DNA from: Chiloscyllium plagiosum
Taxonomy: Eukaryota
Length of the DNA: 64,000 nt
Direction: 5' to 3'
NCBI RefSeq assembly: GCF_004010195.1
Contig: NC_057719.1
Span: 37,926,200 to 37,990,199 of the forward strand
Shown: positions 1 through 64,000 of the stretch, in pieces
Layout of the letters: the number at the start of each line of letters is the position of its first letter
Numbering within the stretch: position 1 is the first letter of the stretch
Translations under genes and position numbers: made by a program
The notes under the pieces: generated by a model
What the model was told of the DNA's origin: nothing
What the model saw: the letters and a program-made list of their open reading frames with translations, nothing else
Database searches by the model: none

Positions 1-396
1 CCCTTCTTGTATTACATAAATACAGATATTTCGGCTATCCTAACAAGGGCTTTTATTTAATTGAGATTACAAACCTGGCTGGTCCGCGGCCCCTCTGGGG
101 AGGAATCCCGCACGAATACGGGTTTTATTACATCTGATGCTAACACATTCCGAGCATGTAAGAGACTTAAATATACACTCTGGTTAGTTGTAGGTTAGAT
201 TAGTAGATAGTTGAGGTTTGTTTGTTTGTTTTTTTTCTTTTCGGTTTTTGTTTTGTTGTTTTGTTTTTTTTGTCAAATTTTGGCTATTGTATATTTGAGC
301 TAATTGTATATCAATGTTTATATCTGAGAGTTATGTTTATTTTTGTAAACTTGTAAAAATGTTAAATTTCTAATAAAAATATCTATTAACAAAAAA
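1..396 (+). mobile_element. 3' end of an L1/Tx1-clade LINE (ORF2 C-terminus, T-rich 3' UTR, polyA signal, short A tail)
   Basis: Frame 1 reads PFLYYINTDISAILTRAFI* (1-60), resembling the W-x-PF-x-x-Y end of fish L1 ORF2. T-rich UTR follows, AATAAA at 372-377, A-run at 391-396, then CR1 sequence begins abruptly. Confidence 0.55.
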
Positions 397-1574
397 GAAT
401 CTATTTATATTTGGAAGAGAATGGGCTTATCAGTGATATGCAACATGGTTTTGTGTGGGGAGATCATGAGTTCTTTGAGGAAGTGACCAAGTTGATAGAT
501 GAAGGAAGGGCTGTAGATGTCATATACTTGGACTTTTGTAAGGTGTTTGATAAGGTTCCCCATGGTAAACTAATGGAGAAAGTGAAGTCACATGGTGTGC
601 GGGGTGTTCAAGCTAGGTGGTAAAAGAACTGGTTGAGCAACAAGAGACAGAGAGTAGTAGTTGAAGGGAGTTTCTCGAAATGGAGAAAAATGACCAGTGG
701 TGTTCCGCAGGGAGCAGTGCTGGGGCTCTGTTGTTTATGATATACATAAATGATCTGGAAGAGGGCATTGGTTGTCTGATCAGTAAGTTTGCAGATGACA
801 TGAAGACTGGTGGAGTAGCAGAATGCATAGGGGACAGTCAAAGAATACAGGAGAATATAGATAGACTGGAGAGTTGGGCAGAGAAGTGGCAGATGGAGTT
901 CAATCCGAGCAAATGTGAGGTGATGCATTTTAAAAGGTCTAATTTGAGAGCGAACTATACTGTCAGTGGAAGAGCCCTGGGAAAAGTTGATGAGCAGAGA
1001 GATCTGGGAGTTCAGGTCTATTGTACCCTGAAGGTGGCTGCTCAGGTGGATAGGCTGGTCAAGAAGGCATATGGTCGGCTTGCCCTCATCAGACGGAGTA
1101 TTGAGTATAAGAGCTGGCAGGTCATGTTAACATTGTACAAGACTTTGGTGCCAGCTATGAAGAGAGGTTGAGTAGGTTAAAAAAAAGGAGATTGGGAGGG
1201 AGGGACCTGATTGTGGTCTACAAAATCCTAAAGGTTATAGACAGGTTGGATAGAAATAAGCTTTTTCCCAGGGTGAGGGATTCAGTAACGAGAGTTCAAG
1301 GTGAGAGGAGAAAAGTTTAAGGGGAATACACACGGAAAGTACTTTACACAGAGGGTGGTAGGTGCCCGGAACGCATTGCCAGCAGAGGTAGTAGAGGCAG
1401 GCACAGTAGATTCATTTAAGGTGCTTCTGGACAGATGCATGAGTAGGTGAGGAGCAGAGAGATACAGATGCTTAGGAATTGGGCGATAGGTTCAGACAAT
1501 GGATTTGGATCAGCACAGGCTTGCAGGGCTGAAGGGCCTGTTCCTGGGCTGTAAATTTTCTTTGTTCTTTGTTC
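397..1574 (+). mobile_element. CR1 LINE, RT region to 3' end, decayed with internal deletions
   Basis: QHGFV, DVIYLDFCKVFDKVPH, SKFADD, WQMEFNPSKCEVMHF motifs; ends in a TTTGTTC tandem tail. Confidence 0.9.
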
Positions 1575-1867
1575 AAAGTTATTTTAATTCAGTGAGACAA
1601 ATACCAATTGGCATATGTTGCAGATCAACTTAATTTTGACTAATTTCAGACCAAAACTGGGTGTCTAATAATTGAATTTCCTTTCTCTTCCCACACCTTG
1701 TGGTGTATGAGAAGGATAAAGCATGTTGTCCCTGGAACAGTTCACCAGCCTGTCAGCAGACTGACTGGGAGATCCTCCAGCTCTTACCATCTACCAGGGA
1801 GAATTGATGTGTTGATAATCAAGTTGTGTAGCCATATTACAAGTGCACCTTCTACATGCATCAATTC

Positions 1868-1938
1868 TTGGAGTGGGACTCAAATCCTGAGCTTCTGTTT
1901 CAGAGACAGGTACGTGACCCATTGTGTGACAACATCTC
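1868..1938 (-). mobile_element. Degenerate tRNA-derived SINE head
   Basis: Reverse complement has A-box-like and B-box-like (GGATTTGAGTCCC) elements at tRNA-like spacing; a similar remnant lies at about 47410-47465. Confidence 0.4.
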
Positions 1939-2290
1939 TTCCAATGGATTTTACTGCTTGATAGTAAAATGTAATTTCATTGGAATAATGGCTTTGCAGT
2001 GAACCTTTGAATTGTAGACTTCAATATACATTCTTGGAATTTGGGCTTTGTTGTTGAGGCGGACATTTATAGTTCAATTTTCACTTTCTTGATAGGGTGG
2101 TGATGAGCTTAAGAGAAATGTGGGGCCTGGCTCACTGTGCCAGTGGCACTTCTGAAGCTAATTAAATTTCTACTCTCTGAAGAAATTTTCTAAACTCAAC
2201 TCAGTAATTTATTTTGAGAAAACAAAAATAATTTCCATGATCTTCCTTTGTGTTTACCCATAAGTGTAACTAACTGTCTGAAGTCAAAAT

Positions 2291-3244
2291 GAGACGGCAT
2301 GGTACATTGGTGAGACCAAGCAGAAGCTCCGGCGACAGATGAATGGGCACTGCACAACAATCTACAGACAGGAGTGTTCCCTCCCAGTCGGAGAACACTT
2401 CAGTGGTCCGGGACATTCAACCTCGGACCTTTGGGTGACCATCCTCCAAGTCAGACTTTGGGACAGGCAACAGTGCCAAGTTTGGTACCCATGGGGATGG
2501 CCTCAACCGGGACTTTGGGTTCATGTCACACTACAGGTGATCCCATTGCACTATACACACACAGACACTCCTGCACACACACACACAAACACAGGTACTC
2601 CGACACACATACACACACACACACACTCACGCAGATCGTCTCTCACTCCCACACACACCCTCTCACAGACTTATACCCCTTTGCACTCACACTCACACAC
2701 ATACACACACTCTCACAGACAATCATAACCCCATCACCGCCCCACCCCCAACACCCCCCACATACACACGCATGCACACATACACACACACAGACAAACG
2801 TATAACTTTGTGGGATGATTTTGTACTTGCAGAATTACATTTTACTTTGCTCAAAAACTGCATGAACCGTTTTTTAGATTAGAATCAGTCTGACCATTGT
2901 GGCAGAGACAGCCCCACACAGGGAAGCTAACACCTTCAATACATTATCTGGGCCGACATGACACCAGTTGTAAAAGTTCACTTGCAACTTTTTAAAAAGG
3001 TTTTGCGATTTACATATGAAAGAACTGAAACCAAAATGGTCATTCTAAAAGATTTGAGACTTAACAAACAATCCAGGTCTTTTTCAATATATAGTTTCAG
3101 TTACATCACACTGAAAACTTGCGTTATAAATTCTGTGTCTTACAGTCTTATTCTCACAACTACCTGATGAAGGAGCAGTGCTCCAAAAGCTTGTGCTTCC
3201 AAATAAATCTTTTGGACTATAACCTGGTGTTGTGTGATTTTTAA
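2291..3244 (+). mobile_element. Penelope-like element 3' part (GIY-YIG endonuclease remnant, CA-rich tract, pLTR with hammerhead motif)
   Basis: YIGETKQKLRRQMNGH...LPVGEHFSGPGHS reads as a PLE GIY-YIG domain; CA-rich tract at 2553-2795; CTGATGA-stem-(G>A)AAA motif at 3161-3195. Confidence 0.85.
2553..2795 (+). repeat. Imperfect (CA)n-rich microsatellite inside the PLE 3' region
   Basis: Interrupted acacac runs are directly visible. Confidence 0.9.
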
Positions 3245-3335
3245 GCTTTTAAATAAAGGCTTGTTGATTATCTACTTTATTAGTGTTGTATTCAATTTGT
3301 TTGTGCACAAACAAAAAGCTCAAAAATGATGTAAT

Positions 3336-3490
3336 ATAGAGTCATAGAGAGGTACAGCACGGAAACAGACCCTTCGGTCCAACCTGTCCATGCCGACCAG
3401 ATGTCTCAACCCAATCTAGTCCCACCTGCCAGCACCCGGCCCATATCCCTCCAAAATCCTTCCTATTCATACACCCATCCAAATGCCTTT
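3336..3490 (-). mobile_element. CR1 (HER1-type) 3' terminus
   Basis: Reverse complement of the 3' end seen at 30010-30163 (…CATCTCTATGACTCTA). Confidence 0.85.
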
Positions 3491-3497
3491 ATACGCC

Positions 3498-4678
3498 AGG
3501 GAAATTTGGTAGAGCTGCTCGGGAGGATTTAAACTAATAAGGTGGGGGGTGGTGGACCCAGGGAGATAGTGAGGAAAGAGATAAATCTGAGATGGTACAG
3601 TTCAGAACAGAAGAGAGTCAAACAGTCAGGGCAGGCAGGGACAAGATAGGACTAATAAATTAAACTGCATTTATTTCAATGCAAGGGGCCTAACAGGGAA
3701 GGCAGATGAACTCAAGGCATGGTTAGGAACATGGAACTGGGATATCAAGCAATTACAGAAACATGGCTCAGGGATGGGCAGGACTGGCAGCTTAATGTTC
3801 CAGGATACAAATGCTACAGGAAGAATAGAAAGGGAGGCAAGAGAGGAGGGGGAGTGGTGTTTTTGATAAGGGATAGCATTACAGCTGTACTGAGGGAGGA
3901 CATTCCCAGAAATACATCCAAGGAAGTTATTTGAGTTGAACTGAGAAATAAGAAAGGATGGTCACCTTATTGGGATTGTATTATAGACCCCCTAATAGTC
4001 AGAGTGAAATTGAGAAACAAACTTGTAAGGAGATCACAGCTATCTGTAAGAATAATAGGGATGTGGTAGGGGATTTTAACTTTCCAAACATAGACTGGGC
4101 CTACCATAGTGTTAAGGGTTTAGATGGAGATGAATTATTAAATGTGTACAAGAAAATTTTCTGATTCAGTATGTGAATGTACCTACTAGAGAAGGTGCTT
4201 GAAAATGTGTTGCTGGAAAAGCGCAGCGGGTCAGGCAACATCCAAGGAGCAGGAGAATCGACGTTTCGGGCATGAGCCCTTCTTCAGGAATCTTGCCCAA
4301 AACGTCGATTCTCCTGTTCCCTGGATGCTGCCTGACCTGCTGCGCTTTTCCAGCAACACATTTTCAGCTCTGATCTCCAGCATCTACAGTCCTCACTTTC
4401 TCCTACTAGAGAAGGTGCAAAACTTGACCTATTCTTGGGAAATAAGGCAATGCAGGTGACTGAGGTGGCAGTGGGGGACCACTTTGGGGCCAGTGACCAT
4501 AATTCTATTAGATTTAAAATAGTAATGGAAACGGATAGACCAAATCTAAAAGTTGAAATTCTAAATTGGAGAAAGGCCAATTTTAACGGTATTAGGCAAG
4601 AACTTTCAAAAGCTGACTGGGGGCAGATGTTCGCAGGTAAAGGGACAGCTGGAAAATGGGAAACCTTCAGGAATGAGA
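3498..4678 (+). mobile_element. CR1 LINE fragment: end of ORF1 plus APE endonuclease of ORF2, interrupted by a PLE-derived insertion
   Basis: AITETWL, GGGV, LYYRPPN, VGDFNFPNIDW, DHFGASDHNSIRF motifs; collinear with the copy at 27997-28560. Confidence 0.9.
4199..4403. mobile_element. Short palindromic PLE-derived insertion (antisense arm + sense arm + tail) with TSD
   Basis: Antisense arm 4200-4291, sense arm 4294-4403. CCTACTAGAGAAGGTGC is duplicated at 4182-4198 and 4402-4418. The empty site is visible in the CR1 copy at about 28286-28310. Confidence 0.9.
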
Positions 4679-5119
4679 ATATCTAGATGTAATTGGTCTT
4701 TTCTTCTTAAGAACTAAAAATTGAATGTTTATCATTTGGACATTAACAAATAACACAACTCTGATTTCGAAATCTGCTTAGTCTATAGCAAATTTATCAT
4801 TTTCATTCTTGGAGAAGTTGCATAGTCAAGTCAAAGGAAATTTATGGAATATGTTTCCCTCACGTTGTACCCTAGCAGCATTGCCTTTGTGCTCGCCTTG
4901 CATTCTGAGTTATGGTCAAAGTCTTGGGCTAGATCTGTCTCCAAAATTTTAGCCTAGTCCAGTGATGTAACCATTACACCATCATGTCTCCCTAACAGTT
5001 AATATACCTAACCAGAAAATAAATACAATATTGTTTACAAACATTAATTCACAGCTAAATATTTGTTAATATCCAAATCTATCTTTTTAAAAGTTTAAGT
5101 AGTTGAAATAAAGGGAAGA

Positions 5120-6055
5120 GTAAGAAAAAGAATTATGATGGGTGTGTTCTGAAGATTTAAACTTGATCGACACTAAAACTAAAACTATTTATTAACCAAA
5201 TTTAATCTGTTGTCTTCATGCATTTTAAAATTATCTGAAGAAGAGATGGCAGATGTTAGAACAAGGTGTAGTACCAGAGGACTGTAAATTAACATTCTAT
5301 CTATATTTTAGCAGGAAAGTGGAAGGTCAAGCAAACAGTTTAGCATCAGCAGTGGCAGAGACAAATAGAGTCCCTACCATGGGAAAAAGATTAGATATAC
5401 ATATACATATACCAGAAATATGTGAATGCATAATAATATGAATGGATTTCTTCAGTGGAAGTTTTGCGTGACCAGCCAATTGATATTTTGGAAGTAACAC
5501 CAGGCAGAATAGGCTGTATCATCTGTTAGATATCACAAATCTAATTTCCAAGAAAGCCTATGAGGCATTAAGTAACAGAAGAGTCAACATTGCAGAGTTT
5601 AGGACAAGTATCAGAATGGTTAACTAACTTGTCACAAAAGCAGGGAGCAGGAATAAAAAAGTAACTACTTCAAAGATGGAATCCCATAAGGAGCAATACA
5701 GGACCACTGTTCAAACAACTTAAGCATTAGGATTTATTTCTTATTGGGTAAAATTAACAATTGGAGAAATTATGCTAAACTTGTAATGAACCTTGAATAA
5801 GCCATATAGGAATTTACATTCAGTGAGCTCTATCTAGCAGGATAAAGTGAACAGACTAATCACTACCCTCTCCGGAGGAGACAAATGGGAGTTGATAAAA
5901 TCGAGGTCTTTATGTAAGGTTTTGATAGCAAAGACAGAGCAAGTGTTTCCACATGTGAAGAAGAATAAAACTTAAAGCAATTAAGAGTCAACTGAAAATC
6001 AAAAAAAAAATTCAGAGGAAAATCCTTTTCATAGTGAATGATAAGAATGTGGAAA
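5120..6055 (+). mobile_element. Highly diverged old CR1 remnant
   Basis: GVVPEDCK in the ORF track plus patchy similarity to CR1 RT and 3' regions. Confidence 0.4.
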
Positions 6056-6062
6056 GGTCAAA

Positions 6063-6410
6063 GAATATTGCGTGCAATTCTGGTCTCCTTCCTATCGGAA
6101 AGATTTTGTGAAACTTAAAAATCCCAGAAAAGATTTACAAGGATGTTGGAGGATTTGAGCTATAGGGAGAGGCTGAACAGGCTGGGGCTGTTTTCCCTGG
6201 AGCATCGGAGGCTGAGGGGTGACCTTATGGAGGTTTACAAAATTATTGAGGGGCATGGATAGGGTAAATAGACCTCCCTGGGGTGGGAGAGTCCAGAACT
6301 AGAGGGCATAGGTTTAGGGTGAGAGGGGACAGATATAAAAGAGACCTAAGGGGCATGGACGAGTTGGACCGGAGGGTCTGTTTCCATGCTGTACATCTCT
6401 ATGACTCTAT
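6063..6410 (+). mobile_element. Young 5'-truncated CR1 (HER1-type) 3' fragment with internal deletion
   Basis: Starts at the EYCVQFWSP coding segment; ends CATCTCTATGACTCTAT. Confidence 0.9.
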
Positions 6411-7567
6411 AAATACAGGTTGATGTGATAGATAAATAAGAACAGAAAGAACAGCAATTATAAAAATATATGAAGCCATTTTTGAGTTTCTACTCAGCAT
6501 TGACCTAGTCTATATTTGTGGCTTGTATTGCAGTTGTGTTTTCTTTCTTCCTGTATCTTATTTCAACAAACAAACATAAATGACAAAAGAGTCAATAGTG
6601 TAAGTCCAAATGGGACAAGTAAAGACGTTTGTGTCTAGAGAAAGACTGATGAACATTTGGAGACTGGGCAAAGTCATTTCAGGAAATGTGGTTGAGGTAG
6701 TGGGGGTCAAGGATTTCATTGTGAATATTTATTAATATATGCCCAATCCCCAGAAATAGAGATAGAGTCGGAGGAAGGAAAGAGAATGGTGAAATATTTT
6801 TTAATCTCAGTTTTCTCTTTTTATCGGGTGGCATCTGTGACACCATCCACATTCCCCTCAGCACACATCACTTGCTTATTGCTCATTACCACTCCATTTT
6901 CCTTGCACAATCAACTTTTATCCTTTAATCACACTTATTTTCTACACTATCTCAGTTCTCTTTTGTTTCTTTTACCCGCTCCGTATTTAACATACACTAC
7001 CTTTCTGGTGAAAGAGCGTTGATCTGAAACATTAAATATTTCTGTAAAGTTTGAGTAGCTTGTGATCTTGAATGGAGCTTTCATTTTTCTGTGGTTCAAT
7101 TTTCTATTCCTTCTACTTCCCTTTCCAGAACCTCTTCCCCCTCTTAATGTTACAAAAAAGTAATAAGTTGATCTGTTTCAAGAGATGTCAACATTGCACT
7201 AAACAGCTGTTGCCTGGACAGAGGGGAAACCTGATTATGATGTACAAAGTTATGACAGGAAGAGTTAAGGAGAATCCTTTCACCTTAGTACAGGGATCAA
7301 TAACCAGGGAGCACTGCTTTAAGGTAAGAAGCAAAAGGTTTCGAGGGGATTTGAGAGCTTTTCACCCTGAGGTGAAAAACCATTCCATTGTCCCTACTAT
7401 CAGATATTATCCAACACCCCTGCCATGCTCCCCCCCCCCCCCCCCCCCGCCAAGCCAGGTTGGATTGACCAAATTTCACCCCTCCCCTGCTGAAACCAAT
7501 GTTCCCAGCACACCCTGACCTACCCTAAACATTAGCCTGCTCTCCACCCCCACCCCACCCCCCCCCG

Positions 7568-7996
7568 NNNNNNNNNNNNNNNNNNNNNNNNNNNNNNNNN
7601 NNNNNNNNNNNNNNNNNNNNNNNNNNNNNNNNNNNNNNNNNNNNNNNNNNNNNNNNNNNNNNNNNNNNNNNNNNNNNNNNNNNNNNNNNNNNNNNNNNNN
7701 NNNNNNNNNNNNNNNNNNNNNNNNNNNNNNNNNNNNNNNNNNNNNNNNNNNNNNNNNNNNNNNNNNNNNNNNNNNNNNNNNNNNNNNNNNNNNNNNNNNN
7801 NNNNNNNNNNNNNNNNNNNNNNNNNNNNNNNNNNNNNNNNNNNNNNNNNNNNNNNNNNNNNNNNNNNNNNNNNNNNNNNNNNNNNNNNNNNNNNNNNNNN
7901 NNNNNNNNNNNNNNNNNNNNNNNNNNNNNNNNNNNNNNNNNNNNNNNNNNNNNNNNNNNNNNNNNNNNNNNNNNNNNNNNNNNNNNNNNNNNNNNN
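7568..7996. other. Assembly gap (429 N) in the GC-rich promoter region
   Basis: N run flanked by C-runs on the left and G-rich sequence on the right. Confidence 0.99.
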
Positions 7997-8416
7997 GAGG
8001 GGAGGGGTCCAAGCCCAAGCCGGAGGTGGGGCGTTGGCAAGGAGTGTGTCCGCATGTGGACTAGGTTGGAGGCGGGGCGATGGAAGGGGGCGTGTCCGGG
8101 GTGGTGGAGGGATGTTGGGATGTTCAGGCAAGGGGGATGGGAGAGGGGAAGGGGCGAGACGGGAGGAGGCGGGGTCAACGTAAAAGGGGTGGGTCTTTAG
8201 AGGTGAGTCAATGGACGGGGCGGGGCGAGAGAAGGGGCCTGGTCTATGGGCGGGGCCAGAGTAAGGGGCGGTGCTGGGGGCGGGTTCGAGGGCGGGGCGC
8301 GGTTGAAATCGGCCAATGTTTGAAGGCGGCCCTCGGCGCTGCTGCTACAAGAGAGTGTGGGAGGCGCGGCGCCCGGCTTCGGGGACTATGACCCGGGGAG
8401 CGGTGTGTAATTGAAG

Positions 8417-8478
<62 letters not shown>

Positions 8479-8496
8479 CCTCGGCCCGGGACTCCG
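7997..8496 (+). promoter_or_regulatory. CpG-island promoter/5' UTR of ANKRD9(-like) with multiple GC boxes and a CCAAT box
   Basis: Dense CpG, repeated GGGCGG/GGGGCGGGG (e.g. 8217-8225), CCAAT at 8313-8317, no obvious TATA box. TSS not determinable from sequence. Confidence 0.75.
8417..8478 (+). repeat. Perfect hexamer microsatellite (GCAGGA)10+GC in the putative 5' UTR
   Basis: Direct count of 10 units at 8417-8476. Confidence 0.97.
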
Positions 8497-9423
8497 ATGC
8501 CGCCCCCGGCCATGCCCTGGAGTCTGGGCTATTGCAGCCCCGGGGGCGGTCAGCAGGAATCGCGGTGGCGGAAACGCTGCAGGAAATCATCGTTTGCTTT
8601 TTACCAGGCGGTGCGGGACCTGCTGCCTGTCTGGATGCTGGAGGAGATGAGGACCATGGAGGTGTTCCACTGGGAGGACAGTGGCCGCATCAGCAGCTAC
8701 TCGCCGTCCGAGGCTCTGCTCTATGCCCTGGTGCACGACCACCAGGCGTACGGCAAGTACCTGCTGAGCGAGCACCCCCGGGCTGCCCTGGCTATGTCCA
8801 GCACCAGCTTCTGTTGCTGCTCGGTCCTCGGCCAGCACCTGGCCATGGCTGTGCGCTACAACCGGGTCGCCACCCTGTCGCGGATCCTCGACAGCCTGCG
8901 CCGCTTGCCGGAGGGAGAGCGCCGCCAGTACATCGACCGCCGGGGCTGCGAGCATGTGGAGAGCGGCAAGACCCCACTGCACTTGGCGTGCGAGCTGGTC
9001 AGGCCCGAGTGTTTGACCCTGCTGCTCGGCCACGGCTCGTCTCCTTACATCAGGGACTGCCGCGGGGACACGGCTCTGGACACCTTACTGCAGCAGCTGG
9101 GTTCCAGTCCCCTGGACAATCCCAGGATGGCCAGGTGCCTGCATCACCTCCTGCTATTCATGCCCGAGCTCCAGTTTCAGATGAAGACGACGCTGAAGGA
9201 CAATGCCAGTCTCTGGCGGACCGTTCTGGGGACACCGCTCTTCCAATGGCTCTCGGGCTACAGCCCCGCTCCCCTCTTCATAAAGGCCATGCAAACTTTA
9301 ATCAGGACGATAGACCCCGAGAAATTCCCAGAGGGTCTGGACGAACTACCCATATCCCATCTCCTCCGAACTCTGGACTTTAAACTGACTGCAGGCGGCA
9401 CTGTCCGTTCAAACTTCGAGTGA
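8497..9423 (+). CDS. ANKRD9: Ankyrin repeat domain-containing protein 9 (or ANKRD9-like paralog), single coding exon; the likely start is the second ATG at 8512 (MPWS…)
   Basis: Intact 308-aa ORF. CRKSSFAFYQAVRDLLPVW, YSPSEALLYALVHDHQAY, AVRYNR, DRRGC, TPLHLACELVRPECL (ankyrin) and FQWLSG..P.LF..AMQ.L...I.P.KFPE.LDELP match my recollection of human ANKRD9, which starts MPW. ATG 8512 has G at -3 (GCCATG), while 8497 has C. Confidence 0.93.
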   Translation: MPPPAMPWSLGYCSPGGGQQESRWRKRCRKSSFAFYQAVRDLLPVWMLEEMRTMEVFHWEDSGRISSYSPSEALLYALVHDHQAYGKYLLSEHPRAALAMSSTSFCCCSVLGQHLAMAVRYNRVATLSRILDSLRRLPEGERRQYIDRRGCEHVESGKTPLHLACELVRPECLTLLLGHGSSPYIRDCRGDTALDTLLQQLGSSPLDNPRMARCLHHLLLFMPELQFQMKTTLKDNASLWRTVLGTPLFQWLSGYSPAPLFIKAMQTLIRTIDPEKFPEGLDELPISHLLRTLDFKLTAGGTVRSNFE

Positions 9424-9581
9424 TGCCGCTTTTAACCTTTAATGCGATTTTATATATAGACTTTATATGTATTTATATATTTTAAAAATGCTGTTTAGAA
9501 GCTTATAAATGAACGGCTCAATGAAGTGCCAAGCCGATATGTAGTGAACTTCAGAGTTGAGAATTCTCCAGAATGTAAGCT

Positions 9582-9657
9582 TAAAAATGTGTTGCTGGAA
9601 AAGCGCAGCAGGTCAGGCAGCATCAAAGGAGCAGGAGAATCGACGTTTCGGGCATAA
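9582..9657 (-). mobile_element. Fragment of the short PLE-derived element (antisense arm only) in the probable ANKRD9 3' UTR
   Basis: Near-identical to 4200-4275 and 13477-13552. Confidence 0.9.
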
Positions 9658-9731
9658 TGTTCAAAGTGCATTGAAACTGTAGAGTCCTACAGTTTCCAAT
9701 GTAGTATTGATTCGACTTTTTTTTTTGCGAG

Positions 9732-9737
9732 AATAAA
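9732..9737 (+). terminator. Candidate polyadenylation signal of ANKRD9 (alternative AATAAA at 10899-10904)
   Basis: First AATAAA I found after the stop codon, followed by GT/T-rich sequence. Confidence 0.35.
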
Positions 9738-11104
9738 TCTATTTTAACACACTTGGCTATGAACTGTGTCACTGCATCCTCTTGTACTCGGCTTGTATTA
9801 CCATGCCGTAAATAATTTATCAAAATGCGTTGTGGGATTCATGTTAGGTCGGCTTTGTTGCATTATGTACACACTATACATTGCGTCCAGACCAACGCGA
9901 TAATGATGTCAATTCGACAGTTTCTGCTGCTCACTCACTCTTCTGGCATTTCCCCATTGGAAAAACGTGAAATCTTTCACATTCCGATGGGCGCTTCCTA
10001 CCAATTGCTCCACTATCATGAAGAGAAATAGAAACTGAAACCCGAGGCGCTTTTCCAAAGCAACCAGGGAGCTGAAGTATCGGGTCGTGGCGACAAACTG
10101 GCTTCGTTACTATAGAAACAGTTGTAACATTACAACTGTTCAATCAATGTTGGATCCTTTAAGCTGTTGTCAGATTTAGTGGAATATATATATTTCTCAT
10201 ATATTGTATGGTTTGCTACAAGGAATAGTCAGAATTCTGCTTGCAAATTGTCAAATTACGTTGCGTTGTTGTGGATTATTGCAAGTGTTGGTACTATATA
10301 GCAGAATACGAATCTTTGCATAGAAGTATCAATCAGTAGCCTTAAGGCAACTTCAAAGTTTGACAGGCTAAATTTTTATCTTTTACTTCCGTGAAAAACG
10401 AATGTACACAGGAAAATTGCGAAATTCAGAAAGCAGCTTTAGCACTATTTCTTTCATGCCAGGCAGCCGTGTTTAAATTGTGGTTGCTATATAAACCAAC
10501 TTCAGATTGCTATAGTTCCCTACCATGCTGCCCCGAGTGAACTGATGCACTGTATGGCTAGCGACCTGAAGTCTGACGTTTACTGAGAATGGAGCACCCA
10601 CTCCCACGGCCCCCGCCCCGCTATACTAACATTCGTGTGCAGTTCCTTCAAAATTAAGAAGTTGGCATGAAGTTTAGACACTCTGCTGCTCTGACCATTT
10701 CCCTATTGATATCGATATCATAGTAAACTATAAGAAGCAGTGTGTCCTATTTGACGCGCTAGTACATTTTATTTAAAATCAAAGTGCAATCAACAGATGT
10801 ATTTTCTAATGTAGCTTATCAGATTGAACTGAAACACTGCAAGCGACTATAACTATTGATTTAAAGTTAATCCTAATGATAGTTCACAGCTTTATTGAAA
10901 TAAAATCCAGGAAGCGCTTTTTTGTGAAAGTAATACAATAGTCCTTCGCATTAATGGTACCAGTTTCCTTCAACACGACTGTGTAAGTGACTGAACGTCA
11001 GATGCTCTAGCTTCCGGGTTGAATGGGGGACGGACAATCAGCAGTATAGATGAATCTTGCAATAAGAAATCTGGTAGTTGCAATCAAAAAGGAATATCAC
11101 GAGG

Positions 11105-11335
11105 TTTCTGAAATAAAAGCAAAGTGCTGGAGAAATTTAGTAGCATCTATGGAGAGAGAAACAGTTAACGTTTTGAGTCCAGTGTGATTAATCAATTTTG
11201 AAATCTTCTGAAGGGTCATACCGAAGTCAGTGTTAACTTTGTTTCTCTCTACAGATGCTGTCAAACCTGCAGAGTTTGTCCAGTGTCCTTTGTTTCTATT
11301 TCAAATTTCCAACATCCACAGAATTTTACTTTCAC
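11105..11335. mobile_element. Old palindromic PLE-derived short element (second family)
   Basis: Arms tgctggagaaa…gtagcatct…gagagagaaacagttaac and gttaac…tttctctctacagatgctg…ccag are inverted; related copies at 48590-48705, 54625-54852 and 55040-55378. Confidence 0.65.
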
Positions 11336-11669
11336 TGCTTGTTACCTCATAAATTTGATGATTGGTATTTAATTTATGGATATTGGCGAATCAATATCCC
11401 AAGATAGAAGGTCTTCAGGCAAGATGGGGAAAGAGTTAAGAGGGGATGGTGTCGCAATGTTGATCAGAGAATCAATTACAGCCATAAGGAGGGATTAACT
11501 GGCGGAGGGCTCATTTTAATAAGATTACTTATGGTTTGGCCAGAATGGTTTGGGAGCAGATATGATGAGGTAAATCTATGTCAGAGTAATGGGACACATT
11601 CGAGAAGAAAATCGGTAGATTAAATAATTTATCAAAATATGTGTTGTGGGATTTATGTTAGGTCTGCAG

Positions 11670-12098
11670 AGAACATTTTTGGTTTTACTGTTGTATACTC
11701 GTCTGCTCCGTCCATTTCCTTTTTTTCTCTTTCTTCTCCCGGCCTGAGTCAGCACAGACCCAATGAGGCAGCCTCCTGGTCTAGTGTGGTGGCCTCTTGG
11801 CCTGATATGGCATCAGCATGGACTTCTGGTCTTGAGGTGATTCCTTGAAGTGTGGTCCCACTGTGGCTAAGCACTTAAGGAAGACGATATGTTTGAACTT
11901 TCAGCTTTATTTCTTTATTTTCTACTTAAAACTAAGCAGGTATAACTCTATAATGATTGCCACATGTTTAATTTCTAATTTTATTTTTTCTTGTTCTTAA
12001 AACTCTGTACCTAGGTACTTGTGTCAAAGATGGTGTCTTGTATGGAGACATTTATACATTTTTCACTGTACTCCTGTACTTTTGTACAATCAAATCAA
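11670..12098 (+). mobile_element. Non-autonomous element with a Rex1-like 3' tail
   Basis: Ends …TTTTCACTGTAC…ACAATCAAATCAA, resembling the tail at 16580-16640; it interrupts a local duplication. Confidence 0.4.
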
Positions 12099-12419
12099 CT
12101 GTGTTGATTGATTGCACCAAGACTAACGCAATAATGATAACGTGAATACAGCAGATTCTGTGGCATGAGAGAAATAGAAACTGAAACCCAACATCTTCCA
12201 GTAAAGACAACAAATCTTGTGAATCCTGGATATCAAGGAATGTAGAGAATTGGAAGAGGAGAGAAAAGGGAGGTTTGTGGCAGATACTAAGGGCTCAAAA
12301 TAGTAGAAGCCTGAAATACAGAATGTGCAAGAGGAAACTTCAAAAAGGAGAGCAAAAAAAGGGGCATGAAGGAATAATAACACTTAGAATAAAGAAAATC
12401 CTGAGTTACTTTACATGTA

Positions 12420-14140
12420 CATTACCTCTGGAATTCAGCTCTTTTGTCCATGTTTGAACTAAGGCCGAATTCTGGAGCTGAGTCCCTAGCACAACCCAAA
12501 CAGGGTGTTGGTGAGCAGGTTATTGCTGAGCAAGTGCAGTTGGATAGCATGAATGATGACACCTTCTATCATTATACTGACAATCAAGAGTAGACTGATG
12601 GGGTGTTGATTAGCCTTTTGGATTTGCCTTGCTTTTTGTGTAAGGACATACCTGGGCTATTGTCCACATTGTTGTAACAGTACTGGAAGAGCTTGGCTAG
12701 AGGAGCAGTACAATCTGGAGCACAAGTCTTCAGTTCTATTGCTGGAATGTTGTTATGGCCCATAACCTTTGCAGTATCCAGTGCATCCTACCGTTTCTTT
12801 ATATCACATGGAGTGAAACAAATTTGCTTAAAACTGGTATCTGTAATGCTAGGGACCATTGGAGGAGATGGATCATCCAATTGGCACTTCTGGCTGAAGA
12901 TGGCTGCAAATGCTTCAGCCTTAACTTTTGCATTGATGTTTTGAGCTCCTCCATTATTGAGGAAGGGATATTTGTGGAGCTGCCTCCTCCACTGAGTTGT
13001 ACACCACCATTCACAGCTGGATGTGCCACTGCTGGGTCTGTCCAGGCAGATCATGTTTCTGGGATGTTGTGTGTAAGGTATGATTCAGTGAGTATGACTA
13101 TGTCAGGCTGTTGGTAGCTTCCCCAGTTTGACACCTCAGTTTTAATTATGCCTGGTGCTGCTCCTGCACATTCCATTGAACCAGGGGTGATCCCCTGGCT
13201 TGTATGGGGGAATATGCTGCACCATGAGGTTACAGATTGTGCTGGAGAACAATTCTGCTGCTGTTGATGGCCCACAGTGCCTCATGGATGCAGAGTCTTG
13301 AATTGGTAGGTCTATTTGAAGTCTGTCTCATTTAGCATGGTGATAGTGCCACACAGTACATTCTCAATGTGAAAGCAGGACTTTGTATCCATGAGGACTA
13401 TGCGCTGTCGCTGTTGCCAATACTTTCATGGACAGAAATATTTGCAACCGGCAAATTGCCAGGGATGAATTTGTGCTGAAAATGTGTTGCTGGAAAAGTG
13501 CAGCAGGTCAGGCAGCATCCAAGGAGCAGGAGAATCGACGTTTCGGGCATGAGCCCTTCTTCAGGAATGCGCTTTTCCAGCAACACATTTTCAGCTCTGA
13601 TCTCCAGCATCTGCAGTCCTCACTTTCTCCAGGGATGAATTTGTGTATGATTTTCCCTCTTTGCCTGCCATTGATCCAACCTGTCCTTTAGGACCTGATC
13701 ATCTCAATCAAGAGTGCTGCTGCTGAGCCACTCTTGGTGGTGAACATTTAAATCCCCAACCAGTGTATGTTTTGCACCCTTTCCACCCTCGGTGCTCTTT
13801 CCAAGTGTTGTTCCATGTGGAAGAGTATCAATTCATCAGCTGAGGGAAGATAGTATGTGGTAACAGCAAGAGGTTTCCGCGCCCATGTTTAACCTGAAAC
13901 CATGAGACTGTGTGGGTCCAGAGTCAATATTGAAGACTCTGGGGCCAACTCCCTCCTGACTGTATTGCCATCTCTGCTGGGTCTGTCTTGCCCATGGGAC
14001 AGGATATACCCAGGGATGGGTATCGTGATGTCTGGGACATTGTTTATAAGCTATGATTCCATGAGTATTTTGGCACCAAAGTAGGAAGTACTTTGCAGGG
14101 TCGACATGGTAGTTTCTGCTATTGTCTTTTCTGGTGCCCA
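12420..14140 (-). mobile_element. Second LINE family (CR1/L2 group, 'family B'), endonuclease to RT-proximal fragments
   Basis: QQPDIVILTESYL (endonuclease), KAEAFAAIFSQKCQLDDPSPP, ALVQTWTKELNSRG on the minus strand; homologous to 55848-57130. Confidence 0.8.
13476..13630. mobile_element. Short palindromic PLE-derived insertion with TSD
   Basis: Antisense arm 13476-13568, sense arm + tail 13569-13630; CCAGGGATGAATTTGTG duplicated at 13459-13475 and 13629-13645. Confidence 0.92.
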
Positions 14141-14648
14141 GGATGATATCAGGTGATCTAAAGTCTTCTCAAAGAGACTTTGGTCAGTTTAAACTATTTC
14201 CTTTATCAGAATATGACAGCTGGTGCTGCAAAAGTGAGATTCTCTTTGCTGCTCTCTGTGAGGACTTCTGCTTATCGTGGGTTTCTCTGTTCGAAGATGG
14301 ACCTGAAAAATTGCTGTTAGATTGAACAGGTAACTTTTTGTCTTAGATTAGAAGACTTGGGCCTCGCTGATAACTGATAATGGGGAGCCAGGGAGTGGTT
14401 GTGTGCTGAGTGCTGACTGTTAGAGTGCATTGAAACAAACAGCTCTGCTGGCCAAAAACAGGGTCTGAAGAAAACAGAAGGCTATAAGTTGTGCACCTTC
14501 TCAGCACACTTTCTTCAACTGCAGTAAAAGCTGCAGGGACTGCCACACCAGCATTGACTACCATGGCACAAACTATGACTGGGCTGCCATAAATGTGAAA
14601 CCTGCACTTAAAGGCAAAAGCCTCACTTAGAAAGAGCTAAACTTGAAT

Positions 14649-14891
14649 GACACGGTGACTAGCACTGCTGCCTCACAGTGCCAGAGATCCGGGTTCAATT
14701 CCCGCCTCAAGCGCCTGACTGTATGGAGTTTGCACATTCTCCCAGTGTCCGGTTTCCTCGCACAGTCCAAAAATGTGCAGGTTAGGTGAATTGGCCATGC
14801 TAAATTGCCCGTAGTGTTAGGGGAATGGGTCTGGGTGGGTTGTGGACTTGTTGGGCCGAAGGGCCTGTTTCCACACTAAGTAATCTAATCT
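14649..14891 (+). mobile_element. HE1-type V-SINE (tRNA-derived), internally deleted
   Basis: B box GGTTCAATTCC, V-domain TGGAGTTTGCACATTCTCCC, CR1-like 3' tail with TAATC repeats. Confidence 0.9.
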
Positions 14892-15019
14892 GTAAACTGG
14901 TATGGAGTGTTCAATTGAAGAATTTCAACCAAACAAAAAACCAACCCATTGAGGAAAAGCAAAGGGAATTGTCAATTAAGGCAGTGTTATTTTGTTGTTC
15001 TAGCTTCTGAATCAAAGGT

Positions 15020-15270
15020 TCAACTCGGTGTACATACAGGATCCTGTGGCATAATATCAAAAAGTATCAGGAATTCTCCCTATATCCTCGACAACATTTC
15101 TTCCTCAACCAATACCAGGAAAAACACATCTCCTCCTTGTATAATCATGCAATTACTTACATTCACCTCTATGACAGTGACAAGATTTCAATGGGAATTT
15201 ATTGGATATGTAAAGCTTTAGGCTGTACTGTGATTAAGGTGAAGAAGTTAAGACCCTGTATTAAAATGTT
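15020..15270 (+). mobile_element. Strongly diverged DeuSINE (SacSINE/AmnSINE-like) remnant
   Basis: ggatcctgtggca…ggaattctccc…tcctcgacaacattt.ttcctcaaccaa resembles the Deu-domain region. Confidence 0.4.
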
Positions 15271-16234
15271 GAATAAAATCACAAGGTTCTTTTGATACTC
15301 TTTCAAGTCCCTGAATGGAGACACTATTTATCAAGCAAAATATCTTCTGTGTGCATACGTTCATAAGAAAGCTCAGACATGAGAGTTGCCATGACAATTG
15401 AGCAAATGTGCCCTAGAAACACACCAACATTGAGTAGGATTGCTACCTAATATATTTTGGGGGGATGTTTCACAGGTAGAGGGCACTCCCTCAAACACAA
15501 TCCCACACACTTCATTTACAGTAATGCTCGGCTTCTGGTAACATCAACTTAATGTGCAGTTAACTGGTTTTGATTAAATTGAAAACTGAAATATAAAACA
15601 TCCAAATCTAAGGTTTTAGATTATTTTAATTTGTACACCTTCCATGTAACGAAATAAGAACAACAGAAATTAGTTCATTTTCCTTTTATTTCCTATAAAA
15701 ACATATTCTATGTGTAAACATGAATTTGAGATTAATTCATATGCTGCATACACTAGACCACACAGGAATAGGACAATCTTTGAAAATGGCAGTCAGACAA
15801 AATGGTTTGAATTTAATACATCAGAAATGGAGATTGAGCAACATGCAAATTGTCACAGAGAATTGAAATACCCTGAATGGTGTATAGCTATTAGAATTTG
15901 AAGCCTGAGAGCTGAACCTGCTGAAACACTGAAGATCCTGAGAGGACTGGCTTTGGTTGATGCTGGGTGGAGCTTTTTCTTGTAGAAGAGATTTGAATTT
16001 TAGAACATAAATTAAAAATATGAGGCTTCCCTTTTAAGAAAGAAATGAGAAAAATTCTTGAGTGCTGTTTGTTGCTCATCGATGGAATTCCATAGAAACC
16101 AGTGCAGGCGGGTTCACTGAATTTTATTCAAGGATGAGTTAGAAAGATTTTTGTCAGACAAGGGGCTCAAGGATTATGGAAAGATAGTCAGGTGGAGCTG
16201 AGATCATAGTCAGATCATACAAAACGTTATTGAA

Positions 16235-16638
16235 CCAAAAACCAGCCTTCCATCCATTGACTCCATCTATATTTTCTACAGCCTCAGGAAAACAACCAAC
16301 ATAATCAAAGATCTCCCCCATCCAAGTTATACTCTCTTCCACCCTGTTCCATTAGGCAGAAGGTTAAAAAAAGTTTGATTATAGGTACAAACAGATTCAA
16401 GAACAGCTTCTTCCTTGCAGTTATCAGACTTTTGGACGGGTCTTTCAATTAACAATTCTGATTTTTCTCTCTGCACTTTCTCTTTGGGTGTAACACTGTG
16501 CATTGTATTGTTCTGTACTCTGTCCAGCTATCCTGAATCACTTTGATGGTATGATCTGCTTGTACAGAGCACACAAAACAACACTTTTCACTGTATCTCA
16601 GTACACGTGACAACAATACATTGAACTCAAACTCAAAC
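16235..16638 (+). mobile_element. Rex1/Babar LINE 3' end, inserted in an old CR1 3' remnant (about 15870-16700)
   Basis: LPSIDSIY…RKTTNIIKDLPHPSYTLFHPVPLGRR…TNRFKNSFFLAVIRLL is the typical Rex1 C-terminus; short tandem tail. Confidence 0.8.
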
Positions 16639-16924
16639 CTGAACAGGCTTCAAGGGCCAAATGAACTCCACCTGCTTCTAAATCCCATGTTCTCATGAAT
16701 AACTAAGGATAATGGCAAAGAGTGGGTCTCTCAGTTTTCTCACGTTGTTTTACTAAGATTAAACAGAGTAGCCTGAATTTTCTTGCACAGAATTGCACTT
16801 TGATCTTGTAGATGGAAATTCATGGCAAAAGCTGCTGTGGAGCTCAGTTGAAGGCCTAGCTGTCTTGACAGAGGATCCAGAATTCTGTTAGGCACCTTGT
16901 TAAGGAATACAACTCATAAAATGG

Positions 16925-17120
16925 GACCAGTATTGTTCCTTAGCTGACTTCACTAAAATAGATTATCTGGTCATTATCGCATTGTTGTTCGTGAGATCTT
17001 GCTGTCCACATGAGCTGCTGTTTCCCATATTGCAACAAAAGTACTTTATTCAAAGTGTTTTGGATCATCCCGAGGTCAAAAAAGGCATGATGTAAATCCA
17101 AGTCTTTATGTTCTTTCTTC
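16925..17120 (+). mobile_element. DeuSINE (SacSINE1/AmnSINE-like) 3' half
   Basis: AGATTATCTGGTCATTATCGCATTGTTGTTCGTGAGATCTTGCTGT…TTTGGATCATCCCGAGGTC…AAAGGCATGATGTAAATCCAAGTCTTT matches the family as I recall it. Confidence 0.7.
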
Positions 17121-17435
17121 AACAAATGGTGCTAAAAATACCTCCTAATTTCTAATATTTATGTAATCCACATTCAGAGACAAGAATAGTATTTTTGTTT
17201 TCTCTCTAATCATCTTGGGAATGCAACCGAACATTCTGTGCATTGTCTTAAAAGCCTCATAATACTGACATAAAACTTTATTGATTGGTTACTGTAGCGT
17301 CAAAGCCCTTCTCTTAAGTCTCAAATGCTTTCCTCAACCCTCACAATCAAAACTGGGTAGTGGCTAAATTTTCCTCTGTGTCTGGTTTATAAAGTAACTT
17401 AGGAAAATGAGCTCCAAGGTATGGTTTACTCAAAC

Positions 17436-17562
17436 CTGATGAAGGGTTCCTGCCCGAAACGCTGTTTTTCCTGCTCCTCGAATGCTGCCTGACCTGCTGT
17501 GCTTTTCCAGCACCACTCTAATCTTGACTCTAACCTCCAACATCTGAGTCCTCACTTTCATC
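17436..17562 (+). mobile_element. Short PLE-derived insertion (sense) starting at the hammerhead core, 11-bp TSD
   Basis: TTTACTCAAAC at 17425-17435 and 17563-17573; element begins CTGATGA. Confidence 0.85.
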
Positions 17563-18146
17563 TTTACTCAAACACTGACAGACACCTAATGGGAGACCAT
17601 CACTGTTTTATACACAGCTAGACCAAGCATCCAATACATACTTGCAGCTAATCAAGGACAAATCAAAATCCCTGTCATAATCACCTTGAAAATGAATTCA
17701 TATCAACAGTACATGTCAAGTCTGCTTAGTGGAACACTCCGCAATAAGATTAGCAGATGGGCATCCATTGAAAACTTATTAGCACTGATAAATGATAACT
17801 GTAGAAAAACAAAATAGAAATATTCTCTACATTATTCTAATGAAGAAGAACATTTTTTGAATGTTGAAGGTGAGGTTGAAATGTTTGTGTTTATGAAAGA
17901 AGGAAATTGTTTCCAGGTATTTTCCAAGGAGAAACAGAGACAGTCATTTTTTTGATTTGATAGACAAGCCAATTGAGAGCCTTCAATGCTTTCAAAGGAA
18001 CATGGAGAAAGTCAAACAGGGTTTTTACTCTTATCATGCTCTGGAATGGGTCAAGTTATTGGAATCATATGACATTAGTCGGGGAAATAGTTATGACAAA
18101 TGCGATGAAGAAAATCGTTGTTCTGCTCAATTGAAACTGTTCACTT

Positions 18147-19083
18147 ATAGAGTCATAGAGTCATGCTGAACATAATCCCAAATTTCACTAGTCTCATCCA
18201 TCTATCCTGGCCCATATCCCTCCAAACCTTTCCTATTCATGTACTGATCTAAGTGTCTTTTAAAAGTTGTAACTGTGCCCACATCCACATCAAGAAGATC
18301 TTTCCATATGTTAACCATTCTTGCATTAAAAAATTTACCTCTAAGTCTCTCTCTAGTGGGCGGCATGGCGGCACAGTGGTTAGCACTGCTGCCTCACAGC
18401 GCCAGAGACCCGGGTTCAATTCCCGCCTCAGGCGACTGACTGTGTGGAGTTTGCACATTCTCCCCGTGTCTGCGTGGGTTTCCTCCGGGTGCTCTNNNNN
18501 NNNNNNNNNNNNNNNNNNNNNNNNNNNNNNGTGGACTTGTTGGGCCGAAGGGCCTGTTTCCACACTGTAAGTAATCTAATCTAATCTTTTTAAATTCTTG
18601 TTCTGCTCACCTTATAAATGTGCCCTGTAGTCTTGGAATCCCTCATCCTAGGGAAAAGAAACATGCCATCAACTCTATCTATATCCCTCACGATTTTATA
18701 AACCTCTATAAGGTTCCTACTCACCTTCCTACTCTCCAGTGAAAATGTCCCAGCATATCCAGCCTTTCTTTATAAATTAAACCTTCCATACCTGGCAACA
18801 TCCTGGTAAATCTCTCTGAACCTCACCAGCTTAATAATATCCTTGTCTATAACTAGATGACCAGAAATGGATACAATCCTCCAGAAGACGCCTCACCAAT
18901 ATCCTGTACAACCTCAACATGACTTTCCAACTCCTATATGCAAAGGACTGAACAATGAAGGCAAGTGTGCTAAATGCCTTTTCAACCACCCTGTCTATAT
19001 GTGAAGCAAGCTTCAAAGAATTATGTACCTGCATCCCTTGGTCCGTCTGTTCTACAACACTACCCAAGGCCCTACCATTAATT
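18147..19083 (-). mobile_element. CR1 3' portion interrupted by an HE1 SINE
   Basis: GRALGSVVEQTD.GMQVHNSLK…KAFSTLAFI…LRLYRILVR on the minus strand; (CTCTATGA) tail at 18147-18165. Confidence 0.85.
18358..18587 (+). mobile_element. HE1-type V-SINE spanning a 35-N gap (18496-18530)
   Basis: A box TGGCGGCACAGTGG, B box GGTTCAATTCC, V-domain, TAATC tail. Confidence 0.9.
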
Positions 19084-19399
19084 GGAAATAAAACTGTAGA
19101 ATATGCATGAACACATATGTTGCTTTTCCGGTCTTCATCTTTGTTCAGAAGTGTATTTGATAAATTATTACTTTTTATATTGCATTGTTGGTATCCTCTT
19201 GAATTTCGACAAAGGCAATATTTCACTTGACAACACCTCCTAGTGAGCTGTACTAGCTTGAAGAACAAAGGATGATGGAATATGGGAGGAGCACCAATTG
19301 AAAATTCTCCTCCAGCAGTGTCCTGAAATTGTCCTGACTTGATATTAAGTCACCATTTAGTCATGGTCACTGGGTGAAAATTCTGGAACTCCTCACAAA

Positions 19400-22140
19400 T
19401 AGGCAATAAGATGTAAGAGCAGCAGTAGGCCATTCAGCCCAACCTGTCTGCCATTCAATGAAATCACAGCTGATCTGAGAGCCCTGAACTCCACTAATTC
19501 TCATATGATCGATTCCCTTATGATTAAAAACCTATCTATCTCAGCCGTGAACAGCCTCCACAGACTCACTGAGCTGAATGAAAAAAAATCATCTCTCCTT
19601 TAAATGGATGACTTATTCTGAGATGATGCCCTTTCATCCTAGATTTTGTACCTATCCGCCAAGCCCCTAAGATTCTTTTATGTTTCAGTAAGATCTCTTA
19701 TGTTCCTAAAGTCAAGCCCAAACTTCACATAATCTTCATAAGAGATCCCCTATACCAGAGATCAACACAGTGAATCCTCTTTACTTCCAAAGCCTGCATA
19801 TCTTTCCTTAGATAAGGGGACCAAAACTATTCACAGTATTCCAGCTGTGGTCTGACCAGTGCTTTGTACACCTGTATCAGGACCATCCAATTTGCTTTTG
19901 CCTTTAAAATGAAAGCCAATGTTCCATTTGTTTTCTCTGTTACCTGGTAGAATTGCTAGATTTCTTTGTTCTCATGTAATAGTACGCCCAAATCTCTCTG
20001 TGCTGTAGCTTTCAGCAGTCTTTCCCCAATTAAATAACATTCAGTTGCTCTATTCTTTCTGCCACAGTGCATAACCTCATGCTGTAATTCGTCTGCCAAA
20101 TTTTTGTTCACTACTTGTCTATATCCATCTGTAGACTCCTTTTGTCATCCTTACTATTTGGTTTCCCACTTGTATTTGTGGCATCTGCAAACCTGGCAAT
20201 AGAACCACCACTTTCATCATCTAATTCATTAAGATATATTGTAAATAACTGGCCCCAGCACTGATCCCTGTAGCAGTCTACTATTTATAAGTTGCCATCC
20301 TGAAAATGCCCCCCTTATCCGCACTGTTTTTCTTCTGTTAGTTAGGTAGATCTCTATTCATACTAATATGCTACCTCCATCAGGACATGATCTTATTTTA
20401 TTAAGTAGTCTAATCTGTGGTATTTTATCAAATGCCTTTTGAGAATCCAAATAGATTATATCTAATGATTCCCCTTTATTTATCCTGCTTGCTACTTTCT
20501 CGAAGAATTGTAATAAATTTGTCAGGTATGATTTCCTCCTTATGAAGCCATGCTGGCTCTGCTCTATCTTATTATTTGTTTCTAACTGCTCTAGTATTAT
20601 ATCCTTTACAACAGACTTGAACATTTTTCCCAATGTCACATGTTAAACTAACTCAGAGTCACAGAGATGTACAGCACGGAAACCTTTGGTCCAACCGTCC
20701 ATGGTGACCAGATATCCCAACCCAATCTAGTCCCACCTGCCAGCACTTGGCCCATATCCCTCCAAACCCTTCCTATTCATATACCCATCTCCATACACGT
20801 ACCACCCTCTGTGTGAAAAAGTTGCCCCTTAGGTCTCTTTTTATATCTTTCCCCTCTCACCCTAAACCTATGCCCTCTAGTTCTGGATTCCCCGACCCCA
20901 GGAAAAGATTTTGTCTTTTTATTCTATCCATGCCCCTCATGACTTTGTAAACCTCTATAAGGTCACCCTTCAACCTCTGACGCTCCAGGGACAGCAGCCC
21001 CAGCCTGTTCATGCTTTCCCTATAGATCAAATCCTCCAACCCTGGCAACATCCTTGTAAATCTTTTCTGAACCCTTTCAAGTTTCACAACAGCTTTCTGA
21101 TAGGAAGGAGACCAGAATTGCATGCAATATTCCAACAGCGGCCTAACCAATGTCCAGTACAGCTGCAACATACCTCCCAACTCTTGTACTCAATACTCTG
21201 ACCAATAAAAGAAAGCATATAAAACGCCTTCTTCACTATCCTATCTACCTGCGACTCCACTTTCAAGGAGCTATGAACCTGCACTCCAAAGTCTCTTTGT
21301 TCAGCAATACTGTCTAGGACCTTACCATTAAGTGTATAAGTCCTGCTAAGATTTGCTTTCCCAAAATGTAGCACCTCGCATTTATCTGAATTAAACTCCA
21401 TCTGCCACCTTTCAGCCCACTGGCCCATCTGGTCAAGATCTGAGGTAATCTCCTTCGCTGTCCACTACACCTCCAATTTTGGCATCATCTGTAAACTTAC
21501 TAACGATACCTCTTATGCTCACATCCAAATCATTTATATAAATGATGAAAAGTAGAGGACCCAGCACTAATCCTTGTGGCACTTCACTGGTCACAGGCCT
21601 CCAGTCTGAAAAACAACCCTCCACCACCACCCTCTGTCTTCTACCTTTGAGCCAGTTCTGTATCCAAATGGCTAGTTCTCCCTGTATTCCATGTGATCTA
21701 ACCTTGCCAATCAGTCTCCCACGAGGATCCTTGTCGAATGCCTTACTGAAGTCTATGTCAATCACATTTACCCCTCTGCCCTCATCGATTCTCCTTGTTA
21801 CTTCTTCAAAAAGCTCAATCAAGTTTGTGAGATGTGACCTATAGTTACATTTTGTCGCCCTCCCTTTTTGAATAAGGGTATTACACTGGCAGTTTTCCAA
21901 ACCTTTGGGACTTTCCCAAAATCTAAGAATTGTTGAAAGACTATTACCATGCTATTACTATCTCTGTAGCTACTTCTTTTAATACCCTACAACACAACTC
22001 ATCAGGTTCAGGGAATTTATCGGCTTTTATCTCCATTAGTTTTCCCGCACTTTCTTGCTGGTGATAGCTATTGTGTTGATTTCTTCTCCCCCTTGGCTAT
22101 TTAGTCATTTTGAAAAGCTATTAGTGTCTCTTACTGTGTA
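19400..22140 (-). mobile_element. Older CR1 (RT to 3' end) split by a younger CR1
   Basis: SQHGFIRRKSYLTNLLQFFE…DIIYLDSQKAFDKIP; host sequence resumes at about 21837. Confidence 0.8.
20655..21836 (-). mobile_element. Young HER1-type CR1, 5'-truncated, nested in the older CR1
   Basis: [36 protein letters not shown]; near-identical to the 29065-30163 copy. Confidence 0.9.
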
Positions 22141-24362
22141 ACTATTAACACTCAATACATAGTAGCTCCTTCTATATTTGGAAATATAGAAACAAGAATT
22201 CAGTAAAATGTAAACATAGTCAAAAGTATGGAATTCATTTCGTTAACCATTTTGCAACTGAAAGTGTAAAGGTCAGGCTTCACAATTTCAATCAATGAAG
22301 TATTTAAACACAGAGGTGGAGAGTTCCCAGCCCTGACTGTTGTGGGCTATGTTGAGAATGGAAAATCGGTAGATATGTCCAACACAGGGCTTCTCAACGT
22401 TGAGAGCATTTTCCAACTGAGTGTTGAATGGCAAAGTGAGATTCGCACTAGTGAGTGGCAAGAGGTCTACCTACATATATTCATATGCATTAGTACTTAA
22501 TTACTCGTAAATCTCACCTCATTAATAGGAAATTTCCCATTCTCCAACCAACCAAATAAAAACTTGTTGCTGACAATTCCCAACATGAAAAGGAGAGTGA
22601 TGAACACACAACTGCAGCTCACTGCTTACTCTTCTGGACCACCATCTCAACCAGTTGGCACCAGTGTTTGAGGGTATTCCCCATGGGCAGTGACCGCAGC
22701 ACCTGCGTCCACAAATCCTAGCATCTGATGCATACCAGCCTCACTACATTATCATGCCACACCTCCAATTCACTTACAGTATGAATCTGCTTTTTAATGC
22801 TGAACTATAGAGTACAGGGGCATTTTCCATTCAACAGGAATGGGACCCCTCTCATTAATTGAATGAGTGAGCACCTCAGGGCACTCAATAGCTGTTTCAC
22901 TCACTTTGTGCCTACTTCACAGTAAATGCTTACCTTGTCTCAACATTTTGCATTTTGTCACTTAAACCAGATCTTAAAGGCTCACCATCTTGCCCTGCTG
23001 TTCAGCACAGACACAAATCCAGGCAGCATGCCACGGTTGTCAGCAATCATCTGTGAAGGGGGTGGAAATGTTGCTGTTTGGCACTATACCACAACAATGT
23101 CAAATCTGCACCAGGTGCCAGCTGTGTACAGTACATACCAAGCACACTGAAAATGCTTCAACTAAATGACCATGTTTCTTCAATAAAGGAAATTAATCCT
23201 CAGTCAGGCAAGGATTCCCAGCACAGTCAGTCAGAACAGCTTAGATGGAGGTTTGAGTACAGTCTGTTGACAGCCCTGTGATCAGGGTCAGGGATTTTGC
23301 CCATTTACAGTCTGGGGATTAGGCCCTGGACAGCCTGTGGGTCCAGTGGAACCAATCCGGGGAACAGCAGGAAGACAACGTGTACAGGTATCAGGGTGTG
23401 ATCACTGTCATTCAAGGCTATCTGTTTAAGTCCCTCAAGTGGGTTGATCGTGGAGTTCTGATCAGTAAGGATCATGGGAAGGTGGTTATCAGGGTCTAAT
23501 GTTGCAGATGGGAACCTGCAGATTCAATTCTGGGGATTGGAGGCAGCAAGAAATGTTTTGGGATGAAGAGGAGCGTAACGATTGTGAAGGTGGACATCTA
23601 AACATATGCCAGGAGAGATGATAAAGCTTTGACTAGAAAGAGGTAGGTGCAGGAGGAGGGTGTGTCATTGACAGTCAGCAAAGCCCTGGTTTCCCTACTG
23701 AGGACGATGCATTACTAGAACTGTCATGTTTATTCAACATGCCCATGCTAGGACGAGGGGATAAATTGGGGAGATGAGCGGCCGTGGATGGGTTGGGTAG
23801 TGACCTTGGGAATTTCAAAGCCGGTTGGGTTGACTGGGCAGGTTACCCAGGGCACGTGTACATCCGAGGGTTCACCAAGGGTAAGAGGTTGAGTCTGAAA
23901 CTCATTGCGTGAAGAGCAATCACTGATTCCTTGCATCGTGCTGTAAATAACAATTGCACAACGAAGCTGAAAATGTCTTCCACCACACCTGGAGGGGATG
24001 GGGTGAGTGCTTCATTCGGTGAAGCCCTTCACAAACACTAACGCTGGGATACACCAGTGAGCACTATCTCCTGAACCTTAGGCATTAATCTGCTGTGTGC
24101 ATCAAACACTCTTCCCTACATCATGCAATATTATAGAGGCATAGAGATCTACAGCATGGAATGACGCCCTTCAGCCCATCTTGCCCACACCAGCTAAAAC
24201 AGCCATCTAATAATTATAATCCCATTTGAATTGTGAATTAATCCCACTAAAGCACTGTGTCATGTTTCAGGAGACAGCCTTCAGGATGCATCCTCTGAGG
24301 CATCCATGCTGTCTTCCTGTCTTGCAGCACCATCCTCTTCACTGCGCTAATGCCACACGTGC

Positions 24363-25117
24363 CTGTAAAGATAGAAGAGAGAGTACATCATGATTAAGAG
24401 ATCAAGTTTCAGGCATTTTAAAAATATATTCCCAGTGAGAGTAGTGGGAGAGCAGCACAGCAATGAACAATGTTTCTCAAATGGTTACTAGGAAATGGAT
24501 ATTTCTGAGTCTCCTCTGGACCTCTCCCAGTCTTAACTGAGGAGGATCAAGATCTTCTCTTCATTGCAGGTGAGGAGCTGAGTGTAAGGTGTCCATCTTG
24601 GCTCTTCAGGATGTTTTCTCCTGAGATGAGAGATAGGGAGGGGTTCAGTGAGGTAATAGAGTAATAGGTAAAAGTGGGTCACAGCACTGGTAGTGCTGGT
24701 GCAGGTGGGTGAAAGGTGGTGAGTTGTCCTGAGGGAGCAGGCAGTGCAGGGACCATGCAGAAATAGAGATGAAGGGTTTGGTGGGTGAGGGAGAGTGAGG
24801 GAAGAGCATAAGCCTTTGGTGGGAGGTCGGTACAGAAGCGGAGACAGAATGAAGAGCGAATTAGCAGAAAGAAGATGGTGGTATCTAACCTGGCAGAGCA
24901 GAGAAGGTCATTGATCTTCTTTCCACAGTGCTGGACATTCCTCTGTATAGTTGTGACCACACTGAGCTGGGTGGTGACAATGCTGGCATGGTCTGCTATT
25001 GCGGTCTTCCCTGCCAGTCCTGAGACACAAAGATGTCCTTCCTCTACACCACCCTGTCCACAAGGATCTCCAGATCGCAGACTGTAATGTGGGTTGCCAG
25101 TTCCTCTTTATCTGCCA
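24363..25117 (-). pseudogene. Decayed Myb/SANT-like (MSANTD-type) gene of a Harbinger DNA transposon, with residual introns
   Basis: Minus strand LADKEELATHITVCDLEILVDRVV*RKDIFVSQDWQGRPQ*QTMPA / VTTQLSVVTTIQRNVQHCGKKINDLLCSAR, then GT donor at 24889; polypyrimidine-AG acceptors at about 24621 (next exon EKT…) and about 24363. Confidence 0.7.
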
Positions 25118-25349
25118 AATCTGGGGCTAGTTCATCAAACTGCCGCCCCACACTAACAATACTTAACACAATGGTCTTTCAAATATGATGCTGGTGCCGG
25201 GCTGCTTGGAGATACTACATTTAGTTCCATCATCTAAATTATTAATAAATATTGTGAATAACTGGGGTCCAAGCACTGATCCCTCTGGTATCCCACTGGC
25301 GGCTGCCAGATAGTTATTCAGACAGAAGTGTTTGTTGATACAATATAAG

Positions 25350-25682
25350 GTTTAAGCACTTAGCCAGAGACTTTCCCCAGGGCAGGATTGACTGGTACAA
25401 GGAGTCATTGTTTGAAGATATTAGGCGGAAGGTATAAAGGAGACGTCAGAGGTAGGTTCTTTACGCAGAGAGTTGTGAATGCATGGAATGTGTTGCCAGC
25501 TGTGGTGGTGGAAGCAAAGTCATTAAGGACATTTAAGTGACTGCTGGACATGCACATGGATAGCAGTGAGTTGAGGGGTGCGTAGGTTAAGTTGTTTTAT
25601 TTTACATTGGGATTAACACTCAGCACAAAAATGTGGGCCAAAGGGCTTGTTTGTGCTGTACTTTTCTATGTTCTATGTTCTA
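25350..25682 (+). mobile_element. CR1 3' end
   Basis: FFTQRVVNAWNVLP coding remnant; TTCTATG tandem tail. Confidence 0.8.
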
Positions 25683-27996
25683 AATGATTTATCTTGTTTG
25701 CATAAGTTATTTAGCACTTCAGTGAAATGTTCTCTTTCTTTCAAAATTATTTGAAGCAATTTTAAAGTATTGGATTTTTTTAATCAATTGTAGTGTTACT
25801 TGGTTAATAGCTGCATCATCAATAGACTGATTACTTTCTGTCAGAATGCCTCCCGAGCTAAGCTCTTGCTGGATTATGAGAGTTGGCATGAAAAGGGTGG
25901 TGCGTGGGGCTTATGAGTTGGTACTGAATTGACAGAGAGACTATAATGTGCCATGATTGAGGGCAGATGGAATATTAAGGAGTAGGTCCCTCGGCATGAG
26001 CAGTATCAGGGGTCTTGGGTGGGGGGGGGGGGGGGTGGTAGATCCATGGCTTAGTTTAACACAGGGGTTATGAAGGGACACAGGGTTGGGAATGTTAGCT
26101 TGGGATGGCATGGATAGAGAGGGAAATGCAGGTATGAGAGCAGGATTGATGCTTTACATTTCAATCTTTCATTTAAACTTTCATCTCAGTGCCAAGAGTT
26201 CCAGCTAGGCCATACATCCAGCCTGCCTCAGGAATAGTCAGTTTCTTCCACTCTTCCCAGATAATCCAACACATCCAGGCCACTGGACTGAAAATTGGGA
26301 AATGGGGCCAGCCATTTTTAAAGGTCAGGCATATAGAGCCAGGATTTCTCCCTGCATCTGCACCTTCCCCTCCCTCTCCCAACCACTATCACCAGCTCCC
26401 ATCCCACCTTCTCCCTGGAGGTACAAAGGTCAGAGCAAAAATATCTCTTGCTGTGATTAGGTTCACCTATCTTTTGGTAAGGTGAAGTTTCAACATAAAA
26501 AAACCTTTCTTTTTAAAAGCTCAATATGTGAAACCAACTAATGAAATGACCGATTAATTTGAGACCTAAATACATTTTCATAGTGAGCATTCCTGTGCAA
26601 TAATTCAGAGAACATTTGAAAACCTATCTTTAATGAACAAAAAAAAGTTTGTTGACTTGTCACGTAGTTTAGACTGATTCAGATTTGAAAGAAACTAATT
26701 TGTTAAACTCACTAACCGAATCAGAATTTATGTCTTTTAAAAACTTAAGACATTTTACTTAATGATCTAAAGTGGATATTGAAACAATCTAGAAATGTTT
26801 ATGCAGTAAATCTCCGAAAGAATGATGTGGGTAAAGATATGGATGAAAGGTCATTTCTCTGGTGGTTTTTGTGGTTAGGACAACAAAAAGCTGCCAGGCC
26901 CTGTCTTATTAAACTCTTTTAGGCTTTTATTATACTCATGATACAATCTAAAATAATTTTCTGCAGAATGCAAGCTAGAGCTCCAGGCCTGAGATATACT
27001 GTCATTCTCATCACAATACATGTTGCACAAAACATACATGAACATGCAAAGGTTGGCTTCTGGGCAGTTTGTTTCAATTCTGAGAGATGATATGCTGCAA
27101 CATCCCATTGATCTTAGTATTGTAAAGCAGTTTTAAGAATTTGCAGACAGTCCAATACATCACCTGACATGTTCCAAATTGAAGTCACAATACAATTGAC
27201 TTGAGGTGCAGTTAGCATGAGACTGCCCACTAGTGGTCATCTCATAATTGGTGATTTAATTAGCCAGTAAGGTAAGACACCGACCTGTTAACGGCCACTT
27301 TTATGCTGACCTGATTCTCAAATTCTCAGCATTGCGTGCATTCAAAAGCTGTAAGTTAAATAGAGTGGCTTTACATAAAGAACCAAAATCTCACAGCGCT
27401 CACCCTACAAATCATCATCACTGTTATTAATCTCTCAGTTCGGTGCAGTGCTCTTACAGTACCCTATCCACGTGAACTTGTGTGAACTTCATGGTCCACG
27501 TGGATAGCCAGCTCAGCCAAACCCAAGCATTACCTAAACAATGTACAAATGAGGGTAATGATCATATCTTGCTTGCTTCATTGTGCAAGATCACAGCCTC
27601 CTCAGTTTCTCATTCTAGCTGGGATTGTTTAACTGTGTAAACCAGGGGTCAAATCAAGGACAATATTAGTGTGTAATGCTGGCATCACATGTAGAGATAT
27701 ATTAACTACTAGCTCCAAAAGTACCAATTAAAAACAAGAGGTGAGTTTACCCATGCCAAAAAAAAGCACAAAGCAAAACAGACATGTAATGCCCATAATA
27801 TTGTTGTGGAATTTCTCAGCACTCTTTTAACGTAACTGACTTTGCTGGTACTGTACAGGATTTATTACTTGTGCCACTAAAATATAACTTTAAGGAAGGA
27901 CAGTTGTTCAAACAAACCCAAAAGAACATTTTTGCATAAATTCTGTTGTATTGCAGTACAAGCTGCTGATTAATACAGACATTGTACGTTTAAGAC

Positions 27997-30164
27997 AGTT
28001 ACTGAGGGAGGATATTCCCGGAAATATATCCAGGGAAGTTATTGGGTGGATCTGAGAAATAAGAAAGAGATAATCACCTTATTGGGATTGTATTATAGAC
28101 CCTCTAATTGTCAGGGGGAAATTGAGAGACAAATTTGTAAGGAGATCACAGTTAACTGTAAAAATAATAGTGTAGGAGATTTTAACTTTCCAAACATTGA
28201 CTGGGACTGCCATAGTGTTAAGGGTTTAGATGGCGAGGAATTGAAGTGTGTACAAGAAAATTTTCTGATTCAGTATGTGGATGTACCTACTAGAGAACGT
28301 GCAAAACTTGACCTACTCTTGGGAAATAAGGCAGGGCAGGTGACTGAGGTGTCAGTGGGGGAGCACTTTGGGGCCAGCAACCATAATTCTATTAGATTTA
28401 AAATAGTAATGGAAAAGGATAGGCCAGATCTAAAAGTTGAAGTTCTAAATTGGAAAAAGGCCAATTTTGATGGTATTAGGCAAGAACTTTCAAAGCTAAT
28501 TGGGTGCAGATGTTCGCAGGTAAAGAGACGACTGAAAAATGGGAAGCCTTCAGAAATGAGATAACAGGAGTACTTAAGAGAGAAATCAGGAGGGCAAAAA
28601 GGGGACATGAGATAACTTTGGCAAATAGAGTTAAGGAGAATCCAAAATTACAAATACATTAAGGACAAAAAGATAACTAGAGAAAGAATAGTGGCCCTCA
28701 AAGATCAGCGAAGTGGCCTTTGTGGGGAGGTGTAGGAGATGGGGGAGATACTAAACGAGTATTTTACATCACTATTTACTGTAGAAAAGGACAGGGAAGA
28801 TAGCGAATGTAGGGACATAGATGGTGACACCTTGAAAAATGGCCATATTACAGAGGAGGAAGTGAAATGCATAAAAGTTGATAAATCCCCAGGACCTGAT
28901 CAGGTGTACCCTAGAACTCTGTGGGAAGCTACAGAAGTGATTTCTGGGCCTCTTGCTGAGATATTTGTATCGTCGATAGTTACAGGTGAGGTGCCTGGAG
29001 GTTGGCTAACATGGTGCCACTGTTTAAGAAGGGTGGTAAGGACAAGCCAGGGAACTATTGACCAGTGAGCCTGATGTTGGTGGTGGGCAAGTTGTTGGAG
29101 GGAATCCTGAGGGACAAGATGTACAAGTACTTGGAAAGGCAAGGATTGATTAGAGATAGTCAACATGGCTTTGTGCGTCAGAAGTCGTGTCTCACAAACT
29201 TGATTGAGTTTTTTGAAGAAGTAACAATGAGGAACGAGGAGGGCAGAACGGTGGATGTGATCTATATAGACTTCAGTAAGGCATTTGACAAGGTTCCCCA
29301 TGGTAGACTGGTTAGCAAGGTTAGATCTCATGGAATACAGAGAGAACTAGCCATTTGGATACAGAATTGGCTCAAAGGTAGAAGACGAAGGGTGGTGGTG
29401 GAGGGTTGTTTTTCAGACTGGAGGCCTGTCACCAGTGGAGTGCCACAAGGATCAGTGCTGCGTCCTCTACTTTTTGTCATTTACATAAATGATTTGTATG
29501 CGAGCATAAGAGGAATAGTTAGTAAGTTTGTAGATGACACCAAAATTGGAGGTGTAGTGGACAGCGAAGAGGGTTACCTCAGATTACAACAGGATCTTGA
29601 CCAGATGGGCCAATGGGCAGAGAAGTGGCAGATGGAGTTTAATTCAGATAAATGCGAGGTGCTGCATTTTGGGAAAGCAAATCTTAGCAGCACTTATACA
29701 CTTAATGGTAAGGTCCTAGAGAGTGTTGCTGAATAAAGAGGTTGAATAGGCTCGGACTGTTTTCCCTGGAGCGTCAGAGGCTGAGGGGTGACTTTATAAA
29801 GGTTTACAAAATCATTAGGGGCATGGATAGGATAAATAGACAAAGTCTTTTCCCTGGGGTGGGAGAGTCCAGAACTAGAGGGCATAGGTTTAGGGTGAGA
29901 TGGGAAAGATATTAAAGAGACCTGAGGGGCAACTTTTTCAAGCAGAGAATGGTACGTGTATGGAATGAGCTGCCAGAGGAAGTGGGGGAGACTAGTACAA
30001 TTGCAACATTGAAAAGACATTTGGATGGGTATATGAATAGGAAGGGTTTGGAGGGATATGGGCCGGGTGCTGGCAGGTGGGACTAGATTGGGTTGAGATA
30101 TCTGGTCGGCATGGACTATTGGACCGAAGGGTCTGTTTCCATACTGTACATCTCTATGACTCTA
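27997..30164 (+). mobile_element. HER1-type CR1 ORF2 (endonuclease + RT) to 3' end, with internal deletions at about 28566 and 29732
   Basis: ORF track 28046-28564 (endonuclease) and 29065-29736 ([33 protein letters not shown]); 3' tail present. Confidence 0.95.
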
Positions 30165-30409
30165 AATGACATCACAACAAATGATGTGCCAGTACAAAGG
30201 TACATGCCTCACCTTCAGTCATTCTCTCTGTGTAATGGAATCAATGCAATGCAATCAGTCAGGTAGATAAGTGTCTAGCTTACAGTAACATCAGTAAGCA
30301 CAAAACCCAGACTACATGTGGTATTGTAGCCTTCTAAGTAGTTAGTTTTGGAAATAAACTTGAGATCTCTGACTCAAGAAGACATTGACTATCTGTGGTA
30401 CATATTAGG

Positions 30410-30528
30410 GGAGAAAGTGAGGTCTGCAGATGCTGGAGATCAGAGCTGAAAATGTGTTGCTGGAAAAGCGCAGCAGGTCAGGCAGCATCCAGGGAACAGG
30501 AGAATCGACGTTTCGGGCATAAGCCCTT
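30410..30528 (-). mobile_element. Short PLE-derived insertion including the tail
   Basis: Reverse complement of the sense arm + tail (…CACTTTCTCC). Confidence 0.9.
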
Positions 30529-31689
30529 TACATTGACTAGCGTATGCTAAACCACAAATGGCATCAAATGCATTTCTACAATTTGGTCAGAATCTCACAG
30601 AAATGAAGGCAATAGAACCAGATAATGTGAATGAAATATTCACACTTCCAAGAAATATTGAAATAAAATCTCATATTATAAAAAACTTCCATCAGTAAAC
30701 TTTATTGTTCATCACTTGTCACGCTTCACATGCAAATTCCATACAGGAATGAGCACCTAGGGAATCCATTCTTGTAAGTCTTTGAACATTTCTCTTCTGA
30801 AAAGTACTTTATTGTACATAAAGTGTTCAGAATGTGCAAAGGTATGAAAGATGTCAAAAAAGTACAAGTTCCTTTCATCTTCCCTCTCCAACCACAACAT
30901 AGGTTCATAGAATCATACAATAACTGCATGGAGGCTGGTACCTCTAGGACAGCCCATCCCATAACCACCACCCCCCGCCCCCACCTCCCCACTCCCTCCC
31001 CCGGGACAATGGTGATCAGGACGGCCTATCTACCTTCCAACTTCCTTGAACACCCCTACACACCTCCTGGTACCTTCACGGGGTGACAGTGCTTGGAATG
31101 GCCACTTTCCTGATTTGCCCAGGTTAACAACTCCAATCAATATCTCATGGTCAACAAGATCCATATTGTTCCAATCACATCATCCCATATAGGAAGGGAG
31201 ATTTACTCATATCTTTACATTGATGAGATGCTCTTCCAGTAGCTTTAAGTGAGCTGGTGCTAAGCTGCTATGGGTATCAGCCCTTCAGAAGCTCATGACT
31301 GATGATTGACAGGTTTGCAATGCTGAGGGCATCATGGTGGATATTAGTGAGAGGTGGATAGAGAGCAGACATTCAGTCATCCTGACAGAGGGTAACATGA
31401 GCCTGTCCTACATCACCACTAGTACTACCATGGGCTATAACACACCTCACTAATCTGAGCAGGAGTAGACTGCAGGAACTGAGTGACTTCTTGAAAACTT
31501 CTAAAAAGCGAAAGGAGATAAAGCTGTTTGTGGGAGGTCCTCAGCTCCAAGACATTGTTGCAGGAGTTTTGCAGTATAATATCTAAGGCCTTCAGTTGCC
31601 TAAACCATGACTTTTCTTCCAATGTAAACCAGAGAATTACCATAATAGTGTAACAGTGAGAAAGTGAGAGGAAGAGCAAAGGACATTTA

Positions 31690-32226
31690 AAGTTGAAATT
31701 TCAAGAAAACGTACACTGCACAAAACTTACCATGATGAAACTAGGAAATATATATGGGTAACAATCAACAGAGAAAAGATGACAATAGAAAAAACATTAC
31801 AACCCAGAAATACCTAGCCACAGGATTATAAGTAGAACTTCAATGTATTGATATTAAACTAGAAACCAATAGAAATGTGGACTTATTACCCAGAAGAAGA
31901 GGAAGAAGAAAAATGTAACAAACAATCAAGAGAAGAACACACATTGATCAGAAGGAAGTGATCAGAAACAGATCAAGGAGATCGGTTAAAACACCAGTCT
32001 GCAGCATGGGAGGAAATGTATAGAATGTCATAATGATGTAATGATGATGTAATAATCATGTCAATCACATGATTAAGTAAACAAACTGGAAACCCCTACC
32101 TTGTGTTGAGATAATGTGTGCATAGAACAAGATGCAAATAAAAACTTCTTACAGAAAGCACCATGGACTCAAGCACCATACTTTGGGAGACTAAATAGTG
32201 CAAAACCCTAAACACACAGCAAAACA
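31690..32226 (+). mobile_element. Gypsy-like LTR retrotransposon 3' end: integrase C-terminal remnant, PPT, 3' LTR
   Basis: QKEVIRNRSRRSVKTP resembles the RxSxRxxKPP integrase end; purine tract GGGAGGAAA (32008-32016) directly before TG at 32017; AATAAA at 32137; ends …AACA. Confidence 0.55.
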
Positions 32227-33098
32227 AAAAACAAAACAATGTCTATCCAATCTTCCTTCTTAGATAAAATTTTCCAGTTCTTGCAAAATCCTGATAAATC
32301 TCCAGTGCAATCACATTTTCCTGTAGCAATATGTCCCTCTGTTTCTCCACACTATTCATGTGCTCTCATTTAATCTGAGCTCCCTTGATTTATTTGCAAC
32401 TTGTAAAATGAATTACTTCACACTTCTGTGGACTGAATTCTATCATTATACCTTACACCTTTTTGACCAGCTGACAATCTCCAGCTTCTCTCCTCACTGT
32501 TAGCCACACAGTCTACTTCTTTATCATGTGAAAGCTCAACACACACCTACATTTTTCTGCATTATAAATATAACTCCAAAAAAGCAAGGGACAAAAAACT
32601 GTCCTGTGGAACAACTGCTGATGACAACCTTTTGGTTGTAAAAACAACCATCAGCCATTACTATATTCTTCCTGCCATTAAAACAATTTTAGGTTCAATT
32701 TGCCACTCTCGCTTGGATCCGAATGGCTGTTACTGTAGTATACCCACACCAAATGGATTGCAGGAGTTCAACAAGGCACCTCAATATCACCTTTCACAGA
32801 TGCTGGGTAATAAATGCTGGCCTTGCCAATGGTGTTCACATCCCAAGAGTCAATTTTAAAAAAATTATTGAGTATCAGTCTAACCTGTAGCACTAGTCTC
32901 ACAACAGGCAGTGAAGCCTAGTTTCTAGTTGAAGTGCTGCTGGGGAGCAAGCAACAACTGGGAGAGGCTGGTTACAGAAGTTCTGGAGGTGGCCACTCAT
33001 TCCAAGACAGATTGTACAGTGGAATTCCACAGATACTAGTAATCGACATGTCCATACTTACAGACACGGTGTTGCTAATAATATAATCGCTGATCCTC

Positions 33099-33183
33099 GA
33101 GGAGAAGGTGAGGGCTGCAGATGCTGGAGATCAGAGTCGAGAGTGTGGTGCTGGAAATGCACAACAGGCCAGGCAGCATCCGA
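33099..33183 (-). mobile_element. Short PLE-derived insertion with a degenerate 14-bp TSD
   Basis: AATCGCTGATCCTC (33085-33098) vs AATTGCTGATCTTC (33184-33197). Confidence 0.75.
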
Positions 33184-34930
33184 AATTGCTGATCTTCCTC
33201 AGACATGATTCATCTCATTGCATAGCCCCCAAGCCCAATCCACGTGTCCTCCTCCTCTCTGTTAATGGAGGACATTACATCCCTGATGCTGTTCCTAACA
33301 TGAGTACATGTTCCTGCTGTGTGTTTTCTCATGTGCAGGTCTCTCTACAACATGCTATCAATCCTAGCCAGGCGCTAATGTTGTACTGGTGCTTATGAAT
33401 GATAGTGTGTCTGCAGGAAAGTTATCCCCTCCAAGCTGTCATCTCTGGGAATTTCTTGAGAATGTTCTTACTGCTAAGAAATGTATAACAGGAAAGAAGA
33501 AGGAGATGAGGTTGTGGATGCCACTAAGAGGCTGAATGTTTGCACATGAAAGGCATGACACTATTGGTTGAATTTTTAAGGTTGGTACAGTTGCTTGAAG
33601 TATACACAGTAAAACAAGGAACAAGTATTCACCCTGCTCTGTGGATTTGCTAGCATTGCCAGCTCTTATTCTATTTGTTCCTGTCGGGTCTCTTATTTCC
33701 GGTGCCAGCCAGGTGAGAGTTACCATGGACACTCCACCCCCACATTTTACTTCTTCCCCGAGTGTCGTAATCTACATCTGCAGAAGGAGGAGAGGATTAT
33801 AAACGATTACAGAGAAGGCAGGTGCACAAGAGAAGGTAAGTTTTGCTTCTTCTCTAGCAGATACATCTGCATTTTAATAAAGAAAATTTTCTTGAATGCA
33901 TTTAACAAACTTCTCACCTACATTTGCAACAATATAATTCTTGTTTCAGGCTAAACACGTCTGCTGGGTAACTTGTTCTCTGAATTACTTCCTCATGCAG
34001 TGGATAAGCTGACAGGGGCAAGAAACAAGGTATTGGGACAGCAGGGAGATATTGAATGAGCAGTAAGTGGCTTGAGTGAGAATACTCATAAAGGGAGGTG
34101 CAAGTTATGCAAATGACAGTGACTGAGAGGAGGATGGTGTTAGTGATAGGAGGACAGGCTGCAAGCGTTGGGAATTGTGATGATTATGGATATTAAAACT
34201 TTTTTTTTAATTTGGATTTCAATATAGACACATGTCCATGTTGATTACTTTGTGAAAGATTTTCCTTTAAAAAACAAAGTCAGAGTGTCCTTCCGGAACC
34301 ACAATTTAACTTTAACATTTTATCAGAGTAGGCAACTGTGTCTACACAATAGGTACAGGGCAGGCCAAAAGCTTTGTTTTCAGAAGGAAGGCTTTAGATT
34401 CGTTCAGAAGATACTAGTGCTGTATTTAGAAACCAGTTTAATTTCTCTCCGGGAAGGAGTTCAGGGAACAAGTTACCCAGCAGACGTGTTTAGCCTGAAA
34501 TAAGAATTATATTGTTGCAAATGTAGGCGATTTTAACTTTCCAGACATTGACTGGGACTGCCTGACATTTAAGGGCTTGGATGGTGAGGAGTTTGTTAAA
34601 TGCATTTAACAAATTTTTCTTTATTAAAATGCAGATGTATCTGCTCGAAAAGAAGCAAAACTTACCTGCTCTTGGGAAATAAGACTGGGTAAGTGACTGA
34701 GGTGTTAAAAGGAGCCAGTGATCATAACTCTAGTTATGAAAAAGGACAGGCCATATACAAAAGTTAAAGTAAGAGTAAGGCAAATTTTGATGGAATGAGA
34801 CAGGAACTTTCAAAAGTTGATTGAAGTAGACTGTACACAAGGAAAAAAGATTTCTGGAAATTGGGAGGCTTTCAAAGCTGAGATAACAAGAGTTCAGAGG
34901 CATTATGTTCCTGTTACAGTGAAGGGCATG

Positions 34931-35341
34931 TAGACAAGCAGGAGGCTGGAAGAACACAGCAGGCCAGGCAGCTTCAGGAGGTGGTGACGTTGACATTTTG
35001 GGTGTAACCATTTTCAGGACTGGGGGTGGGTGTAAGTGGAGCTGCAGATAAAGGGGGTGGCGGGGTGGTGAGGTGGGGATAAATGAACATGGGTAGAGGG
35101 CATGATGGGAGAATGAATTCAGTTGGTAACAACTACAGCCATGTTCACTCAGTGAGTCCCTTTCTCACTGCCCCAAAGCCGTGACCTATTCAGGCCTCCA
35201 GCTCTTTGACCACACAATGAAACAAACTCTCTGCTACAACCACGTGACATTCCTCAGCTGCTGTCTTCATAACCATCTCATTCCTCAAGGCCTACAGATA
35301 CATTTTAAACCCTCCAAATTTGGACCCAACTTTGTGTGCAC
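34931..35341. mobile_element. PLE insertion: antisense pLTR arm (34931-~35127) fused to a sense ORF N-terminal fragment
   Basis: NHVTFLSCCLHNHLIPQGL is the PLE N-terminal H..FL..C....LIP.GL motif; degenerate TSD ACAGTGAAGGGCATG (34916-34930) / ACAGTGAATGATAGA (35342-35356). Confidence 0.7.
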
Positions 35342-35636
35342 ACAGTGAATGATAGAGTTGTAAAGAGTAAGGAACAATGGATGAGCAAAGATATTGAGGC
35401 GCTGGTCAGGAATAAAGATGAGTCATATTACATATAAATAACTGGGATCAAATGAATCTCTTGAAAAGTATAAGGGGTGTGGAGGCATTCTTAAGAGAGA
35501 AATCAGGACGGCAAAAAGGGAGTTAAAAGATAGCCTTGGCAGATAGGTTCGCAATAACTCAAAGTGATTCTCCAAGTACATTAAGACCAAAGGAGCAACT
35601 AAGGAGAGAATAAAGATCAATAAAGTCATCTTTTCG

Positions 35637-36178
35637 ATATTGGTTGCAATTCTGGTCTCCTTCCTATTGAAAGGATGTTGTGAAACTTGAAATTCAGAAA
35701 AGATTTACAAGGATATTGCCAGGGTTGGAGGGTTTGAGCTATAGGGCGAGGCTGAACTGGGTGGAATTGTTTTCCCTGAAGCGTCGGAGGCTGAGGAGTG
35801 ACCTTATAGAGGTTTATAAAATCATGAAGGGCATGGATAGTGTAAATAGGCAAGGTCTTTTCCCTGGGGTGGGGAAGTCCAGAACTAGAGGGTATAGCTT
35901 TAGGCTGAGAGGGGAAAGATATAAAAGAGACCTAAGGAGCAATTTTTTCACACAGAGGGTGGTACGTGTATGGAATGAGCTGCCAGAGGAAGTGGTGGAG
36001 GCTGGTACAATTGTAACATTTAAAAGGCATTTGGATGGGTACATGAATAGAAAGGGTTTGGAGGGATATGGGCCGGGTGCTGGCAAGTGGAACCAGATTA
36101 GGTTGGGTTGTCTGGTCAGCATAGATGAGTTGGACTGACGAGTCTGTTTCTGTGCTGTACATCTCTATGACTATATCT
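35637..36178 (+). mobile_element. Young 5'-truncated HER1-type CR1 3' fragment nested in the older CR1
   Basis: ORF 35680-36138 = CR1 ORF2 C-terminus (LIEVYKIM, FFTQRVVRVWNELP); tail present. Confidence 0.92.
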
Positions 36179-37937
36179 ATATGTGGAATCACAGGAAGTA
36201 GGAAAGATACTAAATGAATATTTTGCACGAGTTTTACTGTGGAAAAATGACATGGAAGCTGTAGAGCTCAACGGAAATAAATATTGATGTCTAAAAACAA
36301 TCCACATTATAGAAGAGGAAATGCTGGAGGTCTTAAAAATCATAAAGGTGACTAAATCTCTGGGACTTGATCAAGTGTATCCCAGGATGTTGTGGGAAGT
36401 TAGGGAAGAAATTGCAGGGCCCCTAGCAGAGGCTATCTGCAGCCATGGGTGAGTTGTCAAATGACTCGAGGGTGGCTAATGCTGTGCCTTTATTTAAGAA
36501 AGGCTGTAAGGAGAAACCTGGGAACAATAGATTGTGGAATCTGACATCAATGGTGGGTAAGTTGTTGGAGGAACCTCTGAGAGACAGGATTTATATGCAT
36601 TTGGAGTGGCAATGACTGATTCAGGATATTCGTGGGAAATAGTGTCTCACAAATTTGATTGAGTTCTTTGAGGATGTAACCAAAAAGGTTGATGAGGTAG
36701 AGGAGTAGATGTCTTCTACATGGGCTTTAGTAAAGTTTTTGTCAAGGTTTTGTATGATAGACTAGTTAGCAAAGTTAGATCACATGGATTCAAGGAGAGC
36801 TTGCCAATTGGATACAAAATTTGCTTCAAAGTAGGAGGCAGAGGGTGGTGTGGAGGATTGTTTGTCAGATTGGAGGCCTGTGACCAGTGGCGCTCCACTC
36901 GGATTGGTACTGGATCCACTTTTGGTGTCATTTATATAAACAATTTGGATAACAATTTAGGAGGCATGGTTAGTAAGTTTGCGGATGACATCAAAATTGG
37001 TAGTATAATCAACAGTGAAGATGGTTATTTAAAATTACAAAGGGATCTTGATTGATTGGGCCAATGGGCTGAGGAGTGGCAGATGGAGTTTAATTTAGAT
37101 AAATGTGAGGTATTACATTTTGATAAAACAAACAAGGGCAGAACTTGTGCAGTTAATGGTAGGGCCCTGGGTAATACTATCAAACAGGGGGAGGCTGGGT
37201 GTTCGGTATTTAAGTCTTTGTAAGTTATATCACAGGTAGACAGGGTGATTAAGTCAGCATTTAGCGTGTTTGCCTTCATTGCTCAGACCATTGAGCATAA
37301 GAGCTGGGATGTCATGTTGACATAATGCAGAACGTTGGTGAGGCATCTTCTGGAGTATGTGAGTGTTCTGGTCACCCTGCCATAGGAAGAATATTATTAA
37401 ATTGGAGAGGTTTCAGAAAAGATTTACCATGATATTGCCAGGACTGGAGGATTAGAGGTATAAGGAAAGGTTGGATAGGCTGGGACTTTTTTTTTGGAGT
37501 ATAAGAGATTGAGGGGTGACTTTATAAAGGTTTATAAAATCATGACAGGCATAGATAAGGTGACCAAGGGTGGGTGAGTTCAAAACTAAGGGGCATATTT
37601 TTAAGGAGAGAGGAGAATGATTTAAAAGGGACCTATCGCAAACCTATCTGCCAAGGCTATCTTTTAACTCCCTTTTTGCCGTCCTGATTTCTCTCTTAAG
37701 AATGCCTCCACACCCCTTATACTTTTCAAGAGATTCATTTGATCCCAGTTATTTATATGTAATATGACTCATCTTTATTCCTGACCAGCGCCTCAATATC
37801 TTTGCTCATCCATTGTTCCTTACTCTTTACAGCTCTATCCTTCACTGTGTGCACACAAAGTTGGGTCCAAATTTGCAGGCTTTAAAATGTATCTGTAGGC
37901 CTTGAGGAATGAGATGGTTGTGAAGGCAGCAGCTGAG

Positions 37938-38024
37938 TTGAAACTTTATTGCTGGAACAGCACAGCAGGTCAGGCAGCATCCAGGGAACAGGAGATTCGA
38001 CGTTTCGGGCACAGGCCCTTCTTC
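37938..38024 (-). mobile_element. Short PLE-derived arm inserted into the inverted duplication, 15-bp TSD
   Basis: AAGGCAGCAGCTGAG (37923-37937) / AAGACAGCAGCTGAG (38025-38039); absent from the source copy at 35241-35556. Confidence 0.88.
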
Positions 38025-39054
38025 AAGACAGCAGCTGAGGAATGTCACGTGATTTAAAAGGGCATAAGCTTTTCCCAAGGGTGGGTGAGTTCAAAACTAA
38101 GGGGCATATTTTTAAGGAGAGAGGAGAATGATTTAAAAGGGACCTGAGGGGCAGCTTTTTCACACAGAGGGTGATTCGTATGTGGAATGAACTGCCAGTG
38201 AATCAGAGGCCATTCGGCCCATTAAGTCTACAGCGACCATCCAAACAGCATCATACCCACACTCAACATCCTACTCCAGCCCTGTATCCCTATATTTCCC
38301 ATGGATAATCCACCAGGCCTGGATTACTATGGGAGGTGGTGGACACAGGTATAATTACATTTAAAATATATTTGGAAAGGAACATGAATAGGAAAAGTTT
38401 AGAGGGATATGGGCCAAATGCAGGCTAATGGGACTGGTTTAGTGCAGAAAACTTAGTCAGTATGGACTAGCCGGACTGAAGAGTCTGTTTCTGTGCTGTG
38501 TGACTTTATGACTCTATAAGAGAGTTTGGTTTGAAATCTGCAGTTTGTTATAACAGAGGAAGTTGAAGTTCTCAGATTTGTGGAAACATTCATGTGGAAA
38601 GATTTGAAAAGAACTCATTGAATTCTCTCCACACTTCATAATCAAGTAACTGTCTGAAGTTAGTTAGGTAGAACCCTAAAGAGTTGAGGTACGAGGTGTA
38701 AATGCTGTCAAACAGGAAATGTCACAAAATGGCTGGAGACTTTGTTTTGTCATGTATATTAGATGGAGCTAACGGTATTCAATTTTTACATAGCTTGGTT
38801 TATTATTTTTCATTTCTTCTTTTGTGTAATAAATTTCAGTTGTCAGCTCAAAGAATCCTGCACCCTTGTGTGAATATGTCCCAGTGATTAACTACCATAT
38901 TAACCAACTAAACAAAGGATAATTAAAAATAGATCTTTCAAGCCAGATTACATCTTGGGATATGACTTGTCCAATGGTACCATCAGTTGCAATCATGGCA
39001 GTATGTTAGGAGTAAACGTGAGAGGTTATTTCATGTGCTCTTGTGATTGATGAC

Positions 39055-42000
39055 AATAGACAATAGGTACAGAGTCGACCATTTGAGCCAGCACCATCAT
39101 GCATTATGATAGTGAGTGATCATCCACAACCAATATCCTTATCCCCATAACCCTGATTCCACTATCTTTAAGAGCTCTATCTATCTCTTTCTTGAAAGTA
39201 TCCAGAGACTTGGCATCCACTGCCTTTCAGGGTAGAGCATTCCATACATCCACCATTCTCTGGGTGAAGAAGTTTCTCCTCAACTCTTGACTCTACTTAG
39301 GTAGTAATCTGCCTTCCTGTTCTTGCCACCAAAGTGGATAACCATACATTTATCCACATTAAGCTGAATCTGCCATGCATCCGTCCACTCATCTAGCCTT
39401 TCCAAGTCACCCTGTATTCTCATAACATCCTCCTCACATTTCACCCTGCCATCTAGCTTTGTGCCATCAGCAAATTTGCTAATATTACTTTTAATACCTT
39501 CATCTATATCATTAATGTATATTGTAAACAGCTGTGGTCCCAGCACCGAATCTTGTGGTACCCCACTGGTCACCGCCTGCCATTCTGAAAGGGACCTGTT
39601 TATCACTACTCTTTGCTTCCTGTCAGCCAGCCAATTTTCAATCCAAGTCCGTATTTTTCCCCCAATACCATGTGCCCTAATTTTTCTCACTAATCTCCTA
39701 TGTGGGACTTTATCAAAGACTTTCTGAAAGTCTAGGTACACTACATTCACTGGCTCACCCTTGTTCATCTTTATAGTTACATCCTCAAAAAATTCCAGAA
39801 GATTAGTCAAGCATGATTTCCCCTTCGTAAATCCATGCTGACTCTGACCTATCCTGTTACTGCTATCCAAATGAGTCGTAACTTCATCTTTTATAATTGA
39901 CTCCAGCATCTTTCCCACCTCTGACGTCAGGCTAATCGGTCTATAATTCCCTGTTTTCTCACTCCCTCCTTTCTTGAAAAGTGGGACAACATTAGCCACC
40001 CTCCAATCCACAGGAACCGATCCAGAATCTATAGAACATTGGAAAATGATTACGAATGCATCCACGATTTCTGGAGCCACCTCTTTAACTATCCTGGGAT
40101 GCAGATCATCAGGTCCCAGGGACTTATCAGCCTTCAGACCTAACAATTTATCCAACACCATTTCCTGCCTAATATAAATTCCCTTCAGTTCATCCGTTAC
40201 CCTAGGTCCTTTAGCCACTATTACATCTGGGAGATTGCTTGTGTCTTCTGAAGACAGAACGAAAGTACCTATTCAACTCTTCTGCCATTTCCTTGTTCCC
40301 CATAATAAATTCACCCGTTTCTGTCTTGAAGGGCCCAATTGTAGTCTTAACCTTTTTTTTCACATACTTAAAAAAGCTTTTACTATCTTCCTTTATATTT
40401 TTGGCCAGTTTGTCTTTGTACCTCATTTTTTCTCTGTGTATTGCCTTTTTAGTTATCCTTTGTTGCTCTTTAAAAGTTTCCCAGTTCTCTGGCTTCCTGC
40501 TCATCTTTGCTATGTTATACATCTTCTCTTTTACCTTTATACAGTCCTTAACTTCGCTCATCAGCCACGGACACCCCTGGCTCCCCTTAGGATCTTTCTT
40601 CCTCTTTGGAATAAACTGATCCTGCACCTTCTGCATTATATCCAGAAATACCTGCCATTGTTGTTCCACTGCCATCCCTGCTAGGGTATTGAATCATTGA
40701 ACTTTGGCCAGCTCCTCCCTCATAGCTCCATAGTTCCCTTTGTTCAACTGTAATACTGACACTTCCGATTCTCCCTTCTCCCTCTCAAATTGTAGATTAA
40801 AAGGTATCATATTATGGTCACTACCTCCTAATGGCTCCTTTACTTCGAGGTCCCTGATCAAATCCCGTTTGTTGCACAACACCAGACCCAGAATTGCCTT
40901 CTCCGTGGTAGGCTCTAGTACAAGCTGTTCTAAGAATCCATCTCGGAGACACTCCACAAACTCCCTTTCTTGGGGGCCAGTACCATCCTGATTCTCCCAG
41001 TCTACCTGCATGTTGAAATCCCCCATAACAACTGTAAATACCTTTGCGACAGGCCAATTTCCTTATTCAACTTACACCCTACATCCAGACTACTGTTTTG
41101 GGGTCTGTAGATAACTCCCACTATGGTCTTTCTACCCTTAGAATTTCTCAACTCTATCCACACTAACTCTACATCTCCTGATTCTATGTTCCCCCTTGCA
41201 AGGGACTGAATATCATGCCTCACCAACAGGGTCACCCCATCCCCTCTGCCTGTCAGTCTGTCCTTTCAATAGCACGTACAGCCTTGAATATTCATTTCCC
41301 AGGCCCTGTCCACTTGAAGCCACGTCTCAGTTATCCCCACAACATTGTACCTGCCAATTTCCAACTGAGACTCAAGCGCATCCATCTTATTTCTTATGCT
41401 TTGTGCATTCATATATAATATTTTTAATTTGTTACTCCCCTCACCCTTCCTATCCATCCCTATTTCAATTGACCATACTGTATGATCCCTTCTTGAGTTT
41501 TCTGCTCCATTGATTCTGTTGTCTTTCTTAACTCCTCTTATTCTCACCTTCCCTTTAACTTCTTTCTTGAATTTCCAGTTTGTCCCCTCCCCTCTACTTC
41601 TTAGTTTAAACACACTTGGTTGCAGTGGCAAACCTGCCTGCCAGAATGCTGGCCCTCCCACGAGGTGCAACCCGTCACTCTTGCATAATTTATCCTTACC
41701 ACAAAACATGGTCCAAGAATTTAAATCCTTGCTCCCTGCACCAGTTCCTCAGCCACACATTCAAGTCCATTATCTCCCTGTTCCTGCCCTCACCAGCCTG
41801 AGGAACTGGAACCAAACCGGAGATAACCAACCTGGAAGTCCTGCTTTTTAGCCTTCTTCTGAGTTCTCTGAAGTCCCGCTGTAGAATGTCCCTCCTCTTC
41901 TTCCCGACGTCATTTGTGTCAATGTGCACCACCACCTCTGGCTCTTCACCTTCATTCTTGAGGATTCCCTGCACTCTGCTGGTGACGTCCTACTTAATAC

Positions 42001-42075
42001 ACCTACTTAAATAGCACTCACTAACCTTCCCAACAGCCTCTGTGCTCTGACCTCACTTCCGACCAGCTCCCACTG
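39055..42075 (-). mobile_element. Near full-span CR1: 5' UTR remnant, ORF1 SGNH esterase, ORF2 endonuclease + RT, 3' end (deletions near 39290 and 41990)
   Basis: VVVHIDTNDV…LNVWLRNWC…DGLHL (esterase); VIYRP, MGDFN, SDHN (endonuclease); 312-aa RT ORF at 39280-40218. Confidence 0.93.
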
Positions 42076-43812
42076 CAATCTACTGCAAAAAAAAGACCAC
42101 TGGCTTTGAGGTAAGTACTTAAATAGCACTCAAATAGCACCATCACAATAGATGGTGAGGAACATGATCATTACAATTATGGGAAAAAGGAGAGAGATCA
42201 TGAACAGATACAGCGCAAGAGGTTGGCAAAAAGGAACTGTATTATTGAGCTCAGAAACATGGATTGGTATTCTGCGCCAATATGATTGCCTGCCAACCAA
42301 CCATTCAATCTCATTATGACCAAGCCCAGCATTATGATTGTGTACACTTCATTTCAGTAATGTTCTCAAATGCATTATCCACCTGAAACACTTAAAATCA
42401 ATCACTAAATGTCACTGGAAATCGTGGTCAAACTGGACAACTGTCTGGACAGACAGCATCTTAAATATTCTGCTGTGTTCTGGTCACTGTAAAGCTAGGA
42501 ACCTGAATCAGAGTTGCAGAGGAAAGACTGGAGAAACTAGTTTTTCAATTTGGAAAGGAGATATCTGAGATATGTTCTTAAACAATTGAACACGAATATT
42601 AAGGGTGTGTGTCAGGGTTGGAACATTTAATCACTCTTTCCCACAAGAGGAATTTGAGGCTGATTTTGGGGTAAGCCAAAGTTCACATGTTTAGACACCA
42701 TAAACTCCAGCCTGAGACTGAATGGGAGAGGTTTGAAGCGATAGGTGAATTGTGAACAATGACAACGGATGGCAAGCTATATGTCACCTTGGGCAAGACT
42801 TTCTGCTCCTGGAGAAGGTGACTGTAGATGTGTAAAGGGAAGTTAATCAGCCACGGTGCTGGAATACCACCTCTATCTTCTTCCCACCTCCTCCAGAATT
42901 AAGTGCAAGTGGGAATGTCTATGGTGATCTTCCCGGCATGTTGTCCTTTAAGGCCATTAATTTTCCAATTAACGACCATTTTAGAGCCTCAGTATCACCA
43001 TTGGGATTAGCCCAGCTGCAAGTGGTCTTGCAGGCTTGAGGCCATGCAGCATGTACAGCAACTAGAACCATGTGGCCATCAAGGGCGGGTGGGAGGGCTT
43101 ACCTCCACCAAGGGCGCTCAGTAGCTGATTGAGGAGCTCAAAGTTTGGAAGGATGGAACCCCTTTGCTCTTGTTGCTGAGCCCCCTGCATCCCAACAGTG
43201 CCAACCCCTGCAATATCATTTACCTTTGTCCTGGATCCTTCACTATCTTGGGACTCCTGCAGTCATGTCTTCCTCTGAGATAGGACGGAGCACAAGAGTT
43301 ATTAGGCTCTGTGTGGCCTGCAGCTCCACCTCCAGGGGTTTTGAGATCAGGAAAGGCCTGCTCAATCCCTCTGATTAGCATGTGGAAGCCAGCCTTCCCC
43401 GGAAAGGGACCACTCTCTGGCTTGCTTACACTTCATTGAGATCCTACCTCATATCTCAAGCAGATTAGATAAACATGCACAGACCTATAATAGTGTGGAT
43501 AATACTATTCATGTGAATCAATTATGAAGTATACAGGGTGTAGTTTGTTTTGCTGATAGGTATCTTGGTGAATCATGGATTGCACATTCCTCTTTGACAT
43601 CACTCAACTCCACCTCAGCTCAACCCATCTGCTGTTAAACTGTGATTGCCCCTTTAGAGTTTTGACCAGTCTTCCCTGGCAACTGTGCCAACTTGTGGTC
43701 ACTGTCATTGGGAATGAGCCAAACAGGCAACAAAGAAAGATGCACACAAACAACATCTCCTTTAAGATGCCCATAGCCATCTTAATCTTAAATGGATTGT
43801 TCAGTGTCACAA

Positions 43813-44442
43813 AACCTGCGCCCACACCTCCTCCCTCACCTCCATCCAAGGCTCCAAAGGAGTCTTCCACATCCATCAAAGTTTAACCTGCACTTCCACA
43901 CATCATTTATTGTATCCGTAGCTCCCAATGCGGTCTCCTCTATATTGGGGAGTCTGGAAGCCTTCTCGCACAGCACTATAGAGAACATCTCCGAGACACC
44001 CGCACCAATCAACCCCACTGCCCCGTGGCTGAACATTTCAACTCCTCCTCCCTCTCTGCCAAGGACATGCAGGTCCTGGGCTTCCTCCATTGCCACTCTC
44101 TAACCACCCGACACCTTATCTTCCATCTCGGGACCCTTCAACCCCATGGCTTCAATGTGGACTTCACCAGTTCCCCATTTCCCCTCCCCCCACCTTACCC
44201 CAGTTCCAACCTTACAGTTCAGCACCTATTGCACTTTCAGCTATCTGCCATCCAGCCCCACCTCCCCCCCCTCCCCCTCCCATTTATCTCTCCACCCCAA
44301 AGCTCCCAGCCTCATTCCTGATGAAGGGCTCCGGCCCGAAACGTCGATTTTCCTGCTCCTCAGATGCTGCCTGACCTACTGTGCTTTTCCAGCAACACAC
44401 TCTCAACTCTGATCTCCAGCATCTGCAGACCTCCTTGTCTCC
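43813..44442 (+). mobile_element. 5'-truncated Penelope-like element (GIY-YIG, pLTR, hammerhead, tail) with a 15-bp TSD
   Basis: IYCIRSSQCGLLYIGESG…REHL; TGTTCAGTGTCACAA (43798-43812) / TGTTTAGTGTAACAA (44443-44457); homologous to 63230-63937. Confidence 0.9.
44314..44349 (+). ncRNA. Minimal (type I-like) hammerhead ribozyme motif with intact core
   Basis: ATTC-CTGATGA-A-GGGC(TCCG)GCCC-GAA-ACGT-C^GATT. Equivalent intact cores (CTGAAGA) on the minus strand at 4256-4291 and 13533-13568. Confidence 0.75.
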
Positions 44443-44609
44443 TGTTTAGTGTAACAAGCCAGCTGCAGCCAGCCTAGAGAAAGTTGAAGGGAACATCACA
44501 TATGAGTATTGAAACTTGACTGTCCTCCATTCTTTCATCCTAAATACATTTGAAATCTTCCAAAACTCCTGGACCTTAACTTACAGCAAATCTCCTTCAT
44601 TCATTAAAT

Positions 44610-45100
44610 AAAAACTGAAAGAACTGCAGATGCTGTAAATCAGAAACACAAACAAAAGTTGCTGGAAACGCTCAGCAAGTCTGGCAGCATCTGTGGAGAC
44701 AAATCAAATTTAATGTTTCGGATCTGGTGACCCTTCCTCAGAACTGATGGTAGCTAGGAAAATGTTGGTTTATATGCAGAAGACAGGGTGGGGGGAGGAG
44801 GTAAGGAATAAATGAGAGGTGAGGATAGAGCCCAAAGAGAGAGAAAAACAGACAGAGGAGTCAATAACAATTTGATTGGGAGGGCGAATAGCTGTTTATG
44901 GACACTGTTAGTGGCTAACAATAGGTAGCGTGTAACAGCCGACCATGGGATAACAAGATGTGTGGGGTGGGGGCTAGGACATGGAGGAGTTCAGGGCCTA
45001 AAATTATTGAACTTGACATTGAGTCCAGTAGGCTGCAGGGTCCCCAAGTGGAAAATGCTGAGCTTCGCTAGAGAACTGCAGCAAGCCTGAGACAGAGATC
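44610..45100 (-). mobile_element. Penelope-like element 3' end, third family, with a hammerhead motif at 44708-44745
   Basis: Reverse complement has FHLGTLQPTGLNVKFNNF (PLE C-terminus) and AGTT-CTGAGGA-A-GGGTC(ACCA)GATCC-GAA-ACAT-T. Confidence 0.8.
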
Positions 45101-45104
45101 CCAT

Positions 45105-46275
45105 ACTATATCATTTATATAAATGATGAAAAACAGTGGACCCAGCACTGACCCTTGCGGCACACCACTGGTCACAGGGCTCCAGTCCGAAAAACAGCCC
45201 TTCACCACCACCCTCTGCCTCCGACCTTCAATCCAATTTTGTATCCAATTGGCTAGCTCCCCCTGGATTCCATGTGATTTAACCTTGCTGACCATTCTAC
45301 TATGCTGAATCTTGATGACTGCCTTGCTGAACACCCATATATACATCATCTACCCATCTGCCTTTATCAATTTTCTTTGTCATTTCTTCAAATAACTCAA
45401 TCAAATTACTGAAACACAATTTCCCACATGCAAAGCCATGTTGACTATTCCTAATCAGTCCTTGGATTTTCAAATGTAAGTAAGTTCTGTCCCTTAGAAT
45501 CTCCTCCAACAATTTACCCACCACTGACATCAGGCTCACCGGTCTATAATTCCCTGGCTTTTCCTTACCATCTTTTAAAAATAGTGGTACAATATTACCT
45601 AACCTTCAGTCATCTGGCACATCACCCTTGGCTATCAATGATACAAATATCTCAGCAGGAGGCCCAACAATCTCTTCCCTTGTTTCCCACAAATTTCTGG
45701 GATACACCTGAACAGATCCTAGGGATTTATTCAGCTTTATGCATTTTAAGACCTCCAGCACCTCCTCTTCTATAATATGGACACTTTTCAAGTTATCACT
45801 ATTTATTTCCCCAGGTTTTCTAGCTTTTATGACCTTCTCCACTGTAAATTCTGACACAAAATACTCATTTAATATTTCATTTATCTCCTGTGGTTCCCCG
45901 CATAGATGGCCTTATTTATCTTGAAAGGGCCCTATTCTTCCTTGTTACTCTTTTGCCCATAATGTGTTTGTAAAATCTCTTTGGATTCTCCTTAAATCCA
46001 TGCCCCCTTTTTGCCCTCCTGTTTTCCCTCTTAAGTACACTCCTACGGGCCTTAGGGATTCACTTCATCCCTACTGTCTAGACCTGGCATAAGCCTCCTT
46101 CTTTTCTTTGGCAAGAACTTCAATTTCTCTCGTCATCGAACATTCCCAATACCTGCTAACCTTGCCCTTTGCACTGACAGGAACATACTGTCTCTGAACT
46201 CTTGTTAGCTAATTTTTGATGGCTTCCCACTTTCCAACCATCCCTTTACTTGTGAATAGCCTCTCCCAATCAACT
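45105..46275 (-). mobile_element. CR1 ORF2 internal fragment
   Basis: [32 protein letters not shown]. Confidence 0.9.
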
Positions 46276-46614
46276 ATCTCTTAGAATTCTCCATTATTTA
46301 GACAGTTTCCCTTATTCATGAACTCCAAAAACATTAAGTTGCTGGAAGTCAAAGCAGTTAACAGCACAATGAGGGCTATGGGACATCAGCGACCTGATAA
46401 ATGGCCTGAACAAATGAGATCTAAAGATTTGAGTAAAAAATTTAACCAAGAAGACAGTATATTAAACAGAATCAAATTTCTACCATGTGAAATGGAGAGA
46501 TAAATTAGAAAATATTCCAATCACAATTTACTATTATGAACAGAGTTTTACTTAATAAATTATTTGCTGTCTGGGTTGGAGAGATTGCATGTTAACGGAG
46601 AGACACATAATAGA

Positions 46615-47355
46615 GGCACGTGTAAGAAAATGGTTTATGCCATTGTAATCAATTACATGCTATCATCTATCATGGTTCAGGAGCCCCATATTGGTACAAG
46701 AGTCTCTGCCACATTTTCTATCAAGAGTGTACACTGAAAATGTGCACAATTATCTAGCATGTTCTTCATCTGGGCCCTCTTCTCAGCCAGCTTTTGATTT
46801 TTGCTCATCTCTTCCAAAGCTTTTCCAAACAGTCAGCTGTAGAGGTTTTGGCTGTCAGTGGGTGTCTCCCAGTTGTCAGCAGCAACAACGGTGGCACAGT
46901 GGTTAGCACTGCTGCCTCACAGCGCCAGAGACCCGGGTTCAATTCCCGCCTCAGGCGACCAACTGTGTGGAGTTTGCACATTCTCCCCGTGTCTGCGTGG
47001 GTTTCCTCCGGGTGCTCCGGTTTCCTCCCACGCTCCAAAAATGTGCAGGTCAGGTGAATTGGCCACGCTAAATTGCCTGTAGTGTTAGGTGCAGGGGTAA
47101 ATGTAGGGGAATGGGTCTGGGTGGGTGCGCTTCGGCGGGTCGGTGTGGACTTGTTGGGCCGAAGGGCCTGTTTCCACACTGTAAGTAATCTAAAAAAAAA
47201 ACATTCCCCATCTTTACATCTTGCTGCATGTGTCCTTGCAGTAGATCCATAGAAGATTTGAACCAGTTCACAGGACTGAAGGTCTTTGAGTTTATGGCCA
47301 TCATCCATCAAGTGAACATGTCTGAGCCAGTGCAGACATCGTTCATTCAGTAATG
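46615..47355 (-). mobile_element. RTE-clade LINE 3' end, interrupted by an HE1 SINE
   Basis: Minus strand LLNERCLHWLRHVHLMDDG..KDL..CEL (cf. RLRWLGHV.RM), DNWET, LAEKRAQ, and terminal zinc-finger-like KCGRDSCTNMGLLNH. Confidence 0.75.
46888..47201 (+). mobile_element. HE1-type V-SINE, near complete
   Basis: A box 46892-46902, B box 46936-46946, V-domain, CR1-shared 3' end, A tail. Confidence 0.95.
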
Positions 47356-47500
47356 TTTGTAGTTATTTTTAAAATCAACCTGTTTGGACATGCTATAGTG
47401 TATCTCTGGGGCAGGTGGATCATCTGGCTCAGAGGTAGCGACATTACCTCTGCATCACAGGACCTAATTTAACATTAACTTGGGTGGTTAAATTATTAGT

Positions 47501-47724
47501 TGAGAGTGTGTTGCTGAAAAAGCACAACAGGTCAGGCAGCACCTGAGAAGCAGGAAAATCGATGTTTCGGGCCGGAGCTCTTCATTAGGAACCTATTGAA
47601 GAGGATTTTTCAATGGATTGTAACATCAATTCTCCTGCTCCTTGGATGCTGCCTGACCTGCTGTGCTTTTACAGCAACACACTCTCAACTCTGATCTCCA
47701 GCATCTGCAGACCTCACTGTCTCC
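47501..47724. mobile_element. Short palindromic PLE-derived insertion with a 16-bp TSD
   Basis: TGGTTAAATTATTAGT (47485-47500) / TAGTTAAATTATTAGT (47725-47740); antisense arm ends at AGGAA (about 47591), then ~30 nt of filler, then sense arm + tail. Confidence 0.88.
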
Positions 47725-49952
47725 TAGTTAAATTATTAGTCCACTGACACGACCACTCGATCACCAGGAACTAGCACATTAACCTCTTTTTATAATAAAT
47801 ACTTCACAACAACAATCTAAATTTGTGCAGTAATTTTAATTGTCAATTAATGCGCAAATGCAGCAATTTTAGGAAATTCACAGGAAGGCTGACAACGAGC
47901 TGCACTTTTCATGAAGTGCAAATATCAGCAGAAATTTGGAAATCCTCCAGCAACCATTAGTGATTCACAATTCACGTGGTGTTGCTTCCTCATAAATTGA
48001 TCAAAATCACAGGGAGCACCATTCAGCTTGCAGTTACGTCAGTGTTAAAACCGGATTCATTACCTTTTTTCTTCTCTTTTGCCCCTCCCATGATTGCTTG
48101 CAACAATTAAATTTGTTGAGCACAAGGTTGTATAAAAGAAAAGAAATAAATCCTGAAAGTAGTTGTTTGGTATTACAGAACTTGAGTATTGCTGAACACA
48201 GAACATATTACACGTACAGCACAGGAACAGATCCTTTGGCCCACCATATCTGCATTGACCATGATGTTATGTTAAGCTAATCACATCTGCCTACACTTGG
48301 TCTGTATCTCTCTATTCCGTGCCTGTCCACAGGTCTGTCTAAACGCCTCTTAAAAGTTACTATCGTATCTACTTCCACCATCTCTCCTGGCAGTGAGTTC
48401 CAGGCACCTACCGCCCTCTGTGTAAAAAACTTGCTTTAACTAGCTCTCTTAAACTGTTCTTTTCTCCTTGGGGAAAAGGAAATACAAAACTTTTTGTCTT
48501 GCACTCATCATGACAATTCACAAGAAATATCCAAATAAAGGATAACAATTTACTGCATACGCTCCTCCCATACAATTAAAAAAATGTTGAACAAAAACAG
48601 AAATTGCTGGAAAAACTCAGCAGGTGCTGCCTGAGCTGCTGAACTTTTCAAGCAATTTCTGCTTTTGTTTCTGATCTACAGCATCCACAGCTCTTTCGAT
48701 TTTTAAAAATATATTTATTTCCTTTTACTTCAGCTTTTCCCAAGAATTGTCCTGATGATTGCAAGATTAAAGGTTTCAGCAAAATATTTATTTTTTCTGC
48801 AATGCTCAAGATTTATAAAGATTAAAACAAATTGTATCAAAGAAAACATGGCCAGAAGGAAAAGTCAATGGAATAGAAAGGGATAGAAAGCAGAGTCATG
48901 TAAAAGACATTTTCAGGCTAAGAAAATGCAGGTTATGGTGCATATCAAGCAATTTTTCCGGGGATCAATTGTCTTTCCAATAATAAAACAATTCAAATAA
49001 CAGAAGTTGATGCATTCTGCAGAAAAGAATTACACCAAATGGGAACATCCAGAATAGTGTATCAAAATGATTCAAGGCCACAGATATATACATTTTTGAG
49101 AGGTAGAAGGGTGTAGCTGAATAAGTTTCTATATTAAAAATTATTTAAAAGTAGTCTTAAATTTTACATTTAGGAGCACTATAAAAGCAAGAAAATGATG
49201 ATGAATTTGTATATTGTTCAATCCAAAGTTGGAATGCTGTGTGCAATTCTCAAAATCCTGTTAGAAAGAGATTTATAGCACTCTTCAAAATTAGCCAAAC
49301 TTGGCTAATTATGGATCCAGATGTACAACATCTGATTAGTAAATAAAAATTAGTCTCAATAAGGATTTGCATAAAGTAGGCAGGTGTATGTTTGGTTTTC
49401 AGGCAACGAAAATTTAACAGAAAGACAAAACGTGTCCTGTCTTTCGTGTGCAAAACGTGTGCTAGTGTTATTTGGTCACTGAGTGCTTCACTTATCCAAT
49501 TCACAAATATAGATAGCCATATGTTGAATATATGTGCCTGTGAAATACACTACATTTTACTAATGCATTGAAGCTAAATGCTGCATTTGGAATTATTAAC
49601 ATCTGCTAATAGCCTTACCTAACAAAAATCTATTGACCTCAGCCTGGAGAGTTTGAACTGATCCAGCATTATATATCTGAGCAGGGAAATAGATGGTGGC
49701 ATAATCTTTCATGGTACCAATAGCAAAACCAAACAGAATAAAAGAGATTCAAGGACAGTCAGTCAGCTATGTCTGGAAAGCGAGTCTGCCCTTTCCTGCA
49801 TGAATTCATTCATCTCAATTCCAGAGGGGGTCAGAATTTGGCTGGCCAGGAAATAATCAGTGATCTTATAAACAGGACTATTTCAAAATTATTGTTTTTG
49901 TTCTCATGGAAGTTTCTGTAGTAATTTGGGTTGATAAGAAATTTGATTACAA

Positions 49953-50946
49953 AGTGGTGGTGGCACAATTGTCACTGGAATAGAATTCCAGAGATTCAGG
50001 CAATGATCAAGGGAACCAGGTTTGAATACCATGATGGCAGATGCTGGAACTGGAATTCAATAAAAATCTGGAATCAAACATTTAATGATGATGATGATGA
50101 ATCAATTGTTGTCAAAATCTATTTGGTTCATGAATGGCCTTTGCAGAAGGTTAACTGTTGTCTGGCATACGTGGGGTAACTCCAGAATCACAGCACTGCA
50201 TCTAACTCTTAAACCGCCCTCTGCATAATGCATCTGTTGTAACAGCCTAAAGAGCCTCACATAATCAAAGTCCTCCTGGGGACTAGTGGTAAAATTAGGA
50301 GGTCTGCCTCACAGACTAGTCTGGGCACAGTCTCCTGATGATAACCACGTATCCTGCAGCCCCACAGCTGATACTCCATGATGTTGAACAACACTTGAAG
50401 GAAGTGCCGAGGTTGCAGAGTGTCCTCTTGGTAGATAACTTCACTCTTGGTGGTGCAACAGCAGTACTATTGATTGAGTTGGACATAACTGCAGCAGGCT
50501 GTGAGGAAACCAACAAGAGGGAAAAATATACTCGACCTCATCCTTACCAATGTGCTGTCTGCAGATGCATCTATCCATGACAGTATTAGTAAGAGTGACC
50601 ACTGCACAGTCCTTGTGTAGACAAAGTTCCATCATCACATTGAGAATACCGTCCTTCATGTTGTGTGGCACTACCACTGTGCTAAATGTTGTCAGGGCCC
50701 ATAGTCTTTGCAGTATCCAGTGCCAGACTTTGAATAACTTTAGCAACTGAAGACTGGGCATTCATGAGGTGCTGTGAGCCATCAACAGCAGCAGAATTGC
50801 ATTCTAGCACAATCTGCAATCTCATGGTATGACATATCCCCCACTCAACAATTACCATCAAACCAGGGGATTAACCGAGGTTCAGTGGAGAATGCAGGAG
50901 GGCAAGCCAGGAGCAGCACCATGCTAACCTGAAAATGAGCTGTCAA
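49953..50946 (+). mobile_element. tRNA-like SINE-type head (49953-~50225) followed by a family-B LINE endonuclease region
   Basis: A/B-box-like head; LLITTYP…LHDVEQHLKE…SVLLVDNF endonuclease remnant homologous to 13200-13900 (-). Confidence 0.6.
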
Positions 50947-50949
50947 TGT

Positions 50950-53900
50950 TTTGCCGAGAGGTGCCAGGGAGGAGCGAAGGACTTCTGGGAAGGTTTTTAA
51001 GTGAGTGAGATCCGGATGAACTACGGATCATCCAGGAGGCTGAGGGTGAAATTGAGAGGATATACAGAGAGGTGGTCACTCCCCAGACACAGGAGAAGGA
51101 CAGCTGGGTTACTGTCAGGGGGAAGAAAGGGAACTGACGGTTAGAGCAGGGATCTCCTGTGGCCGTTCCCCTCAGCAATAAGTATACCGTTTTGGATACT
51201 GCTGATGGGGGCGGCCTACCAGGGGTAAGCCACAGTTATCAGGTCTTTGGCACTGAGCCTGGCACTATGGCTCAGAAGGGAAGGGGGAAAACAGAAAAGC
51301 GCTAGTAGTAGGGGACTCAATAGTCAGACGGATTAACAAGAGATTTTGTGGTCAGGAACGGGACTCTGGGAAGGTATGTTGCCTCCCTGTTGCCAGGGTC
51401 TGGGATGTTGCTAATCGGGTTTACAAGATTCTGAAGGGGGAGGGGGAGCAGCCAGAAATCGTGGTACATGTTGGCACCAATGATATAGCCAGGAAAGGGA
51501 TTGAGGATCTGAAAAGTGACTACAGGCAATTAGGTTGGAAACTGAAGAGCAGGATGAATAAAGTAGTGATTTCAGGTTTGCTACCGGTGCCACGAAATAG
51601 TGAGGTGAGGAACAGTCAGCGAATGTAACTTAACATGTGGCTGCAAGGCTGGTGCAGGAGGGAGGGCTTCAGATACCTAGACCATTGGGATACCTTCTGG
51701 GGAAGGTGGGACCTGTACATGAAGGACGGGTTGCACCTGAACTGGAGGGGTACTAATGTCCTGTGTGGGAGATTTGCTCATGTGATTCGGGAGGGTTTAA
51801 ACTAGTTTGGCAGGGGGGGGGGTGGGAATCAGAGTCATATGTCTGAGAGGGGGTCAGTTGCAGACATGACAGTGACAGGATATATTGAATCTAAAAGGAA
51901 GGTTTCTCATGAAAAGAAACAAAGGGATCGGTTAAAGTGTGTATGCTTTAATGCAAGGAGTAACCGAAATAAGAGTGACGAACTTAGAGCATGGGTCAGT
52001 ACTTGTGACTACAATATTGTGGCCATAACGGAGACGTGGGTTTCACTGGGGCAGGAACGGTTGCTTGATGTTTCAGGGTTTAGAACGTTTAAAAAGAGCA
52101 GAAAAGGTGGAAAAAGAGGAAGTGGTGTAGCATTGCTAATCAGAGAGTGCATCACAACTACAGAAACGAAGGTTGTTGAGGAAGGTTTGTCTACTGAGTC
52201 AGTATGGGTGGGAGTTAGGAACAGCAAGGGAACAGCCACCAAATCGGGGATTTTCTACAGACCACCCAAAAGCAATAGAGAGATTGAAGATCTCATAGGT
52301 GGGCAGATTCTGGAAAAATGCAAAAGTAGCAGGATTGTTGTTATGGGTGATTTCAACTTTCCAATATCGACTGGAACCTCCTAAGTGTAGATGGTTTGGA
52401 TGGAACCTTTTGTGTCAGGTGTGTTCAGGAGGGTTTCCTTATTCAGTATGTAGACAGACCGACGAGGGGAGAGGCCATTTTGGATTTGGTGCTAGGCAAT
52501 GAGCCAGGACAGGTGTCAGATCTCACAGTGGGAGAGCACTTTGGTGACAGTGATCACAACTGCCTCACATTTAGCATAGCCTTGGAGAGTGAAAGGAGCA
52601 GTTACCGAGGCAAGATAGGAGACAAGAGTTGGGAAGTATAGACTGGGAGCAATTGTTCCACAGAAAGGGCACAGCAGACATGTGGAGACTATTTAAGGAG
52701 CAGTTGTTGCGAGTGATGCACAAATTTGATCCTCTGAGGCAGGTAAGAAGTAGTAAGATTAAGGAACCTTGGATGATGAGAACAGAGGAACTTCTCGTCA
52801 AAAGGAAGAAGGCATCTTATGTAAGCTTAAGGAAGCAAGGATCTAGCACAGCTTTAGAGGATTACAGGCTTGTTAGAAAGGAGCTGAGAAATGGGCTGCA
52901 GAGAGGGCACGAAAAAGGCTTCGCATGAAGGATTAGTGAGAACCCAAAGACGTTTTACTCATACGTGAGGAATAAGAGAATGATCAGGGTGAAGGTAGGG
53001 CCGATCAGGGATAGTGGAGGGAGCTTATGCATGGGGTCTGAGCAGATAGGGGAAGCCCTAAATGAGTTTTTGCTTCGGTTTTCACCAAGGAAAGGGAACT
53101 TGTTATAAATGAAAACTTAGAGGAGCTGGGATACAGTCTAAACCAGATCAAGATTGATGAAGTTAATGTACTAGAAATTTTGGAAAACATTAAGATTGAT
53201 AATTCCCCAGAGCCAGACCAGATTTATCCTAGGCTGCTCCGGGAAGCGAGAAAGGAGGTTGCTAAGCCGCTGGCGAGGATATTTGCCTCCTCACTCTCCA
53301 TGGGAGTCGTACCAGAGGATTGGAATGAGGTGAATGTTGTTCCTCTTTTCAAGCAGTGTAATAGGGAAATCACTGGCAATTACAGACCAGCCAGTCTTAC
53401 ATCTGTGGTCAGCAAAGTTTTGGAAAGAATTCTGAGGGATAGGATTTATGACTATTTGGCAAAGCATAGTGTGATTAAAGGCAGTCAGCATGGCTTTGTG
53501 AGAGGCAGGTCATGCCTCACAAATCTTATTGAATTCTTTGAGGAGGTGTCAAGACAGGTCAACGACGGTCGAGTGGATGTGGTGTATATGGATTTCAGCA
53601 AGGCATTTGATAGGGTTCCCCATGGTAGGTTCATCTATAAAGTCAGGAAGTATGGGATACAGGGAGATTTGGCTATCTGGATTCAGAATTGGCTGGCTGA
53701 CAGAAGGCAGAGAGTGATTGTAGATGGAAAGTATTCTGCCTGGAGGACAGGGTTGAGTGGGGTCCCACAGGGCTCTGTTCTTAGGCCTCTGCTCTTTGTA
53801 GTTTTTATAAATGACTTGGATGTGGAGGTTGAGGGGTAGATTAGTAAATTTACAGATGACACAAAGGTTGGAGGTGTCTTCGATAGTATAGAGGGCTACT

Positions 53901-53973
53901 GCAGGCTTCAGCGCGACATAGACAGAATGCAGAGCTGGGCTGAGAAATGGCAGATGGAGTTCAACCTGGATAA
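50950..53973 (+). mobile_element. CR1 with ORF1 (esterase) and ORF2 (endonuclease + RT), 3' end missing
   Basis: [69 protein letters not shown]. Confidence 0.93.
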
Positions 53974-54260
53974 ACTTTCAAAGTGCTTTCAGAAATAAAA
54001 ACAAATGGTGAGCCAAAAAATGAGAAAATTGTGAAAGCAAGGATGTTATTGTAGGGCGGAAGAAATGACCAGAGCTAGAGAAACTGAAGATTAGCAGAAA
54101 TGCTTTGAGACAGGTGGTGTTACAGATATGGGGCAGGGTGGAGCCATGAAGGAATTTAAATAGGAAAAGCTAGTAATTAGATTTTTCTCAGAAATGGGTT
54201 TGCACAATATATAATGTTTTCTCAAGCAGCATATAGTTGTTGATTATTATGAGTCAGTAT

Positions 54261-54360
54261 TGTTATGGACCAGGCCAGACCCCCTCAACACATTTCAAGA
54301 AAATAGCCCAAAACTCTAACTTTGCTAGTTGGTTTAAGCAGGTGTAACATGGATATTCAG
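54261..54360. mobile_element. Possible LTR terminal fragment
   Basis: Starts TGTTATGG, resembling shark LTR termini as I recall them; no second end found. Confidence 0.3.
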
Positions 54361-55090
54361 GAAAAAAAGCCAAGGACAATATAACCTTGTTAAAGGAACA
54401 GCATCATCACAGTGTATAACCAGTGTTCATTGTGCTACGCGTATTATATACCTGTTGGAAAGCTAGATAATATAATGCCACTTACAGACAGTCAACATCA
54501 CTTAAAGGTGAACGATATCCTAGCTACAGACAAAGGGAAACATTTATGAATTGAGAAATGGGTGTAACAAGTAGGTCATCCATGTTTCCTGTTTTTGTCT
54601 TGAAGGCCTTAGTGCAGGGAGTAGAGAAAGTAAAACAGTGAACTATGGATGTTGGAGATCTGAAAGAGAAACAGAAAGTCTTGGAAAAACTCACAGGTCT
54701 GGCAGCACCAATGGACACACCCTTTATCAGAACTGGCTGAAGTGGCAGAAGCAGCACAACAGAAAATTCTAGACTCAAAACAGAAACTCTATTTTTCACT
54801 TCACGGATGTTGCCAGACTTGGTGAGTTTCTCCAGCACTGTCAGTTTTTGTAGTAGAGCTAAAGAACTACATCTTTTCCCTCAAGGCACACTCCTCCAGG
54901 TTATAGTTTCACCACAATTAGGAAGACTTCAAAAAGCAGGTTAATGACAGGAACCTAGCTTCCAGGTCAGAGTTGGAATTTAGACTGACTTCATCAGGTG
55001 TCAGAATGTTCAGGAAACAACGAAAATAAAACAAAGCATAATGCATGCTGGAAATCTGAAACCAAAACAGAGGAAATACTGGAGAAATTA

Positions 55091-55220
55091 ATTCCCAATG
55101 AAGGGCTTATGCCCAAACTGTCGATTCTCCTGCTCCTCGGATGCTGCCTGACCTGCTGTGCTTTTCCAGCACCACACTCTTGACTCTAATCTCCAGCATC
55201 TGCAGTCCTCACTTTCTCTC
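55091..55220 (+). mobile_element. Short PLE-derived insertion nested in an older palindromic PLE-derived element (55040-55378)
   Basis: Starts ATTCC at the hammerhead 5' edge; TGGAGAAA repeated at 55080-55087 and 55222-55229. Confidence 0.8.
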
Positions 55221-55847
55221 TTGGAGAAACTCAGCAAGTCTGACAGCATCAGTGGAGAGAAAACAGATTTAACATTTTGAGTCCAATGATCTTTCTTCTA
55301 AACGTTAACTCTGCTTTCTCCCCACAGATGCTGCCAGATCTGCTGAATTTCTCCAGTCAGTTCTGTTTTTGTTCAGGTAACGATGCAGTTCTCTCCCTCT
55401 CTGCTCAGATGTTCTCTCAGATTTCTCTGTATCATGTACAGTTTCAGTACTCATAGTGCTTCCTTCATTCATCCCCTTTCCCTTTCCTCCAATCACTGCA
55501 CCATATTTCAGACTGCCATTTTTCCACAAACAAACATAAAACTCCAGTATTGCAACCTTCATTTCTCCACACTGTAAAACAAGCTAATCCACCATGAAAG
55601 GCACCATTATTAAATACCTCATACATCTGTCATTGACACTCACCTGTCCCTCTGGCAGGGGAAGGACGCTCATCACTCAGGAGGCTGCCATTCAGCCTGC
55701 ACTCTCCCTTTGAAGATAAGGAGGCATAGCAGGGTGATCAATACCCAGATTTTATGCAATTGTCCCGTAAATCAGCTAATTGTCTCACATGTTCTATATT
55801 ATTACTTTTCAGGGCCACCTTTGTCCAGTATTGTTCATTATTGCTCA

Positions 55848-57130
55848 TTCGCAGCAATCTTCAGTCAGAAGTACTGATTGGATGATCCATCTCGCCCACC
55901 TCCAGTGGTCCCCAATATTACTGACACCAATCTTCAGTCAATTTGGTTCACTCCACATGATATCAAGGAACAGTTGGAGACTCTGGATACTGAAAAGGCT
56001 ACGGGCCCTGACAACATTCCAGCAAAGCACGGAAGACTTATGCTCCAGAACTTGTCGCTCCCCTCGCCAAGCTCTTCCAATACAGTCATGACACTGGCAT
56101 CTACCTGACAATGTGGAAAATTGTCCAGGTATGTCCTGTACATAAAAAGCAGGACAAATCCAACCATCAGTCTACCCTCAATCATCAGAAATGTGGTGAA
56201 AGGTGTCATCAGCAGTGCTATCAAGCTGCACCTGCTCAGCAGTAACCTGCAGAGTAACACCCAGGCTTCTTCAGGCTTATGCCCGAAACGTCGATTCTCC
56301 TGTTCCTTGGATGCTGCCTGACCTGCTGCGCTTTTCCAGCAACACATTTTCAGCTCTGATCTCCAGCATCTGCAGTCCTCACTTTCTCCTGTGACCAATA
56401 AGAGACAATCTAATCACCGCCCCTTGACATTCAATGGGGTTACCATCAATGAATCCTCTACTATCAATATTCTGGGGTTATCATTGACCGGAAACTCAAG
56501 TGGACTCAGCACAGAAGTACAGTGACTACAAGAGCAGGTCAGAGGCTAGGAATACAGTGACAAGTAACTCTGCTCCTCACTCCCCAAAGCCTGTTCACAA
56601 TCTACAATGCACAATCAGGAGTGATGGAATACTCCCCACTTGCTCAGATGGGTGCAGCTCCAACAACACTCAAGCGGCTTGACACCATCCAGGACAAAGT
56701 AGTGTGCTTGATTGGCACCACATCCACAAGCATCCACTCTCTCCATCACCGATGATCAGTAGCAGCAGTGTGCACAATCTACAAGATGGACAGCAGAAAT
56801 TCACCAAAGATCCTCAGACAGCACCTTCCAAACCCACCACCACTTCCATTTAGAAGGATAAAGGCAGCAGATACATGGGAACGTCAATCCTTCAAATTCC
56901 TCTCCAAGCCATTCACCATCATGATTTAGAAACATGTCACTGTTCTTTCACTATTGCTGGGCAAATGTCCTGGAATGCCAAGCCTTAAGGGCATTGTTGG
57001 TCAACTCACAGCAGGTGAACTGCAGCGGTTCAAGATGGCAGCTCCCTAGCATCTTACCAAGGGCCACAAATATGGGCAATAAATGCTGACCAGTCAGTGA
57101 CACCCACATGCCACAAAAGATAAGAAAAAA
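55848..57130 (+). mobile_element. Family-B LINE, RT-proximal region to 3' end, with a PLE-derived insert at 56266-56389
   Basis: DDPSRPPP, KATGPDNIPA, WKIVQVCPVHKKQDKSN; 3' end GGGCAATAAATGCTG…CCCACAT + A-rich tail. Confidence 0.85.
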
Positions 57131-58092
57131 TTATTTGTATAACCACAGTGAACTGGAACCCTGGTAGAAGCATCCTCTTGCTAGCTGCATGGAGTACGTG
57201 GAGTCATTCCTGCATTAGGAAGCTGGATAATAGGGCAACTGAGCAGACCTTGATTGAATTCAATGTATGTGTATGAAACAATAGTTTTACAATATACTTC
57301 AAAGCATGGTTTTCATGCTAACTGGACGTATTTTATTATAGTTTGAGAAGCATTGTATCCTCCATTTCCCCAACATTTGCAACCTTGGCAGCAACACCCT
57401 GCCCCTCCCCTCAACGACCAAAGTGCCCTTACTTTCTTTCATACCAGTTGGTCCCCCAGGGGGCAGAGTCATGTCTATTGTGATGGAAGCACAGGAGGGA
57501 TTGTTGCCCAGGCTTTCTTCACACCATATCCATACTTCCCTTCATGCACCTCCCCCATCCTATGACTAAATTCAGACATTTGCATCAACCACTTGCTCTC
57601 TCTTGTGCTACCTTTTACACTGAAAATTTGCACAATGCCTCTCTTTCATTCCAGGTGTTTTTCATTATGTTGGCAAGGTCATCACGTGTTGCCTGTGCCA
57701 AACTGCCCTAAAAAGGTTCTGATGAGCTGCCTTGTTGAATTGCTGTCATCTGGCATGTTGTAAATGCAGCCACAGTTAGGGAAGAAGGTTAGGGATTGTA
57801 ACCCAGTGACAATAAAGGAAAAATGCTCTGGTTTGAAGTCAAGATGCTGTGTGGCTTGGAGGCAAACTTGTAGGTGATGTTTGTATTATATCTGCTTTTA
57901 AGTGGTAGAGATCATGGTTTTGGAAGAAGCTGTGGAAAAAGGTCTGGTGAGTTATTGCAGTGTGCTGATTATATGATACCTCCTGCTGCTTCTGTACACC
58001 CAATGGGGGAGGGCAGACGCAGAGAGCAAAAGCCAATCTGTCTGATGATGCCTGAGCTCTCCATCATACCCTCTCACTGGATGTGGGACCAT

Positions 58093-58124
<32 letters not shown>

Positions 58125-58799
58125 AACACTGGGACGGAACAAAAGATGGTGACTCCCTTGGCAAAAGGCATTCTAGCTATGAGGAATGATTAGATAGACT
58201 GGATTGTTTGCTTTGGAACCTAGATACTTAAGATTATGAGCTGAATACAGTGATTAGAGTGTGCAGGAATGAACTATTTCCATTTGTAGCGATAATTAGG
58301 GTGTAAATTGAAGGAATTAGAAAGATTAGAGGGGAGGTGATCTGAATTTGCAGATGCAGCTGTTGCTGGGATCTTGTACACATGACCCAAAAAAGTGGTA
58401 GAGGCAGAAAGATGCATTACATTGAAATAAACATTTGTATGTTCTTGAGGTGCAGTAACCTACAGAAAATATGGACCAAACACAAAAAGATAGGATTAGG
58501 CTGGATAGCACAGACATGGTGGAACAAATGGCCTCTTTCTAAGGTGTAAATTTTCCATAGAACTGGGGAGGACCAATGGCAGATTGAAATGACAGCACTG
58601 CATCTAGCTTACTGAAGATAACTGTTCGATTTGGAATTGAGATATTTGGTAAAGATGTTCTTTGAGTTGGAGCTGCTATTGGAGATTTTCTTTGCACCGA
58701 CATCAGAGCCATCAGGTTGAACTGAAAGAAGGTAATCTGATTGGGGACAAGGGCAATGGTAACTTCAAGTGATCACGTATACGTTGAGGATTATGGAGA

Positions 58800-59140
58800 T
58801 GGTTTAAATGGTGTGTTTTTGGATGAGCTGATCTCTAGGAGTTGTGGCAATCAAATCATCTTCTGCTCTTCCTCCTGTTTCTCCTCTTGGTATGTTCTTG
58901 CTCCCTAAGTGGTTGATCGGTTGGTCGCTTGTCATGGTAAAGTTATGCAGCATACAGCAGGCAAGCACAAATCTGAATATCCACTCAGCACTGGAATACC
59001 AAGCTTCTCCAGAATGATCCAGCAATGGAATTGTTGCTTGGAGCTACCGATTATAATCATGCTTTTTGTGTGCCAGGGTTCTTGTTGGCTACCTTTGGAG
59101 TGGTTCCTGATAGTGGAGTCATGTATCACCGTACAGTAAA
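58800..59140 (-). pseudogene. Harbinger (HARBI1-like DDE) transposase C-terminal remnant
   Basis: HDSTIRN, KQQFHC / LDHSGEAWYSSAEWIFRFVLACCMLHNF resembles LKxRFRCLDxSGGxLxYxPxxVxxIxxACCxLHN. Confidence 0.75.
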
Positions 59141-61110
59141 CCTTGTCATTCAGTGGCTAACCTGTAATGCCTGACAGTAAAAGACATTACAGTGAACTGG
59201 TGAACAACGACTAATTCATGACTCATGGTACTGTATATAGTTCTGTATGATGTGAGGCCTTTGATCACAAATTAGCTATACTTTGAGTTATTCTCTGTTG
59301 GTTTCCTCACTGTTGCCCCTTCTCCTCCATCCCTCAACGAGGCCCAATCCTGTGTTCAGCTGAACTATCTATAAACCAGCCAAAAACACAGTAATGGCAA
59401 CAAAACCTTCTTCACAAAAAAAACTTTCCAGACTCAGCAACCAAGCTAATAAATGCCCTGAGTTAACCATTAACTAGAATGGCAAGCAGATAACTAATCT
59501 ACCATGGCTCCAAGATCCACAGATGAAGTGCCTTTTATACTAGTTCACACCATATACTGCTGAGCAAGCTTAGCACAACATAAGGCTAGGCACGTACCAA
59601 AGTCCGACAAGGGTCCTCCAAAAGCTACAGGTTTTTCAACTATACATGGATAGGTATCAATTAACGCAGTAATTGCATTCCTAAAAATTACTGCATTATC
59701 CAAAACACATATTCCCATAAACCCCCTTATAAATGTTTGGGTTACATTTCTGGAATCTCAAACAAGCACACAATACAAACACAGAGTTAATATAAAACAG
59801 AAAAATTGACCCGAAGATAAGCAAAAATAATATCTTTTGATGTTTCTTGCCTCATACACAAGATTGCTTATCAGAGGTGGATCTTCATTCAACTCATCTG
59901 CAACCTTGGAACTTTGGAAATTGACTTCCTAATTTTCCACAATATCTTTGCATTCATGATGAAGGTGCTAAGGAACTACATTAGAAAGAGTTCTCACTCA
60001 AGACGTTAATGGCCAAAATGAGCTGAACAAGCAGTAAATTGCTCAGGAAGCTGAATTTTATTCCTCTGCACCGGGAGCTGAAGACAAAATGGGTTATTGT
60101 ATTCAACTGTGTGTTATTGGAATAATGGGTGGTACATTAAAAGCTGTGTCATGGAGAAACTGTGTTTGTGGAGAACTACTCGTAACTTGATTGTTCCTTT
60201 AAATACTTCTTTTGTGGATTTTGGACACTTATAGAGATACCTGATCCAAAATAGTGAGCAATGCAATTTAGGTGTGAAATGAAGACATTTCCTAGTGCAT
60301 GAACACACAACAGATTTGAGCCCAGAGCAGTAGAGTCATAACACTGAAATCTTCTAATAGAACCAATTTTTGCCAAGATTGGAGATGGTTAAATTATCTT
60401 GTGATGCAATCATATCTGCCCTGAAGAATAGATTGATGCAAAAACCCCATTCCCTCAAGATCTAGACACACCAGATTGTACAAAAATGATGGATCTTTCA
60501 TTTAGTATTCAGGCTTTTCAACATTTGAGGGTAAATCCTTTTCTGTGGGCTCTTCTGATCATAACAGGAATGGCACTTAAAATAACAACTGATTAAAATC
60601 CTTAACTTCTGATAGTTTTTTTTGGGACTTTTAAAATTTTTATTGCTTATTAAATAAATAAGTCGACAGTAATTTGCATTTTTATAATTCTTTTGTGTAA
60701 AAGAACCATGTAATTTCTTTGCATGAGGAAATCCGTAGAGACTGAATGGTGCTAAGGAGTCTATGGGAGAATTAGCTATGTAGCTCTTTCAGGAGCCAGT
60801 ACTGGCACGATGATTGAATGCCCTCTTTCTATACTGTAAAATTCTAAGATTCTGTGATTCTATAGTTCTTCTTTAACCTCTGTTTCAGACTTTCACATCT
60901 CACCAGTTGGGGGAGATGAGTGCACAGTCAGAACTCACTGTTGCTCATAATGCATCTGATAGCAACTATATAAAGGCAGAGGTTGGCAAAGTGCGGGTAA
61001 CTGCACAGAGAGATTTAATCTGCTAGGGGTGGTTCTTCAGTCTCAATTCACTTTATTCTTTTTGAATTGCAACTCTACACTGTAATTGGGTGCAACCACA
61101 ACTTCTTGCC

Positions 61111-61435
61111 TGGAACATTGTGTGCAATTCTGGTCTCCTTCCTATCAGAAGGATGTTGTGAAACTTGAAAGGGTTTAGAAAAGATTTACAAGGATGTTGC
61201 CATGGTTGGAGGATTTGAGCTATAGGGAGAGGCTGAACAGGCTGGGGCTGTTTTCCCTGGAACATCAGAGGCTGAGGGGTGACCTTATAGAGGTTTATAA
61301 AATTATGAGGGGCATGGATAGGATAAATTGACAAGGTATTTTCCCTGAGGTGGGAGAGTGCGGAACTAGAGGGCATAGGTTTAGAGTGAGGGGGAAAAGA
61401 TATAAAAGGGACCTAAAGAGCAACTTTTTCACGCA
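61111..61435 (+). mobile_element. Young 5'-truncated HER1-type CR1 fragment, cut on the 3' side by a PLE
   Basis: Near-identical to 6063-6355 and 35637-35955. Confidence 0.9.
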
Positions 61436-61439
61436 GGGC

Positions 61440-63937
61440 CTTTACTGAGGACTGCCGAGTTTTCACCTTCCCTCAGACCTGCCCCTCACTGAGGACGAAC
61501 GATCAGCCATCAGCAAAGGACTTACATTCATCCCCCTCTATTCATGCATCAACGAATTCAGTACACATTATGACGTTGAACACTTCTTCCATCACCTCCA
61601 CCTCCGAGCTTACCTTTTCCAACCAAGACCCCCGCCCACCTTTAGAGGACCCCTTCGCTTGCTCCAACACACCCCATCCACCTGGATATCCTGTGCCGGT
61701 CTGTTACCTGCCCTCAACCTCTTTATTTCCAACTGCCGCAGAGACATTAAGCGCCTCAACCTGTCCACCCCTTCTCTTTCACTCGAAACTCTCACCCTCA
61801 TAACGCATAGCCCTCCACTCCCTCTGCTCCAAACACAACCTCACCATCAAACCAGCAGACAAGGTGGGTGCAATGGTAGTTTGGCGCACTGACCTCTACA
61901 CTGCTGAAACCAGGCACCACTTGAAGGCACCTCCTCCAACCGCCCCCTTGACCACCACCTCACCTCCCATCACCAAACCATCATCTTCCTCATCACCGCA
62001 GGGGATCTTCCACCCACAGCTTCCAAACTCATAGTTCAGGAACCCCCACACCATTTGGTTCTACCTCCTATCTAAGATTCACAAGCCTGACTACCCTAGC
62101 CGACCTATCGTCTCAGCCTGCTCCTGCCCCACCGAATTCATCTCCACATACCACAATACTGTCCTATCCCCCGGGTCCAGGAACTCCCCACATACGTTCA
62201 GGACAGCACCCACGCCCTCCACCACCACCTCTAAGAGTTCCATTTCCCTGTCTCCCAACGCCTCATCTTCACCATGGACATCCAGTCCCCTATATACCTC
62301 CATCCACCATGATCAGGGCCTCAAAGCCCTCACCAGAACCTTTCCACTGACACTTTCATTTGTTTGGCTGAACTGGTCCTCACACTCAATAATTTCTCCT
62401 TTGAATCCTTCCACTTCCTCCAGACGAAAGGGGTAGCCATGGGCACCCGCATGGGCCCCAGCTATACCTATCTCTTTGTCGGCTACATAGAACAGTCTAT
62501 CTTCCGCAGTTTCACCTGCAGCACTCCCCACCTTTTCCCCCGCTACACTGATGACTGCATTGGCGCCACCTCATGCTCCCACGAGGAGGTTGAACGTTCA
62601 TCAACTTCACCAACACATTCCACCCCGACCTTAAATTCACCTGGACCATCTCTGACACATCCCTCCCTTTTCTGGACCTCTCCATCTCCAGCAACGGTGA
62701 CCAACTCAACACTGACATTTTCTACAAACCTACCGACTCCCACAGCTGCTGGATTACACCTCCTCCCAGCCTGTGAAAATGCTATCCCTTATTCTCAATT
62801 CCTACAGCTCCACCGCATCTACCCCTAGGAGTACCAGTTCCACCACAGAACACACCAGATGGCCTCCTCCTTTAAAGACCGCAATTTCCCCTGCCACGTG
62901 GTTGAAGATGCCCTCCAGTGCATCTCATCCACACCTCCCGCACCTCCGCCCTCAAAACCACCCCTCCAAACGCAACAAGGACAGAAGCCCCCCCAGTCCT
63001 CACCTACCACCCCACCAACATCCAATTACATTGCATCATCTTCCGCCATTTCCGCCACCTACAAACAGACCCCATCACCAGGGATATATTTCCCTCTCCA
63101 TCCCTATCCACTTTCCATAAAGACCATTCCCTCCGTGAGTACCTTGTCAAGTCCACGTCAGCCAACAACCCACCCTCCCCTCCCGACATCTTCCCCTGCC
63201 ACCTCAGGAATCACAAAACCTGCGTCCACACCTCCCTCTCACCTTGGTCCAAGGCCCCAAAGCAGCCTTCCACATCCATCAAAGTTTCACCTACACTTCC
63301 ACACACGTCATTTACTGTATCTGTTGCTCCCCACGTTGTCTCCTCTACATTGATGAGACAGGTTGCCCACTCTCAGAGCACTTCAGAGAACATCTCCAGC
63401 ACACCCGCACAAACCAACCCCACCGCCCTGTGGCCAACACTTCAATTCCCCCTCCCACTCTGCTGAGGACATACAGGTCCTGGGCCTCCTCCATCGCCAC
63501 TCCCTTACCACCTGACCCCTGGAGGATGAAAGCCTCATCTTCTGCTTTGGGATCCTCCAACCCCATGGCATCAATGTGGATTTCAACAGTTTCATTTCCC
63601 CATCCCCCACCTTATTCCAGTTCCAACCTTCCACGTCAGTACTGCTCTCCTGAACTATCCCACCTGTCCATCTTCCTTCCCAACTATCTGTTCCACCCTC
63701 CCTTCTGACTTTACCCCTGCCTCCATCCACCTATTGCACTCTCAGCTACCTTCCCCCCAGCCCCACCCACTGCCATTTATCTCTCCACCCCCAAGACTCC
63801 TGAACTCATTCTTGATTAAGGGCTTTTGCCCGAAACGTCGATTTTTCCTGTTCCTCGGATGCTACCTAACCTGCTGTGCTTTTCCAGCACCACACTCGAC
63901 TCTAAGCTCCAGCATCTGCCGTCCTCACTTTCGCCTA
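61440..63937 (+). mobile_element. Large Penelope-like element: RT + GIY-YIG + pLTR with degenerate hammerhead (63808-63843) and tail; frameshifted
   Basis: LPLTEDERSAISKGLTFIP, KPADKG, KIHKPD..RPIVSAC, FTMDIQS, GVAMGTRMGPSY, RYTDD, VIYCICC..CLLYIDETG..LSEHFREH. Confidence 0.95.
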
Positions 63938-64000
63938 CCTGACATCGAATGTGTCCATCTGGTCATAGTGGACTATATTGCTGCCGGTCTCTGGTGTTCC

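Follow-up and report, generated by a model that had tools for sequence, protein, structure and literature searches.

Short head-to-head insertions in the shark Chiloscyllium plagiosum as probable products of the front end of a Penelope-like element RNA

Described Penelope-like elements and the insert at 4199-4403

In Pen2a_Av of Adineta vaga, the inverted 5' copy of the pseudo-LTR (pLTR) is 37 bp shorter than the direct pLTR (PMC3846280), Penelope of Drosophila virilis has a 34-bp repeat (PMC2377424), and a general scheme for Penelope-like elements (PLEs) includes an inverted tailless copy (Craig et al. 2021, PMC8557442; see also PMC8969392). The origin of the inverted repeats and of the one-sided tails has been called unresolved (PMC8557442, PMC11167929). 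In vitro, the Poseidon protein of Anolis carolinensis cuts and extends both strands and is predicted to be a dimer (Frangieh et al. 2024, PMC11167929). It initiates reverse transcription at two internal positions, one at each end of the tail, near the 5' end of the RNA and downstream of the hammerhead, the cleavage of which is not needed (PMC11167929). Minimal hammerheads of metazoan PLEs occur mostly as single motifs from truncated elements, and as opposite-strand pairs 100-700 bp apart in Schistosoma (Cervera and De la Pena 2014, PMC4209133).

We analyzed a stretch of 64,000 nucleotides of the C. plagiosum genome (contig NC_057719.1, positions 37,926,200 to 37,990,199), hereafter the window. 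We number the element relative to the C of its hammerhead CUGANGA box, which is position 0; the tail ends at +124, and the predicted cleavage bond is +27/+28. The insert at 4199-4403 is the hammerhead-bearing pLTR end of a PLE, probably of the endonuclease type, inserted head-to-head. Its tailless arm (4200-4291, minus strand) runs from +87 to -4, contains a full minimal hammerhead with the core C at 4287, and belongs to variant class C13-C38-T42. Two extra bases (4292-4293) separate it from the tailed arm (4294-4403, plus strand), which runs from +15 to +124, is truncated at its 5' side inside hammerhead stem II and lacks the catalytic core. This sense arm belongs to a different variant class (T38-C42), and it alone carries the 37-nt tail (4367-4403, plus strand). 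The insert is flanked by a 17-nt target duplication, with a left copy at 4182-4198 that has 2 nt in common with the element end and a right copy at 4402-4418, both on the plus strand. The duplication is real, since a sibling LINE copy at 28207-28404 carries the target sequence once and represents the empty site; we take the target to be a CR1-type LINE. The predicted fold of the insert stands far from chance (z = -20).

An inverted tailless copy together with a 30-40-nt tail has already been published, and the layout is not new. Like published insertions of endonuclease-type (EN+) PLEs, the shark stubs have a shorter inverted copy, a one-sided 30-40-bp tail, a target duplication, partial tandems and a hammerhead in the pLTR (PMC3846280, PMC8557442, PMC2377424). 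They differ in that the insertion is often just the pLTR end, 100-260 bp long and present at roughly 100 copies per Mb, and in that the duplications are typically 14-16 nt instead of 8-10 nt. The published explanations are self-priming or endonuclease resolution, whereas we read the shark stubs as the work of two primers.

The shark motif shares with the minimal type I hammerheads of metazoan PLEs the core, an extra base before stem II, a short helix I and a palindromic CG that replaces helix III (PMC4209133); the boundaries of short copies, and sharks, lie outside the scope of that study as far as its available text extends. Non-LTR retrozymes (preprint 10.64898/2026.07.22.740005) resemble the stubs in their origin from a PLE pLTR, in their type I hammerheads and in their reported occurrence in one cartilaginous fish. 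They are, however, head-to-tail tandem units that each hold a full ribozyme and average 363 bp in that fish, whereas the insert at 4199-4403 is head-to-head, has one incomplete ribozyme and shares no unit with other copies. Two-unit direct repeats of the pLTR do exist, but with a spacer of different length in every locus. Neither inverted stubs nor a cap signature are among the topics of the Anolis study in its available portions (PMC11167929). Literature searches at the level of titles and the openings of abstracts returned no paper on shark PLE palindromes or on a cap-derived G in PLEs.

In LINE-1 twin priming, the position of the second priming event varies and there is no overlap between the resulting parts. 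The shark stubs differ, in that each site has a fixed position and one sequence is present in both arms. Three long PLE bodies with an internal inversion (L098, L155 and L080) were also seen; their parts overlap by only 20-35 nt in L098 and L155, which resemble L1 twin-priming products.

Two 3' boundaries and their pairing

Frequencies were obtained from a blind sample of 140 stretches of 10 kb at round coordinates (1.4 Mb, of which 60,675 bases are N), and genome-wide counts are exact matches in the 3.56-Gb genome. A profile search of the blind sample returned 238 clusters with a total of 315 arms, and in 68 clusters the arms stand head-to-head. We excluded 13 head-to-head clusters (3 at the edge of a region, 1 with N, and 9 that were low-scoring or of another family, including L131:1390, the sole pair with two tails), which left 55 palindromes. 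Extrapolation from a density of 113 clusters per Mb gives about 400,000 clusters genome-wide. The 29 query-similar loci from the first DNA search were omitted from the frequencies of tail pairing and of 5' edges and were kept in the counts of target duplications, boundaries, ORF-side bases and variant sharing.

The 3' ends of the arms fall into two classes, at +87 to +91 and at +124 to +126. A tailed arm is paired with a tailless arm in 51 of the 55 palindromes (binomial p of 1e-11 against one half), and the remaining 4 lack a full tail on either arm. The sequence-only reading of the window had proposed that the antisense arm always falls 36-37 nt short of the sense 3' end. The one-sided tail is upheld by these counts, and 44 of the 51 tailless arms end at +77 to +96; "always" is too strong, as the other 7 end at +36 to +75 and the boundary itself is spread over +87 to +91. 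Not one of the 175 young-subfamily arms has its end between +97 and +115, and the modal tailless boundary of +87 to +91 is found in 57 of 68 palindromes, query-selected loci included. Young pairs are one-of-each in 36 of 40 cases, with 3 tail-free pairs (one of which is a scoring artefact) and 1 two-tailed pair, and unpaired young arms comprise 43 tailed and 52 tailless copies. Both 3' classes are sharply defined, and they are combined in a coupled way. In the available account of Anolis Poseidon, the start site shows no strand bias, which counts against two-primer coupling, whereas the start sites in the shark stubs are paired one-of-each (PMC11167929).

Target duplications accompany 68 of 75 young palindromes (query-selected loci included); they measure 10-18 nt, and 14-16 nt in 52 of the 68. 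An automatic rule finds them in 13 of the 97 single copies of the blind sample. Bases shared at the junctions average 1.2 and 1.9 nt, in contrast to Poseidon, for which no primer homology was found (PMC11167929).

Two palindromes, L131:1390-1651 and L166:528-646, have two tails or none, and 25-30 nt of their flanking DNA is itself inverted; they possibly represent a different kind of rearrangement. A variant at +59 that appeared specific to one arm in 13 of 26 query-selected pairs was dropped, since its 183 exact copies genome-wide yielded 14 tailed and 16 tailless arms among 30 fetched.

The 5' edge, the hammerhead and the untemplated G

The 5' ends of 75 of 199 arms in the blind sample, for which 97 of 163 single copies passed the filters, lie at -8 to +1. 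This amounts to 7.5 ends per base, against a background of at most 1.4 per base from +12 on and at most 0.7 from -60 to -9. Another 35 of the 199 arms end at +2 to +11, so the peak is broad. Taken with the 3' ends, arm boundaries form sharp peaks rather than a uniform spread, as the earlier reading had predicted. The same edge is visible in exact genome-wide copies with the 3' end fixed at +37, which number 27,158 from 0, 16,036 from -4, about 11,700 from -5 (by subtraction), 9,296 from -6 and 7,927 from -8. The loss of copies per base, from 0 down to -8, is 12%, then 27% and 20%, then 8%, and is steepest between -4 and -6. The 5' edge is a strong yet leaky stop. A 5'-end histogram made with an indel filter loses most long copies and served for base composition only.

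The edge had been described as the point at which the antisense arm stops, at the 5' side of the hammerhead. This applies to 24 of the 51 tailless arms of palindromes, which end at -8 to +1; another 14 end at +2 to +9, 9 further in and 4 upstream. Sixteen of the 51 tailed arms end there too, and so do 15 of 52 tailed and 20 of 45 tailless single copies.

The minimal hammerhead is real, with 102 core motifs with a stem II of at least 4 bp in 1.4 Mb and none in five shuffles; across copies of the motif the loop varies and the stem is kept. Rfam models detected no hammerhead and gave only weak microRNA-like hairpin matches, and single-sequence folds of the hammerhead and start-site region were no better than shuffles (z of -0.45 to -0.89; -2.1 for the window PLE). 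The 5' peak at -4/-5 coincides with the 5' strand of stem I, 31 nt upstream of the predicted cleavage bond.

This coincidence, the reality of the motif and a slight, non-significant excess of ends at +26 to +32 (10 of 199 in 7 nt, against 23 in the 27 flanking bases; p = 0.12 in a small sample) would fit a retrozyme-like unit that is bounded by the ribozyme, self-cleaves, perhaps circularizes, and spreads as a palindromic mini-element. We regard such a unit as very improbable and largely refuted. Cleavage-defined copies would start at +28 and stand head-to-tail, whereas the observed ones start at -4 and stand head-to-head. Moreover, the palindrome junctions are not shared between copies, a palindrome transcript is predicted to close up as a single hairpin in which the ribozyme is masked, and the sense arm at 4199-4403 lacks the catalytic core. 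The proposed unit of about 90 nt bounded by the ribozyme survives as a stretch that is often copied in one step, whereas a boundary set by the ribozyme is not supported, given a peak at -4/-5 and a predicted bond at +27/+28. Two ORF-bearing copies (L199 and L218) start at about +26 to +28, that is, at the predicted cleavage bond; two are too few to call.

The base at -4 is the A in TCATTCC, an initiator-like motif that we take to fit the initiator consensus. In L1 and SVA, an untemplated G is the mark of capped full-length copies (PMC4859970). At -5 of the shark element, where the template base is C, the non-template bases genome-wide are G in 2,609, A in 1,263 and T in 481 of 4,353 cases. The share of G is 60%, against about 27% expected, and at other ends with a template C next, G was found in 10 of 43 cases. 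G is also raised at ends from -2 to +1 (11 of 22), and the polymerase may simply favor adding C at any template end. We inspected 41 arms with G by eye. In 6 of them a lone G is supplied by neither the target nor the partner arm, and 12 more have it inside short inserts; in 23 of the 41, G is also present in the target or the partner arm, which weakens the cap signature. One locus (L290) has an untemplated G on both arms. At the insert, base 4292 is a G and corresponds to -5 of the tailless arm, a position occupied by C in the template; it is a candidate cap G, but could also be left over from the sense arm.

Copies with an ORF start, which must derive from the front part of the RNA, were found at 27 independent loci after removal of 3 duplicates. 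Ten start at -8 to +2, 12 are cut short, and 5 run well upstream of -4, so longer transcripts are also used. Internal jumps from the ORF to the pLTR land at -6 to 0 in 13 of 22 cases. From these DNA signatures we infer that -4 is the putative capped transcription start of the PLE RNA.

That the edge is instead a point where reverse transcriptase stalls or RNA is processed at the folded ribozyme, for example at a splice acceptor, appears extremely improbable. The end of an intron in Drosophila virilis does map to the 5' end of helix I (PMC4209133), and many shark copies extend past -4, yet -4 has no AG acceptor and the junctions share no common upstream exon sequence. Furthermore, a polymerase that moves 3' to 5' would have stem I already open at -4, and a stall predicts no excess of G.

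Proposed template and priming of the stubs

The pLTR sequence terminates long PLE bodies, with or without the tail, and also precedes the start of the ORF, as a partial tandem pseudo-LTR; the short insertions had been attributed to PLE pLTRs, and this stands. In the young subfamily, the pLTR continues for about 39 nt past the tail to the first ATG of the ORF, and the ORF start and one 3' part are the coding regions seen. In Anolis, by contrast, the ORF begins within the hammerhead and the tail belongs to the coding sequence (PMC11167929). A stop-free frame of a related body (L140) matches RVT_1 above the cut-off (E of 9.8e-8) and is 80% identical to 62343-62597 of the window. The nearest named relatives of the reverse transcriptase (RT) are Chiloscyllium punctatum proteins (86-91% identity), and several full-length relatives carry PF01541. 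A fragment just upstream of the pLTR weakly matches GIY-YIG with 21.7 bits (E of 2.6e-4; cut-off of 22.6 bits). On the window's own broken frames, Pfam missed the RT and endonuclease (EN), and four further RT/EN fragments gave no match. The RT motif looks Neptune-like.

The PLE body at 61440-63937 (plus strand), earlier named as the mobilizer, is not supported in that role. It is old, broken and 5'-truncated, with an RT motif region, an endonuclease region, the pLTR and the tail, and it belongs to an older subfamily than the arms of the insert. It is at most 83% identical to its best relatives and about 83% identical to the insert at 4199-4403, whereas young-subfamily copies that are linked to an ORF are 96% identical to the arms. 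Judged by these identities, it is not the source subfamily of the insert.

The 51 palindromes of the blind sample fall into 48 junction classes and are therefore built anew. The variant classes of 132 short arms are the same as those of 61 body- or ORF-linked arms, and none is confined to short copies. Tailed arms extend 4-9 bases into ORF-side sequence in 17 of 68 palindromes, which points to a pLTR-ORF transcript as the template, as the sole carrier of such bases. These results speak against the earlier idea of a separate, retrozyme-like non-autonomous family. A non-autonomous family with a master of its own was rejected for want of a shared structure or private variants, although single arms may act as minor sources. 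A MITE or fold-back DNA transposon was also rejected, since the ends are asymmetric by about 36 nt, the duplications measure 10-18 nt and the sequence is that of a retroelement end.

Exact pLTR-ORF junctions number at least 138 genome-wide, a lower bound owing to masked stretches, and some of the RNA may come from loci that lack the ORF but keep an intact promoter. A broader form of this idea, in which short ORF-less pLTR copies (single arms or 5'-truncated bodies with a promoter) are transcribed and mobilized in trans, partly as a SINE-like non-autonomous family, would suit the excess of short copies over these junctions (27,158 against 138, about two orders), the 7,927 exact copies that retain the upstream half of the initiator, and the known non-autonomous PLE derivatives (PMC8557442; preprint 2026.07.22.740005). 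We find it quite unlikely, given that short copies have no variant class of their own, that the ORF-side bases are absent from a solo copy ending at +124, and that the Anolis protein requires RNA downstream of the start sites (PMC11167929).

The insert is, in our view, probably a head-to-head PLE stub made at the time of insertion from the front end of the likely capped RNA of an autonomous element. The endonuclease would make a staggered cut; one 3' end would prime at the end of the tail and the other about 36 nt further in, and both would copy toward the 5' end of the RNA. The binding site would also lie within the first 130 nt of the transcript, so that copying would run off at the transcription start (the A at -4), often with the addition of a base opposite the cap. 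The two cDNAs would then be united by microhomology or end joining. The inner primer would usually be first at the 5' end, which would leave the tailless arm more often complete. Both arms would usually come from one RNA or one source locus and sometimes from two, as at 4199-4403. The hammerhead would stand at the edge for no other reason than that its first helix is where the transcript likely begins.

In 28 of 51 pairs, the tailless arm extends beyond the tailed arm on the 5' side, and in 12 the opposite is true. Arms are alike at two diagnostic sites in 54 of 65 pairs, against 32% expected if they were independent, while 4 of the 65 pairs, including 4199-4403, differ at both sites and are not explained by a single RNA. 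Gene conversion between arms could inflate the concordance of the remaining pairs. The sharing of variants would also be expected if the mirror arm of a PLE-derived insertion arose by self-priming or fold-back of one cDNA or from an antisense template, with the tail produced by endonuclease resolution (PMC3846280, PMC8557442). One-of-each pairing would be a natural outcome of fold-back, and the centers overlap by microhomology in several palindromes, 3 of 51 sharing an 11-nt overlap. Nevertheless, this route seems unlikely. Where the tailless arm reaches further, it holds sequence absent from the tailed arm, and fold-back from the tailed arm is therefore excluded in those 28 pairs unless a loop was lost later. 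In addition, a cDNA begun at +88 cannot template the tail, both arms of L290 have G at -5, and the pairs that differ at both sites combine arms of different variant classes.

Within the two-primer reading, a more specific version holds that a dimer couples the priming of the two strands at a 14-16-nt staggered cut, with one subunit per fixed site, 36 nt apart on the RNA leader, and run-off at a capped 5' end that is the first hammerhead base; we give this version an even chance. If it were true, the stubs would document PLE integration across the whole genome, the tail, the inverted pLTR and the one-sidedness would be explained together, the transcription start of a vertebrate PLE would be fixed from DNA alone, and template jumps from the cap end would be the source of the tandem units behind retrozymes. 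The mechanism becomes directly testable with the existing in vitro system, by comparing coupled with independent start sites and capped with uncapped template. The family comprises tens of thousands of natural products that are almost identical and whose ends can be measured, and thereby offers a handle on how PLEs insert. For annotation, several hundred thousand short shark palindromes belong with PLE ends, and not with MITEs, microRNA hairpins or retrozymes.

Duplication-flanked composites were found at L088:2135-2709 (minus strand) and L191-L220, in which a pLTR is followed by a variable segment from the start of the ORF and then by another pLTR, which may or may not carry the tail; an inverted arm often precedes the whole. 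We considered L088:2135-2709 as a 334-nt non-autonomous unit and rejected this, since the spacer differs in each of 30 related loci, as template jumps would produce. The composites look like template jumps from the 5' end of the RNA and could be seeds of tandem, retrozyme-like units.

Other copies in the window

All three palindromic insertions first noticed in the window (4199-4403, 13476-13630 and 47501-47724) were confirmed, with different flanks. In the one at 13476-13630, the tailless arm runs from +88/89 to -5 and the tailed arm from +62 to +124, within a 17-nt duplication. The one at 47501-47724 belongs to an older subfamily; its arms run from +90 to -3 and from +22 to +126, with about 30 extra central bases and a 14-nt duplication.

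The two arm-only copies are indeed single tailless insertions, both on the minus strand. The copy at 37938-38024 spans -2 to about +88 and has a target duplication. The copy at 9582-9657 spans +12 to about +87 and so stops short of the hammerhead edge; a target duplication was looked for there and not found. Sense-only copies had been said to begin at the edge. This is the case for the single tailed copies at 17436-17562 (plus strand; start at about 0, with an 11-nt duplication) and 55091-55218 (plus strand; start at about -4). Other tailed copies begin elsewhere, at +6 (30410-30528, minus strand), +9 (56274-56390, plus strand) and +42 (33100-33183, minus strand, start at 33181). The 5'-truncated PLE 3' end at 43887-44442 (plus strand), in which an endonuclease fragment (GIY-YIG, E of 0.018, below the cut-off) is followed by the pLTR and the tail, has its pLTR start at -85 (44223).

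The copy at 55091-55218 sits inside a member of a second, older hammerhead family, which occurs in the window at 44620-44750, 48590-48694, 54776-54839 and 55222-55370 and in the blind sample at L085:6939, L091:1322, L143:6558, L148:9483 and L031:2281. This family also forms head-to-head pairs, with a tail of about 31-40 nt on one side. A third class of hammerhead motif, with 17 matches (L031-L170), is characterized by GGAGC/GCTCC in stem II, CAC/GTG in stem I and a GC that replaces helix III. The window further contains a 79-nt inverted repeat without a pLTR match (33914-33992 and 34452-34530; 94% complementary, 459 nt apart). Lastly, an open frame of 343 codons at 8392-9423 (plus strand) resembles the ankyrin-repeat gene ANKRD9; 160 nt separate its stop codon from the tailless copy at 9582-9657, which may thus be part of its 3' UTR.

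Follow-up and report, generated by a model that had tools for sequence, protein, structure and literature searches.

Does an intact hammerhead core in a short, dispersed piece of repetitive DNA signify a working ribozyme, or does it record how the piece was copied? The question is raised by a 64-kb stretch of the Chiloscyllium plagiosum genome, hereafter the window, in which a minimal hammerhead motif lies within the 3' pseudo-LTR of a truncated Penelope-like element (PLE). We assign this motif and its relatives to the minimal hammerheads in pseudo-LTRs of Neptune-type PLEs, a class that is already known (Cervera & De la Peña 2014). Where PLE RNA starts, how mirror-image insertions arise, how the pseudo-LTR is rebuilt and what the hammerhead is used for are still debated (PMC2377424, PMC8557442, PMC11167929). 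With ~100,000 intact and several hundred thousand decayed copies at hand, the ends of the copies yield base-level predictions on these points, namely that the RNA starts at helix I, that priming is twofold and uses two sites in the tail, that the template stays uncut, and that the enzyme jumps from the end of one template to the end of another.

The hammerhead motifs of the window

Positions within the motif are counted from C3 = 0, which places the first base of helix I at -4 and the first base past the predicted cut at +28. The focal motif is composed as follows.

44314-44349, plus strand: minimal hammerhead motif of family 1d, core intact, predicted cut between 44345 and 44346
44314-44317: helix I, 5' strand; 44318: C3; 44325: extra A
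44326-44337: helix II, GGGC/GCCC; 44338-44340: GAA; 44341-44344: ACGT; 44345: C17

A sequence-only reading of the window had listed motifs of four families and counted three intact cores in 64 kb. The sequences that it gave are present at all of its coordinates, as checked against the window sequence, and a strict descriptor (core boxes, helix II of at least 4 bp, palindrome, at least three of four helix I pairs) returns exactly three matches, at 44318 on the plus strand and at 13564 and 4287 on the minus strand. The search with a minimal-hammerhead descriptor that this reading had proposed yields 32 matches in 638 kb and 57 in 1.217 Mb; none was found in each of 30 dinucleotide shuffles of the 638 kb, and occurrence of the motif is thus not a matter of chance.

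The core C3UGANG8A9...G12AAA15.1...U16.1 H17 (or its U3-A8 variant) is kept in the three window copies, whereas the complete core is absent from the family-2 and family-4 window copies and from five degenerate family-1 window copies. An unpaired extra A between positions 9 and 10.1 is found in 32/32 strict matches, and this base is A in 99 of the 101 family-1 copies scored; the G10.1-C11.1 pair with an extra base, as expected of minimal PLE hammerheads, is present. Features of canonical type I hammerheads were not detected: an Rfam scan of the window gave no hammerhead family match even at E<=10, and helix I does not extend beyond 4 bp among the strict matches. The miRNA-like Rfam matches in the window score below the gathering threshold and were rejected, as they stem from inverted repeat pairs.

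The stems had been described as remaining complementary, which holds for helix II and only in part for helix I. Helix I ATTC/GATT, found in subfamilies 1a, 1c and 1d and in all three intact window copies, forms three pairs and a U-U mismatch; within family 1, four pairs are formed only by subfamily 1b (GAAT). Compared with 4-5 bp in minimal PLE hammerheads, helix I measures 4 bp in 1b, 3 and 5 and 3 bp in family 2, and the palindrome that replaces helix III is ACGT in families 1, 3 and 5 and AGCT in family 2. Covariation of the stems shows only in intact family members elsewhere in the genome. In the window, the palindrome of the family-3 copy is broken (ACAT) and its helix I contains a G-A mismatch, G12 is missing from the family-2 copy, and both G8 and G12 are missing from the family-4 copy; because of this damage, covariation is not readable from window copies. 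A comparison of the families by hand shows compensating changes at 10.3-11.3 and 10.4-11.4 of helix II, in the palindrome and in helix I, with the core fixed. Within family 1, subfamilies differ at N7, loop II, position 1.3 and the tail, and the core is spared. We infer that the ribozyme fold is selected only in source elements.

The copies identified in the window are given below; family-1 pieces marked "added" lie beyond those named in the sequence-only reading, as do family-3 pieces.

43807-44441, plus: 5'-truncated Penelope-like copy with the focal motif in its 3' pseudo-LTR, long tail
43887-44198: decayed GIY-YIG remnant in the focal copy (E=0.018, below the cut-off)
4200-4291, minus: family-1a stub with intact motif at 4256-4291; its start coincides with that of helix I (-4) and is preceded by G, and it forms the short-tail half of a head-to-head pair
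4294-4403, plus: its long-tail inverted partner arm, starting inside helix II, no core (added)
4182-4198 and 4402-4418: 17-bp target-site duplication around the 4200-4403 pair
13477-13569, minus: family-1a stub with intact motif at 13533-13568; short-tail arm
13568-13632, plus: tail-only long-tail partner arm (added); 17-bp duplication at 13459-13475 and 13629-13645 (by eye)
47498-47591, minus: family-1 stub with degenerate core (G5>A, helix II mismatch), motif at 47556-47591; short-tail arm
47622-47729, plus: long-tail partner arm without core (added); 14-bp duplication at 47487 and 47727
17429-17563, plus: family-1 stub, core broken by U16.1>C, long tail, 7-bp duplication
37936-38028, minus: family-1b stub, start at -2, core broken by C3>U, short tail, 11-bp duplication
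55091-55227, plus: family-1 stub, degenerate core, long tail
61449-63932, plus: long decayed family-1 element with RT, thumb, Zn-linker and GIY-YIG remnants in several frames
63808-63843, plus: degenerate motif closing the 61449-63932 element
9584-9657, minus: family-1 stub starting in loop II, no core (added)
30410-30528, minus: family-1 stub starting at +6, core incomplete (added)
56274-56392, plus: family-1 stub starting at +9, core incomplete (added)
33102-33181, minus: family-1 tail only (added)
2282-3240, plus: truncated family-2 element with GIY-YIG remnant at 2282-2500, 3' UTR, and motif at 3161-3195 with G12>A
44708-44745, minus: family-3 motif that keeps its core letters, with damage to palindrome and helix I; lies at the 3' end of a copy that extends to 45141 or beyond
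55222-55373: family-3 head-to-head pair without cores, source of a sub-threshold mir-3202 Rfam match
34988-35021, minus: family-4 motif, G8 and G12 lost; linked to PLEs by tail similarity only

The copies at 4256, 13533 and 47556 are thus arms of head-to-head pairs that lie between 14-17-bp target-site duplications, which the sequence-only reading had not noted. If transcribed, the pairs at 4200-4403, 47498-47729, 48590-48705 and 55222-55373 would form long dsRNA hairpins, which are possible candidate substrates for RNA editing or small-RNA pathways; such pairs account for the sub-threshold miRNA-family matches mentioned above. In the tail of the focal copy, 44361-44370 is predicted to pair with 44418-44427 in an outer stem of 9-10 bp (GATGCTG/CAGCATC). 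This stem is common to families 1, 3, 4 and 5, and its 5' strand is the best conserved stretch outside the motif. Located between or around the two presumed reverse transcription start sites, it may serve as a protein-binding scaffold.

Apart from Penelope-like fragments, the window is rich in CR1-like LINE remnants. A 343-amino acid open frame with one ankyrin repeat (8392-9423, plus strand; Pfam Ank, E=1e-4) is apparently a single coding exon of a host gene and resembles ANKRD9. An assembly gap of 464 N (7570-8030) adjoins the G-rich DNA upstream of this frame. A 304-nt inverted repeat (35253-35556 and 37634-37937; 97% complementary, 2 kb apart) is unrelated to the hammerhead families.

The host element, its families and their numbers

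That motifs of this kind belong to PLE pseudo-LTRs was confirmed for families 1-3, which are tied to PLE protein remnants, located upstream of the motif in families 2 and 3; the connection of family 4 is by tail similarity only. No blastx match was obtained upstream of the few long copies of families 4 and 5 in our sample. A CX4CxxC linker precedes the GIY-YIG motif in 21 of the 22 family-1 frames listed, and linkers of this type are common to Neptune and Nematis elements (PMC8557442); our assignment as Neptune-type is based on this linker and GIY-YIG. The RT fragments match RVT_1 weakly, below the cut-off, and their homologues are single proteins of 700-1000 amino acids with PF00078 and, in part, PF01541.

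The full element consists, in this order, of a partial 5' repeat with motif, tail, ATG, ORF, 3' UTR, motif and tail. The ATG lies ~165 nt past C3 in the 5' repeat, and the second motif follows the endonuclease in the 3' repeat. The layout motif-tail-ATG-ORF was observed at four loci (L129, L132, L244 and L247), and at L247 and L244 the 3' motif follows ~3.6-3.7 kb downstream, with assembly gaps in between. No full-length ORF free of gaps was found in this genome, as there are N gaps inside all 20 long candidates. The partial tandem pseudo-LTRs, inverted 5' copy, tail and target-site duplications of EN+ PLEs are all present. At L235, L237 and L243, again across gaps, the 3' motif of long elements is immediately preceded by an ATG with an N-terminal piece of the ORF; this reflects either a nested tandem or misassembly. 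In family 1a (L132, L251-L280), an AG preceded by a pyrimidine run adjoins the long-tail 3' end and looks like a 3' splice site; in family 1c, either CG or AG is found at the same place, and the resemblance may thus be a coincidence.

The expectation of a very large number of motifs in the genome proved correct. Exact patterns of five families match 97,401 times in the 3.56-Gb assembly, with 0 matches of the reversed-pattern control each time; there are 80,723 matches for family 1, 15,205 for family 2, 312 for family 3 (with a four-base loop; only 2 with a five-base loop) and 1,148 for family 5, and the family-4-like pattern has 13 heterogeneous matches that may not be family 4. Anchoring on the tail, we found 274 copies in 1.217 Mb, that is, the window and 120 stretches of 10 kb sampled without regard to the motif. 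As a rough estimate, based on an assembly size that includes gaps, this scales to several hundred thousand copies genome-wide, up to ~0.8 million. The fifth family, which is missing from the window and was seen at L051, L081, L161 and L191, is very uniform in sequence and has a U3-A8 core: among 100 listed of its 1,148 matches, 94 are U3-A8, 6 are C3-A8 and 0 have G8. Among 100 listed of the 312 family-3 matches, 90 are C3-G8.

Copy starts cluster at helix I

For a survey of 5' ends, copies were found by a tail anchor located 3' of the cut and extended leftward against natural long copies. Among 171 family-1 copies in 1.217 Mb, 30 were censored by gaps, edges or reference length. Of the 139 copies at risk, 84 end at +9..-9, with the mode at -3/-4 and a rate of 0.043 per nt. 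Elsewhere, the rates per nt are 0.006 (+42..+31), 0.004 (+25..+10), 0.011 (-10..-30) and 0.0045 (-31..-100), and the peak at the motif is highly significant (Fisher p=1.5e-31). At the predicted cut site (+30..+26), we counted a single end in 151 copies, corresponding to 0.001 per nt and an upper 95% bound of 3.6%. The same peak at the motif was observed in family 2 (17/35), in families 3-5 (23/37) and in solo copies alone (50/98). Starts spread over ~20 nt, and family 2 peaks a few bases further upstream. About one-third of the family-1 copies reaching the motif continue beyond this boundary, and for them an additional step or a different template is required.

The left flanks of 52 copies are unrelated to one another, except for inverted tail pieces and one local duplication. 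Together with duplications that abut the start, this flank test rules out unrecognized subfamilies with different upstream DNA. A spliced short exon before helix I, as in D. virilis, was likewise rejected, given that there is no AG before -4 and no shared sequence in the 52 flanks. An apparent peak of four ends at the cut site disappeared once families were separated, three of these ends belonging to family-3 copies that had been aligned to family-1 references. In independent data from sequencing runs X21, X1 and X16, loose ends likewise fall on -4. This base lies in an initiator-like YYANWYY context in families 1, 3 and 4, with no match in family 2. Among collected loci, 1/139 starts at +28; this set is enriched in intact motifs, and the figure is therefore not usable as a rate. 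A single candidate copy of cleaved RNA was noted at L259, where the upstream repeat starts exactly at the predicted cut (+28).

The base in front of the start is informative as well. Family-1a DNA carries C at -5. Copies that start at -4 with a purine in front (R-ATTCC, family 1a) number 5,078, and among 100 of these listed the purine is G in 77 and A in 23 (p=2e-12 against base composition). In a control of copies starting at -2 (2,156 matches), 23 G and 77 A were counted among the 100 listed, A being inflated by partner arms. In five of the 41 junctions that we read in 40 stretches (L284, L298, L301, L305 and L309), neither the partner arm nor the element accounts for the G, which is clearly foreign. 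In solo copies with a duplication (L283, L287/L288, L292 and L294), the G is the last base of the target duplication, and in inverted pairs it could stem from the partner arm in about half. A G taken from a duplication or partner arm points to microhomology and is only indirectly evidence for a cap. The simplest common cause would be an additional C with which the cDNA ends and which is either retained or serves for annealing. An untemplated G is interpreted as a mark of cap copying in LINE-1 and SVA (PMC4859970); end-addition at an uncapped RNA end is a possible alternative source of the extra base.

Two 3' ends, inverted pairs and mini-tandems

The 3' ends of the copies form two fixed peaks near +90 and +126, ~35 nt apart. 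We found 27 head-to-head pairs, 26 of which could be scored, and 26/26 combine one long with one short arm (chance probability 1.5e-8). An exact flanking duplication is present in 14 of the 26; three duplication-flanked pairs lie in the window, two of them among those scored. By analogy with the anole element, long plus short arms would be the expected trace of two RT start sites with both strands extended (PMC11167929). Such twin priming offers an alternative to self-priming on an antisense template (PMC3846280).

Exact junctions of tail to ATG were matched 207 times, and 30 of these loci were examined. In 19 of the 30, another unit begins no more than 400 nt further on, in nearly all cases behind a short ORF piece; the periods of these mini-tandems, where they could be measured, are 189-453 nt. 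Of the 19 new units, 13 begin at -10..+3 and five at exactly -4, and three junctions consist of an A-run, a G and the unit start (L269, L276 and L279). The upstream repeats of junction loci, mostly mini-tandems and not full-length elements, stop at +9..-9 in 12/16. Two exact motifs on one strand occur in none of the 30 junction loci, nor in tandem in the window. Since each mini-tandem has a different junction and none has two exact motifs, they look like single events rather than a propagating family. Their junctions suggest that the enzyme, on reaching an RNA 5' end, can jump to a broken RNA and continue from its oligo(A)-tailed 3' end. L261 (~1370-1750, minus strand) carries two consecutive copies of one ORF-to-motif junction, a pattern expected of a rolling or re-copied mini-unit.

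A model for the origin of the copies

We propose, on the basis of the copy ends, that most copies are probably inert DNA copies of the uncut and probably capped first 95-130 nt of the element RNA, starting at helix I and primed at two internal sites. RNA synthesis would begin four bases ahead of C3, at the A that opens helix I, in its initiator-like context. The element protein would then nick both DNA strands and prime reverse transcription at two internal sites, and two-site priming has been shown in vitro for the anole Poseidon element, which is not Neptune-type (PMC11167929). Each cDNA would run off the RNA 5' end, often gaining one extra base opposite the cap, and the cDNA ends would be joined by microhomology. 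In source elements, the 5' and 3' motif copies of one transcript could pair as a protein-assisted dimer. If true, a start at helix I would explain the short helix I without loop 1 in these hammerheads.

The A-run+G junctions of the mini-tandems form the basis of a further, tentative hypothesis that we regard as possible and rather doubtful, according to which PLEs regenerate the pseudo-LTR by an LTR-like strong-stop and strand transfer. Target-primed reverse transcription would start at the tail of the 5' repeat, run to the cap at the first base of the hammerhead and jump to the 3' repeat. The shared 'R' would consist of 32 nt, beginning with helix I and ending at the cut, and the dimer would hold the RNA ends and cut to define the 3' end. 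Stubs would then represent failed transfers, and A-run+G mini-tandems mis-transfers able to seed retrozymes.

Alternative explanations

It is unlikely, in our assessment, that the pile-up marks an RT stop or a resolution point at a folded or protein-bound motif on a longer RNA instead of an RNA 5' end. Such a stop would agree with the spread of ends from +13 to -10, within helix II in many inverted pairs, and with the self-complementarity of the motif, which supplies microhomologies; moreover, reads mapped to the element show no place where many molecules begin or end. However, a stall is expected on the 3' side of the hairpin, and the mode at -3/-4 lies past it, and neither the G excess at -5 nor the A-run+G junctions would be explained. 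A variant that invokes an ATT-cutting endonuclease fits neither families 2-5, which have no ATT there, nor the ATT at +29, which is empty of ends. The model of Cervera & De la Peña, in which dimer cleavage and ligation generate a circular monomer as the main template and short copies are ordinary truncations, appears very unlikely for the bulk of the copies. It accords with the conservation of catalytic geometry at the source (U3-A8 family), and the low, even truncation rates of the copies that pass the boundary are those a circle would allow; a circular template could serve for this minority. Yet a circle has no end at -4, where 84/139 copies stop, and the upstream repeats of the junction loci (mostly mini-tandems) stop at +9..-9 in 12/16.

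The sequence-only reading had inferred a very large load of potentially self-cleaving motifs. Taken to mean that many dispersed copies are active and cut host transcripts as monomers or trans-dimers, it is in our judgement the least probable of the readings considered here. Motif numbers speak for it, with 57 strict motifs in the 1.217-Mb sample and 97,401 exact matches in the genome, and the two intact minus-strand window copies share one sequence at a distance of 9.3 kb. Both strands of the motif are also covered by poly(A) single-cell reads from a related organism; in this weak test, there was no pile of starts or ends. Against it, cores decay neutrally after insertion, like the flanking DNA and without protection. 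In 101 family-1 copies that were sufficiently free of indels to be scored, out of 115 that span C3, non-CpG core positions are 3% substituted, like the tail, and core CpGs 12-22%. G12 was lost through CpG decay in 17/101, the core is kept in 67/101, and core, helix II and palindrome together in 44/101. No window copy has an intact partner on the same strand closer than 9 kb. Folding predictions place the core of the focal monomer in paired regions and, by secondary-structure energies only, separate the active dimer (-10.9 kcal/mol) from the best dimer (-27.1 kcal/mol) by ~16 kcal/mol; at 4200-4403, a predicted hairpin of -150 kcal/mol would lock the intact copy with its inverted partner. In published work, no cleavage was seen with single minimal motifs and only weak cleavage with dimers (PMC4209133), the anole PLE motif cleaved only with the element protein and had no RNA-seq ends at the cut (PMC11167929), and among nine frog PLE-derived dimers one was active and eight remained uncleaved (bioRxiv 10.64898/2026.07.22.740005); PLE hammerheads cleave as dimers according to Lünse et al. 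(RNA Biol), as summarised in PMC6765202. Neutral decay after insertion, the lack of a nearby same-strand partner in the window and the predicted misfolding leave a large load of active ribozymes unsupported.

Comparison with known systems

Both the ribozyme class and the host elements are known. What our analysis adds is a set of genomic signatures, which probably reflect reverse transcription from two internal sites on an RNA that is left uncut and begins at helix I. The motifs resemble the minimal hammerheads of metazoan PLEs (PMC4209133) in their core boxes, the extra base between 9 and 10.1, G10.1-C11.1 and the palindromic 15.2-16.2, and also, in some of the families, in a short helix I without a defined loop, and further in the prevalence of solo truncated copies and the occurrence of opposite-strand pairs. 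A U3-A8 variant family, as found here, was reported for Schistosoma in the same study. By contrast, helix II has 4-5 bp here and 7-8 bp in Schistosoma, the U-U mismatch in helix I of the largest subfamilies is unlike the motifs described there, and our counts are at least 10 times those of coelacanth (~4,000) and Xenopus (~9,000) (PMC4209133). Copy start positions were surveyed here, and no such analysis was found in the accessible text of that paper, the supplements of which possibly hold entries for cartilaginous fish; the 2026 preprint sampled one chondrichthyan.

Similarities to Poseidon PAc of the green anole (Frangieh et al. 2024, PMC11167929) comprise two RT start sites that define the tail, the nicking and extension of both strands, uncut RNA as the main template, a protein-assisted hammerhead and the absence of RNA-seq ends at the cut. 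The ORF of PAc starts at stem II, whereas the ATG of the Neptune-type element studied here lies ~165 nt past C3. For the pairing of long with short arms and for the 5' boundary, both genomic signatures here, we found no description in the available part of the PAc study. Partial tandems, an inverted 5' copy, a 30-40-bp tail at one end, target-site duplications, a CX2-5CxxC linker before GIY-YIG and a promoter inside the pseudo-LTR are shared with EN+ PLEs of the Neptune clade (Craig et al. 2021, PMC8557442; Arkhipova et al. 2013, PMC3846280; Schostak et al. 2008, PMC2377424). In D. virilis, the start site lies upstream and an intron ends at helix I, unlike the helix I start proposed here. In the portions of the literature that our searches covered, we found no capped-start or strong-stop account of PLEs, and Lünse et al. 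may already list these families.

Non-LTR retrozymes are non-coding hammerhead units of 190-450 nt derived from PLEs (Cervera & De la Peña 2020, PMC7229834; Li, Clavereau & Pollet 2026, bioRxiv 10.64898/2026.07.22.740005) and are matched by the mini-tandems in 19 of our 30 junction loci. Retrozymes are tandem, whereas the copies in the window are solo or inverted. Copy numbers in C. plagiosum are similar to those of axolotl retrozymes, which reach up to 120,000 (PMC7229834).
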